From: Moniliella sp. 'wahieum'
Lineage: Eukaryota
Assembly (NCBI GenBank): GCA_003971905.1
Contig: RSEE01000052.1
Coordinates: 124,001-188,000 of the forward strand
Reading direction: 5' to 3'
Length of the DNA stretch: 64,000 nt
Part shown: positions 1 to 64,000 of the stretch, piece by piece
Layout of the letters: every line of letters starts with the position of its first letter
Numbering within the stretch: position 1 is the first letter of the stretch
The notes under the pieces: model-generated
What the model saw: the letters and a program-made list of their open reading frames with translations, nothing else
What the model was told of the DNA's origin: nothing
Database searches by the model: none
Position numbers and translations under genes: made by a program

Positions 1-1100
1 GGAACCAGGGGGATCGCCAGGATATCAGGACCCTCCGGTTCTCGCCATCCGGTCCCGTACCCTAGGAAGCGCGTGTGGACACGGATGAACGTGGTTGACA
101 TCCGAGCGAGGAACCATTTCCACTGAGACTTGGTAGCCAACTCCTTCCAATGCGCAAACAACTTGCCCGCTGTCTTGGTGCCGTAGTATCCTCGCGTCGT
201 CAAAACCAGGGGGAAAAACGGCTCTTGAGTGCGTCCCTGGTACTTGGCGTTCTTGTCGCATTCTGCTTGTTCAAGCAGCCGAAGCAGTTCCTTCTCCGGC
301 GTTCCCAAGGCGACGCAGTGCTCTCGTGCACCAACCGCCGGTACGCGCTCTGCGCCTCTTGCGTTCCCGTGTCGCGCAGCGTGTGGTCCACCTCCATCCC
401 TGATCCTCCCAGTGCTCCAGGCCCCATCACGCGGTAGTCGGTGCGCTGTGCCCTCGGTCCGCGCCTCGTCCCATCCTCGTCCTCCATCATAGGTTCGTTG
501 CGGACGTGAGTGTCGGGGATGGAGCGTATGAGCTGGAGAATGGGCTCCCGTACTGCCTCATGCAACGCACTAAACTTGGCCTGGGTGCGGGTGCAAGACA
601 TGATGTGCTCCAGCGAGGACATGACACCGCACTTGCACATGCTGCGCGTGGTGCGGCACAGCGTGCGGAGCTGGAGACCCACCTGGACCTGCTGGTCAGA
701 GAGCAGGTACGGGACGGACGGAATGGCGGAGAGCCAGTTGTGGCTCAGCGGGTTGCTGTGCTCAAACACATGGCGACCATCGGCAGCGTCCAGCTTCTGG
801 AGCAGCTCCTGTCGACTTTGCTCCCACATCTCGCGGCAGCGCTGGCGTTGCTTCGTAAATGCGTTGGCCGTTGCCGTTTGCGGTCCCGAACGGTCAACAT
901 AAGTGGTAATAAGATAGTCGTTGACCTCGTTGGCCGCAGCACGGGCGTGGGGCGCGATATACGAGTAAAGCGGGCTGCCACATCCTCCCATCCGGAGAGG
1001 CAGGCTCATGAGCATGTCGAAGTGGTCGTCCTTGGCACTTGGGGATCCTCGTCGCCCCGGATCCGTCTGAACTCCGTACAGAGATCAATCTCCTCAGTGC
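1..1100 (-). mobile_element. 5'-truncated CRE-clade (Cnl1/MoTeR-like) non-LTR retrotransposon, C-terminal thumb + CCHC + restriction-like endonuclease and 3' UTR (runs off window start)
   Basis: ORF 200-1015 has LPLRMGGCG (LPxRxGG), WLSAIP, zinc knuckle CKC-x7-HIMSC, an RLE-like RTDY...EVD motif and, after a frameshift, K-x2-KY and FFPLVLTTRG. Near-identical to 43043-43525 in inverted orientation. Confidence 0.85.
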
Positions 1101-4100
1101 GTCACCGCGAAGGGAGACGCAATCGGTCTTAGTAGTGACGGGTGACGCGCAATCACATACAATACGCGTCCATGTTCAACGACGTTTTCTCAACATTTTC
1201 TCAATCTCCTGAAGAAACCTGGGAACCTGCGTATTAGGCCTGGGTTCCTGAGTGCCTGAGTCTCAGGCCCGAGGGCGTCTTCTTCAGCCCTTTCAGCCTT
1301 ATAAGCTTCAGAGCGCTCAGCCTTGTCAAGCTTCAGGCTTATATTCATTAATCATTCTTCAAGCTCTTCAATAAGCTTCAAAAAGCTTCACTAGTCACTA
1401 GTCACTAGCCACTAGCCACTAGCTTCACTAGCGTCATCGATCAACGTAATAGCAGGTTACCGGTTATGCTTGACTAATATATGCACCACGCGGTGCAGTC
1501 TGTGCACATCCAGCACATCCTCCTTCTCTGGAGTCCTCATGCACTCATGTATATACTCAGTACTCAGTCGAGTGCTATTATAAGTACTAATAATAATCGA
1601 TCAATCAAAACGGTTCTCTATTCTCACTTAATTTTTGTTTTACCAATCTCTTCGTGTGCCTTAAAACGTTAAGTCATGATGCATGAAGAAAAGACCGCGC
1701 GCTACCCCTGCTTCCCCTCGTCAAGGAGAGTCCGGCTCTTCCGGTTACTTCGTCACCAAAATACTCTTGACAAGTCAGTGACTAGTGACTAATGAACGGT
1801 GACCAGAGGACGCTAGTAAAGCTTAGCTGGAAGCTCGAAGCTCGAAGAGCTTGAGGCCAGAGGCTCAGGCCTGAGGCTAGCTTGAACCTATAATAGCTTG
1901 AAGTTTGAAGTCGCTGGTACTATATTGTTCGCTTCAGCTGTCACTCATGTCACATGCCATGTCACGCGTCATCACACGTAACAAGTACTCAGAATTATTG
2001 AGCTGAAGGCGCGGGGCCTGTTGGTGGGAATGCAGGGTCTAAGAAGACGGCCTAAGAATGACTTGCCCCGGGAGAATACCCTTGTGTCAGATTATTTGTA
2101 TGCATAGGCGCAGAGGCTCAGCCCTCCGCTCATGCCCACGATCACGTCGATCAATCACATCGATCACATGCACATACCATGCAGATGTATCATACATCAC
2201 GCGTCACGCGTCACGCCTCAGACTGAGGTCTCAGATCCTCCTGAGGCTCCCGGTCACCGGTCACCGTGACCTGACCGCCTGACCGTCAGATCTGAGATCT
2301 CAGAACCCAGAACTCAGATCTCAGACTGAGTGGTTTCCTCGTGTTGAACGTTCGTTGAACGTTGAACGTTGAACGTTGAGGAGGTTGACGCGCTTACGAG
2401 TGGGCTCCACTAGCTCCACTCCTTCCCCACAACACCGCTCCCTAAGGCCTAAGGCCTAAGGCCTAATCCTTGCCTGGAGTTAGCGGTATAAGTACCTCAA
2501 GCTCCACGCTTCAAAAAGAGCTTCAAGCTTCAAGCTTCATATAATTCAAACGTTCACGCCTCAATAAGCTTCAAGCTTCAACCTCGTTCTAGAGGCTTCT
2601 CCGTTCCAAAACGTTGTCCTGTGTTGGGACACTAACGCAGTGTGTCAGCGGCATAGTCGGACTCTGATGGCGCTCACAACCATCCACACGACAGCTAGCT
2701 CTTCTAGTTCCGCCCGGCGGAAGTCTGGAAGTCCGACTTGCCTCCTTCTCGAAGCTTCGGTAGTCTAGCTCAGTCTTCCCTCTCTTCCACTATCTCCTCC
2801 TCCTCTTCCTCTCCGCTACTTTCTCTGCTATCGATGACCAACAATCAATATTCAACGTTCAACCCCGTCACTTGTTTTCTGTCTCAGGCTGATAAAAGTT
2901 AAGCTTCATGCAGCTTTTCAGGCTTCAAAAAGCTTCGAGCTTCAAGGCAATCGGTAGGACTATAGAAGCCGGTAAGTGCTGAGCGCTGGGACAGAGTGAG
3001 CTTCGCCGCTGCTCAGCGCTCATTAACATTTCTCATTGCTCTGTTGCTGAGGCTTTGGGCCCGTTCGCGAAGCATTTTCTTATGATTTTGGCGGCCATGT
3101 TAGCGCTTAGCGCTACGACTTAGCGCTAAATAACCCGACGAGCGGAAAGTATTGATTGAGGATCGAGATGATCGATCATACGCCGAGTTGTATATATGAC
3201 GGGTATGATGCATAATGCATGACACGCATGATGTATGACGCATGGCGTGGTCAAAAGACTCTCCAGTGAAGGTATGAAACCGGATAATGGAGGGGAACGA
3301 GAGAGAGGCGAAGTGTCATGCCGGATTTCGTCATGATGGGGTAGAATACGGGAAGGGAGCACAACAAAAAAGGGGGGGAATAAACATATGGGGAAGGCGG
3401 CCACGAGCCAAAGTCGAGAAAATTGCTCCGAACAGGGGACGAAAATACCAGAGAAAAGAGTAGCACCACACACCTTTTTGGTGTCAGCTGACTAGGGACA
3501 AAACACAGCGAGAGATATATAAGAACGAGGCACCTGTTTAAGGACCACACAGTGAAGGGAACCTCACAGAGAGCTTCTATTTCCTCGGCCGGACCTGACA
3601 CCTATAGGGTCCACCCATAACACAAGAAGATCAGAGAAACGATCTACTTCTTTTACTTCTGCCACTGTGGCTGTGCAGGAAGGCGATGGATGTATCCATA
3701 AACAACAATGAAGAGCAAGACTCAGACTGTGAGACGCAGGATTATGTTGGGGATTTGGGCTCTGTTGGACGGCAGAAAAGTCGGCCCTGCTATAAAAGTG
3801 AATAATGGGGAGTTACGGAAGAGGAGTGCTGGGGAAGTGTAATGATAAGGTGCGAATGCTTGTTCGTATTAAGGTAATATGCAAAGGTGGGACGGAAAGA
3901 GGAACAAGAAGGAGATATGTATATGGCATGCCGTGTATCCATGATAGTTGGAAAGCTTTTTGCCATTTGGAGAAATTGCTGTTATTGGCAGTGGGCAGTC
4001 AGTCTATATATGACCTACAAGAAGGCCCGATGTTCTTCCCGTGGTGATAATGGACACTAAAATACAGAACACTCTTATGACAAAAAGCTTACACAAACAT

Positions 4101-4499
4101 ATTAGGGGGAAAAAACGGCAGGCTTTGCCTGACGTGGACGTTTTGTTGTTGGGGAGTATAGAGCCAGGGCCCCGCGAGTCATCTAAGGAGGCGATGAGGC
4201 GGGAAAAATAGCTATATAGCAGACAAAAGGACGCAGAATGGACTAGAAGAGTCAAGAGCTATACGAGAAAAAGACCTGGGAGAAGAGCTAACAGCGTCGA
4301 GAGTGGTCTGTCTTTTTGTTTTATACCAGCCTCAGTGCCTAGCTGCGAAACACAACAAGCCCCAAACATGGCCCCATGAAATGAGACAGTCCAGTAAGAT
4401 CTTTCCAACAGTGATGAGCTTTGCCCAACGGCCTTAATGGTGTAGCATCCTAACATTATGTCTTGGCAATGGGGGGGGGTAAATGAATTTTGCGCATGC

Positions 4500-5650
4500 A
4501 TTTTTGTGGTTTACTACCGAGTGGTGTCTTTGACGCCATCCACCGCCGCCTTGAGAAAATGATGATGCGTGTTCTCCCCCCTAATCAACAGATGTAGACG
4601 TCGCCTTCTGTGCACCACACCTTTCGGAACGCAACATTTTGGTCCCATTTCTCTCCCAGTCCCTCATGTTGTGATCCGCCTCCATCCCAGATCAGCCAAA
4701 CGCTTCTGTTCCCACCTCAATACCTAGTCCGAGAGTGTGATCTGCAGTGTATATGCTTACCTTTCCTCCCACGCCAGGGTTCCTCATCTTCCCTCATAAT
4801 AATTGGCGAGATATGATTGTCCTTCTGACCTCTTGGATGCACACCTCCCTCCAGTCTGTCAGAACTCGATCCATACGAAAGAAGGCGCCTATCTCACCTC
4901 ATGAAAGAGCATCCTCTTCCAACTCTCATCAACGATAACTAGTATGCCACTTGAAACATATCAGCGCATCAGCAGAGATGGCGAAGCTTTTTGTCTGAGA
5001 ACGGTACTGTCACATTTAGTAGGAAGTGCCTCTGAAAAAAGGATGCACCATCAAATTCATCAAAGTTGGACATATACTTCGCCCCAGATAGCGCGTCTTT
5101 TGTTCCCCGGCCACTATGCTCGTTCCCCACTCAGGTATTCAGAGCCTGAAGTGTTTCCTCTCCTCGGGTCAAAAAAGTCTTGTGATCCCACATCCTGCGG
5201 CCCACTTTTGCGTAGGTTTATTGCGGATGAGACCCCTCTGTGCCTTTGTCCAGGATTTCGGCTGTTGCGGAGAGAGGGGTGATGTCCAAATCTCCTTTTC
5301 CAAAGAATGATGATGTTGCCCAAGGACGGGGCCACCCCACCAAATGTGCCCTGTTACCACCTCACCCACTATAGACTCCGCTTGTCATGGGCGGGCTCCG
5401 GACTGGAGTCTCCGACCTAAAGTTCAGGGGTGCGTTCCCTGGGAGGAGGACAGGCCACTGACGGTCGATCATCGATCCCGAACACTACTGGCAAATCCGA
5501 ACGGAGATAGAGACGAGGTGAGGCCTCCTAGTTGGGGCGTCGGCTCGCGTGGCAAGGTTGTGTATGCACCGGAAAGAAAAGGACTATTCGGGTGCCTGTA
5601 GTACATAGTCCTGAAAGTGGTTGTGGCAGAGGAAGGTTATTGACACAGGC
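4500..5650 (-). mobile_element. Possible highly degenerate Copia-like pre-integrase/integrase relic
   Basis: Minus-strand peptide IILWKRRFGH resembles the LWHxRxGH pre-integrase motif. No intact ORF. Lies in a TE-rich block. Confidence 0.25.
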
Positions 5651-6799
5651 CAAGACAGGGTAAGACAGGTCCGGTCTGACAGAACAGCTCACAACTCTTG
5701 TAGAATCGCCTCATGATCCGTACAGAGGGGACTGAGAGCAGGAGATCCACGGCAGTGGATGCCCGGTCGAAAAGATATGGAAAGACCAAAATATGGACGC
5801 TGAAAGCAGGTGGGAGGGACTGCCACAGTGAAGAACTAAGAGTATTAACAAAGGCGTTGCCTGGTGGGTCACAACGATGGATTATGAAAGAATGTTGCAC
5901 AAAAAGGACGAAAAGAGAAGAGAAAAAGACCAAGTGTGGCTGAAAAAGACGAAGTAGACGAAAGAAAAGACGAATATAAGAAGACCAAATGATCCCCTAG
6001 GGGGAAAGGAACAAGAATCAAGGGTCACATGCAGGCAGGATCTAATAAAAGGAATACAATAGATAACACAACGAATAAAAAAGAGGGAAAGGAATTGGGA
6101 TCAATGCCTCCCAGAAAGAATAACAGACCAATCAGGAGGGAAATGTTCTCCCGCACTCAGCTGGCAGGAACGGAAGAACAGTCAAAACTAGAAATGCTCT
6201 CGGTAAAGGGCAGGTTCTCCTCTCCCTCATCAGCTACTATATATAAAAATGCAAAAGGCATGATACATGATGCAAGAGGCCCGTGAGGCCTGAGGGGAGA
6301 ACTTCTCACGACGAAAAGGAGACGCTTAGATCAGGAAACTGACCTCCAGATCCGGAGGCTCAACTTCGAGCTCACTTGCGTCCAAGACCAAAGACCAAAT
6401 AATTGAAGTAGGATAAAACCAGGGACTCAGAAGCTCATGCACTACGGACCACTTCTGCTCGGCCATCCGAAAGGGAGAGATCAAGCTGGTTGCATAGATC
6501 CATGGGAACATGCTCCGTTGGAGCATAACCGAGTTCACATGTTTGTTCAACGTTCTGACAAGCCAGCCTACTATACTGTCTTGGAAGCCTGAAGATGTAG
6601 ACCTATAAAACCCACATGCAAGGGAGACAAAAAGGGGGAGGATGGGCTCGGTCAGCCCGCGTAACTTATTACACACGCTATATATATAGTCAGCTGCGTC
6701 AAGAAGGACCTCTGTCGATGAACTTTTGCGTATGTTGAGCCCCATAGAACCGGCAAAACATATAATACTAGCAATGCACGGTGGTTGTACTTAATCGAT

Positions 6800-6950
6800 G
6801 CTCCGGTAGAAGTAGTTCTGGGGATAGGTACAGGAGCCTATGCGAAGGGTAGAGGGTCTTATTAAGGCACACTATCGCGGGGTGGAGGGAGCGACCGGGG
6901 GATAAAAGAGACACCAGGTGATGCCTACCACGCAGGACGGCTATTGTTGC
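6800..6950 (+). repeat. Degenerate dispersed repeat family D (probable LTR relic)
   Basis: aggtacaggagcctatgcgaagggtag...atgcctaccacgcaggacggc aligns by eye with 44190-44340 (+) and 31850-31955 (-). Confidence 0.55.
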
Positions 6951-7101
6951 GACGGTGACTGGCTTCACCGATCGCGGGCACTCCTGGCCTCATTAGCCCT
7001 GAGGCTCCGCGGACTCCGACGACTGTTGTGTGCGGGTGCAGCGCAGACAGACAGACAGACAGAGGTGTAAACAGATGGATGACAAGAAGGAAGAGCAGAA
7101 C

Positions 7102-7953
7102 TGTTACGGGGCGCTCCGGTTATCTCCGGACGCTGAGCCCCGCATATCGTAGACATCTCAGCCCAACATGCGCCAGTTCGGTTAGACTAGCGAGAGAGAG
7201 CCAGTCGACACCTTATCCTTGGTGCGGATATCATCCGCGGCCCGTCATGGTCGCACGGCTTATCGGTACCATGCTTTGTGCCTATTGCGCCCAGTCTTGT
7301 CAGAACCCTTCCTGCTGCGCCCGACTACGCAGCGTCAGCGCCTTGGGAAGCAAGGGCTGTGCATTAGTCTTTACCTTTCTGGGAAGTGCCCCGCATTCTG
7401 TCTATACTGTCATGAGGCACTTGAGGCCTGGTTCCTTCTGCTGTATATAAGCAGCCATGTCTAAGGCTTGCTAGCTGTGGTCCTTGTCGACCATCCTGTC
7501 TATTACCGTTGGTCTCCCCGATTACCAGTTCCTCTCTCGCCCTTCCACCTTCTACCACCCTTACGCTTACGAATTTACGACTTACGTCGAGTGCACTGCA
7601 AGCCGCGGTTACTCTCATCAGTAGAGCTTGCTCTTCTTTAGGACTCTGTCTGTTCCGCCAGTGACAGCGTACCAAGTGTGGTAACGCTGCGAGGAACAGA
7701 GTAATTCCGGAGCTCCTGGACCCCTTCAGCTGGTCTAACGACCTACGTACACGGCTCCTACCTCGGAGGGTCTGGACTGCGGCCTTTGCACGCAGGCAGC
7801 CACCCAAACTAGAGGATCTCTCCCTAGCCTCTATACCCGCTCGGTTCAACCAGGATCTGGAGCAGGACCTAACGTACGAGCCACCGATTGATCTGTCCAA
7901 GGGTTATATCCCTAAACTACAGGGGGGGTCCCACCTCGGGACCCCCCATGACA
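7102..7953. mobile_element. Solo LTR, family A (~850 bp)
   Basis: TGTTACGGGG...CCCCCATGACA inverted termini, near-TSD agaac/ggaac, internal TATATAA near 7444. Homologous to 28506-29544. Confidence 0.85.
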
Positions 7954-8887
7954 GGAACCCGCCGGACGAGGAACGGAACCCGGGCGGAATCACCCGGGAG
8001 CCCGTGCCCGTCCGCACACGATGATGCGCGCGTACCCGCGTAAGCCAACGACTAGTAGCCTTCTCCTGTAGCCCTTGTCCTGCTTCCTACCACCAAGCCT
8101 ATCTCTCGCCCGCAATCGATCGCCTACGCTACTGTCCTAAACGCTTCAGCATCCATTGCGGTCTCCATAGCCGAGTGGACGAGGACGTCTACACGGTGCG
8201 GGGCGTCTCGCCCCAACACAAAAGGCAATATGGCAGTCATTTGAATGCCTTATGGGCCTTAGGCCCCTTGGCCTTAAACCCGTTTTTATATACTGCTGGT
8301 TTTTCCGGATAGGTTACCAGTTACCAGTTACCCCGGTCACCGGTCAGCCACCCCATTCCTATGCCGGCGAGTAGTAGGCCGATGGCACTTCTTGGCACAG
8401 AAGTTTATTCAACGTCAGATTAATATACTAACCTTATGACGTCTTTCGATGATCTTGACGATCGATGATCGGGCATATAGGACTCCCTGCTCAGGCGCTC
8501 AGGCGCTCAGGCCTCCGGCCCTGAAACCGGCAGGCCAGCCTTCGGGAGTTGGCTTGGGATTAGCGCTTAGCCTAAGCGCTTAGCTGATTTCAACTACGGA
8601 GGAGGTAAGGCCAGCAATCCCCAGGTTAATTCCGATTATGCGCGTTGCGTGTCTTTTACGCCCGTAGTTGGTGCATTTGTTCCAGGCCCTCCTCAGCAAC
8701 ATTCGAGATGCCGAGCTCGTCCGAGCGCATTGAGCCGCTGAACGCTGAACACTCGGCCCACGAATGCCTTGCTGTAGTTGCTGGCGATACCGGTCGTGAT
8801 ACGTCTGAGTATAAAGCAAACGCACCCAGACTCTCCGGTAGGTGCAGTGATTCTGCCCACCCCGTCCTTTTCGTTTCTTCCATCATC

Positions 8888-10064
8888 ATGGCTCCTCCGA
8901 CTATTCCTGCTACGCGCAAGTCGTGGTACTTTGTCAAGTACGCGATGGCCCGCTCAACCCATCCGAGTCCTTTCAGCTACGGGAAGAGCCCATCCCAGAG
9001 TTGAAAGAGGATGACGTTCTGATCCAGGTCAACTACTTGGCTACCGAACCATCGATGCGAGGCTCGATGCGCTCTACCGAGTCCTACCGTCCTCCTGCCC
9101 CGCTCAACCAGGTCTTCTGGGCACTGGGTACCGGAACGGTGATTGCTTCCCGCTTTGATGGCTTGCCGGTTGGCACAAGTGTCTATGGCTACTTGGGCCT
9201 TACTACCCACTGGTCGTCAATGGACCAGCAGCTCTGGCGTCGGGGAAAACTGGGTTGGGCTGCACAAGGTGCCGACCCATCCCACCAAGAACGGCAGTAT
9301 CCTTGACCCTAGGGAGTTTGTGACCGCTTTTGGACCCCTGGTTTGGCTGCCTACGTTGGCCTGCTCCACCCATTGGTCGGAGCTCTCGGCCAGTTCCGCG
9401 ACACCAAACTGGAGGACGAAGTGGTGCTCGTGACTGGCGCGGGCGGCGCAACGGGCAACTACGTGATCCAAATCGCCAAGGCCAAGGGTGTCAAGAAGGT
9501 GGTGGGATTGCCTCGGCCCGGAAGCGCGAGGCGGTGCTTGCTTCCGGTGCTGATGCCTTTGTCGCCTACGGCGAGCCAGACTTCAAAAGCAAGCTCTTCG
9601 AAGCCACCGAGCGCAAGGGTACAGTGTGCGTATTCATCCATTCGCTTGGGTTTGCTTGTGAGTTGGGTTGAGTACTAACTTTCCTTGGGGGGGGGGGATA
9701 GGCTGTTTGAAAATGTCGGGGGCAGGGTGTTCCAAACCGCGCTGTTGGCACTCGAGGAAAACCGGGGCCGTGTGGCCCTTTGCGGGCTGGTGAGCCAGTA
9801 TGACGGCTTTGGAGCTGATGATGGTGTCGCTGCCAGTCTTGCATGGGCCACTGTTCTGTCGCGCCGGCTGACGGTCAACGGATTCATTTGCATTGACCCC
9901 CTTACCAAGACATTAAGCCCGTCGAGGGCCTGACCGACCTGTTGAAACAACCAGATCCACTCACCTACTACGAGCACCAGCCGTCGGGGATTGAACATGC
10001 TATCGATGCGATTTTGGCTATGCTTAATGGTAAGAATGTGGGCAAGACCACAATTGCCATCTGA
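8888..10064 (+). CDS. NADP-dependent oxidoreductase, MDR/prostaglandin reductase (PTGR1/LTB4DH-like) family
   Basis: YLATEPSMRG, VLVTGAGGATGNYVIQIAK, FENVGG, GRVALCGLVSQY and C-terminal GKNVGK. Intron ~9626-9701. Several frameshifts. Confidence 0.85.
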
Positions 10065-10187
10065 CCGCCTTCGACGTGTTGGAATGATGTATTGTGCATG
10101 CACCTGAATTCGCCCCAAATTATAGTTCCCCTGCCGCACTGCCTCGGCATGCCCCTTTCGGTCATCGACACTGGGGAAAAAGCAGTA

Positions 10188-10422
10188 TGTTGAGGCCTTC
10201 GGGTGGCTCATGCTTTGGCCAATATGTCCTTCAGTTCCTCTCAGGCCTGGGACTGGGAGTCCGTTGTTTTCTCTCCCTTGTTTTTCTTGTTACGCAGCTT
10301 AGCCCCTGGTGGCGACAAGCTGCTTGTTGTTCCTCTGTAGGCGTTGCCGGTTGGGCTTAGACACCACCACCACCAATGAGATTGCATCACCGTCGAGGAT
10401 CATCAGGACTCCAGGTTCATCA
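10188..10422. mobile_element. Solo LTR, family B (235 bp)
   Basis: TGTTGA...TCATCA termini, near-TSD cagta/aagta. Reverse-complement homolog at 29014-29246. Confidence 0.8.
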
Positions 10423-10898
10423 AAGTAGTCTAGCATCATCAAGAGCAAGGACTGGTGGGTAATATATTGTTGGCTTAAAGGCCACACCCGCTATATATAG
10501 CCCTCAGACACCCTGCAAGTTGGTTACAACTCCTGTTGACTCGTTGCTGGCCGAGGCGCCGAGCACACCCTCACTGTTCACGTGCCCCAGGTCATCGGGG
10601 GGTCTGATCCACCCCAGCAGCCGCTAGTTTGGAAGATGTAAGCTCGAGCGTGCGAGTTTATAATAGTAGTATGTAGCCATTACCATTGGCTGACCCTAAT
10701 AGTATGCATGCGTGTGTGGTGTGGCCCAGCACGGCCACGCCAGTAGGGAACCCGGGGTGTAGAAAGAGGGGAACCGGAATGGTACAATAGAGAAACGAGG
10801 GACCAACAAGTAACATTACCGTTTCGCCAAATCATCGTCCTTATCCTTACTGGGGTGATGGGTAGTTCCGTGCCCAGCCACTTAACCTGGCCAGGCCG

Positions 10899-13781
10899 CT
10901 ACCTACGCCGACCAAACCGGAAGAAAGCGTCGACCCGACGCCCGACAGTAACGACCAGCTCTCTTCTCAGGGGGAGGAGGAGGAACAGGAGTCGAAGCGT
11001 TCTGAAGGACGGCTCAAGCTGAACATGAGGGGTTAGCATCCTTCCGCTGTTCCAGATTCCAATCAGTCCAGTAAAGAGAGAAAAACGTACCAGGGCCAAA
11101 AACGTAGGCAGGAGTTGTGGGATGATAGTCAACTCGGGAAGAGGAGGTCCGTCTGCGTCGAACGGGAAAGGGAACTTGGTTGCCCCATGGTCCATGCCAG
11201 TCGAGCCCTCAGCCTGCTCTTCGTCCGAATCCGGCTCGGATTCAGCATCCGAGTCGATGGCACCGTCGAGCGTAGCCTCCATCACCTCGTCGCGCGCCGC
11301 GCCACCAAACCCAAGGTGCCGCATCACTTCCCCAGAAAAGGCCGCATCGTCTGCCGTGCTCCACTCGTCGTCGGGGGTAAGCAAATGGTCGGCCGCATGT
11401 GCCACACGTGGGCGGATGAGTTTGCGCCGCACCTTGGCTTGGCGTACCAACTTGGTCCGATAGGCATGGGCCACCAGTTTGTCAGTTTCGGCCAATACTG
11501 CCATCCGCTCGGCCTGGCCGGCTGGGAGGAGGATCTCGAGGTCCATGCGGCCCAGCCCGCCGCCATGCGTGGCGCGAGCATGTTCTGAAGATGGTGCCAG
11601 TTCTTCTTCCCCCTGGCCACGAACAAGGTTGATGATGCGTTGAATCCAGTCCATCAGATAATCAAACAAGCCGCCCCCGCGTGAATGAACTTGGTGCACA
11701 AAGGAGTAGAATGCTTGCTCATGGCGCGCCACCAGATCAATAACACTTGAACGGTGTGTTGGATCGGTGCGGCCGATCCATTCGGAGACGAACCGAGCTG
11801 ATCCAACGCCTCGACAGTGGTGATCAAGTCGGAAACAAAGGCTTGCAGGTCCCCGAGAGAATCCCCAATGTCGGCTGCCTTGTACACTTGCGCAAGCGGA
11901 GCATAGAAAATGGTGACGACATCCTTAATCAAATTTGCCGTCACACCTTCCGACAAGAGGGAGACCATCTGTTCCTTGTCCCGACTTCGCAAGAGGGTAC
12001 CGAGCAAAGCATGTAAATTCTCATACAGCTCCGCCGCTACTGGAGGGGTCGAATCCTGGCTTGTCCTCCTGGAAGAGGAATGAACGTGATGGGCATATGC
12101 CGCTGCTGATGCAGTCAAGCGATGGGTCTGCTCCAGGCTCAAGGGTGGACCACAATGGGGTGAAATCAAGATGGCAGACAAGAGATCCCATCCCGGTTGG
12201 TGGCCTAGCAGACGCACCTCCTCCTGCTCCTCAGAACCAAGGCTGACATACGACACCAAACGGGAAACAAGATCAGGTTCAGCGATCTTGGCCTCCAGGG
12301 TCTGCTGTGAGACTGCCAACTCTTTAATCTCTTCACCGATGCCGGCAAGAAACATGCGCTGGATAAGCGACTTTTGCCCAAAAGGCTGGGCAGGAAGAGA
12401 TCCAGCCAGGCACGGATCATAGCGACTGGGTTGGAAATCTTGAGAATCCCTTTGAGAAGGCGATAGGGCATGAGGGAGTGAACGTGTTTGACCTTGTTCA
12501 ACAATTCTGACGAAGTATCTCCCCGGAAAAGATGAAAGAGTGTGCTGGCAGCCGAGATCCGAGCCCAAGAATAACGGCGCGGTACGAAGGTGGTAGCTCT
12601 TCAATCTTGGGGACGCGCTTGATCGTACCAACAGTCTAGGCAGCCCATCGGGTCGCGTCAGTCCCTCTTAAAATCGGCAAGGTGGGTTTGCAAAGCCTCC
12701 ACTCGCTTTGTTGTCTCGGCAGCAAATCGTGCCGCCTCATCCAACCGAGCTTGATCGAGTGCCTCTCGAGCGGCCGCGTCCCGCTCTTCAGACGGTGTCA
12801 GCTGCGTTGGATCGGCCGACAGAAACGTGTTCATTGCGTCCGCTTCAGCCAGCTCGGGATGAGCAAGCAAGCTCCGCAGGTACGCGCGCACGTCAGTCGG
12901 TTCTTTTCCCTTGATAAAGGAACCGTCTCAGGATCGTCTAGCGAGGTACGGGTGTGCCGGGAGAGTCAGGACGGAAGCCTCCTGTCCGTCATCCTCTGCG
13001 TAGCGGGCTTGAGATCGGTCCTTGGCAGGTGGGCGGGGGACACGAAGGGCAGGAACTGCGCGCGTAGCGTTTCAGCGAGGTGAGCAAAGTCGCCATAGCG
13101 GCGAGCAACCAGGGTCTGGGTTGCACCCGCCCCCGCACCACGCCTCGTCCGCACAAGGAAAAACTCGTGGTCTTACGGGAGACAAGCTGCGGTGGGAAGA
13201 GATGCGGACAGCAATCACGTTCACGTCCAGATACGAGTGAGCAAGTTGCCCTCGGATCGCTGCGGCCGCGCGGGCCTCTGATGCGCCAGGCGTTCAGAAT
13301 CTGCGCTGAGGCAGACAACCTGCTCGGGCGGAGAGGTGGCCAGCGCCGAGGACAACAGGAGGACAAAGTAGCGCTGGAGGCGCAGGGACAAGCGCCTGCG
13401 CTTCGTCTCCTCTTCACGGTCATCAGTGCTGGACAAATTCTTGGACAGGAGGTGGTCGGCGAAGACTTGGACCTTGTCTGAGTAGACTGGCGGGAGCCGA
13501 GCGCAAAAGAGGGAAGGTGAGGACGAGCTGGTGGAAGATAAAGGAGAGAATGGGGAGAGATGTGTCTGGATCGGGGAGCCGGGCAAGGGCTTGAAGGGTG
13601 GCCGAGCAGGGCGAGGGCGTCGGGAGTAGCGAGTGCAGTCAGTTCGAGCCCCACGGCGCGGCGGAGGAGCTCCTTCTTGAGATAGTGGGCGCGCAGGGCG
13701 TCAGTGCGAGCGGGTCGGAGCTGGCGGGGGCATCGGACGACACGGAAGGCACCGCCGGAATGGCCCCGACGGGGAGGCCAT
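10899..13781 (-). CDS. PX-domain protein with PX-associated and DUF3818-type regions (Lec1/Ypr097w-like)
   Basis: LRAHYLKKELL...PDALALLG N-terminus, PX motif VARRYGDFAHL, LRAYLRSLL, QPFGQKSLIQRMF, ARHEQAFYSFVHQVH. Multiple frameshifts. Intron near 11021-11090; 3' end approximate. Confidence 0.8.
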
Positions 13782-14555
13782 GACGGACGGGAGGGGAAGG
13801 GAGGTGGGGGCGGAGGTGGAGGTGGAGGTGGGTGGGGGCAGGGCGTGAAAAGAGAAGGGCGAATGCGCAGCCAAGCCCAGGCGAGCTGAGCCAAGCCAAG
13901 CCAAGCCAAGCCCACGCAAGGCAGGCAAGTCTCGCCGGCGGCGCTGCCAGGTGTGCGCAGCACAGTAACGTGGCATGACGTCACTGCGGAGTGCCCTTGC
14001 AGTTTCAAAAGGATCGGGCTGGGCAAGGGGCAGCCGGCGCCTGGCGATGTTTTTGCGTACTGGAGCAGTTGGCTGCGCACAGGCGTCGCAGTTGGGCGAG
14101 CCCGGTGCGCGCGTGGGCTGCGCTCACCGTTGGGGATCATCGATCATCGCGCATCGCTCAGATTTAGACGCGCTGCTGGCCGCCGTCTCTGGCGCTGCGC
14201 GGGGGGCAGGTGCGGGGGAAGGGCACGGTGGCTGTGTGTGGGGCAGCCATCCAACACGTGTGGCCGCCAGCAGGCCACTTTCGGGGCAAGCAGCCTCGCA
14301 TCCCTGGCCACCCTGGCGCTCAGCATCCCTGGCACGCCCTTGCTATCGGCCACCGGCCGGCGCAGCGCCACTGCTTGCAACTGGCGGCCCACAACCCCCC
14401 CGCGCTTTATCATCCGCCTCTCCCACGCCCTCGCTTTCCCATGGCCCATGCATGATCATCCTCCCAGCCCTGCCTTCTTAGACTCGCACCCCTCTCCTCC
14501 TGCTTCTTCTTTCCCCCTGCCTTCTCCTTCTCCTCCACACCTCACACCCCCCGCC

Positions 14556-15221
14556 ATGTCCGCCACCAAGTCTTCCGCTGCGACGGTACTGCTGGGCGTT
14601 GCCGCAGCCATCGCGGCGGCCGCTGGCGTCGTAGCACTGTGGTCCACACCCTCCACGCCGAGCGTTGACCCCAACTCTGCCCCGGGGGAGGAGAAGCCAG
14701 GACAGAAGCTGGATGACAAGAAGGCAAAGAAGCCGGTGAGCAAGAGCCCCATCCTCCGTCTCGCCCCTGACACGACCGACGACACCGCGCCCCAAAAGGG
14801 ATTGTCAAGCGGCGTCCGTCAGTGGTCCCGACCACCGTTTCCCACGGCCCAGCCCCGGCGCCAGGAGACGCGACTTGGCTGGCGTACAAGCATGAGAACG
14901 ACTCGCACCCCCCCGCGGAGGCTGGGTGGATCTCCTATGCCCACGAGGGAGACGAGTACGAAGGAGAAAAGCATGACACGAATCGTGACCCGACGCTGGG
15001 GACTCGTGGGTCCTCCCTTCGCCCCAAGGGTCGCAGGTGCTTCGCTCCAGCAAATCCAATTCACGCCTCAACAAGGCCCGCTCGGGCGCCAACCTGCGCC
15101 CGCCACCCGGGATCAAGACGGAGCCTGTGCCGCTTCTGCCTACCCCGCCTCCCGCCGCCACGGTTGCGGGCGGGGGCGAGCAGCAGTAACTGCAACAGGT
15201 CACCACTATATGCGCGCTTGA
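14556..15221 (+). CDS. Hypothetical protein with N-terminal hydrophobic anchor
   Basis: Good Kozak context ccgccATG, MSATKSSAATVLLGVAAAIAAAAGVVALW then a charged region. Divergent from the PX gene. End uncertain because of frameshifts. Confidence 0.5.
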   Translation: MSATKSSAATVLLGVAAAIAAAAGVVALWSTPSTPSVDPNSAPGEEKPGQKLDDKKAKKPVSKSPILRLAPDTTDDTAPQKGLSSGVRQWSRPPFPTAQPRRQETRLGWRTSMRTTRTPPRRLGGSPMPTRETSTKEKSMTRIVTRRWGLVGPPFAPRVAGASLQQIQFTPQQGPLGRQPAPATRDQDGACAASAYPASRRHGCGRGRAAVTATGHHYMRA

Positions 15222-16400
15222 TATGCCATTGTCCTCTCACCTTACCTGTAATTGTGGCGGCCATGGCCACCGATTGGAACAGCGATGCGCGACAGGAGAG
15301 CCGATGTGGATCTTCGATTGTCTTGCCTCAGATGGGTGCTGAACCAGACGACAACAAGTGCCGGAGAAGGAGCTACAACAATGTCTGTGTGTAACCCTCT
15401 CCTTGATGCCACATTTGCGTAGCACGGGTGTGTGCACCACAATCTCATCCAATAGGCGTTTTACATCACTTTACCTACTCCGCCTTTCTACCTATATACG
15501 CTCCATCCTACTCCAAACCCAATGTCATCCATATACAATCATGAACTTTCGAGATGAGAACAGTGTCAGGGTCAGCATGGCCTTTCTGGGTCATTGGATC
15601 CAACCTGCAGGGGCACCTCGGGTAGCCGAAGGATAGAAGAAGCATTCATCATGGGGGAAGAGCAATACAAGGAACAGGTCATTTCACAACGTGGTGCTCC
15701 ATATCGGTAGTTTGAGCATTGGACAAATCCCTCCCTCCACACACGAACAGCAAAGACTCGATCAGTCTTGAACATGTTCACACAGTGACAGCGATCACAT
15801 CATCGTACTGGCAGGGGACGCTTGCCTTTGCGTCAGGGCACCTCTTGGCTCTGCAACAACGTTTCTTCGGCTTGGATCACTGCGTGTAGGCATTGACTCC
15901 CCCAACCACTATTATCTTTTTGCCCGCTGTTTCCATCGCGCCTCTGGTCTCTGGTTCGATCCGTGCGCTTCTACACTGAGCGCGACCACGCACGTGCAGC
16001 CATGACAGCATGTAACCGCCCCGACTACGATGTCAAGGATCTGTGTTATGTGCATTCCGGGATGGATGGGGAGTACGTAAGCGTTAAGGCATCTACCGAG
16101 CTCAGCGCAGCTGCAGGGGAATCGAAGAGCCAGAGTGCAGAAATAGAAACGAATACCAATGACAAAGTGATGACCAAGGATCGGAAGTGGCTCATGTTGT
16201 CCAAGCAGGACGGGGCATCCAGCGCAGCATACGAACCGAGCGAGAGGATGCAATTCGAAAACAAAAAGGAGAGAAAAAGAGCAGACGTAAAGAAAAAGAA
16301 AGTTACAAGCCAATGTTGCCCAACACGTTTTGGCCTTGGTTCCAGAGGGTTTGGAACGCAGCCAGCACATTGCCTCCCAACAAGTCATCCACTCCCAGCG

Positions 16401-17824
16401 TCAGCAGGTTGAGCAAGGTGGGCGAAGGCGATCCACAGGGAACCGGGATAAAGAATTGGCCGTCCAGCCAAGCACTTGGAGCGTAAACAGCATCGCGTTC
16501 AAATCGCCGCCAATGACCAACTGCGGTGCCGTGTGTGCATTGGCTTCGTACACGTTGAACTGGATGTTAGCGCCGTGCTGGCACTGTTGGTTGACATAGG
16601 CCTGCACCGCGTCGTAGCTGATCACATCGTCGTGCCGACCTTGGTAGATCATGCGAGGGAACTTGGGATAGCCAACACCCACAGACGACTTGTTGTTCCA
16701 CATTGTCTCCCGATTCAACACGCTGCGCACGACAGGGTCGCTGTAGGGATCGCCGCTGGGCAAGCTGAGCATCTCCATATACGGAATGTTGGCATAGGCA
16801 GGGCCACGTAGGATAGCATGGCAGACTGGCGGCGCATAGATCGTAGCGAGATCGTTGAGGACGCGTTGCTGCGCATGCCGAGTGATGGTCCGGTTGAATT
16901 TAGGGTAAGCTGCCATCATGCCGTGCATGCCACCCAGGGCAAAGCCAGAAAAGGACGTGTTGTCAAAGTGGCGCAGCGTCAGCTCCATGTCGATCGGCGT
17001 GCGTGCCGCCGTGGAGGTACCGACAATGTTCAGGTCCGGCGCATACGATGGAGCCAAGTTGGCCGCCCAACATGTCACGTGCGCGCCCTCGGAGTAGCCA
17101 GTCATCGTGACTTTGGCATCAGCAGGCCAGTTAAGGTAGTTGCGCACCGCCCGGGCCGAGTCGAGAATAGCATATCCAGCCTGGAACCCGGCAAAGAGAG
17201 CAGACTTGGGACCTTCGTAGTCGGGCACAACGACCGTAATGCCTTTGGAAAGGAGGAAATCGAACCATACGGGACATCGTCGCCTACAAAGAAAAACTGA
17301 TGAGTATCAAAGCAGGAGGAGAGCCAAGAGACAGATACACACGAGCACATGATGTTGGGCGCGTCGTTGCCGAGAAGGATGGTGTACGAAGGCGCACAGT
17401 TGCGGTTGGTCGAGTCTTCCCAGATGTGGTAGGACATCATGCGCGGGGGCGAGCCGCTGGCGGGCTCAATGGCGGTGGTGACAGTGGCGGAGGGGTGGCC
17501 CTGTGTGTTTGTGGTGCGGTAGAGGATCTGAGAGGTGCGGCCGGCGCCGGAGACCTTGTACTCTGGCTGGATGACACGACTGCGGATGACATCGCCAGGC
17601 TTGTAGAGACTAATGTTGGCTGGGCGGAGGTAGAAGGGGTCGGAGTGGGGTGGGAGGTAGGTTTCGTTGTTGGGCTTCCGAGGGGCTAGTGAGGCGCGGC
17701 GGATGGCCTGCACGCCCCTCGGCTCACGGTCGGGCTGGAAAAAGGCATCGGGCGATGGCATGGCCGAGGCCACAGCGGCCAGCAGAGCTGCGAGCACAAA
17801 GGCAAGCGACAGCAGGGATCGCAT
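16401..17824 (-). CDS. Secreted lipase, LIP (lipase A-like) family
   Basis: Signal peptide MRSLLSLAFVLAALLAAVASA, PPHSDPFY, QILYRTTN, EDSTNRNCAPSY, PDYEGP, catalytic GYSEG, HDDVI. Intron ~17285-17350. Confidence 0.9.
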
Positions 17825-20800
17825 TGCGCCGATCAAAAGAAGGTGAGGGGCGGGGGAGGGAGGGCAAGGGGGCGGGAGACGTGGTGGAGGCGGTGACGTG
17901 GGCGTGTTGCTGTCTTCTCAGATGCCAACTCGTACTCAACGGCGGGCCTGGGTGGCGAGGGGGCAGGTTTGCGCAGCCTGGTCGCTGCAATTTGAGACGC
18001 AACGTATATTCAACGCTGAGCGCGCTGAAGCTTGAACAACATTCACCGGCACCAGCGAGTCACTTCTTCTAAGATCTAAGCGCTCTCTGAGCGGGCAGGG
18101 CGGGGGGGCGGAGGCCTGGGGGGGTGGTACAGGGCAGTACTCCGGGCGCTGCGCTGTGCATACGCAGCTGGTGCCGCATCGGCGCCCAGTACCCAGTGCC
18201 AGTGTACCAGTGTTGATAATGGCGTGTGACATGTGATGGGAAAACGTCCTTCACACTGGCGCCATCCCAAGCTTGATGATCGATGATCGATGATGGGGAC
18301 CTGTGACACGTGTGACATGTGAGCGGCGGAGCGCTGAGCAACTGAGCACCTCAGCCGGACGATCTGCAATCACCCGCCGATCGGCAGGGCCATAGTGCAT
18401 AGTGCATGGTGCATGCATGATGTGCATCATGCGAGCTGCGTTGGAACACTCTTCCCAACAAATACGATGGCCCGGCTGGAGCCTACACGACCTGACTAGT
18501 GACTGGTGCTGTCGCAGGCTATCGCTCGCCAGTCGCTCGTGTCCCCGTGCAGCTTGAAGCTGGGCCTCGGCGGCTCACTTGGCAGTGGCCGGCCAGGAGC
18601 TGCACCAGGCGGCCACCCCCCGTCACGCGATTGGGACCATGCGTCCGCGTCATGCATCATGCATCATGCGTCATGCATTGGCTATGCCGGGCGCCGTAGC
18701 TGCAAGCAACGGCCACTGGCCACAGTGTCGCAGTGTTAGCTTCAAGCTCTAAGAGCTTTAAGCTTCAAGTTTCAGCGAGTTGGACCCTGGTTGACCGGTT
18801 GACCGCGTCGTCTGCCTACCAAGCCAAGCACCCGGATCAGGCCGGTTCGACCGGTCCGCCGGTCAGTTGGTCTCGGTCACTCGGTCACTCGGTCACCGGG
18901 CCACCGTCCGCGTCACTGCATCATCTTACCCCGTCGGCGTGTTGGCCAGCTGGTCGAGTAGGACCGGCAACAGAACCCACGGAGTAGGCCAACAGCAAAA
19001 CAGGCAACAAGAACTTCAAGCGCCGATGCATGGCTTGCATTTTCGTACGTTGCTCGATTTGCTTCAGAGGTCGCTTCCTCAGGCCTCAGGGCCTCAGGGG
19101 CCTCAGGGCAGTCATGTCACATTGTCACACCGGATTCACAATTCCGCCGGCAACCCGTCCCCCCCCCCAACAGTAGGCCCACTGAATATTCGTCACAGAA
19201 GCTTGAAGCCCAAAAAGGCACAACCGCCTCCCGCCCACTCCACCAGCCGGTACCTACTACCTGTACACAGCCAGAGGGGCGTGCCAGTTGGTTGCTTAAT
19301 CCTAAAGCCGGAGAAGTGCTTTAATCCTATACTAAAGAGGGTGTCGAAGGCGCGGGTGAAGAAGTGGCGCGGCCATTGAACTGATGGCTGAGCTCCGGGC
19401 CGTCATCTCCAAGAGGACGTGTGGGCATCATGAAGTTCACCGCGCGTATACAGCTAGCTTTTGTTCCACTGTGCGAGACAGCCTCCGGCTGCGTGGGGGT
19501 AAAGAAGCGGTTGAACGCGTCCGCACAGACGATGGATTTACTTGCCGCATAGACGGCACATACACCAACTCTCCCTACTAATGGCCGACATACCAATAGA
19601 CCTGCTGATTGACAACTCTTACTCGCTCCGGAACGGGCGTTTTATGTGTAGAGACGGTCAGGACGGGAAGCCCAAAAAGGGAGACAGAGTATGGGACCTA
19701 GGTCTTTCCAAGCAAATCAGGCAAACGTGTGGGTCACAACTCCCCTGCCTTCGCGCTGCGTCTCGGTGCTTCACAGGAGACGCTCTCCCTTGGAAGAAGA
19801 GAAGTATAGCGGAGTGGAGAATGACTGGCATCAATAGCATGCAACGGCCAAGAACTTCTGCCGAAAGAGAATAAAAAGGTCACGATGACGATAGATCAAG
19901 GACAACCAAATGTTGGAGGAGAAAAGTGGGACATGATAGTCATTTGTGGTCCAAAATATAGAACCAAGCAGAGATCCATATTGTCAAGAGAACAAAAGAT
20001 TACAACTCCCAACAAACCCGAGATAGTCACGACACATATAGCACCCCCAAACAACGAGAGAAGTATCGATGCCCGTAGAAAAAGGGCCTCTGTGAGCTCA
20101 TTGTGACCGTGCTGTTGTTTTGGCTGCTGCGGAGCATAAAACCGTGCCCCAGACAATCTGGGTAGTCTCTCTATCGTCCCAGTCCTGAGCAGTTGTGGTG
20201 TTGACCTCCTTCAAAGGTGCGCACGGAGGCACACGGCCAATTTTGACCATTTGTGTATGTTATTGCTACAGTCTTCTTCGGACCTCTGAAAGTGGTGTCG
20301 GGTCACCGCTGTGTTGAGCTCTTAGCGCCAGCATACGATTCTTAGAAATGGCTAGGGGAGGGCTTGTAGGGGGAAGTGTGGGGTATAGGGAAAAGAGGGG
20401 GATTCAGTGGGTGCGGCCATATATATAAAGAGGCTGCGAAGGACTGACGCCCGATCCGGATGACCGCTTAGAAGGGGGTATATAAAACGATAATGATTGC
20501 GTACTTGGACCAGAGTCTGCGTTAACTGAATGAAAAGGGAGAGGGGAGCTGTAGGATGGTAGGGAGTCTAGAGAGAAGAGTATCAGAGCTAACATTTATA
20601 TATAGCGTCCGAGGTCACCTATCCCTTTCTCAAAATGATCCGTGGTTCACACCCATTATCGGGCTCTTCCCCCTATGCTCTGCCCCTTACGGGATGCTCT
20701 CCTGAAAGTAGTAGCATCGTCTATTGTAAGACCGGAGGAACCCAAGGGGTTGGGTGAAGAACCTCTGGAAGTGTAGAGCAATGCAATCGCGATGGTCGTG

Positions 20801-21589
20801 TTTTTGGTCTAAGCCTTGTGCCCTAGAGACAGGGGTTCAAACAAGCCTGAGTATACACGTGGAGGCTTCGGAGGACAAATCAGGGTTGAAGGGTGATGAG
20901 GCGCCTGGCCTAAGTACGGGACCACGGGTCCCAACATCTATCGTTTACAAGAGGGTTGGGACTGTACGGAATGGTGTCTGGGGAATGGATGCCCGTTGAA
21001 TCAACGCGTTGAACTCACCATGTCGTGGACGTTGAGGCCTCCTGAGGCCTATAAGGCTGAGAGGTGGGTACGAACTCGAACGGATGAACGCGGATGCATG
21101 ATAGCATGACCACACGTCACGTGGTTGGTTGCATGACCGGCCCATGACCGGCATGACCTTGTGTCATGTGATGCTGTGATCGATGATCAAAGAAGGCAGG
21201 ACAGGGCGACAATCCCTTTGCCCCCGCCCCCTGTTTCCAATTGGGATGGCGGAGCGTTGGCCAATTCCGCCCAGCGCGTTGCGCAGGCTGCTGCCCAGGT
21301 TGGCCGGTGTAAAACATTGTACCCTAGCCGTGACGCATGATGCATGACGCGTGACCACAAACGTTCAAACCCGGGCAGCCTCGGTGGATTAGAAACGAGA
21401 AAGCGACGCCGTACGAGGCTGCGCCCTCGACGGGAATTTGTAAGCTGGCTCCATACAGGCGCCGTGCCACTGGGCGGGCCCGCCCGGGATGCCAGTACTG
21501 GTACCCGGGGGCTGGCCCGTTGGACGCCGTCCCCAAGGCTGGTGGGTGGGCTGGGCAACTCCAACTTCTTTCCCGCTACCCTCCACAAG

Positions 21590-22576
21590 ATGGCCAGCCT
21601 CACACGCTTCGTGCTCAAGAAGCCCCTCAACTTGGCGTACGTGCTGCTCCTATATTCTAACACTTGTTTTGCCCCCATGGCGTGTTGCAGTGAGGCCGGG
21701 ACCTTTTTGGTCGGGTGCCAACCTGTCTCCGGCGTCGTATCCGACGATGTGTCCCAGCCCCCTTGCGTTCATCAGCGCGGGACAACCATGCTGACCCTAC
21801 TTCCTAACAGACCAACTGTGGCCGCTACGGCTACTGGTATTCCCAAGACCACGACCCTGCAGCTGCCTTCTGTGGCGCATGGCGACCACGGGCACCCCCA
21901 CGAGGCGCCGCCCAAGTGGGCCAGCAGCTTGACCTCCAGCGGTGCCTTCAAGACCGCGCTCAACACCAACCCGAGCCGGAGCCTAGGGGGGCAGCGGTAT
22001 ATGTCCACATCGACCAAGAGCGTTGCGCCCAAGGTGCCGGACTACGACGATGTGCGGGTCAAGGACCCGCAGGCGAACCAAACTCTGTCCTACTTTGTCA
22101 TTGGCTCCCTTGGTGTTCTGACCGCGGCCGGGGGCAAGTCGGCTGTGCACGATTACCTTGCCACCTTGAGCCCGTCTGCTGATGTGTTGGCCATGGCCAA
22201 GGTCGAGGTGGACCTCAACTCGATCCCGCTGGGCAAGAACGCGGTGATCAAGTGGCGTGGCAAGCCTGTCTTTGTCCGCCATCGTACCCCTGACGAGATC
22301 AAGGAGGCTGAGTCGGTCGATGTTGCCTCGCTGCGTGACCCCAAGTCGGACGAGCAGCGCGTCCAGCGCCCCGAGTGGCTTGTCATGCTTGGTGTCTGCA
22401 CGCACTTGGGGTGCGTTCCCATTGGTGAGGCGGGTGACTATGGTGGATGGTTCTGCCCTTGCCACGGCTCGCACTACGACATTTCCGGTCGGATCCGTAA
22501 GGGTCCCGCCCCGCTCAACCTTGAGATTCCTACCTACAGCTTCAACGATGCGGATGGCAAGCTCGTTATTGGTTAA
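21590..22576 (+). CDS. RIP1: Cytochrome bc1 Rieske iron-sulfur subunit, mitochondrial
   Basis: CTHLGCVP and CPCHGSHYD boxes, [23 protein letters not shown]. 5' introns 21637-21690 and one ending at 21810. Confidence 0.97.
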
Positions 22577-23064
22577 TGTATCTGGGTATGCAGCCCTCCT
22601 AGGATGCGAGGGGGGCGCGTTCAAAATGCATCGATCGCAGGAGTCATTGCAGAACGCAGTCATGGACGGTGGTTGGGGGGTCGCGCCTGGCATGGCATGG
22701 ACGATGGCAGGCTAGTTCATCATGCTCATATAGGACGCCAACACATCGCTGCGACGTTGAGGATTACGCCAAAGGCTATCTGCAGGATCAAGCCCTATTC
22801 CAGCCTGGCGGACCTTTGGTCTGGCCGCATCTTCTTCACTCAGGCTGAGCCAGATAGATTGTAGAAGGTGGTGTTGATACAACGACAGGGCTTCGGCAGG
22901 CTTCAGCGCTTCTGCGCAAGCAGTCAGGAAGCACACAAAAGTTGGGTTGTACTGAACATGTGAACAAATGAAATTGGGACCGCTCATAAGCGAATCCTGG
23001 CCAACCACTGGGTTTACCCACTGGCTGGCCCCCACCACCAGCCGAAGATCGAACACAGACAGCG

Positions 23065-25391
23065 ATGGACATCGACAAGCTCTTTAAGGCAAGTTCCGTC
23101 CTTCCATCCTCCCCTCCCGCCCTTCACGTCGTACGCCTTTCTCTGACTATTTCCCGCACAGCGACCCAACCTGCCTGCATCTGCGCTCAAGACCAAACAC
23201 GGCAAGTTGGCCCCAATACCCACCTCCATCGTCTCACAACCGAACGATGCGCCAGAGGTCTTCCACTGCACCTCCACCCGCAGAGGCTACGGTGGTCGAC
23301 ATTCCGTACCAGACAGATGCGGATGACTCGATGGAGGAAGGTGTCTTCATTAACCCCGAGGAGAGGAGGAAGATGCACGCCTGTTTGGTGGCGGTCTGTC
23401 CAGCCAACAGGAACAAATTGCGCAAATCCTGGACCAAGACCAATCGGACTTGGCCACGTCGCGCTCCCAAGTGGCTATGTTGCGCAAACAACTCGTCCGA
23501 TTTGGGCGCACCATCACAAAGAACCAGCAGCTGCGGATGAAGTTTCTGACGATCCACACAAGTGCGTATGGCTGTCTTGTGACCGGTGACCTTCGACATG
23601 CGAGCTGACCCCGTTGACCTTCCTCTGTCAGATTCATCGAGTCGGAGGCCGACCTGGACGGCGAAATTTCAGCGTTGGTTGTGCTTACTGCTGCACCAGA
23701 CGTCCTTTACAACGAAGCACTAGCCCATAAGTTGCCGGCGACCTTGTGTGGGCTCATGTCACATGAGAACGAGGACATTGTGACTAGCGTGGTCAAGGTG
23801 ATTGAGGAGGAGTGACTGATGAGGATGTACTGGATGGAGTAGACGATGAGAGTGGGCCTGATGGGAGCAGTGCTCGTCAAGTTGCCGAGTCAAGTATTGC
23901 CGCCTTTGTGAAGGAATTGGTGTGTTCTGCTCCGCTATGCCTGCACGCCCAGACTAACCATCTCCCTGCCTCCAGCGCGCCAACCAGCTCGTCGAGCTTC
24001 TGGTGTCGAACCTGGACCGCTTCCGCAAAAACATTGACAAGGAGTCAGAACCTGCATCTGAGGAAGAAGAGGCCCAACGGGCTGCCGCCCGTGAGGCGGA
24101 CGAGCAGGGGGTCTATCATATCTTTGCTCTTCTGGAAAACCTGATCAGTCTCGACCAGCGGAGGTCGGTCCTGCCCTGGTGCGCAATCCTACGTTCTGGC
24201 AGCACATTACTGGTTTGCTCAAGAAGGTCGCGACCACTATGTGGCGGCGAAGATCAAGAACAATGGGACAGAAGCGTATTCTCAGAATGAGGCGTATGCA
24301 GCGGAGCTCCTGGCCATTTCCTACAAGCCGTCTCCTCCGTTGCTTCTTCCCCACCAACTGGATCTGAGGCGGACGGGGCCACTGAGTCGCTGTCGGCTTT
24401 GGCAGGGGTGGTACGCAGTTGGGCGGGACAAATGCGGTGTTGGAGTCAATCTCAGTCTTCCTACGTGCTGCGCCTCAAAACGACGAGGCAGAGGTGGCGC
24501 AGAACTTGTTTGATGCCCTCTGTGCCCTCATGTCAGACGACCGCAACCGTCTCGAATTGGTCCAGCAAGAAGGGGCAGAGACTTGTGGCGATGCTTCTTC
24601 TGACCCAAAGTACGGTACCAAGAAAGAAAAAACACGGATTAACGCTCTTTGAAGAAGGCTGCACTGCGGTTGTTATCGTACGCCCTAGGTGGGCAAGGCA
24701 AGGGGACTCAAGCTGTAGCAGAAGCCTTTGTCTCCGCCGGGGGGTGAAGCCTCTGTTTGCCATTCTAGCAGTGGTCAAGGTACGTCTTGTGTCCCGACTG
24801 CATCAGGAAAGCTAATGCAATGCGTACGTGCGTGTCTGTGCAGTCCAAGCATGCCACCAGCATGGGGGCTTCCGATGAGGAGCATCTCCTCTCGGTCCTC
24901 GTGGCCCTACTAAATTGGCTTCCTCAAGAGAGTGTCGCGCGTATTCGGTTGCTAGCCAAATTTACCGAGACTGAGTATGCCAACTTGGACCGATTGGTCG
25001 CCGTGCGCACGCACGCGGCTGTTCGCTTGGCCGGAGCAGACCGGGAGTTCCACCGTCCCAGCTTATCAGAGAGCTTGCTTGTGCCCGCGGAACGCAGTGA
25101 AGAGCAGGAGAGGACCATCTCTTGCGTTTGGAGCAAGGGTTGTTTGCGCTCGAGACGGCGGACTATGTGTGGTTGGCTGTGCGTCGAGGACGATGGCATG
25201 CGGTCTCAGCTTGCTCAGCTACTGCGTCGTCACTCGGTTTCGCTGGCAAAAGAGGTGGTGACCAGCCTGCAGGCCTACTATTACGATTGGGTGCCACCCC
25301 CGTCCCCGTTCCGGGTGCAGTGCCTGCCGATGCGGAGGCACCGAACCAAAAGTTGGTTGTGGTGGACTTGGTCAACTCCTTGTTAGAGTAG
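23065..25391 (+). CDS. CTNNBL1: Beta-catenin-like protein 1 (spliceosome Prp19-complex associated)
   Basis: MDIDKLFK start, FIESEADLD, LMSHENEDI, GVYHIFALLENL, YAAELLAI, NLFDALC, RIRLLAKFTE. Several introns and frameshifts. Confidence 0.85.
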
Positions 25392-25789
25392 CAATCATCT
25401 CGAAACCATCCCATGCCTGTTGTTTCATCAACTGGTTGTAATGCCAGGCTAAGTAACTCTCTATGCCGGCCGCCATGGAAGTTAGTAGCTAGTATACAAG
25501 GGTTTCCCTCGGATAGTAGAGCAGCTAGTAGAGCAGCTTTGAGTTATATGCATTCACATAACTGCTTTGTTGGTCGATATAGACTGTGCGAAGACGCAGT
25601 AGAGGCAGAAGCTGGACAGGCGAGAGCGCAAAGCGCTCTTGGAAACAGGAATACATCAGGCCGGGGTCAGGGGGTAGGGGGGAGGGGGTAGGAGGTAGAA
25701 GGTAGAAGAGAAGAGGTAAGAGGTACTAGGAGGTAAAAGGGAGAGGGGGTAGGCAGAGTTGTCCAAGGGATCCGAATGCATGGTTCTTT

Positions 25790-27328
25790 TTCAAAGCCCG
25801 ATAAGGGCCATACCAGGGAAGCGCATGGGGCCGCTATCCCAGCAGGTTGACCAAGGTCAGAGGTGGTCTTTGCCATCCTCTTCTCCTTCGTCCCCAACGC
25901 GACAGGTGAAACGATGGTGCGGTCCGAGTCGCTCGAGTGGGTGCTAGTGTGCGACTCGTGACTACGACGCGCACCGTCGCGAACGTCGCTTGGCTCATCA
26001 GGGCCTAAAACACGAATACCGCCCGTCGATAGTGCCAGCACCGTACGAGGCGGCGGGGTAAGTGTTGTACTCATGTGGAATGTCCAGCTTGACACCATGT
26101 TGCGCTGACGCCCGGGAATGCTGGTCATACGTCCCCCCGGGCACTTCCTCGTCTGCCGACATAGCTTCCGGGTCATTTTCGTCAAACTCCACCGCCTCCC
26201 CTTCTGGCCCGCCAAGGAATTGCGAATCTGAGTGATTGGGTTGATGCAAGCCCGGATGCTGGGGAGCGACGGCGTTGGAATCGGAAAGATGAGGCCGGTG
26301 CCCTGCTCGGATACAAGTATTCAGGCTTAGCATCGTTCCCCAGATCCATTGACTGGGCATGGCGAGTGAACACCGTGTGAGGTGTCGTCTTGGAGGGACG
26401 GGGACGGGGGCGATGATGGTGGGCCATGTTGACGTAAAACACTTTGAAGCCCTCGTTGGGAGAGGTGTACTGAGCTTCCTCCCCAGCCGCCGCCTCGGCC
26501 ATCAAGTCAATGTCCACCATCGAGCTGTCACCCGCGGCACCCCACGGACTTTCTCCATCTTCCTCATCATCGGCCAGATCAAAGTCCTTCTCGTCTGCCA
26601 CTTGCGACAAGTACGGTCCGGGGGTGTAGGCAGGAAGGTAGTCCTCTTCTGTGTCTTGTGGTTGATGTAAGGGGGCAGCGATCCCTGCTCGGGGTCATGG
26701 GGTGGGTTCCATGGAGCAGAGCTGGGAGAGAGCGTGCGACGATAAGCCAAAGCAGAGAAAGAAGCACCAAAGGTTCCACTACTCGGGTGGTAATCCAGAG
26801 CGCTAGAACAAGGGCTTCAATGGTAGAGTACGCATGGCCGCAGCGTTGAGCCGCCAAACGGAGCGCCCCAGCTTCAAAGGCTGGGAGGGTCTGGCCTCCC
26901 GCTTCATAGGAAAGCCAGAAAGAGTAGCGATGCACGATTGCACCGCCTTGGCGCGGTTGGGCTTGGAAACCAGCATCCCTATTGCCACGGCTCCCAAAAT
27001 GGTAGAGAGCAAATACTCGAAGGCGAGTGCGGCGGCATAGATCGAGACCAGGCGGCGACGGCGCAGAGCAATGGCAATCAAGCCCCCGGCTGAGGCGAGG
27101 AATAGACAGAAATAGGTCATCCCGTAAACAGTCGTTCGGTACCATGGCCTGGGGCGCGGACGTGAACGCAAGGGATGTGCTTCCATTGCGGGAGCGGCCT
27201 GGGCGGTGAGTGGCCAAGGCAAGAACAGCACTCCCGCCAGCGCCGGCAAGGGCGCTCAACAGGAGCAGGAACCCAGCCGCGAAAAGGGCAACCGGGCGGT
27301 GAACGGGGGCGTTGAAGTAGGCAGGCAT
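25790..27328 (-). CDS. Hypothetical multi-pass membrane protein with acidic low-complexity tail
   Basis: MPAYFNAPVHRPVALFAAGFLLLLSALAG; about 4 hydrophobic segments across frames (YFCLFLASAGGLIAIAL, LLSTILGAVAIGMLV, LVLLSLLWLIVA). 3' end uncertain. Confidence 0.55.
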
Positions 27329-28366
27329 TGCGGATGGGGGGAACGCAATTGTGGGGGGGGGGGGTCGGGCAGAGCCGGCTGCAGCGAGTGGGAGGGAGGG
27401 CGAGGTGTGGCAGTCCTGCTGCGAAATGGAGAAAGTGCGTCCAGCGCGGGCAACCCTCCAGGGGTGCGTAGAGGAGAAGTAGAGGTAGAGGTGGGGGTGG
27501 GGCGAGGCCTGATGGACAAAGCAACCAAGCAAAGAGGCGCCTCGGAACACAGCCCCTTTTATAGATCCAGGCTGGGGTGGGAACCAGCCGGGCCAAGCCC
27601 TGCGCTGGGACTGTGTTGTAGATGTTGAGTCGGGGCGTCCTCTGCCAGGTGAGGTGCGGAGCCATGGGGGCAGTCTACCGCCCTGGCATGTAGGGTTGGA
27701 CGGGGATAATTTGGTGCCTGCCCCCGTGCCGCATCAATTGGCAAAACTTCTACTCTACAATACTAGAGACCATTAATGAACTTTGTTGAACGTTCAGTGT
27801 TCAGTTGAATGTTGAACGTGAGAACGTTGAACTTCGTCGTGGGAACACACACCCTCGGTAGACAGCATACTCGCGCTACTCTTCGGCCACCCGCTGCCAC
27901 CCATTGCCACTCCTCCTTGGGGCCCCCTTGCATGTTACACGCGCTCGCTTGCGTTCACGCCTTCACAGAGTTTTTTAACGTGTTCACCGCGCGTTCATCC
28001 ATATCCACACTCGCGCTATATATATCTGACTTTGGGGGACAAGCTGCGGGAGCCACTCTGAAAGAGCCCTGACCGGTTGACGACACCTTTGGCCTTCTAT
28101 TTTGCTGCGGCTGCGACAACGTCGCATATGGCTGACTCTGACATTGTGTGTGAAATGTTTCGCTGCCCGGCCTTTAGTACTTAGTGCTTGAAAGAGGGAC
28201 GTACTCATGCCGACACGAAGAAATAAGCCGCGTATGCATAGGGCCAGCCCCGAGGTGGGACCCGCCCCTAGTTTAGGAGTACAAGTTCTGGACGGCCAAT
28301 CGGAGCCACGTATGGTATGTCCGGTATCAGATCCTGGTCGAACTGAGCGGTTGTTTTTCTAGCAGT

Positions 28367-28458
28367 GGTGGCGCTACCAAGTAACATAAGCAAGATGAGC
28401 GAGTCGGTTTAGGCGTAGCGTTCCTTGTCGCAGCCTAAAGCTCTGTCAATGATATGGA
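28367..28458 (+). mobile_element. Short 3'-terminal fragment of the CRE-type retrotransposon (diverged subfamily)
   Basis: ggcgctaccaagtaac...aagctctgtcaatgatatg motif, flanked by direct repeat agcagt (28361-28366, 28459-28464). Confidence 0.7.
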
Positions 28459-28505
28459 AGCAGTATAGAGGCGATAGAGAGACCTCTATAATAGAGGTTG
28501 GGTGT

Positions 28506-29544
28506 TGTTACGGGGGTATCTCCGGACGCTGAGCCCCGCATGCCGTAGACACCTCAGGCCAACACGTGTCAGTCCCGTTAGTCTAGCGAGAGAGAGCAGT
28601 CGACACCTTCCATCATCCGCTGCGCCCCATGGTCGCATGGGCTCATCGGCACGATGCTTTATGTCCATTGCGTCCAGTCTTGGCAGAACCATTCCTGCTG
28701 TGCCCGACTACTCAGCGTCAGCGCCTTGGAGAGCACGGGCTGTGCATTAGTCTTTACCTCTCTGGAAAGTGCCCCGCAAGTTCTGTCTACTATACCTGTC
28801 ATGAGGCACTTGAGCCTGGTTCCTTCTGCTGCATATAAGCAGCCAACATGTCTAAGGCTTGCTACTAACTGTGGCCTTTGTCGACCATCCTGTCTTTGGT
28901 CTCCCCGACTCCGTTCCTCTCTTGCTCTTCCACCTTCTACCGCCCCTACACTTACGCATTTACGACTTACGTCGAGTACGCTGCAAGCTGCGGTTACTCT
29001 CATCAGTAGCGCTTGATGAGACCTCTGGAGTCCTGATGGTCCTCGAGGGGTGATGCAATCGCATTAGTGGTGGTGGTGGTCTAAGCCAACCAGAAACGCC
29101 TGCAGAGGAACAACAAGCAGCGAGTTGCCACAGGGGCTAAGCTGCGGAACAGGGAAAAACAAGAGAGAGAAAACAACGGAACTCCCAGGCCTGAGGAGGA
29201 ACTGAAGGGACATTGGCCAAAGCACGAGCCACCCGATGGCTCAACAGCGCTTGCTCTTCTTTAGGACTCTGTCTGTTCCCGCATACTACAAGATACCAAG
29301 TGTGGTAACGCTGCGAGGAACAAAGTAACTTCGGAGCTCCTGGATCTCTTGAGCTGGTCTAACGACCTACGTAGACGGCTCCTGCACTAGAGGTCTTCTC
29401 GCCTCTACACCCGCTCGGTTCAACCAGGATCTGGAGCAGGACTAACGTACGAGACACCGATTGGCCTAACTGTCAAGGGTTTATAACGTTTATACCCCAA
29501 ACTATACAGGTGGGTCTCAACCTCGGGACCCCCCCCCCATGACA
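28506..29544. mobile_element. Solo LTR, family A, with nested family-B LTR
   Basis: TGTTACGGGG...CCCCATGACA termini, perfect 5-bp TSD ggtgt/ggtgt. Homologous to 7102-7953. Confidence 0.9.
29014..29246. mobile_element. Solo LTR, family B, nested in the family A LTR
   Basis: TGATGAG...CTCAACA termini, perfect TSD gcgct (29009-29013, 29247-29251). Absent from the 7102 copy of family A. Confidence 0.88.
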
Positions 29545-29753
29545 GGTGTGGCTGCCTGCCCAGTGGCTCACACCTCTGAGGACGGAGCAACTTATGCGCA
29601 GGTAGCGTCAAGAGTTGAAGAGTCTGCGTGCTCTGGGGGGTAACGTGTCTTAACCATACACTCTTCATCGCCGTGGCAAATCAGACGGAGTCCTAATTGA
29701 AGAGCAACAGCGCTAGTATATAATACTTGGAGTAACCGCGGCTTTTGGGGCGA

Positions 29754-30092
29754 TCTCCAAGTAATAAAATCGGTTGGTTGGCCTGCATTTTTACATCAGC
29801 TGCCCGTGACACGTTCCCAGCCACCGCAGCCAGAGTATCGGTGATATTATTTGCCCTCTCCAGCGTGGAAGGGTTCCAGCGTGGAACGGTAGCGACGCGG
29901 TGGAACGGTGGCTAAGGTCGCGAAGGGACCGGTGGCTAAGGTGGCGATGGTGGGCCGGGGAACGGTGGCTAAGGTGGCGACGGGGGAACGGTGGCTAAGG
30001 TGGCGAAGGGGAAACGGTGGCTAAGTGGCGACGACGCAGCACCATGCTGGGGCGAAGCCCCAGCCGACCGGGCGTAGGCCCGTGGCCTCTCG
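29754..30092 (+). mobile_element. Non-autonomous Helitron with internal minisatellite
   Basis: A|TC start, subterminal hairpin cgggc-gtag-gcccg, CTCG|T end (CTAG variant), tandem ~24-bp units ggaacggtggctaaggtggcga. Homologous to 33943-34159. Confidence 0.7.
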
Positions 30093-31955
30093 TACCCGAT
30101 ATGAAGAGTCTTCGCGGTTTTGTATTAAGCTTCGTATATGGGAGAAGGGAAAGGGCGGCCCATATGCTAACCACAGAGTTGGAGAGAGGTGGTTGGTATA
30201 AGGAACGGGTAAGGAACAGGAGGGTCAATAAGGACCACACAGCTAACAAGCCTTATAGACAAGACTGCCTTACTATATATGTACGTCAGAGATCAGGCCC
30301 CTCATATGGGGCTGTGTAGTTTTAATAATTCACAAACGATCGGAAAGAACCAAAAACCAAAACCGGGACGAGAACGCCTCCTATGATGGGATCGCAGGGG
30401 GCGATTCCCTTCACCATTGACCATACTCCACACTACTTGCCTCGAGTAAGCTCAACTCCGAGAGCAGGTGCCATCATCCGCTTTCTTGCTGCGACGTACA
30501 CGGCATCCATTAGTGCCAAATGTTGGTGATTGTGCTGGGAATGGCTACTAGTATATATAAACTTCGTCACAGTTATATAGTACCGCCGTGTTTTCCTCTT
30601 CCCCCTTCTATGATTGGCATCTGTACCCTAGCTTCCCTTTCATTTCATTCCATACCAAGGTGATGGAGGCAAGCTCGGTCGTGAGAGCCACTCCCGCCAT
30701 GCTGACCGGGTATATGTCAAACGACGCGGCAAGCAAGGCTGGGGCTCTTGGGACTGTATTCCGGGACTGTGGCTTGGCCCACTATCGAGGAAGAAACCTC
30801 AAGTGTACCAATCAGTTTTACCCTGCTACTAAGCTCGCCACTGACTTCAATTTGGTTCCCTCTTGTTAGAGGGTACTGCTAGGGTTCTCCTGTGCGGCCC
30901 TCAATGGATCGGTGACGTTCGCCTAGCCGAGAGCGGAAGGGTTCCGCTCGCAGGCCCCGCCGCCCTGCTCGCTCCATCTCCCTTCTCTCTCCTTTCTCCT
31001 TCCCTTCAGACGTTGCTTGAGACTTGTGGCTCACCACTTTGCCTTCACGCCTTGTCTGAAGGCTGCTTTGCAGCTGATCCATAGGATCGCGAGTGCTCCC
31101 AAGTCGCACTCTAATAGCACCTCTGACGTGCCTCTCCCAAAATGATCGAGGAGTCGATCAGGGCCCGGACACAAAAGGGCAAAAACTTTGTCCGGGTTAA
31201 TATCGGGTCCTGGCGATATACCCAAACCCCGATGGTACTCCCTTGCCTAACCCTCCCAATGCACTGTCTATCACCCCGGCTTTCATATCTGTACTTCGGG
31301 TAGGCTGATAGTGCCATGTGGCATAGCCCCAACTCAGAATTTGTTGACACTTCCTCGTGATATCTCTATCTCATCCTATGCGGGAGGACAACCCCCGCCC
31401 CCCCAAACTTATAATTGCGTTCACATTTTCCCTTCAACGTGAATATCATTCAAGGTTTTCAGCTATAACATACAATATGGCCTCGACTGTCGGAACAAGC
31501 TGAATGCTACAAGAACGCAATTGCAAATACCACGGACGCACCCAATAGCCCTTCTTCTATGAAAGCGACTCGGGATGTTGGTTCATTCCAAGAGAGGGGC
31601 CCGCCAAGGGCAGAACATAAAAGTAAGAGTCGGATTACGCAGTGTGGAAGGGATGTGATCTGTCAGATCTATTAACGCACTGGTCTGTTACCTCTTCCAG
31701 GTTACTATGGCGACACGAGGATACTATATGCGGCCAGCATGGCGAACAAGATGTGTTTGAGCGCTGGAAAGAATCAACTGCCAACAATGAGTCCCATTGG
31801 ATATGTGGGTGAAGTTTACCGCTCTCAATGTCTGCCATGCTATCATTCTTATCCTCACCTTTTATGCGCTAAGGCGCTCTCTCTCCCTAGTACCGTCAAC
31901 TGTATAAGGCGCTATCCTTCTCATAGCCTTTTATACCTCTTATCAGAACCACATA

Positions 31956-32188
31956 TGTTGTCTGTGATCCTCCGGCTCCCAGTCGGTAGGCCGGGCTCGC
32001 CTCGGTTCCATCGGCTTCCACGCTGCGGGTATCGTCCCAATGCGGCACTTTCCTCTTCCCTGCATTCTCCCTGGTGCCTCACCAGCCTTGTGCCTAGTCT
32101 GACCTCCTATAGATGCATCTGCACCCTAACTCTCAAATCTGGCTCCAATCCCCTCATCCTTCTGTCCATACGATTCCCTAGGCCGACA
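31956..32188. mobile_element. Solo LTR, family C
   Basis: TGTTG...CCGACA termini, near-TSD acata/tcata. Homologous to 41598-41884. Abuts a family D relic. Confidence 0.72.
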
Positions 32189-33559
32189 TCATATTCTATT
32201 CCCCTACCTCATTTGGCAACACGCGCTATATCTAGCTTGGAAGCAATGGCGAGCACCAGAGTGCGTGATCTGCGGCCAGGACTCCCTGATTTCCTGTTTG
32301 GTGCCAACAAAAACAGCACAGGTCGGATGAGCAGCAGGTCGACGGTTGTGCAGCATTTCTTTGTCTTTACTGCGGCCTTAATAAGCTCCATAAATATGGT
32401 GATACGACTACAGTATAATGCATCCTGCGCGGTAGACTACTTTTGGTTTTTTGTCTCTGATGGTTTTTGAGAGAATGTGGTCTCTATACTATGCTATAAT
32501 AGCTTGCAGTTGGTGTCTATGTTACTGACAGTACTACTGTTACGCCGACTACCCTGTATCATGTGCACAGGTGAAGACGGGCTGGTAAGGCCAGCGGAAC
32601 TATGTGCGCACTTCGCCTTTTCCGAATCCCGTCCCCAAGTTGCTTATGGGGTCAGATTCGATCTGATCCGACCTCAGCTGAGGCCTGTCCGCTACCCAAC
32701 AATAGAGCACGCTCCCAGATTATTCAACTCAACCCTATCTTGGCTGGCAAGCCCGCCAGCAAATTACCATAGTCTACGTATCCTCTCGACAATAGTCGCC
32801 TCTTCGCGGTGGCCACCACAATTGTCAGTATTTCCTTTGCGACGATAATCGTACCGTTCTGTTTACTATACCTTTATAGGATTCCCATGCCACAACCGCG
32901 CTCCCTGTTTTCTCTGTCCTCCTCTATGCTGTTTTCTCTTTAGTCCTTGTCTGTTAGCAAAGGTTCGCCTGTTTCCCCCCCACGATCCATTCGCGTCTCC
33001 TTCTATCTCCTCGCCAATTGATCAACCCAGTACAGACAATTCTTCCTCTTCTTAGTTGCTTCTCCGCTTCCCATCCTCGTCCTCCAGCTCCCGTCTTCAG
33101 CACTCCCGTCCCTGAGGCAACCCACAGTTCGCGTGTGCCTTCCAGGTGCCACTCGAAGCCCAGCTCAGTTCAGCCGCGAGCGATCCCGTTTCCAGTCACG
33201 CCTCCCCAGTCCCAGTCCTGAGGCTTGATACAGCTCCAACAGGGTTTGTCCTCCACTTCCCATTCCCGTCCCTGAGCTCGAAGGCTTCAGGCACGCTACT
33301 GCCGCCCAAGCCGTTGCTACGCAGCCTTGTCAACTTGCGGCCGCCTCTGCAATACGCCGATAGAGAGGCCTCTCCTTTTTGTCCCTAGCCCCTCTCGGAC
33401 CCATCAATCAGCCCAAACGCGTAACTACCGGGAGTCAACCATAGGACCTCCAAGATATTGTACCTCTTAACCTCCGTGACACACAACACAGTGTGGAAAC
33501 CCCGATTCAAATACGTGCAGCCTCTCCGCGAAGACATCATCACCACATTGAGTTGTTGA

Positions 33560-33712
33560 CTCCACCCACTATCTATTCTGTAACCATATCATTGACAGAG
33601 CTTAAGGCTGGGACAAAGAAACGCTGAGCCTAAACCGACCCGTTCATCGATCATCCGGCGTCTGTTGCTTGTTAGCGCCAACCCCGTTTAAGGAGCCAGG
33701 GTAATCGCCAGG
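33560..33712 (-). mobile_element. Inverted 3'-terminal fragment of CRE-type retrotransposon
   Basis: atcattgacagagcttaaggctgggaca...atcgccagga is the reverse complement of the conserved 3' motif. Confidence 0.75.
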
Positions 33713-33721
33713 AGATTATAT

Positions 33722-33942
33722 CTCGCTCGGATGTCTACCACGTTCATCCGTGTCCACACGCGTTTCCCAGGGTACGGGACCGGATGGCGACCACGGAGGG
33801 TCCTGGTATCCTGGCGATCCCCCTGGTTCCTTAATCGTGGTGGCGCTTCCAAGTAACCCCCGCAAGATGAACGGTTCGTTTATAGACGTAGCGTTCCCCC
33901 TGTCCAGCTCTAAGCTCTGTCAATGAAATGGATGCAAAGAGA
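33722..33942 (+). mobile_element. 3' UTR fragment of CRE-type retrotransposon
   Basis: Aligns closely with 43415-43640. Confidence 0.85.
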
Positions 33943-34159
33943 TCCCCTTATTACTTTACGTCATGCTTACCTATTGTTTGCGCCAGGCGGAATTCCCAGC
34001 CCACCCGCCGCGCGTTCAGTCATGCGTGTGAGTGATGAAATTCGGCCTCTCCAGCGTGGAACGGTGACCAAGGTGGCGACGGTGGAACGATGGAACGGTG
34101 GTTGCCGTGGCGACGGTGGCCCAGCACCCAACCGGGCCGTAGGCCCGCTGGTCCCCTAG
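33943..34159 (+). mobile_element. Non-autonomous Helitron
   Basis: A|TC start, hairpin cgggcc-gta-ggcccg at 34133-34147, then CTAG|T at 34156-34160, the canonical Helitron 3' end. Confidence 0.78.
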
Positions 34160-34229
34160 TACCAGATGAGCACCATACAAAACAACAACTTTTTTTTGAG
34201 AAGTGTGGAATGAATAATGAGGGAAGGCT

Positions 34230-36500
34230 AGTAACTAGCAAACTAGTGACTAGTGACTAGTGACTAGTGACTAGGACTGCCTCTACATGTTCGCCCACAT
34301 CAACAGTCTCAGGAAATCCTAGCTTCGGCAACCCGCGTTATTATTCGCTCACAGTCTGTATGTCATTCAGGGTGGTGTGCGCCCAGCATGCCCTCTATAT
34401 GATGAAGAGTATGAGCCGTCGGGTTAGGCTGAGGCCTGACTCAGGCTTCAGCTTCAACACCTGAAGCCTGAAATTTGAAAGGGGACACGCTCGATTAAGT
34501 GGGGTCATGTGGGTCAATTTCCGACACGCTCAAAAGTTTGTGTCGCATGCCACACATGTGATCTACGGCGACCGGCGACCCCGTATGTGTGCCTGAGGAA
34601 GGGGTTGTCGGGAACTAATGCATGTGCGCCGATGCAACTCATGTAACGTAACCAACCGACTGTAAATATGCACGAACATATCATTAAATCAAATTAATCA
34701 TTGTTCTTCCACCGGAGCATCCCCATTTCAGATCTGACAGCTTTACAAGCATGAGATGCATGATTATAGTATGAAGAGCCACACAAAAGTCACCGGTCAC
34801 CGAGTGCGAGCTCTCTCTGGGTATTATCAGGACTTCACACATCATGTGCATCATCATCATCACCGGTCACCAGTGGTTACTACCTTTGCTTGTACGTGAA
34901 TCCGTCAATCGCGACCGCCTCTCCGACGTTCCGCACGTCAAGCTTCAAGCTTCAAGTCTGCAGCACCGTTAATAAGCGACTGTGCTGGTTTTTGGTTACC
35001 GGCGGTTAATACCCGTTTGACAAGCTAGTACTACTCTACTTGACGGTAACGCCCGGTAACGTGTACTACTTGCATGCTATACCAACAGTAGATGGCATCC
35101 ATATCATCGACCATGCATCATGCATCATGCATTATGCCAATGATGTGTGTTGTTTGACAATATCGCATTGTACCTGTCACACATGTCACTCACTCGTTTT
35201 ATCAACGTGTCGGAGATGTCGTGCCTCCCTCTGTCCCTCGAAAGTAAGAAGCGCCCGTTCAAACGTTCATGACGTTCATGCATCATGATGCATGATATGT
35301 GACATGATGACAGGGACCGGGGGTTACCGGTTACTCTCAATACTTTGGTACTCGATACTCGTAGTACTCAGCCTGAGTACTCACATCAGTACTCAGTGAG
35401 TTCCGAATACTTGATACTCAGTCTGAGTGCTCAAAGTACCCAACGTAACGTTCAACGCGCTCAACGACGTCAACATGCTCACAGCGTTTATCATTTAATG
35501 TTCAACGTTGAAGTTCAACGTTCAACCGCAGAGTCCGGTCGAAAGCTACACTATTACTCGAGTCAATCTATATGTAGTCAGTATACTTACGAGTCACTCT
35601 AGTCACTAGTCAGTGCTCAGTACAAGCTCCAAGTTCTTCAACAAGCTTCAAGTTCTCCAAGCTTCAAGCTCTTCAAGCTTCAGTACTCGGTACCAATATC
35701 AGTGCGGAGGCGCTGAGTACTAAGATATAGTATGAACGTTGAACGTGAACTTGCATACTTTGTAAGTACGCTGTTCTGTTGCTCATCAGTGCTCACTTAG
35801 CCTGAAGGGCCTGAAGCTTGAAGCTTGAAGCTTGAAGCATAATGCATGAATGGGTACTCGATACTCGGTGGAAGCTGGAAGACAATATCATATTAGGGTT
35901 ATGGTGCTTGGACCGTATAGTACAGGATCTATCTAGAACTATATTAAACCCTCAAAGACGTGCACAGTGTGCAAGTCACATCTGGGAGCATATGAGCGTG
36001 AGCGCTGCATGTGACACACATGTGGGCAATGTGAGCCATGTGAGCAATGTGAACGCTGAGCGCGCGCTGCGGCTGAGCCCGCTGCACAGTCACTTGTCAC
36101 TAGTCCGTAATCACCACAGTGATCACTATAGTCACTACAGCCACAACCATTTTGGTTGTGATTGAGTGGGTATTATGATTGTGGGTATTCTATTGATGGC
36201 CTTGCGCGTTCCAATGGAGCGCTGCGTGCATCAACGTGAGCTAGGCGCCGAAGCGCGAAGCTTTGAAGTGACTAGTGACTAGTGACTACCTTGGAACACA
36301 AGTGCTTCAAGCTTGAAGCCGTGCTGGGCGCTTCTGCGGCCTTTGCTTCCTAGCTGAGGCCCTGAGGCCTGAGAACCAGGCGCTCAGGCCTCAGGGGGAA
36401 ACAAGGTTGCGCTTGGTCACGCTCCTCTTAGAGGGACTGTGACATGTGAACGTTGAACACCGAACATCGGCAGTGCACCTGAGGCCTTGAGGCTTGACGC
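34230..36500. repeat. Dense field of 7-bp-period palindromic micro-repeats
   Basis: (ACTAGTG)n ~34243-34272, (AAGCTTC)n ~34940, (ATGCATC)n ~35113, AGTACTC units ~35348-35395, AACGTTC/G ~35447-35525, (AAGCTTG)n ~35814-35838. Confidence 0.85.
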
Positions 36501-36622
36501 GGATAGTGATTGACACTTCGGTGACTTTTCACAATCAGTGTATGTGTAGCCACCCGGTCGAGTCCTTTCGAGCCCAGTGTGTGTGGCAACTAGATTCCGC
36601 CTCAAGCTTCAAGAGTGGAACG

Positions 36623-38679
36623 ATGGGCAACTCGAATTCTTCTTGCCTGCCACCACCTCGCCAACGCTAGTGCCCTTGCTTTTCAAGTTCCCTCGGTTCT
36701 CGACGCCGCCAAGCTGCGTCGCCACTGAACGCATCGCACCCGTTCGTGCTTTACAACGCCAGTACAATCGTCGCCACACACGCACGGCTCTCTTTTCTTC
36801 GCATAATCCGACACTATCGATACCACACTTATTCTGCGCCTCCTTTCACCCGGGATTACTTTCCTTGCTCATGCTCCCTTATCCTGAAAACGACCTGTTC
36901 TTGCATGGCGCCATTCTGGAGAATTTGCCTCATCCTCGTCTGGACTTCGTCAACCGTATCTGGGGGCCGGCACTTCTAATTCCTTCTCCCGGTTCTTAAG
37001 CCCAAATGATACAGCGATTGGTCAGAAAAATCCTCAGGCAATTCACCAAGCGTCTACCTCTCCATCTTCGGGGGTTGGTCCCCCTTCCAGGAGCCCCACT
37101 TGGTCTTCTGCAGTTATCCGCTCCATGAACGAAAGCAGGGGAACCACTTGCTCCACGGGGAGAATCAGAAGGGGGGAATGAGTCCCTGCACTATTTCGGA
37201 CGCTCTCTGGGGAATATTCCCAGCGGAGGACATAACGGACAACCGTCAACATTGAAGTTACTAACGAATTGAGCATTTTCGTGGTGACCTTTCTTCTACG
37301 CTTCAGGAAGGGATCTGGTGGATTTCTTGAACCCACCTGCGTGGCCGTCCGGTCATCCTTGTTTAGTGGCACACAGCCATAACCACTCCCACAAGGCACA
37401 GCACGAGCTGAACCAGGCTGAGATTGGCCTGCTCCGTTCACTGGCATCAAGGAGCCAAAGTAAGTTCATATCCCTTGTATGAAGGATTACGACGAACTGA
37501 TTGGGTTGCCACAGATCATGACCGATCCCGTAACCAACGCTTCTCGTGCTTTGGTTTCGTACGGTTTCTACATACGCAGGAGGCCAAAGGGCTTTGGTTG
37601 AGATGAATGGAGTTCTGATCATCCAGCAGATGGGCGTTCGCCAGCACGGCCCTGGTGTTTGTCCTGCTACCGCTAAGAGCAAGGGTCAATCTCCTACTGG
37701 ACATTACTCTGGGAGCGCCAAATTGAACTCTGAAAGGCAGTACCAGGGGGACGCAAAATTTGCGTTCTTCCCCACCTTCCATTTCTTCGTTCACGCGTGA
37801 TTATCCCAATGGTGAACCTCAACCGTTCTCATCAATCCTTATGGACAAGACGAGTCAACAAGCTGCCAATCAGGCCGCTAACGCTGCGAGCGCTTCAGAC
37901 CCTCGCATTACCACCGTCTTTGTTGGAGGGTTGTCGTCCTTGGTGTCAGAGGCTACACTGAGGACCTTTTTCGCACCATTTGGGGAAATCTCATACGTTA
38001 AGATTCCCCCTGGGAAGGGATGTGGTTTTGTCGCATTCCTTCGCAAGTCGGAGGCGCAAAATGCCATCGACAAGCTCCAAGGGTTCCGTTTGGCAGGATC
38101 CAGCATCCGACTCAGTTGGGGGCGGAGCCAGGGAGACAAAGCGGCAGCTGCGGCTGCAGCGGCCGCAGCCTCTGACTTCCCCAATGCAGCACCAAATCAC
38201 GTTAGCCATCACGTTACCCAGTTGGCCGCCCGCTATGGTCTCACGGGTCTTTCCACCACCCAACTTACTCAGCTGCAAGAGCTCATCCGCTTTGTCCATG
38301 CCGAAGCCTGCAACGGTAATAATGTCCTGGACCCTATGCACCCGCAGGCTCTCCGTTGGGTGGTGCGGATATGATGGGCATTGCCCAGGATGCGCCTGGG
38401 GCATATGCGCGGTCTTCTAGCGATGGATCGATACCTATGCACCCAACTCTTTCTCAAACTGGATTGCAAGAAGGAAACGCCTCATACAACGCCTTACCGA
38501 CATCGTCTTTGTTGATTGGACAAAACCATCCCCATACCGCATCATATTCTTCACTCAGTCCTCCCAAAGCTCTCACTCGCTGGGGATTACGACTTGACTG
38601 GCCCTTGGAGCAACGGACCCGAGTCATCACTTTTTGGTGGTTTACCTCGGGCGCAGTCTCCTCTGTTCTCTCTTTATGA
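36623..38679 (+). CDS. Nam8/Ngr1-like multi-RRM RNA-binding protein
   Basis: IMTDPVTN, FGFVRF, RALVEMNG, ITTVFVGGLSSLVSEATLRTFFAPFGEISYVKIPPGKGCGFV, IRLSWGRSQ. Start, end and splicing uncertain. Confidence 0.8.
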
Positions 38680-41597
38680 AGAGAACCGGCAGTGATACGC
38701 AAGGCGAACGCGGTTCAGCCATGTATGTTCGTTCAAAGGACAGACATACCAAGCGCAGCAACCTATCCTCGTGCGTTCGTACATCGGTCATGTTTGATCG
38801 ATCACAGCAGTTTTCTTTTCTTGTACCATCATGGTTTTGGATGCGGTCTCCTATATCAGAGAGTATTAACGCATCTCATCACTGCATCAACACCATTTTT
38901 AAATCGCCGAGTTTTTGTCCCTCTGTTTTTCATGCACCCCTCCCCACACCAATGCGGACTCTCTTGGTTTCTCGCTTGTTGTGGAATAAGCTTGCTCTTT
39001 GCTTTTTGTGGCTTCTTTCGCCAATGTTATCTCGCGCAAATTCATCGCTCTCGTTAGTATATGGTACCGCAACACACCATCTTCCCTGGCCCTTACCTGC
39101 TGATTTTTGCTATCCATTCTATATGTTATTGGCTCCATCCTCAATCTGGGCGTGTTACTTAGCTCAAAGGCATAGTGTCCAGCAACGGCACGCGCAACGG
39201 GTGCCTTTGCACAACACAAAACCTTGCGACAAAATACAAAGATATATGCGTGCGTTGAACGTCACTCTTGCATCAATAAACCACAGGCGTTTCAGTTCCA
39301 ACCTGACCCTCAGTATACAGAAAGCATAAATCAGTTCTTTCATATATTAGGCTATGACATCGATGACAGATGACACCCCATTGAGGCCATGATCTGCGTG
39401 ACCTACATGACTTGTGTATAACCAGAACGCGAGAGGAAGAAGGCCTCTTTTTGACAAAGTCGTGATTCATCTCTCCACATATCCAATTGACGTTGTCTAT
39501 CTCTGCCTCATTTTTCCTTTTCTTATCAGAAGAGAATATATATTTAAGTGTGGCTGAGCTACACATCCACCTTATACAACATCCATGTCAGCTAGGGCCG
39601 CGACTCCACACTGAGAGACGTACATGGATTCTTTTTGCATACACGTTAATTATGCTGCTCCTATGACGGGGTTGCTGTGGCTTCCCAGGTGGAGACCTTC
39701 CCTGCCCATCGGGGCAAGACTCACGGAGGACTGAACGCGTGTTTCAGATCAGCACTGGCGTGAACATTGGAGGGTCGTGAGTAGTGCTTTACTGTTCGTC
39801 GGGCAGAGCCAGGCAGTGTCCGCGGGAGGTTGCACGTTAGGGGCCGGACGAGAAAGCGGGCAGTCCCGATGGTCGAGGGAGGGCAAGCGAGCTGATTGGA
39901 AAGGTGGCTCTTCTAGAGTGAGTTTGTCTAGAAGAAGTGTGAAGGGGAAAGGGAGGAATCAGAATGGTGGGGTGCTTGGGCTATCACAATTGGATCTAAG
40001 ACAGGCAGGTTTTATAGAAGAGAAAGGAGAAACAAAGGGAAGATCAACAGGTCTACAGCAGAAGAGGAAACGAGTCAAAGGGGAGAAGTGAAGACCAAGC
40101 GCGAGAAGCACGAGGTGGGAGACGAGGCGAGGGTCAAGGGCGAGGCGTACTCGCGACGAGAAACGAGGGGAGAGAGCGAGTCGAATTCATGTGTAGTGTT
40201 TTGGATTTTAGACGAGCGCGAGCGGAGAAGAGACGATTTGTTATGGATTTGTAGATTGTAGATGTGCTGATAATCCTAATCACGGGAGGGAAAAGGATAG
40301 CAAACTTGAGTAGTGATAGGAAGAGAAGCCAAGAAGGGGGAGCGACGATGAGGAAGTGGAGGTGGCGCGGCTTAATCGTCGCCTCGTGACAGCTCCCTTT
40401 TATGTACCGTTAAGGTTTTTATCGACCATCGTATTATAGGGTATGAAAATGGATTATAATACGCCAGGGTGAAGCTCATGGTTGTGTTAGCTCTGTATGG
40501 GTCGTTGAGAGCCTCGCCGTCTCCTCTCTATCTGTCGTGAGTGCCAGTGAAGGAATGGATATCTCATTTTTCCTCACTCTCATCATCTCGTGTAGTAGAT
40601 ACGACCGTTTTGTTTGGTATACACTGTACAGGACATAATATTTTGAGCGTTACTGGTTTATGTCGCAGTCCCAGCACTTGTTCCTTCGTCCCGGTCGGCG
40701 AATAAGTGATCTCATCAACAGAGACCTTGACACTTTCTGGAAAGCATGGCATCAGCAAAACACCTGTGGTCGAAAGAAATCTGCACGTGATGCACTGTTG
40801 ACCCAGGGCCAAAAGGACACACAGCCAAAAGGCCAGCCACCTCCGTGGTCACACAAGGTCCCACTAATCTTCTTCATCCCATTCGGGCATCCAGTACCAC
40901 TTCTCTCTCTCTTCCTCTCCTTCTGGGTTCGACCCAGCTCCGCTCTTCCTTCTACTATGATAAATATTGCATAACTGCACTTAAGGGCACCACTCCATTG
41001 GGAACCTGGAGATCACTATATGTGCCTATTATGTCATAGGCGTGTTTATGGGCATATATTGTTGACGGAGGTGCCCCCACAAAGATATATACAAATCCTG
41101 ATGATCGATGTTGGTAGACCACAGACGCTGGGGGCTCCCCTAGGCTCCCGAAACAAAGATGGCCACAGTACAGTTGTAGTAGCGCATATCACACAGCATA
41201 TACGCATCATGAAAAACCCCTCTGCATTGGCACGCTCTCATTTCCTCAACGTTACATCAAAAACGTTTTCAACACTCTCTTTTACTGATTTGTGCTGAAC
41301 GAAAAACGTGGTTCTAAGAGAGATACACGTTGCTGGAGAAAATTAAGGACACAGGCTTATATATAGCCCAGGGTATAGTATAGCAGAGGGAACGTCCGGG
41401 AAGATATATAAGAAGGACGACGGCTTTGCTGGTGATCTGGACAGCGGCGCAACGTCTATATTTACACTTTTTTTGGCGACCAATGCAGCAATAACAAGAG
41501 AAGTATGCCCCCAGTGTGCCTCCTGGATGCAACTCCTGTGGTAGGGAGAGAGATAAAGGAAATGTAGGGTATGCATGCAGAACCTTGAGGACGATGC

Positions 41598-41884
41598 TGT
41601 TGACGATGATCCTCCGGCTCTTAGTCGGTAATAGACCAGGCTCGCCTCGGTTCCATCGGCTTCCACACGCTGCGGGTATCGTCCCAGCGAGTGTTGGGTC
41701 TGCCCCCCTGATGTGCCCTGCATCGCTTCCTGTATATCTCACTTGCTCTGTGCCTAGTCCGGCCTCCTTTTATATATTAGATGCCTCTTGCGCCCACATA
41801 CCCAACTCTGGCTCCAATCCATCACCTTCTCCTCATCATTCTGCGCGCTGAGACTCAGCGCTCAACCGGCTCCCTAGGCCAACA
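41598..41884. mobile_element. Solo LTR, family C
   Basis: TGTTG...CAACA inverted termini, degenerate TSD gatgc/ggtgt. Homologous to 31956-32188. Confidence 0.72.
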
Positions 41885-43042
41885 GGTGTCACATGTCACA
41901 TGTCATGCATGTCACCGGTCACCAGCGGCGACACAACCGAATGAGAAAACCCAATTATTTTTGCCTTTTTGTGCGACAGCGGGGTGCACCGCGAGTAGTA
42001 CTTAGTAGCCGTGCATATATAGATGCGGCCGCGGTTGCCCGTCTAGGTACGTAGCGGGCGCTGAATAAATCATCCCCCAAGAAGGCCCAAGTGGGGTGAC
42101 CGGTGAACGTGTGAACGCAGCGTTACATCCGTACGAAGACAACTAATACTAATATTGATTGCAGCGCGCACAAGACGCACTCCACATCAGTTGTTTTACT
42201 GCGCTTACTGCACCGAGGGAACAGCATCGTAAGCGTAACCCTTGAAGCTTGAAGCATGCGGTGTGGAGCAAAGCTTCTTATAACATTCGCCGCTATAGCG
42301 GCCCTCAAGTGATGCAACAGTGCGGGTATACGCGGTCCAATACAAAGAGAAGTGACTAGTGACTAGTAGTGACGCGTGACGACTAGTGGTCAGTGTGACA
42401 CGAGTGACTGCAGTGACTACTAGTAGTACTTCACTAGTACTTAGTATAGTTAGTGGCTAGTGATGCATGATGCATGATGTATGATGCATGTTGATAGATG
42501 GAATAGCTTCAAGCTTCAAGGATATCGATCGATTGATCGATCGATCATCGATCATCTCCGGCACAATTGCTAAATGTTAGCTTTGACGCGTGACGAGTGT
42601 GTAATAAAAGTACTTTGCCGAGGTCTTCTGGCCCCCAAACCGGATCCCTCCCACATATTCTCTCCCTTGTTTCTCTGTTATATATTGTTTCTGTTATATA
42701 GGTCTGGACAGAAATCATATGGGGGTGCGTTTCGGGAGAAGAGAGATATGATGCAATGCATGATGGGTTTTTCATCCATCAACATAATCTGTTGTATGGT
42801 GTCGTTAATACTGCGAGAAGAGTACTGACTGCCACAGAGTAAGCCCTCTCTTCAGGCGGTGCGTGAGGCGTGAGGCGTGAGGCGTGCGGTGTGGTCAGCA
42901 CAGGTGCCTGCTCTGCATTCTTTTCTCCAACACACACCAACACATTAGTTAACAGAACAGATTCAGCCATATCTACTGGTACATCATTGCATCACCACAT
43001 CTCTTTGTACGCCTGCCAAAATGGCATTGTGTGTACGAAAGG

Positions 43043-43642
43043 TGGAGGACGAGGATGGGACGAGGCACGGACCGAGGGCACAGCGCACCGACTACCGCGT
43101 GACGGGGCCTGGAGCACTGGGAGGATCAGGAATAGAGGTCGACCACACGCTGCGCGACACGGGAACGCAAGAGGAGCGCGTACCGGCGGGTGGTGCACGA
43201 GAGCACTGCGTCGCCTTTGGAACGCCGGGAGAAGGAACTGCTTCGGCTGCTGGAACAAGCAGAATGCGACAAGAACGCCAAGTACCAGGGACGCACTCAA
43301 GAGCCGTTTTTCCCCCTGGTTTTGACGACGCGAGGATACTACGGCACCAAGACAGCGGGCAAGTTGTTTGCGCATTGGAAGGAGTTGGCTACCAAGTCTC
43401 AGTGAAAATGGTTCCTCGCTCGGATGTCAACCACATTCATCCGTGTCCACACGCGCTTCCTAGGGTACGGGACCGGATGGCGAGAACCGGAGGGTCCTGA
43501 TATCCTGGCGATCCCCCTGGTTCCTTGACCTTAGTGGCGCTTCCAAGTAACCCCGCAAGATGAACGGTTCGGTTTAGACGTAGCGTTCCCCCTGTCCCAG
43601 CCTTAAGCTCTGTCAATGATATGAATTCGAAAGGGTGGAGAT
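43043..43642 (+). mobile_element. 5'-truncated CRE-type RLE non-LTR retrotransposon (endonuclease C-terminus + complete 3' UTR)
   Basis: RTDYRV...EVDHTL...KNAKY...FFPLVLTTRG, stop 43403-43405, ~240-nt 3' UTR. Matches 1-487 reverse complement. Confidence 0.88.
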
Positions 43643-44189
43643 TATCGATCGATTTTTAAAGAGAGAAAAGTCCGTTAGGGACAGAGCATATACATGGGTG
43701 AGTCGCATACATACAACAGCGCCAGAGATGATGTGTGAACAGCTACATGCATATCGTGGCGTTGACAACCTTGCCGAGACCCGATGCTAGAATCCGACGA
43801 GAGCTTGGAAGAGTGTCGGGTGTCGGGATCAGACTCGATCATAGTTGTCTGGCCCCCTTGATTTGTTCTCCACCCTGTTTTTCCCCCTTTGGATTATTGT
43901 GCTCCCTCTTTTCCTCCTGTGACTTAGCTCGCATGTTCTCTTCTTCTCCGAGGCATATATATACCCCGCTCTCTTTCCACAACACTTGATGAATATGATC
44001 CCCATCCTTTCCCCCTCTCCATCTCCTGTTACGTTTGATCCCACTCAGCCTTGCGGCTTTCAGCCCAACCACCCCCCATGTCCGCTGGACACATCTCTCT
44101 TCCCTTCCCCTCCCCTATACACCACATGTCCAGCCGCCGCACACGTGCTATTGCGTCCCACGCGGCCAGCTGAAGGAGGAGGATAAATG

Positions 44190-44343
44190 AGGATGTGGTT
44201 CTGAAGAGAGGTACAGAAGACTATGAGAAGGGTAGGGCCGCATATATATAGGCGAGAGTACCGGGGAGCAGAGGAGCGTCCGGGCGGATAAGAGGGTTAA
44301 TGCCTATCACGCAGGATGGCGTGATTGGGGCATCACCTCAACA
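44190..44343 (+). repeat. Degenerate dispersed repeat family D
   Basis: Matches 6800-6950 and the reverse complement of 31850-31955. Ends ...ctcaaca (LTR-like CA). Confidence 0.55.
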
Positions 44344-47126
44344 AAGAGACAGCTGGCAGAGAGAGGGATCTGAGCCAAAGAGATGTGCTTGATGCGGGAA
44401 GTCTCTGATCCTCAGTCAAGCCTATAGCTTTTTGAACAGAAGCGAGGCTGTCAACCTCTCGTCTACCCGCGCCTTTTTAGTTACCCCCGAACCAATCATC
44501 CACCAGCGCTGCATTGTGGAACTGTCCGTCCGGAAGCGCCTCCGACCAGGAGCCGACAGAATTGAGCCCCCGTCAACAACTCCACAACATGTTAGCTATT
44601 GCCGCCGCCGCTGTCACCGAGCCAGCCACACCCCTACCATCGCGCCAACGCGCTGACGGTAGATTCTTTTCATTTTCTTTTACAGTGCGACCGACTTTGG
44701 AGAAAGTTGCAGGTAGAACTGGGGCAAGGGACAACGTTTAATTGTAACGACGCCACGGTACCTAGATGACAGGATTTTCGGACAAAAATATTGGGCAATC
44801 ACGGTGGCCATGCAGCGTATGAGATTTTGGATGACGACAGTTTTCGGGCCTTGTCATCATTCTGCATGATACGTGTGTTGAACACGAGCGGGACCCCAAT
44901 TCGAGAGGAGTGGCGCGTGGTCCTTAGTTCTCGCGTGGGAGATGATGGTTGTTCACGGTTGTGCCTTCGGGAAAGGGCCGCGATCTGTGAGGCATGACAT
45001 ATGCCTAAAAGATTAATGGTATTACCATTCTATTAATGGCGGTACTCTATACTCTTCAGACCAAAACAAACTTATTAATAACCATTGCCTGGTTCGCTTC
45101 ATTTAGTTGGAGGACGAGGGGAATGATGAGAGATGTGATGACCGAGATGGACGCTTTCTTCTGTACGAAGTTTCGACGGATTCTATAGGGGAGACGAGAA
45201 TCCCCGTCGGGCTAAGAAGGACGATAACTTTGAAGACAATAAGATCATGAGAGCCTGTGGAGCCCGTGCCTATTCGGATGATAGGATGCGGCTGCCTCCT
45301 TTGTACCAGTATATTGCGCCCCACGCGTGTGTTGAGAGGCCATAATCAACAAAGCCAATGCCTGTCTTATCATCACTTTCGTAACCCCCCCCAACGGATG
45401 CGAGCACGATGCCAGCCGCCAAAGCTTCGAGCTCAGCCTGTGAGCGACAAGCAGGTTCAGGTTGTGTGGTCACCAGCTCCGTACTCCATGTTGCTACTTG
45501 CACCAAGCGCAAATGTGGTCTGATGCTACCGCTTGGGCACAACTTGGCTAGCACCCGCACTCATAATCCCATCCAAAAGTTATTTTTTGGCGCGTTTTAC
45601 ACGAAACTGTTCGGGAACCCATCCTCACAGGCCTCATGTTCCGATGTACTGCGCTTCATCCCGGACACCGACATTCTCAACCAGTGGGTTCGGGAGGACG
45701 AGGACAAGATGCGTTTGGGGAGGAAGGACATCATAGTATACGTACGGATTTTACCGAGTAGTGATGGGACCAGGAGTGCCCTGGGGATCAGGAATGAAGC
45801 TTGAAGCTTGAAGGCGGGCTACACCTTGAGGGAGAGTCCTGAATTCGGAGGTGCAATGCAAAGATACCAGCCATATTTTACAGTGACGCGGAGGGGTCAT
45901 ACAATGTCACACGGGAGCCACACATGTTACTAGCTTCCAAGTATTTTCGCGAGACGGTAACGTTTTTTGGTAGCTAATAAAAGGTTTTAGGCCGTTAGGC
46001 GTTATGACCCTGAGGCCCGAGGGTCTGAGAAGTAGCTGGTAACCGGTATAACTGGTAATCGAAAACGGCAACTGCCTAATAAGGCCAGCAACTGGTATAT
46101 ATATAACCTGTGATAACTCGATAACCCTAGGTGGCTTGTAGGGCATATGCGACTTGTAACGTTGGCATAGTGGTGTGTGATTCTGTGGTACGGGGTGGCA
46201 ACAGCGAATCCGGTGGGCGCAGCGATCTTCCAGCAGCGCAGCAGCTTTGGACGAGGCGGGGGGGGGGCGGGGCTTGTGGGGCTAACATGTAACAGCAGGC
46301 CGATGATTAAGGAGGCGCTGAGAGGTGACCTCACCGGTCAGCTGGGGCCTGAGAATCTGAGAGCGCTGAGGCGCTGAGGCGCGGAGACGCTCAAATCCAG
46401 CATGCTCATGGCGTGCTGTTGAGCCTCAGAGCCTCAATGCTGCTGACGAGCCGCAGACCTCTCGCTTTGTGTGGAACACGCTATGGCGATGATCGATGAG
46501 CGATGAGCGATCGATGAGCGCTGTCTGTGAGCCATGCGACATGCGACATGCGAGCGGACAATTATCGTCTTATCACCACTCTCCTCTGGGATTGTCGATT
46601 CCAGGGGGATCGCGGCGCGTCGGAGAAATGACGATGAAGCTTGAAGCTTGAAGTTAACGTTGACGTGTCGAGGTGTAACCATGTAACTTTTAACCATTGC
46701 GCAAACACACCTAGCGCAGTTTGCAGAGCGAGCTCCCTATAAACTGCTCCGCCAAAGGCCAATAAGGCCGGTGGTTGGGGGCTTGAAATTCAGTTTGATG
46801 TTGAATATTGAATCCTCACCGGCCGGTCACCTGAGGCCTAGAGGCCTCAGCCTGATGATCGATGAGTTGATGATGAGATCACCGAGATCATCCTGGTAGG
46901 GACTGGTTCGTTGCTACTTTTGCGATAGTTACTAGTTACTAGTTACGACTGAGCTCTATAACTACGAGCACACTCGCGAACTCAGTTGAACGTTGTGTAC
47001 TCCGTTACAACGCAACACGACTGAGCAGTGCGTGTGTGCGACCTGCTAGAGCTCGGTTGGTCGGGGTGTTCAACGTTCAGTGGTATGTTCCTCGGCAACA
47101 GATCACGCTGCCCTCCGTGATGAGGT

Positions 47127-48741
47127 ATGTGTCCAGCAGTCAGTTCCGACTTCCGCGTCCTCGCCATCTCTTGTCCTACCCGCGTCAAGCCTTGGCTGTG
47201 GACTGCCACCACCACCACCACTCCTTTCGCCCACCCGTCGCCCAGCATGTCCCGCCTTCATTTGCCTCATCATCTGCCTCATCCTTCGCTGTCAGTCGGT
47301 GTACCCGCCCCTGCACCGGCACAGAATGAACACATCGCCGAGCACATCACCGAACAGACGGCGTTGCCATCGTCAGTGACCATGGCACGCTCCCTCTCGG
47401 TGCCATCGGGTGCTACGCTTGATCCTTGCCCACAACTAAGTCATTCTCGCTCACTCTCTTCCATCGCACCTTCCTCGACCCCCGTACCCGAATGGATTTT
47501 GAAGACGAATACCAGGTGGATGTGATCAACCACATGCTCGAGGTGGAGGTACGTGTCTATTCCGGTCTTGTGTCCAGTGGATCTGCCCGCTAACGATCCC
47601 CTGTTTTGTGCCTACAGGCTGCCGCCATGCCTCAGGTTGCAATGATTGACACTCAGCCTCAAGTTGGGTGGACCATGCGTCGATTCCTGATCGACTTCCT
47701 GGTTGAGGTGCACCTGAATTACAACATGGGCTGCGAGTCAGTTCTGTACCAGGCGGTCAACTTGGTAGATCGCTACATGTCCAAGCGGGTCGTGCTGCGC
47801 AAGCACTACCAACTCATGGCGTGCTGCGCACTTCTCATTGCCAGCAAGTACGACAACGCGAAGGCTCACCGACCTTCATTGCAGCACTGCCGCGAAATGT
47901 GCCAAGACGCGTTCGATGACAAATCTTTCATCCAGATGAGCCAGCACATCCTTTCCACCTTGTCCTGGAGACTGGGCCAACCGACAGTGAGCGACTGGAT
48001 TTCGTTGAAGTGCCAAAAGCTTCACGATCCTGTGGAGGTTGAATGTGTGGCTCATTACTTAGCCCAACTCAGTCTCTACCATCGCGCGTTCGTCGGACTC
48101 TCTTCGGCATCATTAATAGGGGCATCCACCCTATTGCTCGGGCGATCTGTGGAATTGAAGGTGCTTCAACCCCAAGCCCTTCTAATACCCCTGCGACGGA
48201 TAAGTTGGCAGTCGACATGTTGAGTCGTCTGGTGATGGATCCTTTGAGCGAGACCCCTCTTTGCTCATCCAAAAATTTTCTAGTCCCCAGCGGGCCAAGG
48301 CAGCGTACCTGGTACGGAAGTACGCTTCTGAAAGATTGGCGCGTCCGGCCTTGCAACAGCATCTTGTATTGGAACCCTCGCATACTGTTGGGGGTCTCGT
48401 CTCGCCTGTACCCTCTGCCATGGTTCCCACCTCATCCCGTCAATCTTCCATCTTGCTCATGCTCTGTCCATGACCTCGAGTGGGAGCTCCATTCCAGCTA
48501 CACCTGCCAGGAATGTGGACATGTCCTCGGGCGGCGTCCCTGTTATTGCATCCGGGCATCACCACACGCTCCATGGATGCTGCCTGCCCCCGCTGCAATG
48601 CCTATGCACATCGACGGAGCGCTTTCCTTCAAAACGCATCCTCCAACCGCTGAACTTCAACCACACCATCTTTACCATCACCGCCACAGCGCGTCGGGTC
48701 AAGCCGCTGCACCTGTTGCATTTCCCCATCAGACGGCCTGA
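47127..48741 (+). CDS. G1/S cyclin (Cln1/Puc1-like)
   Basis: Cyclin box MIDTQPQVGWTMRRFLIDFLVEVH, AVNLVDRYMSKRVVLRKHYQL, ALLIASKY. Intron 47549-47617. Start and end approximate. Confidence 0.85.
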
Positions 48742-50206
48742 TCTACGTATTCTTCCATTGGCAAGCGCTTCAAGCTCCTACAGGCTCTTACACTCAGTTT
48801 TTTTTTGTCGTGTCTTCCCTCTTCCGTCGTCACATATCACCCTCTCAGATCTCAGATCTCAGATCTCACCTTCTCTAGCTGCTGCACACCCTAATCACAG
48901 CGCAATCAAGACCTGTCTAGTGCAAACAATCACTACTGCACGTTGCACTTACACCCGTCCTTTAGTGCATACAATCCTTACCCTCTCGTGCCTTTCCATC
49001 GACCATCCTTGGAACCCTCACATGTCACAGTTTCTCACTATACTACTCTCGTCGCGCTCCTTCCTAATCACTCCGATTCGCGTCCTAGGGCCTCAACGTA
49101 CAAAACAATCACAACGTATTAACCCCCGTTTCCCGTTTCCCCTTTCATGCCTGTGCCACATGCGTTTCCTCCACACTCCACTCACCGTCCTGCAAGTTCT
49201 TTTTTTTTTCCCGTCGGTCCCCATGGCCGCCCTTGTGTTCGGCCACAGACACACTGCCTCTCATGCCTTTTGATCCTCTGTATTCCATCTTTGGCTGGGA
49301 ACTCTCCAGCATGTTCTTGTCTGAGATCTGTTCTTTTTGTTCTGTGCTTCCTGTCGTCACTAAGATCTTCCCATCTTGTCGATCGTCGGTCGTGAATATT
49401 GAATCTGTAGGTTGAATGTCGAGCAAACACCGCCATTTACCTCGTCCCCCCCCCCCCCCCCCCGCCCACACACACATCAGACCTGTCTCAGGGCTTTGGC
49501 ACCTCTCTTTTGATGCTTGAATTTACAACTCTCCAGTATAGATAACCATCTGGCGACGCGATTCTAGTCGACTTGGACTGCCAAACTGGCGATGCTCACA
49601 CAGCGGAACATGTAGAGATCCGGAGCTGGAACCCGCGAACACGGGGCATACCAGGCGTGCATAATGCCTCCATGAGGCCTGAGGGCCTGAGGCCAGCCTG
49701 AGGTCAATTTGCAGATACGAAGGGCAGGCAAATTCCGTCCCACACTGCGACGCCATGCATCGTGGAGTCAGTCGGTCGTAGCGGGGGGCCAAAAACCAAA
49801 GGAATGGAAACAAGGCCACTAGGGTGGAGCCAAAAAGCAGAAATAATTGCGCCGACGTGGGTGGTGTGGGTGCATATCCTATGGGCCACCAGGGCAGTCT
49901 ATGTCCCGCTGGGGCCCCCAGTTGGGCGATGGCCTCCCTGGCGGCAACGCCTCTTCATCTGAGCATCAAGCTTCAGCTTCGAGTACACAGCCGGGCGGCC
50001 TCAAGGTAAGCGGATGCTCCGGACACGGATGCTATGTCGTGGGCATACGATGGGTGGATTGCCAACCCAAGACGCCGACACCGAGTCCCTTCCATCCTGC
50101 CTGGACTCTCCTGGCTCCACCCGCCAACGCCGGAGCAGCGGGACAAAGTGGATTCGAACGTGGCGAAGCTGACTCTTCCCTGTGTGTTGGCAGGAACCGA
50201 TTCGCA

Positions 50207-50787
50207 ATGCTGCAGATTTACAAGGACATTGAGATCCCCGTCCCTGCCGATGTGGAGGTTAAGGTCGCCTCGCGCGACGTGTGGGTCAAGGGTCCCCGGG
50301 GCGAGCTGAGCAAGTCGCTCAAGCACCTCAACATGGAGGTGCGCCTGGTCAAGACTCCAAGAGCACCAAGGTGCGCTTTGTGGTTTGGCACGGCGGGCGG
50401 AAACACGTTGCGTGCCTGCGTACCGCTGCCTCGGTTGTGGCCAACATGATCAAGGGCGTGACAAAGGGGTTCCAATACAAGGTCCGTGCGGTCTATGCCC
50501 ATTTCCCCGTCAACCTGATCATTGCAGGTGACAAGCGTGCTGTGGAGATCCGTAACTTCCTGGGAGAGAAGCGGGTACGCCACGTGCCCATGCGCGAAGG
50601 CGTGACGATCACGGAGGACAAGGCACAGAAGGACCAAGTGCTGATCGAGGGAAACGACATCAACGCCGTCTCCCAGTCGGCTGCTGACATGCACGGTGCC
50701 TGCCTCGTGCGCAACAAGGATATCCGGAAGTTTTTGGATGGCCTTTACGTTTCGGCCAAGGGCACCATCGTCCAGGACGATGAGTAA
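50207..50787 (+). CDS. RPL9: 60S ribosomal protein L9 (uL6)
   Basis: VKGPRGEL, NMIKGVTKGFQYK, YAHFPVN, EIRNFLGEK, KDIRKFLDGLYVS. One frameshift near 50360. 5'UTR intron 50006-50193. Confidence 0.96.
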
Positions 50788-50949
50788 GGAGGAACTTAGC
50801 ATCCCTCCATTGCTTGTCCTCCGGGAGTGAGGGGTAGGTGTCCCCTCCCACCCCCCCTTGATGGACTTCACAGTGAGTCTGCCTTTATGTTCTGCCTGGC
50901 CACTTTGGCCTGGTCGGTATCCTGATGCCGACTGCTGTCATCCAGACAG

Positions 50950-51065
50950 GTGTCTATGATGGTATCTAAAACGACTGCATGCGGCTAGTCCCCCCAGATT
51001 ATGTTGATACTGCCTGTAGCTCTTCAAGTGCGCGACAGACCGATAGCTAAGTGGCTCTGAACCAG
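50950..51065 (+). ncRNA. Candidate box C/D snoRNA
   Basis: Box C-like ATGATGG 50956-50962, D' CAGA 50995-50998, C' ATGTTGA 51001-51007, box D CTGA 51057-51060. Possibly inside a 3' intron starting GTGAGT at 50873. Target not identified. Confidence 0.45.
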
Positions 51066-51283
51066 TTCAAGATAGGGTGCTGATGAGGACAAATTAAGCG
51101 CTAGACAGTAAAGGCGAGCGAATGATGCAGGAACAGCATGCAGGGAGCAGGGGTGTAAGCTGGAGCCAACAAGGGCATTGGGGGCGGAGTGCTTTACTTT
51201 TCAGATAGAAGCAAAAGCGGTATGACGTGTGGGACAATGACGGAACGCGCTGGACAGAAGCAGGGGACATGTAGCGGGAAAAT

Positions 51284-53124
51284 TTAGCACGGGCAATGGC
51301 GAGTCGGAACAAACGGCAACGAGGGAGAGGAGTAGAGAGAGCAGGTTAAACGTTGAAGATCAACCACTGTCTTCCCTGCCCCTTCCCAGGAGGTGAATGT
51401 CCCTCTCTTCATAGAAGGGATCGAGACGCTGAGAGGAGTGTAGGCGGGCCACAAACAACGAACACGTCCTGGTATCCAAGGCACACGAGGTACGAGATGG
51501 GTTGGATGTGAAGCGATTCCATCGGGGAGATAAGAGCGGAAAGCAGGTGAGAGACTGATAACTTGGGGCGGCGCAACTGCTCGTCGGTAGTGAGCAGAGC
51601 TCATGACAAAAAATATTGAGAACCTATGCCGTTTGATGTGCCAACAAGGGGCGTGTTCCGATGGCCGAGATCTCGGCACCCCTTGTGTCGGAGGCGGGCT
51701 AATAACATGGCGTCGCACGGTGCCCGTTAGGCTGCCAGACCAGGGCAGGCCAGTCTGCCCAACGTGACTTTGTGGCCGGGAAGCAGCATTCTGGGCCAGA
51801 GTGGCACCCGATTGATCAACGCCACCTGACAAAGATGGCATCAAAGGCATGGAGCCCAATCCAATGGGACTGACTGGCCCTGGGCTAAGCAAACGTGGGC
51901 TTAGGGGGGCGGGACTAAGCCGATGTGGGCTGAGGGCGCCGGGAGGGATTCGGTTCCCCCCCGCCAGGCTACCTGCTTCGCCAAGGCTGCTGACGCCGTT
52001 CAAAGAGCCAGGCAGAGCAGCGAGTCCAAGAGGGGTGTGGGGGGGATTGCGCATCTCAGACGGGTGAAAGTAGCGCTCGGAAGGCCGCGAAGCTACATGA
52101 GGGAAATGCGTGGAGGGTAGACTGAGGGAGGCATGGTGTCCCGGTTGCGTTGTGGCACCCATGGCGTTCCCCGGCTGGGGAGACAAAGCGTTGGTCGCCG
52201 CCATCCGGACCGACTTGGTGTGCAAATTCTTCTTGGCCATCTCAGTTTTCAGCACACATCCTCGTTCCGCATCGACGAGGCGACCATTTAAGTAGTCGCG
52301 CGCAGACATGGCCTCGGCGCGAGTGCGAAACTTGGCAAACCCGATAATTTGCTCGTTGCGCATCCGCGGACCCGATTGCGTCCCAGCTGCACCAAGAGAC
52401 GGGAAAGACTCCTCGGCTGCTGGCGGCGAAGGGAATTTCAAGGAAGCAGCTTCGAAGCCGCGGGCAAAGACAAAGTAGTTGCTGAACTCACGCTCAGTAA
52501 CGTCCTCAGGAAAGCCAGCGAGAAAGACGGTGGTGATCTCCTCGTTGGGGTCTTGCTTGCTGGCCCGATTGGGCATGGGCCCAGGGGGTAGGCGTGCGGG
52601 TAGGCGCGGTGACCTGGGCCGGTAGGGCCAGGCATAGAGCCCTGGCCCATGTACGCGTAAGGATCGGCCTGAGGCAGGGGCGAGTGGGGGCTTGGCCGGC
52701 GCGCTGGCGGAGGCACGGAGGGAGGGAGGGCCAGGTGGGACAGGAGGTGGGACAGGTCGGGCTCCTGTTCGCCCCTGCTGGGCGCATTGGCCGCGGTACG
52801 AGAGGGGTCGAAGGAGGGGGCGCGGGAGTCAAGCGGGTGAGAGGGGGCAGGGGCAGGAATGGAGCGCGGCGGCGGGTCGAATGGTCCGACGGGATCGAGG
52901 CCTGGTTCGAAGGCGCGGACGGGAAGGGGGGCGGCACTGAAGGAGAAAAGGTCGTTGGCGCCCCAGAAGCGGTCGCCCGGGGAGGAGACAAAGCCTAGAG
53001 GCTGGGGCGCGTCGGCGGGGGGAAGCGTGGGTGCATCGGCGGGGGCATCAGCTGGGGCATCGGGGGGCGTGTCGGCGGGTGGGGCCGTGGGGGCCGTGGG
53101 GGGCGCATGGGGCGAGGGCGGCAT
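51284..53124 (-). CDS. Whi3/Scw1 (RBPMS-type) RRM RNA-binding protein
   Basis: EEITTVFLAGFPEDVTEREF, FARGFEAASLK, IIGFAKFRTRAEA, VLKTEMAKKNLHTK, Pro-rich N-terminus. 3' end uncertain. Confidence 0.8.
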
Positions 53125-53955
53125 GGCCTGGGCGAGGCTTGGGGTGCGAGGGAGCGAACGCGAGGCGCGCGGCGTTCAATAGCAATCACAAGCCCAGGTG
53201 ATGGTGGGGAGACGAAAAACCGGGTGCCACCTCCCTCGAGCCCCAAAGCTTAAACTGACGTCCGCCACGTTCCGATTGCAGCGGCGGCGCATCGCCAGTG
53301 TCGGCCGAGTGGCATGTGACATGTGACACCGGCATCACTTACACTGGGCGCGTGCCCTGGTACCTGGCTCTCATCGCTCTCATCCCCTGCAACACAGCTT
53401 CTTGGGCCTGCGGCTAGTTCCGCCTTTTCCGCTCTGATCTGATCTCGCAGCCTTGAAATGTGAAAACGACCCCGTGGTACAAGCCCGTCCATCCGATCCA
53501 CAACACCGTCGTCCGCCCAGTGTGCTTGTGATCCAGCGTTCAAGCTAACCTTCACCACGCGTTCCATCCCCGCGTGCTCGGTTGAAGACAGCATCAGCGC
53601 CTTTCAGGCAGGGTCAAGCACACTATAATAGTCAAGCGCCAAGCTTCAAGCCAGCTCAAGCTATCGAGCTAGCCGCTCATGCTGGTCCTGGTTCAGCGCC
53701 GGATGCAATCTCCCCCCGTGTGAGAAAAGAACAACCATGGTTACATGAACGTGATGCTCCACATCCCAGATGGTGTTGGCACATTCTACGCAAGGTTGAA
53801 CGCACGTTGATCCGACAAGCAAACCAGAAACACAGGACAGGGGTAGAGTGCGGATAGCAATTGAAAGTTGGTTGAGCATGCACTAAGGCCCCTAGGAGGC
53901 ATCCTGGGCAGAGGCCCCCAAGGAATGAAAAGGATTCATGTCAAATGGGAGAAAC

Positions 53956-54836
53956 TTAGGCAGCTTCCTCGGTTGCAGGCTCGGCTGGCGCTGGGCCGCT
54001 GCCTCGGGCGCAGCCGCCTCAGGGCAGCTGCCTCAGCCTTCGGCTCGGCCTCCTGCATGTCCGAGGTCCAGAGCGTCAGGTTGTCTCGGAGCAGCTGCAA
54101 TCAGCGTCGAGTCCTTGTAGCTCTCCTCGCTGAGCGTGTCGAGCTCGGCAATTGCATCATCAAACGCCCTGTTTGGCCAGGTGGCACGCACGGTCGGGGG
54201 TTGAAATCTCGTAGTAGAACACAGAGAAGTTGAGCGCCAGACCAGACGAATGGGATGCGTGGGGGCCAGTTCGGAAGCGGCCACGTCGGAAGCAGCCTTG
54301 TAAGCCTCGAGCGACTTGTCGGCACTGTCCTTGCGCGTTTCGCGGTGGCGAACTCGGCGAGATAGCGGTGGTAGTCGCCCTTCATCTTGTAGTAGAACAC
54401 CTTGCTCTGCTCTCCCGAGGCAGCCGAAGGAATAAGTGCTTGTCCAGCACGCTGAGAATGTCCTCGCACACCTTGGCCAGCTCCGTCTCAATCTTCTCGC
54501 GGTACGACTTGACCATAGCCACCTGGGCCGTGTTGCCCTTGCTCTCCTCCTTCTGCTCAATGGAGAGACAATGCGCCACGAAGCACGGCGGGCACCAATG
54601 ACGTTCTTGTAGGCGACCGAGAGCAGGTTGCGCTCTCAACCGTCAGTTCTTGGTCGGCCGATGCGACGGCCTTCATACTCTCGACCATCTCTGTGCAATC
54701 CAGGCAGGGTGAGCAATGGGGGACGAAAGCAAGAGGCGGGGCGCAGGCGCAGACAGAGAGGGACAGCACGTACCATCGTATCGCTCGGCTGCTCGGCGAG
54801 CTTGGCCAGATAGACATTGTCCGCGTGGGTGCTCAT
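53956..54836 (-). CDS. 14-3-3 protein (Bmh1/Rad24 family)
   Basis: [75 protein letters not shown]. One intron ~54692-54773. Several frameshifts. Confidence 0.95.
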
Positions 54837-55468
54837 TGCGGGGAAGAAGGGGGCGGTGGTAGTGGGGGTGGGGTGGGGGTGGTGGGGCGGGGTGAGGGAG
54901 AGGGGTGATGGGGGTTCGTGTTGCTCTGGGAGGCGGGTTGTACAGTCAAGGGGGAAGCGTCAACGGCGAGTGGCTGGCCTGGGGGCAGGCGCGGTATTGG
55001 GGCTGGGTGCTGGGCCAAGACTGGCGGGGTGCCTGTGCGAGAGCCCGAGCGAGGGCGGTGTGCTGGGATGCCAGGGCGGCGCTCTGGCTGGTCTGGGCTG
55101 CTGTGCGCGCCACTTGGGTTTGCAGGCGAGAGCGCTGAGCAGCCGAGCGTCGCCTGACTCCGGCGCCGAGCTTCTTGCGCTGCGTCGGGCTGCATCTGGC
55201 CTGCCCTGGCCTGCCCTGGCGGCCTCGGCGGCCGGCAACCCTACCGCCTGTTTTCCGCCTCGCCGTTCTTTCCGCCCGTCCAGGCCAAGCACTGATCACG
55301 TGACGCACGACCCCTGCCCAGCGCTGCGCCGCACAGTCTGGTCGCAGTCTGTGCGCTACGCAGATTCATGTCGTCGTGCAACTGAACGTTCAGCGAACCC
55401 GCACCACCTCAATATAGTACCGTGCATTTATTTGCTCTTGCTCTGCCGCCCCCGCCACCGCCACCGCC

Positions 55469-56630
55469 ATGAGGCTGCGAACACTCACCATCCGACTTCT
55501 CCGCCTGGCCCTCCTCCCGTTGGGCGCCGCTGCAGCGGCCAATGCTCTTTCCATCGGCTACGCCCACGCATCCCCCCCGCCTCTCTCCCACCCCGATGCC
55601 AACACCACCACCATCACCACCGTCACACCCCCACACCACGCCGCCACCCGTTGGGCCTCTTCCCGCCCCCACCCCGTCGTCGTTTGGCATGGCCTTGGCG
55701 ACAGTGCTCAGTCGGAGGGCATGGCAGATTTTGCAGATGCCCTGCGTGACGCCTACCCAGGCATCTACGTCCACCTCGTCGCCCTCGCCGACAGTGCGGC
55801 GGCAGACCAACGCGCCACACTCTTTGGCCAGGTCAACGACCAGGTTGCGCAAGCGTGCGACCAATTGGCCTCCGTCCCAGAGCTGCAGGATGGGTTTGAT
55901 GCGATTGGATTTTCGCAGGGCGGCCAGTTCCTGCGGGCGTATGTGGAGCGTTGCAATTCCCCGCCCGTCCGCAACTTGATCACCTTTGGCAGCCAGCACA
56001 TGGGCATTGCCGATCTTCCCGCCTGTGCAGGGAGACCTGCTGTGCCGCGCCGCGTCGGGCATGCTCCGCAATGGGATCAATACCGAGTACGCCCAAACCC
56101 ACGTCGTCATGGCACAGTACTACCGCAACCCGCGTCAAGCCAACGAGTTTGACGGTTACCTCGCTCACAACCGCTTTTTGCTCGACATCAACAACGAGGC
56201 CCAATTCAATCCGGCGTACAAGCACCGTCTCTCCAGTCTGTACAACTTTGTCATGGTCGTCTTTTCCGACGACGAGACGGTGGTGCCCAAGGAGAGCGGT
56301 TGGTTCAGTGCGTATCCCGTGGCGGACGGGGGCGAGGCGGTGGATCGACCGCCGGTGCCATTGCGGGAGAGTGCGATCTACAAGGATGATCTGTTAGGCC
56401 TCCATTCGCTTGATCGTCGTGGGGCACTTGTCATGGAAACATGCCAAGGCTCCCACATGACCATTGACGCTGCATGTCAAGTTAAGGTTTTAGGACGTTG
56501 GGTGGGCACCCCCAAGTCGGACCTTGTTGAATTTTTATGGCGCCTGCGGTCGTATGCTGAGCTATTTTGGCATTCATGGAGGCTCTTGGATCGGCCCATT
56601 GTTCTGGCCTCAGTACACCTGGCTGGTTAA
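55469..56630 (+). CDS. PPT1: Palmitoyl-protein thioesterase 1-like, secreted alpha/beta hydrolase
   Basis: Signal peptide, VVVWHGLGD, DAIGFSQGGQFLRAYVERCN, LITFGSQHMG, AQYYRNP, FLLDINNE, DETVVPKESGWF. Frameshift near 56030. Confidence 0.9.
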
Positions 56631-57225
56631 CCCAGACGGCTCGCGTCGCTTGCGCATCGAGCCGGCACGGTTTGGCAAGGTGGGCAATGCAGAAGAACCA
56701 ATTTCGTTTCCCCAGATCAACATTGACTATGACCCGGTCGAATTGTTCATTCTGGTTGTATTCCTTGTCGTCCTGGCGGTCTTGCTATGGAAGATCGTGC
56801 TTGCGGTTGTCTTCACCGTTCTCTTTGCCCTCCTGCTCCCCGGCTTTCTGGTGGGCGCAGCCTTGGTGTTACCAATTGTCTTGGTGGCTTCCCTAATCGG
56901 CTACGTGGTATATCTTCCGTTTGCTCTGATCGCCTCGTGTTTCCGCCGACGGACACAGCCGCAACACATTCTACTCCCCTACCATCTGACTTGGGACCCA
57001 AGACGTGCGGATACCTATGGTTCACTCGCTGTCGGACCTCCAGTGTTTGTCCACAGTCGTCAGGCCCCTCCGCCTGTAACGCACCCTCTCCCTCATCTCC
57101 AACCCGCTTCCTCGCAGCCATCGTCATCAACCTTGCCGCCGGATGTGGAGGCGGCGCCGCCAAACTACGACGACGTGGTCTTTTCTACCCCTCCCCCAGC
57201 AAATCCACTATATGAAGTGGGGTAG
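56524..57225 (+). CDS. Membrane-spanning ORF with PPxY motif, probably the C-terminal extension of PPT1
   Basis: Long hydrophobic stretch (LFILVVFLVVLAVLLWKIVLAVVF...LPFALIAS) and PPNY. No ATG at the ORF start; overlaps the PPT1 end in another frame. Confidence 0.55.
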   Translation: MLNFYGACGRMLSYFGIHGGSWIGPLFWPQYTWLVNPDGSRRLRIEPARFGKVGNAEEPISFPQINIDYDPVELFILVVFLVVLAVLLWKIVLAVVFTVLFALLLPGFLVGAALVLPIVLVASLIGYVVYLPFALIASCFRRRTQPQHILLPYHLTWDPRRADTYGSLAVGPPVFVHSRQAPPPVTHPLPHLQPASSQPSSSTLPPDVEAAPPNYDDVVFSTPPPANPLYEVG

Positions 57226-57758
57226 GACCCCCCTCCTCTTTCGTCGTTTCTGTATCTATATACGTTGGACATGTTGTTGAAGGTTGAGTAGACGTATATC
57301 ACGTTTATCTGATCTCTGAGCTTTCTCCTTTCGTCTCGGTTGAACTTATTTGTCTCACAGTTCCATCCTTGGTTTAGAACGTTCAGACATGGTGGATGTA
57401 GATCTGTTACCATCCAAAATCTTGCCTGCAGAGTTGTGTACTTACAACAGGCCTGAGCGAAGGAATGCCAGATCTACTATCATCATAGCTGCACTGAAAC
57501 AGGATAGGAGATGGCGGGGACGTATCAATGTGCTTTTATCCTCCTCATACGAATTGAAAACTTCCTGCGGGAGAGATAATACATGTGTGCACCGTTTCCA
57601 AACATGATCACCACAACCGGATCAATTTCTCCAGCAAGCGCCGACAGTGTCCCCAGTAACTAATAACGGTTCGTCCCCTGCCATGCATGTCACCTGGCAC
57701 TCCAACCAGACAACCGCATCATTGCAATGTCCTTCACCCTTAGCTCTACTTTCCATAT

Positions 57759-57852
57759 GTAACCCGCAAGATGAACGGTTCGGTTTAGACGTAGCGTTCC
57801 CCCTGTCCCAGCCTTAAGCTCTGTCAATGACATGCATTCGAAAGTAGAGATT
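57759..57852 (+). mobile_element. Short 3'-terminal fragment of CRE-type retrotransposon
   Basis: gtaacccgcaagatgaacggttcggtttagacgtagcgttccccctgtcccagccttaagctctgtcaatga nearly identical to 43547-43619. Confidence 0.85.
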
Positions 57853-58161
57853 ACCCGCAACGTTAGAATTAGGAGCAACGTTAGACGTTAGAATTACGCG
57901 CAACGTTGCAATTGCGCACAACCGCAACGTTTGTAACCGTGGAATCATGATGCGTGACGCGCATGACGTCTGCAAAATGCCCTATGTGACATGTGATGTA
58001 ACGTGCAGGCTGGTTGCGGTTGCCGCGTGGTTGTGCTGGTGGATCGTACGTTGAGCCCTTCAGGCAACATGCCTGCGTCCTTTAGCCACCAACCACCAAC
58101 CGCCCTACCACCTCCCCACCCCTCGTCTCTCCATCCATACCCTTCGGGATAGCAGAAGCGC

Positions 58162-59752
58162 ATGTCCAGCTTCAACAGCAGCACCCCCTCGGCCGCTTTG
58201 CTGCCTGACAGCGATTTCTCTGACACAGAATTCGTCGATTTTGACGCTGGCGTTATTTCGGCGATCTTTACTGTGGTTGGTCAACTGATTGCATTGGTCT
58301 GTTTGCAAACCCGCTCCGCATATCTTTGGTACGGGCACGTGCCAACTGGGCCCCACGCAGCCTTGCCCCTGCTGCCCCCAGCAGGACTTGCCGGCTGTAC
58401 CCACTTCAGTCCTTCGTGTGCTCATCCGTACGTGGAACGCCGAGGGGGTACGCGGGCTCCTACGTGGGGTGCGGTTGTGGACACTGCGCGCCTTACTCCT
58501 TGTCCTTCTGGAAATTAGTCGCTCACCCTTCGCTCATGCGACACCGTGCCGATCTCGACGCCTCTTTCAGCTCCCTAACTATGCCGAGTAACTTCACCAA
58601 CCTCACCACACACATCACCCCACCCGAGCTTGACGCCATCCTAGTCACGCTCCCTCCCACATACGACCATGTGTTTGATTCAAATGGCACCGCCATAATC
58701 AGTTCCATGTTGACAGCATCCCGAATCAACGAGACCTCTGGCCCTATGCCGTGTCTGGAGAAGAGATTCCCAATGGTTCACGAAATCGGGTCCTATTCAT
58801 GTGGTGGACATCCATGAGAATGGGGTTAATGAAGAACCACGCGGAACGTGAACGATGGCACGTGCCCATGGGCGATGCATCTCTTCCGTTTCTCGCTACA
58901 GTGAGTTTGGTCGTTTTCAACTTGGCCATGCTCCCAATCAGTATTATCACAACGCGGTTCGTCTCCCTCTTCCCTAATAGCCGCTGAGACTAACAAGTGT
59001 TCACCAGCGCCTATCTCTCCACTCATGCCTTACATATTCATACTCCATGGAAGAGCCTCAAGCTGCTACTGACAGAGCAAGAGCGTAAACGGCCCTATCT
59101 CCTCTGGACATTGTCCGGGGCAGCGTCCGCTTGGGCGATACACGCGATTGTCTTCGCTTTTTTCGTGCCTACGTTGAGCCACTGGACGTGGAGCAACGCC
59201 AGGATTTTTTTACGGAGCCATGTAGCCAAGTACGCGCGCGTGGAAACCGCATACTCGCAGGAGCTTTCTCGGTTCTTGAATGGTGACTCTGCCTGGTTCG
59301 AGCGTGCGCGGCTGTTCAGCGGCATTCGTCTATTGCTGCTGTTGGTGCTAAAAATGGCTCCCTATTGGCTACGTACGTTCTGTCTTTTGGCTATCGTCCC
59401 GCCCTTGGAGACCGCGATGGTACGATTGGCGAGTCAGGGGGCCCCGGACCCAGAAGAAGAGTCCTTCAGATGCATCACATCGAAGGGGACGAAAGCGGAA
59501 GCGAAACTGAGTTTGACCTTACCACGGGCGTGGAGGGAGGCACCCCGCTCCGCCCGGGCGTTGGGTGCAAGGGGTGGCTACTCCGCCTGCCCCCAAGGCG
59601 GTCGTGCTTCGCACTGCACGGCCCTACACTGGGCTGTGGAACTGCCTCGTTACTATGAGGCGGGAAGAGGGATGGGGCAGTTTCTACCGGGCTGGGGGCT
59701 AGTGTTTTTATGGTTTTTGTCGGGAACAATCCCTCATTCAACCGCATCATAG
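58162..59752 (+). CDS. Divergent mitochondrial-carrier-like membrane protein
   Basis: EGVRGLLRG and PLETAMVRL (PxExxxxR) carrier-like signatures, LPISIITTR, hydrophobic helices. Introns and frameshifts. Confidence 0.55.
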
Positions 59753-60732
59753 TGCTAACTGAACAGCCACGGGCCTACGTCCCGCCGGCTTTTTAGCATA
59801 ACTGTCGGTGGGGGCGGCTCCTGTGCGCGACACCAGCAATACACCCTCTGTCATCTCTGCACGTCCTCGATGCCCTGCTGTCTGATGCAGCCCCGTTCAC
59901 CCACCGCCGCTTCCACGCGGTTGCTGAGTCCCGTGGCATTCCAACATGAAGGCGAGCTGCGAGCCTAATGATGGCTTCGATCATCGCATCATGACGTGCC
60001 GTGTCTGTCTTTTGGTGGAAGAGAGGTTTTATCGCTGCCCCGGCTTTCAATAAATGGATACGTTCCAACTTGCGGTAGTTTAACCTGGTGTAACCCATGT
60101 AAAACCGGTGTAACTGGCGCTAAGCCGGCCGACGCCAAAAAGAGACACACTGCATAGTCAGGTCCTCATGTGTTTTCCCCAGGATTCGTCAAGCGTCAGT
60201 GGAACCTACAAAAGGGACATGAATGGATCGTGGACTCCAGAAGCACTCTTTCTACCACGCCAGTTCTTAATGAGAATGTGGTACTAGCAGAGTACTGTTG
60301 ACCGAGGTGCTGTCAGTGCTCACAGTTTATGTCACCGTGTGTTGGGGGTATTCAATTACACGACACCCGTCATCGGCTTTGGTTACCGGCAACGGGATCC
60401 TTTGGATGAGAGGGTACCGTAAGGAAGAAGGTTGGGTTGATGTAAGATGGAGAATGAAGATTGAAGGGCGATTCATTGATAGAATGGGGTTCAGGGTTGC
60501 CAAACCTGAGAACGAGATGGAGAGCCACAATATTTTTCCCGTGTGGCTCTGTAGTCGCCTGGGTTCTCGACAGAGCGCATATCCTGTGTTAGGATACGCC
60601 GCGCACTCCGCACGCGCGTCCTACGGCTATAGTCACGGCCAACCCATCCCACGTTCGTCTCTATGCATCCAAGCTGGCGTGTGCATCCATGCTCACCGGT
60701 GCGTAAAAATCTCATGTAGATAGTACGTAAGG

Positions 60733-61360
60733 CTAGAGCCACTTGGTTTCGGGGTCAGCTAAGAAACTGATCATAGAGCTCACGGTTAAAGAGGCTGACC
60801 TCCGATTCGTTCTCTGCGGTCACCATGTCAGCAAGCTGCATCGAAATAGCGAGACGAGACGTACCAAGGCCATATTCGGCAAGAGACTTGTCTGGATCAG
60901 CCAGGATATACTCGGGATGATCGAGGTTGATGATAAGATGGTTGTCTTAGCGCCATGAGCTTTAGAGTAGAGCTGAGCGTGTCTAGGGGGGGGGGGGGGG
61001 GGGGGGGAACAGAGGGGGGGGAAGACAGGTCAGCCCAACTGACCGGAGAGTAGATTGCAACACAATGGCACCACGTACCCAGCGAGTCAATCGCAGAGCG
61101 GAAAGGCTTGAATCCAGACACAGTGCGCACCTGCTCCTTGCACAGATCGATGAGGGCGGCAGCCGTTGTGTTGGTGAGGTCCACGTCGCGCAAGACCAGA
61201 GGTTTCATGGGCGGTACTCAAAGTTCTTGATGACGCGCACAGTGATGGTCGCATCAGTGGTAGGACGAGCCAGATTGGTGGTGACACCAGTCTCGTCTTC
61301 CAGAACGGGCCTGAATGGGTGGAAGCCGCCGGGCAGCAGCTCGTCGGACGGTGCGGCCAT
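60733..61360 (-). CDS. AIM29: UPF0538/DUF2340 protein (Aim29/C2orf76-like)
   Basis: TITVRVIKNFEYR, GFKPFR, KAHGAKT, ETEVSLFN, DPETKW. Intron ~60983-61078. Confidence 0.8.
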
Positions 61361-61797
61361 GGGTGCGCAGAGGTAGTTCGGGGACGGTAGGCAATGGATG
61401 GTGCTGGCGCGCTCAGCCAGACGGGAGGGGCGGAACGGAAAAAATAGTGTGGGGGGCGGAATCCTAATTTCGCTGTGGGGCTCAACTAGTCACTAGCGCT
61501 CACTAGGGTCGCTTTGACAGGAGGTACCGCCTGTTGAACTTGACGTCCATGCCCACGACTCCCGCCATCTATCCTACATCACTACCGCGCTATACCACTT
61601 GTTGTACGAGACGTCGGTCACCCTCCAGTCCCAGTCTCGATCTTGTTAATCTGCCTGGCCGTCACATCGTTGCTGCATCAGTGACAATTGCATTTGTGCG
61701 GCGACCCATGACGTCGCGCCCGTTGACCTGTTGCATTGCCGTCTCTGCAGCCAGCTTACGGCGCCTTCGAAGACGAAATTGAGGTTGATAGTCCGTT

Positions 61798-63465
61798 TCA
61801 GATCTGGATCTGAGCCCCAATGGGGATGTGGTCCGAGCAGCAAACCCCTTTACGAGGAAGCCCAACTTGAAGCACCTCCTTGGGGTGCGTGGGCAGCAGC
61901 GCCGTCACAGCAGGGTAGACGGCCTCGCTTTCCCTGCAGGGAAGGGAAGAGGAAGATGTAGTCGAGTGTTAAACTGAACAAAGGGGAAAAAAGAGTAAAC
62001 ATGGGCTCCTTGCAAGGCCCTTCATGCGGGTTCGGGGTATCCGGTGTCCATTCTTCGTCGTTCCATCGCTCTTTGCGAGGGCCCGGCGTACCAAACATGT
62101 TATCCGAATCGGGGTTGAAGGTCCCATACGTGGACAGTGCCCGGCCTTGAGAATGAGGAAGGTGATACAGCTCCGCCATTTCAGACATAGTCAGTAGACC
62201 GTCAGCGGGAGTGGGTAGGCGACAGTTCTTGAGGAGACGGTCGTCGCTACTGCCCTCACCTTCCCCTTGCTCCTCATCGCCACCATCTTCTTGCTCGGTA
62301 TCAGCATCGCATCAGTACATTCGCCATACCCTCTGCCGATCGTTTAGCCAACTCGTCGACCGATTGGTGCACCACGGGGATCGTGTGACCTCCTCTACTC
62401 CCGTCGGCGTAGGCTTTTGTCCCGTCAACAGCCCATACGTCATGGAGTCCGGTTGATCATTAAAATCGCCAGCAAAGATGACGGGCCAATCATGGAAGAC
62501 GGGATTGCTTTTGCGGAAGGCATCAATCTCCCGCACAATCGCCCCGACCTGCCGAGCGCGCTCGTACCCATGCATCGGATGCCAAAAGAGATGGGTAGTG
62601 ACGACAATCACGCCCCCTCCTCCCACTAGAGGCAGAGCGGCGAAAAGAGCAATGTTGCGCGTGATCCGGGAGCAGGCGCGGCGTGCAGCACGTGTGGTAC
62701 GCCCCCATCGTTGTTGAGGTACTGTGCCACATCCACCTCATCTAGATAGACAACCTTCTGGGCAGCCGGTTTAGTCTCAAACGAGGGCCCCACATTCTTT
62801 TCATCATCAGAAAGTCGGCGCGGATGGGTACGCCAAGCGATCATCAGACCGTGTTGCTTGGCTGCGTAGCCCTTTTCGAACAAATAAGAGTATCCAGCCT
62901 TGTCGAGGGTGGCGAAGTGGATGTCGGTACGGTCGACTTCTTGGAAGGCACCGACGTCGAACAGATGGCCGACCAGTTCTGCCTCGAGTCCAGCCTCTCT
63001 ATCTGCCATACGAAGCGCGTCGGATCCAGGAAAGAGCGAGCGACGAACGAGGCCTTGGGCGAGCATGCTGTGCGCGCCAAACCGCAAAAAATGAGTTAGT
63101 CGACTGTGGGGTGTGATCTGCTAAATGCGAAAGACTTACTTCCAGCTGAGGATGCGCAGTGGACGGCCAGGCACGCGCGAGGGTGAGGTGCTAGACGCAG
63201 ACGCGGGCGCAGCGAATGAGAGCGGTTTCCACGGACGGGGGAGGTACAGGCGTGCTCCCGATTTCGCATCGCGCGAAAGAAGCTCGCCTCCATCGTCAGG
63301 CAATTCGCCGAGGGCAGCGCGACGCAATCGGGCGGCGGCAGCGTCAGCGGCTTGGGCTTCTGCCGCACGTTTCGCAGCGCGCGCCTGCCGTTTCGCCTCA
63401 ATCTCTTCGGGTGACGGCCGAGATGTAGGCTTTGATTGCTTCGGTGGCTTGGTGGGGGCGGTCAT
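61798..63465 (-). CDS. Ngl2/Angel-like CCR4-family EEP nuclease
   Basis: LRILSW(N), LAQGLVRRSLFPGS, FQEVDR, THLFWHP, AGDFN, EPMFT...TLDYIF, SDHIPI. Intron ~63070-63140. Confidence 0.88.
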
Positions 63466-64000
63466 GGTGTAGAGAGAACGGGCAGAGCAAAGGAAACGGG
63501 AAAGAGAGAGAGCACGGGTACGGCCCCAAACAGTCGAGGTAAAGATGGTGATGATGGTCGCTGCTGTTGAAAATGAGATGTCAAGACACCGAGGCGGCCT
63601 TCTGATGGTCCATGGCAGATAGCGTGAGTCACTCCAGTCATTCTAGTTAGTCATCGATCATGTATTAGTCGTCACGTGACGCGTCGCGCTGGCGTGGCCC
63701 CTGGAATCTTTCTGGTTTTGGTTTCGGATTGCCTTGCACCGACTTCGAGATCCCCTCGCAATAATCAATTTCATTCGTCTCTGGCAGACGAAGCCAGATA
63801 CACACCATATGCATTTCCAGGTCTAGGTTATATAGCCAACACTCAACAGAAGTTTCCACACCTGCCCCGTTCTGGTGTCAGTTTTGGTGTCACTCCGTGC
63901 ACCTATAAGCGTGAATCCTCGACCATGACTAGTAACTACCCGAGTGTGAGAGTCATCGCATGTGCACGGGTGAGAAAAGGGCCATGTGAGACGGGGGAAG

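Follow-up and report, generated by a model that had tools for sequence, protein, structure and literature searches.

Across the intergenic parts of this DNA, short tandem arrays recur whose 7-bp unit holds a palindrome of the form A-x-y-y'-x'-T, with the core differing from one array to the next. This raises the question of what kind of process would write so many different sequences to one geometry. Here, we take up this question in one assembled 64-kb window of fungal DNA (64,000 nt; "the window"), from which all results derive.

Period-7 palindromic arrays in the window

That such micro-repeats exist had been proposed in an earlier note on this DNA, and we could confirm it. All eight arrays named there, including the imperfect TCAGATC and TTAGCGC ones, lie where they had been placed, and the excess over Markov simulations is window-wide. 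Perfect period-7 arrays of at least two copies number 59 in the whole window, with 3.4 expected from the simulations, and those of period 8 number 9 (1.0 expected). In 35 of the 59 period-7 arrays, a 6-bp palindrome and one further base make up the unit (uniform expectation, 10.4%), and all 35 palindromic units are of the ANNNNT form, representing 12 different palindromes. Window-wide, ANNNNT palindromic hexamers occur 410 times (224 expected), and those with C, G, or T as first base stay near expectation (251/267, 227/283, and 220/207 observed/expected, respectively). The T[CG]A-N4-T[CG]A test suggested in the earlier note gave 187 observed occurrences versus 69.7 expected, with a self-complementary N4 in 110 of the 187, as against 5.3 of the 69.7; non-palindromic N4 between T[CG]A sites was found 77 times (about 64 expected). 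Moreover, the statement that at least 12 of the 16 possible ANNNNT cores are used was borne out, with 12 in perfect arrays and 15 of 16 among the 12-mers described below, TATA being the only possible core absent from the window's 12-mers.

The description of the intergenic DNA as packed with arrays holds for some blocks (6-11 arrays per kb), but other blocks have none, and some of these array-free intergenic blocks are nonetheless rich in T-S-A sites. Array-rich blocks are 1130-3128, 32846-35835, and 41849-42866, and 3602-4904 and 43498-45384 are free of arrays. Of 87 arrays, 61 fall in the 30% of the window that lacks a long open frame. The 76 arrays of the T[CG]A type found in the whole window are mostly within six clusters, which span 9,050 bases and still contain 325 unused T[CG]A sites. 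The main cluster (1326..3213, no strand assigned) comprises 37 decamers made of T-N-A, a 4-bp palindrome, and T-N-A, and sits nearly all inside the ORF-free block 1130-3128, where there are 20 separate arrays (10 per kb). On the plus strand, it includes (TCACTAG)x3 at 1388-1408, followed by the mutated unit (CACTAGC)x3 (whole array, 1388..1423), a non-palindromic variant that was copied as such. Further plus-strand arrays in this region are (TCACGCG)x2.9 with core CGCG (2197..2216), (CCGGTCA)x2.4 with core CCGG (2250..2266), and an imperfect TCAGATC array with mixed TCA/TGA spacers (2286..2325; TRF 5.7 copies, 81% matches), within which a 14-bp perfect palindrome is found at 2291-2304. These are followed on the same strand by (CGTTGAA)x3.9, which reads as TGA(ACGT TGA)x3 (2353..2379), (CCTAAGG)x3.7, which reads as TAA(GGCC TAA)x3 and has the A/T spacer found in few arrays (2441..2466), (AGCTTCA)x3 with AGCT, the most frequent core in the window (2519..2539), and an imperfect TTAGCGC array with spacer T (3100..3127).

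The other five clusters are likewise given without strand. The second (18026..19079; 11 decamers) adjoins the 5' side of a minus-strand lipase gene and contains the period-8 relatives CTCGGTCA and CCTCAGGG. In the largest (34247..36602; 35 decamers), we count (ACTAGTG)x4.7 at 34242-34274 and (TGAAGCT)x3.9 at 35812-35838. Fourteen decamers form a cluster at 41770..42584, with 11 arrays in the ORF-free block 41849-42866, 11 decamers lie upstream of a cyclin gene (46283..47070), and seven are located at 48845..49966, including (TCTCAGA)x3.7 at 48843-48868. Besides the lipase and cyclin genes, the window carries a DUF3818 exon. A search for homologous proteins with this exon returned four weak hits, and the lipase exon matched only bacterial LIP clusters in a protein atlas; the assignment to fungi comes from the genes that the window contains.

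As a control, we used 120 metagenome loci (306,716 bases) that carry the same AAGCTTC array. In these loci, eight 12-mers have a core different from the shared one (2.6 per 100 kb), versus 111 12-mers (173 per 100 kb) in the window, and among the 147 other period-7 arrays of the loci, eight have palindromic units, one of which is ANNNNT. The palindromic T-N-A pattern is not general to such heptamer repeats. Within the collection of papers searched, we found no description of such arrays, Ustilago heptamer repeats included.

Direct copies made from the flank of a T-N-A site

The elementary unit of the arrays is a 12-mer, TNAxy + y'x' + TNAxy-type, which occurs 101 times (4.9 expected). Of these 12-mers, 72 begin with T-N-A, 65 of them with C or G as N and seven with A or T, a preference of about 3-4 fold per site. 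T-N-A is the sole constant element across units, with no recognition sequence beyond it, and the isolated 12-mers show no flanking consensus. When the arrays were called geometric rather than sequence-specific, this was right for the 4-bp core, which can vary freely since the neighboring sequence serves as its template, but not for the T-N-A and its exact 2-base distance, both of which are strict.

Array lengths follow 5+7n. Among perfect period-7 runs of maximal extent whose unit is ANNNNT, those of length 10 and 11 are evenly distributed over the phases. Of the 35 length-12 runs, 28 begin at T and end at y (or are the mirror image of this), and there is no run with a single additional base at both ends; the same phase is kept in all five runs of length 19 and both of length 26. 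In a generic test for W + gap + W, where the gap must be reverse-complementary to the last bases of W, a W of 5 with a gap of 2 gave 35 of 105 cases versus about 4.9 of 39 expected, and W was TNAxy in 27 of those 35. Enrichment of TNA-u-rc(u)-TNA with identical N is confined to a u of 2 bases (112 versus 3.0 expected), with all other u lengths, and the outer pairs ANT, CNG, and GNC, at expectation in the window. Odd inserts were observed eight times for 5 bases (2.5 expected) and 11 times for 3 bases (9.9 expected).

Units had also been described as usually joined by TCA/TGA. In fact, both spacers are enriched, but the spacer is constant within an array, and mixtures are not favored. Among all TSA-N4-TSA pairs, TCA..TCA occurs 73 times (21.4 expected) and TGA..TGA 86 times (15.8 expected), and no enrichment is seen for TCA..TGA (15 versus 16.6 expected) or TGA..TCA (13 versus 15.9 expected). 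Decamers with a palindromic core give the same picture, with identical spacers in 112 of 140 and complementary ones as only a minor class (15 of 140). Since the mixtures are not enriched, the units are direct copies, not fold-backs, and pure fold-back or template-switch copying, one of the origins suggested in the earlier note, was not upheld.

Taken as a rule, a single TNAxy turns into TNAxy-y'x'-TNAxy with a gain of 7 bp, where the two bases added read as the reverse complement of the pair beside them, and the palindrome A-x-y-y'-x'-T is thereby made from whatever flanks the site. Repetition of this event at either T-N-A of the product yields arrays of 5+7n with one core, and other cores arise at neighboring sites with different flanks.

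Paralogous repeats provide a view of the site before and after such an event. In a dispersed repeat with five copies, GATGA-TC-GATGA is found in one (33644..33655 on the plus strand; GA-TGA / TC / GA-TGA, then AC, when read on the minus strand) and a single GATGA in the other four, one being the plus-strand sister site at 28394..28398 and the others lying at 33866-33870, 43559-43563, and 57770-57774. The difference is a 7-bp insertion, and between shared anchors the filled copy has 18 bases versus 9-11 in the other copies. The argument is based on longer alignments and anchor counts; short re-alignments placed the gaps uncleanly. The empty GATGA site shows that the flank existed before the insertion. 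On the plus strand at 29479..29494, GTTTATA / AC / GTTTATA presents a full 7-bp duplication centered on TTA with two palindromic bases between, and a paralogue near 7902-7908 lacks this 9-bp insertion. With an alignment of 71% identity, this second case is consistent but noisy, and the paralogues offer one clean case. As for the agent, we considered the dispersed repeat family, which has inverted ends (33571-33943), and rejected it, as its ends have no flanking nnTNAnn duplications.

Proposed excision scars and the rival readings

We regard it as roughly an even chance (about 0.5) that the arrays are the accumulated scars of one recurrent insertion at T-N-A, with a 7-bp-staggered break, palindromic bases derived from hairpins, and the same places being hit repeatedly. 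Their signature is that of cut-and-paste transposon excision. According to this model, a 7-bp-staggered break centered on the N of pqTNAxy would duplicate the target, as in the insertion of a cut-and-paste transposon. On removal, each flank would be sealed as a hairpin with its tip 2 bases from T-N-A, and host enzymes would open each hairpin 2 bases from the tip. The opened hairpins would then have self-complementary overhangs of 4 bases, xyy'x' at one end and q'p'pq at the opposite end, carried by duplexes that end exactly at T-N-A, and end joining would retain one overhang and drop the other. In rarer joints, one or two extra bases would survive (periods 8 and 9), or an inverted copy of greater length. 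The agent would be an enzyme of the transposase type that duplicates 7 bp of target and forms "even" hairpins of the RAG, Transib, and MULE kind; it may belong to a mobile element that revisits certain intergenic regions, or it may have been domesticated. Arrays already formed probably gain further copies by slippage. The earlier suggestion that a repair process generates the arrays is supported, and a hairpin (fold-back) step best explains the two palindromic bases.

The spectrum of joints agrees with such a scheme. Fitting the insert between two TNA as the first bases of xyy'x' joined to the last bases of q'p'pq, we found that same-N TNA pairs match predicted joints in 108 of 189 cases at period 7 (4-base inserts, the dominant class), 16 of 70 at period 8 (5-base inserts; about 0.15 expected), nine of 100 at period 9 (6-base inserts; 0.05 expected), one of 59 at period 10 (7-base), and none of 49 at period 11 (8-base). 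Varied joints with a dominant product, a trait of hairpin footprints, are therefore present. Another such trait, a fixed-length duplication on both sides of the joint, is found in the period-9 class, which has the form pqTNAxy + 2 palindromic bases + pqTNAxy; the maximal repeat was exactly 7 in the six cases examined, and the main class retains 7+5 bases. Flank-templated P nucleotides at the joint are seen both in the generic gap test and in the core itself, which is a flank dinucleotide plus its reverse complement. Moreover, perfect palindromes with arms of at least 5 and a TNA at positions 3-5 from the center number 15 (2.9 expected), and these inverted copies have the same center as the direct-copy events.

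Several variants of the break were tried and set aside. A 5-bp duplication (Transib-like) is rejected, as the period-9 class makes 7 bp preferable and the source of the palindromic bases is always the side lying at a 2-base distance from T-N-A. A 3-bp duplication with transposon-end dinucleotides (Harbinger-like) does not suit a core that derives from the flank. Plain fill-in of a staggered cut is rejected as the main route, as joints that merely duplicate (xy+pq, no palindromic bases) are uncommon, with four exclusive and four ambiguous fits, and non-palindromic N4 stand at the level given above.

The excision model does not account for everything. At period 7, 81 of the 189 same-N TNA pairs fit no predicted joint, where chance would give 38, which leaves some of the excess either unexplained or decayed. 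There are also non-palindromic period-7 arrays, (CACTAGC)x3, (GCGTGAG)x3.7, and (CATGCGA)x3, which the hairpin model cannot copy, and a second process, either slippage or plain duplication, is therefore needed. Scans of 13 window ORFs, and of 70 among the 157 that run from stop to stop over 110 aa or more, revealed no transposase domain. The 64 kb also yielded no element that combines inverted ends with a 7-bp duplication of the nnTNAnn form, since 16 of 16 candidates were array artefacts. Moreover, the scar density is very high for cycles of insertion and excision, which counts against a transposon.

Both this density and the lack of a transposon in the window would be explained if a stalled replication or repair polymerase made the 7-bp insertion from a template, with neither transposase nor double-strand break. 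The polymerase would stall 2 bases past T-N-A, copy 2 bases of its own product by snap-back, and re-prime at the T. Neither the 12-mer product nor the empty/filled pair says which enzyme acted. We nevertheless think this route unlikely, though it fares best among the rivals. No polymerase process is known to be bound to T-N-A at a fixed 2-base distance, and a 2-base snap-back would have essentially zero pairing energy. Nor does it predict an end-joining-like spectrum of joints or the period-9 class, in which a 7-bp duplication is symmetric about N.

Less probable still is that these are ordinary microsatellites, in which palindromic heptamers fold on the nascent strand and so expand best by replication slippage. 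Some longer arrays do fold, with (ACTAGTG)x4.7 at -6.8 and (CGTTGAA)x3.9 at -6.6 kcal/mol, both beating all 200 shuffles, and mutated non-palindromic units, (CACTAGC)x3 and (GCGTGAG)x3.7, were indeed copied. Slippage is also favored by the scarcity of AT-only cores (five versus 14.0 predicted from flanking dinucleotides), a deficit that the scar model leaves unexplained. However, two of four arrays folded no better than shuffles, and since the 12-mers (-0.3 and -1.0 kcal/mol) have no hairpin stability of their own, folding-aided slippage cannot seed them; nor can slippage build the first 12-mer from a single TNAxy, as the empty site would require. The phase-locked ends at 5+7n and the excess of single-core chains (89 versus 10.4 expected) speak against it as well. 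Only ANNNNT is used, though CNNNNG and GNNNNC should fold at least equally well, and elsewhere palindromic units are found in as few as eight of 147 heptamer arrays.

Selected binding sites, where a dimeric transcription or chromatin factor would read T-S-A at 7-bp spacing in promoters, would fit the strict T-N-A requirement and the gathering of arrays in some blocks near gene starts, with none in others rich in T-S-A. Against this, 15 of 16 cores are in use, which leaves four of every seven bases without specificity, and a symmetric reader ought to accept TCA beside TGA, a mixture that is not enriched. An asymmetric 12-mer with variable joints has the character of a mutational mark, one event lies inside a decayed repeat copy, and isolated 12-mers share no flanking consensus. 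With these varying cores, direct-copy spacers, and end-joining-like joints, the chromatin factor reading TSA-N4-TSA geometry that had been put forward earlier is unsupported, and we hold selection for binding to be very improbable. An assembly or amplification artefact is barely conceivable, given that the arrays are 12-33 bases (much shorter than a read), of many kinds, and within unique sequence, and that they follow one strict rule of construction, keep largely out of open reading frames, and are not alike in paralogous copies of some age.

Returning to excision scars, a broader version of this reading, which we offer tentatively and at clearly less than even odds, is that a break-and-repair process aimed at promoters places new 6-bp palindromes at about one-fifth of the T-S-A sites in certain intergenic blocks, driven either by a hairpin-forming transposase that was domesticated or by an element of extraordinary activity that makes a 7-bp duplication and comes back to the same regions. 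If true, this process would be the main source of insertions in those blocks and would give a steady supply of symmetric motifs (ACGT, CATG, CCGG, TCGA, and others) recruitable as regulatory sites, and much of the non-coding DNA of this fungus would have been written by one enzyme-specific insertion process. Its target, stagger, and hairpin-opening position could then be read base by base from the sequence, as a natural archive of hundreds of fungal hairpin-repair events. It would also represent a new route for the birth of tandem repeats and palindromes from single sites without slippage. The scars offer a handle for tracing the responsible nuclease, and they make testable the old question of how much element-free transposon visits shape promoters. 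As a caution, mutational scars of this sort would dominate motif-discovery and microsatellite analyses in such genomes.

Comparison with known systems

Like slippage micro- and minisatellites, the arrays are made of short head-to-tail copies in non-coding DNA, with some mutated units propagated. Unlike these, however, the unit is limited to T-N-A plus a self-complementary tetramer, the ends are phase-locked, and single-core events dominate. We therefore do not place them in the slippage class, given this phase lock and unit constraint, an empty site with a single TNAxy, and control arrays that are non-palindromic. Assignment as a transcription-factor site array was also rejected, for want of a shared recognition sequence among 15 of 16 cores with T-N-A alone constant. 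Cyanobacterial STRR are intergenic heptamer repeats. Beggiatoaceae have TAACTGA heptamer repeats (PMC4679880), and both are similar to the window's arrays in having a period of 7, an intergenic location, and many arrays per genome. They differ in that they belong to prokaryotes, that each family keeps to a single unit, and that palindromic cores are not interchanged; we imply no relation to them.

With the PIF/Harbinger and Tc1 families, the arrays share a T-N-A that is repeated directly around a short symmetric insert, and a 7-base pseudo-palindromic scar. PIF/Harbinger elements have a 3-bp duplication, TWA/TNA with A or T in the middle, and the canonical Tc1/Sleeping Beauty footprint is TAC(A/T)GTA. 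In contrast with both, the four inserted bases in the window are supplied by the neighboring sequence rather than by the ends of a transposon. A PIF/Harbinger footprint was rejected on two counts, as the repeat here is 5-7 bp instead of 3, and the middle base is C/G in 65 of 72 T-N-A 12-mers.

Among elements with longer duplications, hAT transposons have a target duplication of 8 bp, and Kyakuja (KDZ) transposons have CA..TG termini and a KDZ transposase; no KDZ domain was found in the window ORFs scanned (13 ORFs; 70 of 157 ORFs no shorter than 110 aa). In basidiomycetes, transposons that duplicate 7 bp of target include hAT7 (Pucciniales) and Kyakuja (Agaricomycotina; PMC12730594), both thus fungal and of the duplication length that the period-9 class suggests here; among hAT elements, the putative 7-bp duplication would fit the length of hAT7 alone. 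For Ac/Ds in a yeast, PMC5873905 describes footprints in which as many as 3 P nucleotides are inserted and two products predominate, and whose palindromes are of odd length and centered on one complemented base, unlike the even-length palindromes of the window. Odd-length palindromes, the hAT trait, are not what we find, and because the even 4-base class dominates (112 versus 3.0) and odd inserts are few (for 5 bases, 8 versus 2.5), hAT elements, the best studied fungal candidates, are disfavored.

More generally, hAT, Transib, MULE, and RAG form hairpins on flanking DNA, with host opening and end joining leaving footprints (PMC5499845). The window differs from such footprints in that its scars are iterated into tandem arrays across whole intergenic blocks, the apparent target is 7 bp and centered on T-N-A, and no donor element is present in the window. 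When viewed joint by joint, the scars resemble hairpin-excision footprints (hAT such as Ac/Ds and Hermes, Transib, and MULE) and the P nucleotides of V(D)J coding joints, as a duplicated target flanks the joint. Here too, a few bases at the joint are the reverse complement of the flank, a dominant product is accompanied by variants longer or shorter by 1-2 bases, and the hairpin, as we infer for the window, opens a couple of bases from its tip (PMC5499845 and PMC5873905).

The period-7 arrays and their unit

Perfect period-7 arrays of at least two copies number 59 in the window, versus 3.4 expected from second-order Markov simulations, with the corresponding figures being 9 versus 1.0 for period 8 and 5 versus 0.2 for period 9. 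All arrays named in the earlier note are present where it placed them, and a 6-bp palindrome plus one base forms the unit in 35 of the 59 (random heptamers give 10.4%). Here, A stands first and T last in all 35 palindromes, which are of 12 kinds. As hexamers, ANNNNT palindromes are about twofold enriched (410 versus 224 expected), and C-, G- and T-initial ones match expectation. Moreover, T[CG]A-N4-T[CG]A occurs 187 times versus 69.7 expected, and its N4 is self-complementary in 110 of these 187 versus 5.3 of 69.7, as the same note had supposed.

The spacer base N of the T-N-A site is itself copied. With N4 in between, equal spacers are enriched (TCA..TCA, 73 versus 21.4; TGA..TGA, 86 versus 15.8), whereas unequal ones stay at expectation (TCA..TGA, 15 versus 16.6; TGA..TCA, 13 versus 15.9), which makes the array units direct copies. 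Where the core of a decamer is palindromic, the spacer is identical in 112/140 and complementary in 15/140. The rule had been described as geometric and not sequence-specific, which holds insofar as many cores are used, but not for T-N-A and the two-base distance, both of which are strict. In fact, enrichment of TNA-u-rc(u)-TNA with equal N is confined to a u of 2 bases (112 versus 3.0), and u of 0, 1, 3 or 4 bases, or outer pairs ANT, CNG and GNC in place of TNA, are at expectation.

The basic building block of the arrays is an asymmetric 12-mer, TNAxy y'x' TNAxy, with xy being the two bases right of T-N-A and primes denoting complements. While maximal perfect runs of length 10 and 11 are spread evenly across the seven phases, 28 of the 35 length-12 runs span T to y or are its mirror image, none being extended by one base on both sides. 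All seven runs of lengths 19 and 26 keep the 12-mer phase, and array lengths are thus 5+7n. A test blind to T-N-A, searching direct repeats W + gap + W whose gap is the reverse complement of W's end, gave 35/105 at W=5 and gap=2 versus about 4.9/39 expected, with W being TNAxy in 27 of the 35 (12 TCA, 11 TGA, 2 TAA, 2 TTA). Over all 64 triplets, the 12-mer occurs 101 times versus 4.9 expected (TGA 33, TCA 32, TTA 4, TAA 3). Judged from the dinucleotides beside free T[CG]A sites, AT-only cores (AATT, ATAT, TATA, TTAA) are under-used (5 versus 14.0), as is GCGC (2 versus 7.7), and AGCT, TCGA and CCGG lie above prediction.

Heptamer repeats in general do not show this grammar. Across 120 metagenome loci (306,716 bases) chosen for a TCA(AGCTTCA)x3 array, the flanks hold at most two decamers of other cores per locus, and 12-mers with other cores number 8 (2.6 per 100 kb) versus 111 in the window (173 per 100 kb). 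Among 147 other perfect period-7 arrays in these loci, the unit is palindromic in 8 and ANNNNT in 1. Accordingly, the grammar belongs to this genome or lineage. An artefactual origin of the arrays is very unlikely.

Genomic setting and filled sites

As nuclear DNA of a fungus the window is ordinary, its housekeeping genes containing introns and its GC content being 0.48-0.64. Pfam matches in a first set of 13 ORFs included Rieske/UCR_TM, a PX-associated protein (PXB, DUF3818) and a LIP lipase, and those in a larger set (70 of the 157 ORFs that run 110 aa or more from stop to stop) included ADH_N_2, CTNNBL, RRM_1, cyclin, 14-3-3, palmitoyl-protein thioesterase and an Exo_endo_phos protein, with no transposase domain in either set. 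The arrays cluster at 1326-3213, 18026-19079, 34247-36602, 41770-42584, 46283-47070 and 48845-49966, and 61 of 87 separate arrays fall in the 30% of the window that lies outside all open frames of 100 or more codons. Among ORF-free blocks, 1130-3128, 32846-35835 and 41849-42866 carry 5.7-10.8 arrays per kb, and 3602-4904 and 43498-45384 carry none, although they hold 39 and 67 T[CG]A sites. This sharp contrast would fit targeting that depends on chromatin, or blocks of unequal age, and unrecognised genes are a possible cause of the two array-free blocks.

Decayed dispersed repeats in the window include one family in which five copies overlap at a single spot. Here, four of the five show an empty site, ..GCAAGATGA(A/G)CG.., and the copy at 33572-33680 (minus strand) a filled one, ..GCCGGATGA-TCGATGA-ACGG... 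Between the common anchors CAAGYAAC and GAACGG (GAGCGA in copy 28369-28469) lie 18 bases in the filled copy versus 9, 10, 11 and 11 in the others, and the BLAST alignment places a 7-base gap at the filled site. GA-TGA-AC has thereby become GA-TGA|TC|GA-TGA-AC, the adjacent GA serving as source of the new palindrome TCGA. Another example, GTTTATA|AC|GTTTATA at 29479-29494, is consistent, with a paralogue near 7902-7908 lacking the insertion, but the stretch is only 71% identical with other small indels. Single T-N-A sites gain 7 bases, comprising a direct TNAxy copy and two bases complementary to xy, and do so repeatedly at the same places.

Copies of the dispersed family lie at 1-486 (inverted) and 43043-43524, which are 96.7% alike, and at 28369-28469, 33571-33943 (373 bp, self-inverted, MITE-like), 43415-43644 and 57759-57853; several short fragments retain just the conserved end ...GCTCTGTCAATGA.ATG. 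No nnTNAnn duplication was found in the flanks beside its ends. A second paralogous pair, 7118-7955/28514-29546, with 10188-10423 (inverted)/29013-29246, spans about 1 kb at 71-86% identity and is probably a relic of another mobile element; the ORFs scanned there gave no Pfam domain. GC-rich tandem repeats of periods 26 and 33 (GGAACGGTGGCTAAGGTGGCGACG-like) at 29899-30033 and 34055-34127, 4 kb apart, border the repeat-rich stretch 28.4-34 kb on either side. A 22-C run (49446-49467) and a 22-G run (60986-61007), 11.5 kb apart, are mutual reverse complements with partly complementary flanks (inverted pairs I18 and I20).

A staggered break at T-N-A as a candidate origin

We modelled the insert between two TNA as a prefix of xyy'x' followed by a suffix of q'p'pq, where the dinucleotide pq immediately precedes the first TNA and xy immediately follows the second. 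Such joints fit 108/189 same-N pairs at period 7, 16/70 at period 8 (about 0.15 expected), 9/100 at period 9 (0.05 expected), 1/59 at period 10 and 0/49 at period 11. At period 7, 28 pairs fit as xyy'x' only, 20 as q'p'pq only and 4 as plain xy+pq only, 36, being internal to arrays, fit in all ways, and 81/189 fit no predicted joint, versus 38 by chance. The period-9 class, pqTNAxy + two palindromic bases + pqTNAxy, is a full 7-bp duplication symmetric about N. The source of the palindromic bases is in every case the end two bases off T-N-A and never the T-N-A end, which favours a symmetric 7-bp target over an asymmetric 5-bp one. Perfect inverted copies with this same centre form a minor class (15 versus 2.9; arms of at least 5, TNA at 3-5 from the centre), and odd-length inserts are scarce (5 bases, 8 versus 2.5; 3 bases, 11 versus 9.9 expected). 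TCA or TGA occurs in each of the period-8 arrays GCTCAGGC (8489-8512), CTCGGTCA (18872-18896), CCTCAGGG (19077-19109) and CTGAGGCG (46357-46391), and the scar model accounts for most of these if the insert has 5 bases.

We put at roughly even odds that the arrays are accumulated scars of a 7-bp staggered break at T-N-A with hairpin-derived palindromic bases. Such a break, centred on N, would duplicate pqTNAxy, and both flanks would pass via hairpins with tips two bases from T-N-A. If each hairpin were opened two bases off its tip, the duplexes would end precisely at T-N-A and carry 4-base overhangs that are self-complementary; retention of one overhang and loss of the other would then produce precisely the 12-mer or the mirror image of it. 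The period-9 form would follow from opening one side at its tip, and the inverted copies from deeper opening. Since the second site in the product would be a perfect pseudo-palindrome, further events there would lengthen the array with the same core, which agrees with 89, 18 and 5 chains having 1, 2 and 3 cores, and with mixed cores in only 3/23 longer chains.

Break-free snap-back of the polymerase could also make the insertions, but accounts more poorly for the symmetric 7-bp duplication, and we regard it as unlikely. Hairpin-aided slippage of heptamers fails as an account of the first unit, since the 12-mers do not fold (-0.3 and -1.0 kcal/mol) and only 2/4 long arrays fold better than shuffles; the phase rule and the restriction to A...T palindromes are at odds with it as well. 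Selection of the arrays as binding sites fails on the free core and the contradicting spacer rule. Alongside the staggered break, the copied non-palindromic units (CACTAGC)x3, (GCGTGAG)x3.7 and (CATGCGA)x3 call for a second process, either slippage or plain duplication. Other observations also speak against the staggered break: in the 64 kb, no transposase domain appeared in the ORFs scanned and no element combining inverted ends with an nnTNAnn duplication was found, 81/189 period-7 pairs fit no predicted joint, AT-only cores are under-used, and ORF-free blocks differ sharply in array content. Scar density is extreme and argues against an insertion-excision reading; T[CG]A-type arrays number 76, mostly within six clusters totalling 9,050 bases, where only 325 T[CG]A sites are still unused.

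Comparison with known systems

The literature searched (main texts) yielded no published description of such palindromic period-7 arrays. Target duplication, flank hairpins and P nucleotides are known ingredients; what appears new is the iteration of events into a genome grammar, the 7-bp target centred on T-N-A, and the large share of certain intergenic regions that scars make up. Target duplications of 7 bp are made by the Abr1 transposon. An ABR1-related hAT-type element is mentioned for Agaricus in an excerpt of PMC10051438, and the portion consulted of PMC12730594 lists hAT7, a hAT-type transposon of rusts, and Kyakuja, a KDZ-type DNA transposon of mushrooms, among fungal elements with 7-bp duplications. 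The proposed scar chemistry resembles that of hAT, Transib, MULE and RAG, for which flank hairpins, opening by host enzymes and end-joining footprints are described (PMC5499845, in excerpt). However, Ac/Ds excision in Candida albicans leaves two predominant products, with as many as 3 P nucleotides inserted, and Ac/Ds-type footprints have a single complemented base at their centre (PMC5873905, in excerpt), whereas the palindromes of the window are even (u=2, 112 versus 3.0) and odd inserts few, which disfavours hAT chemistry.
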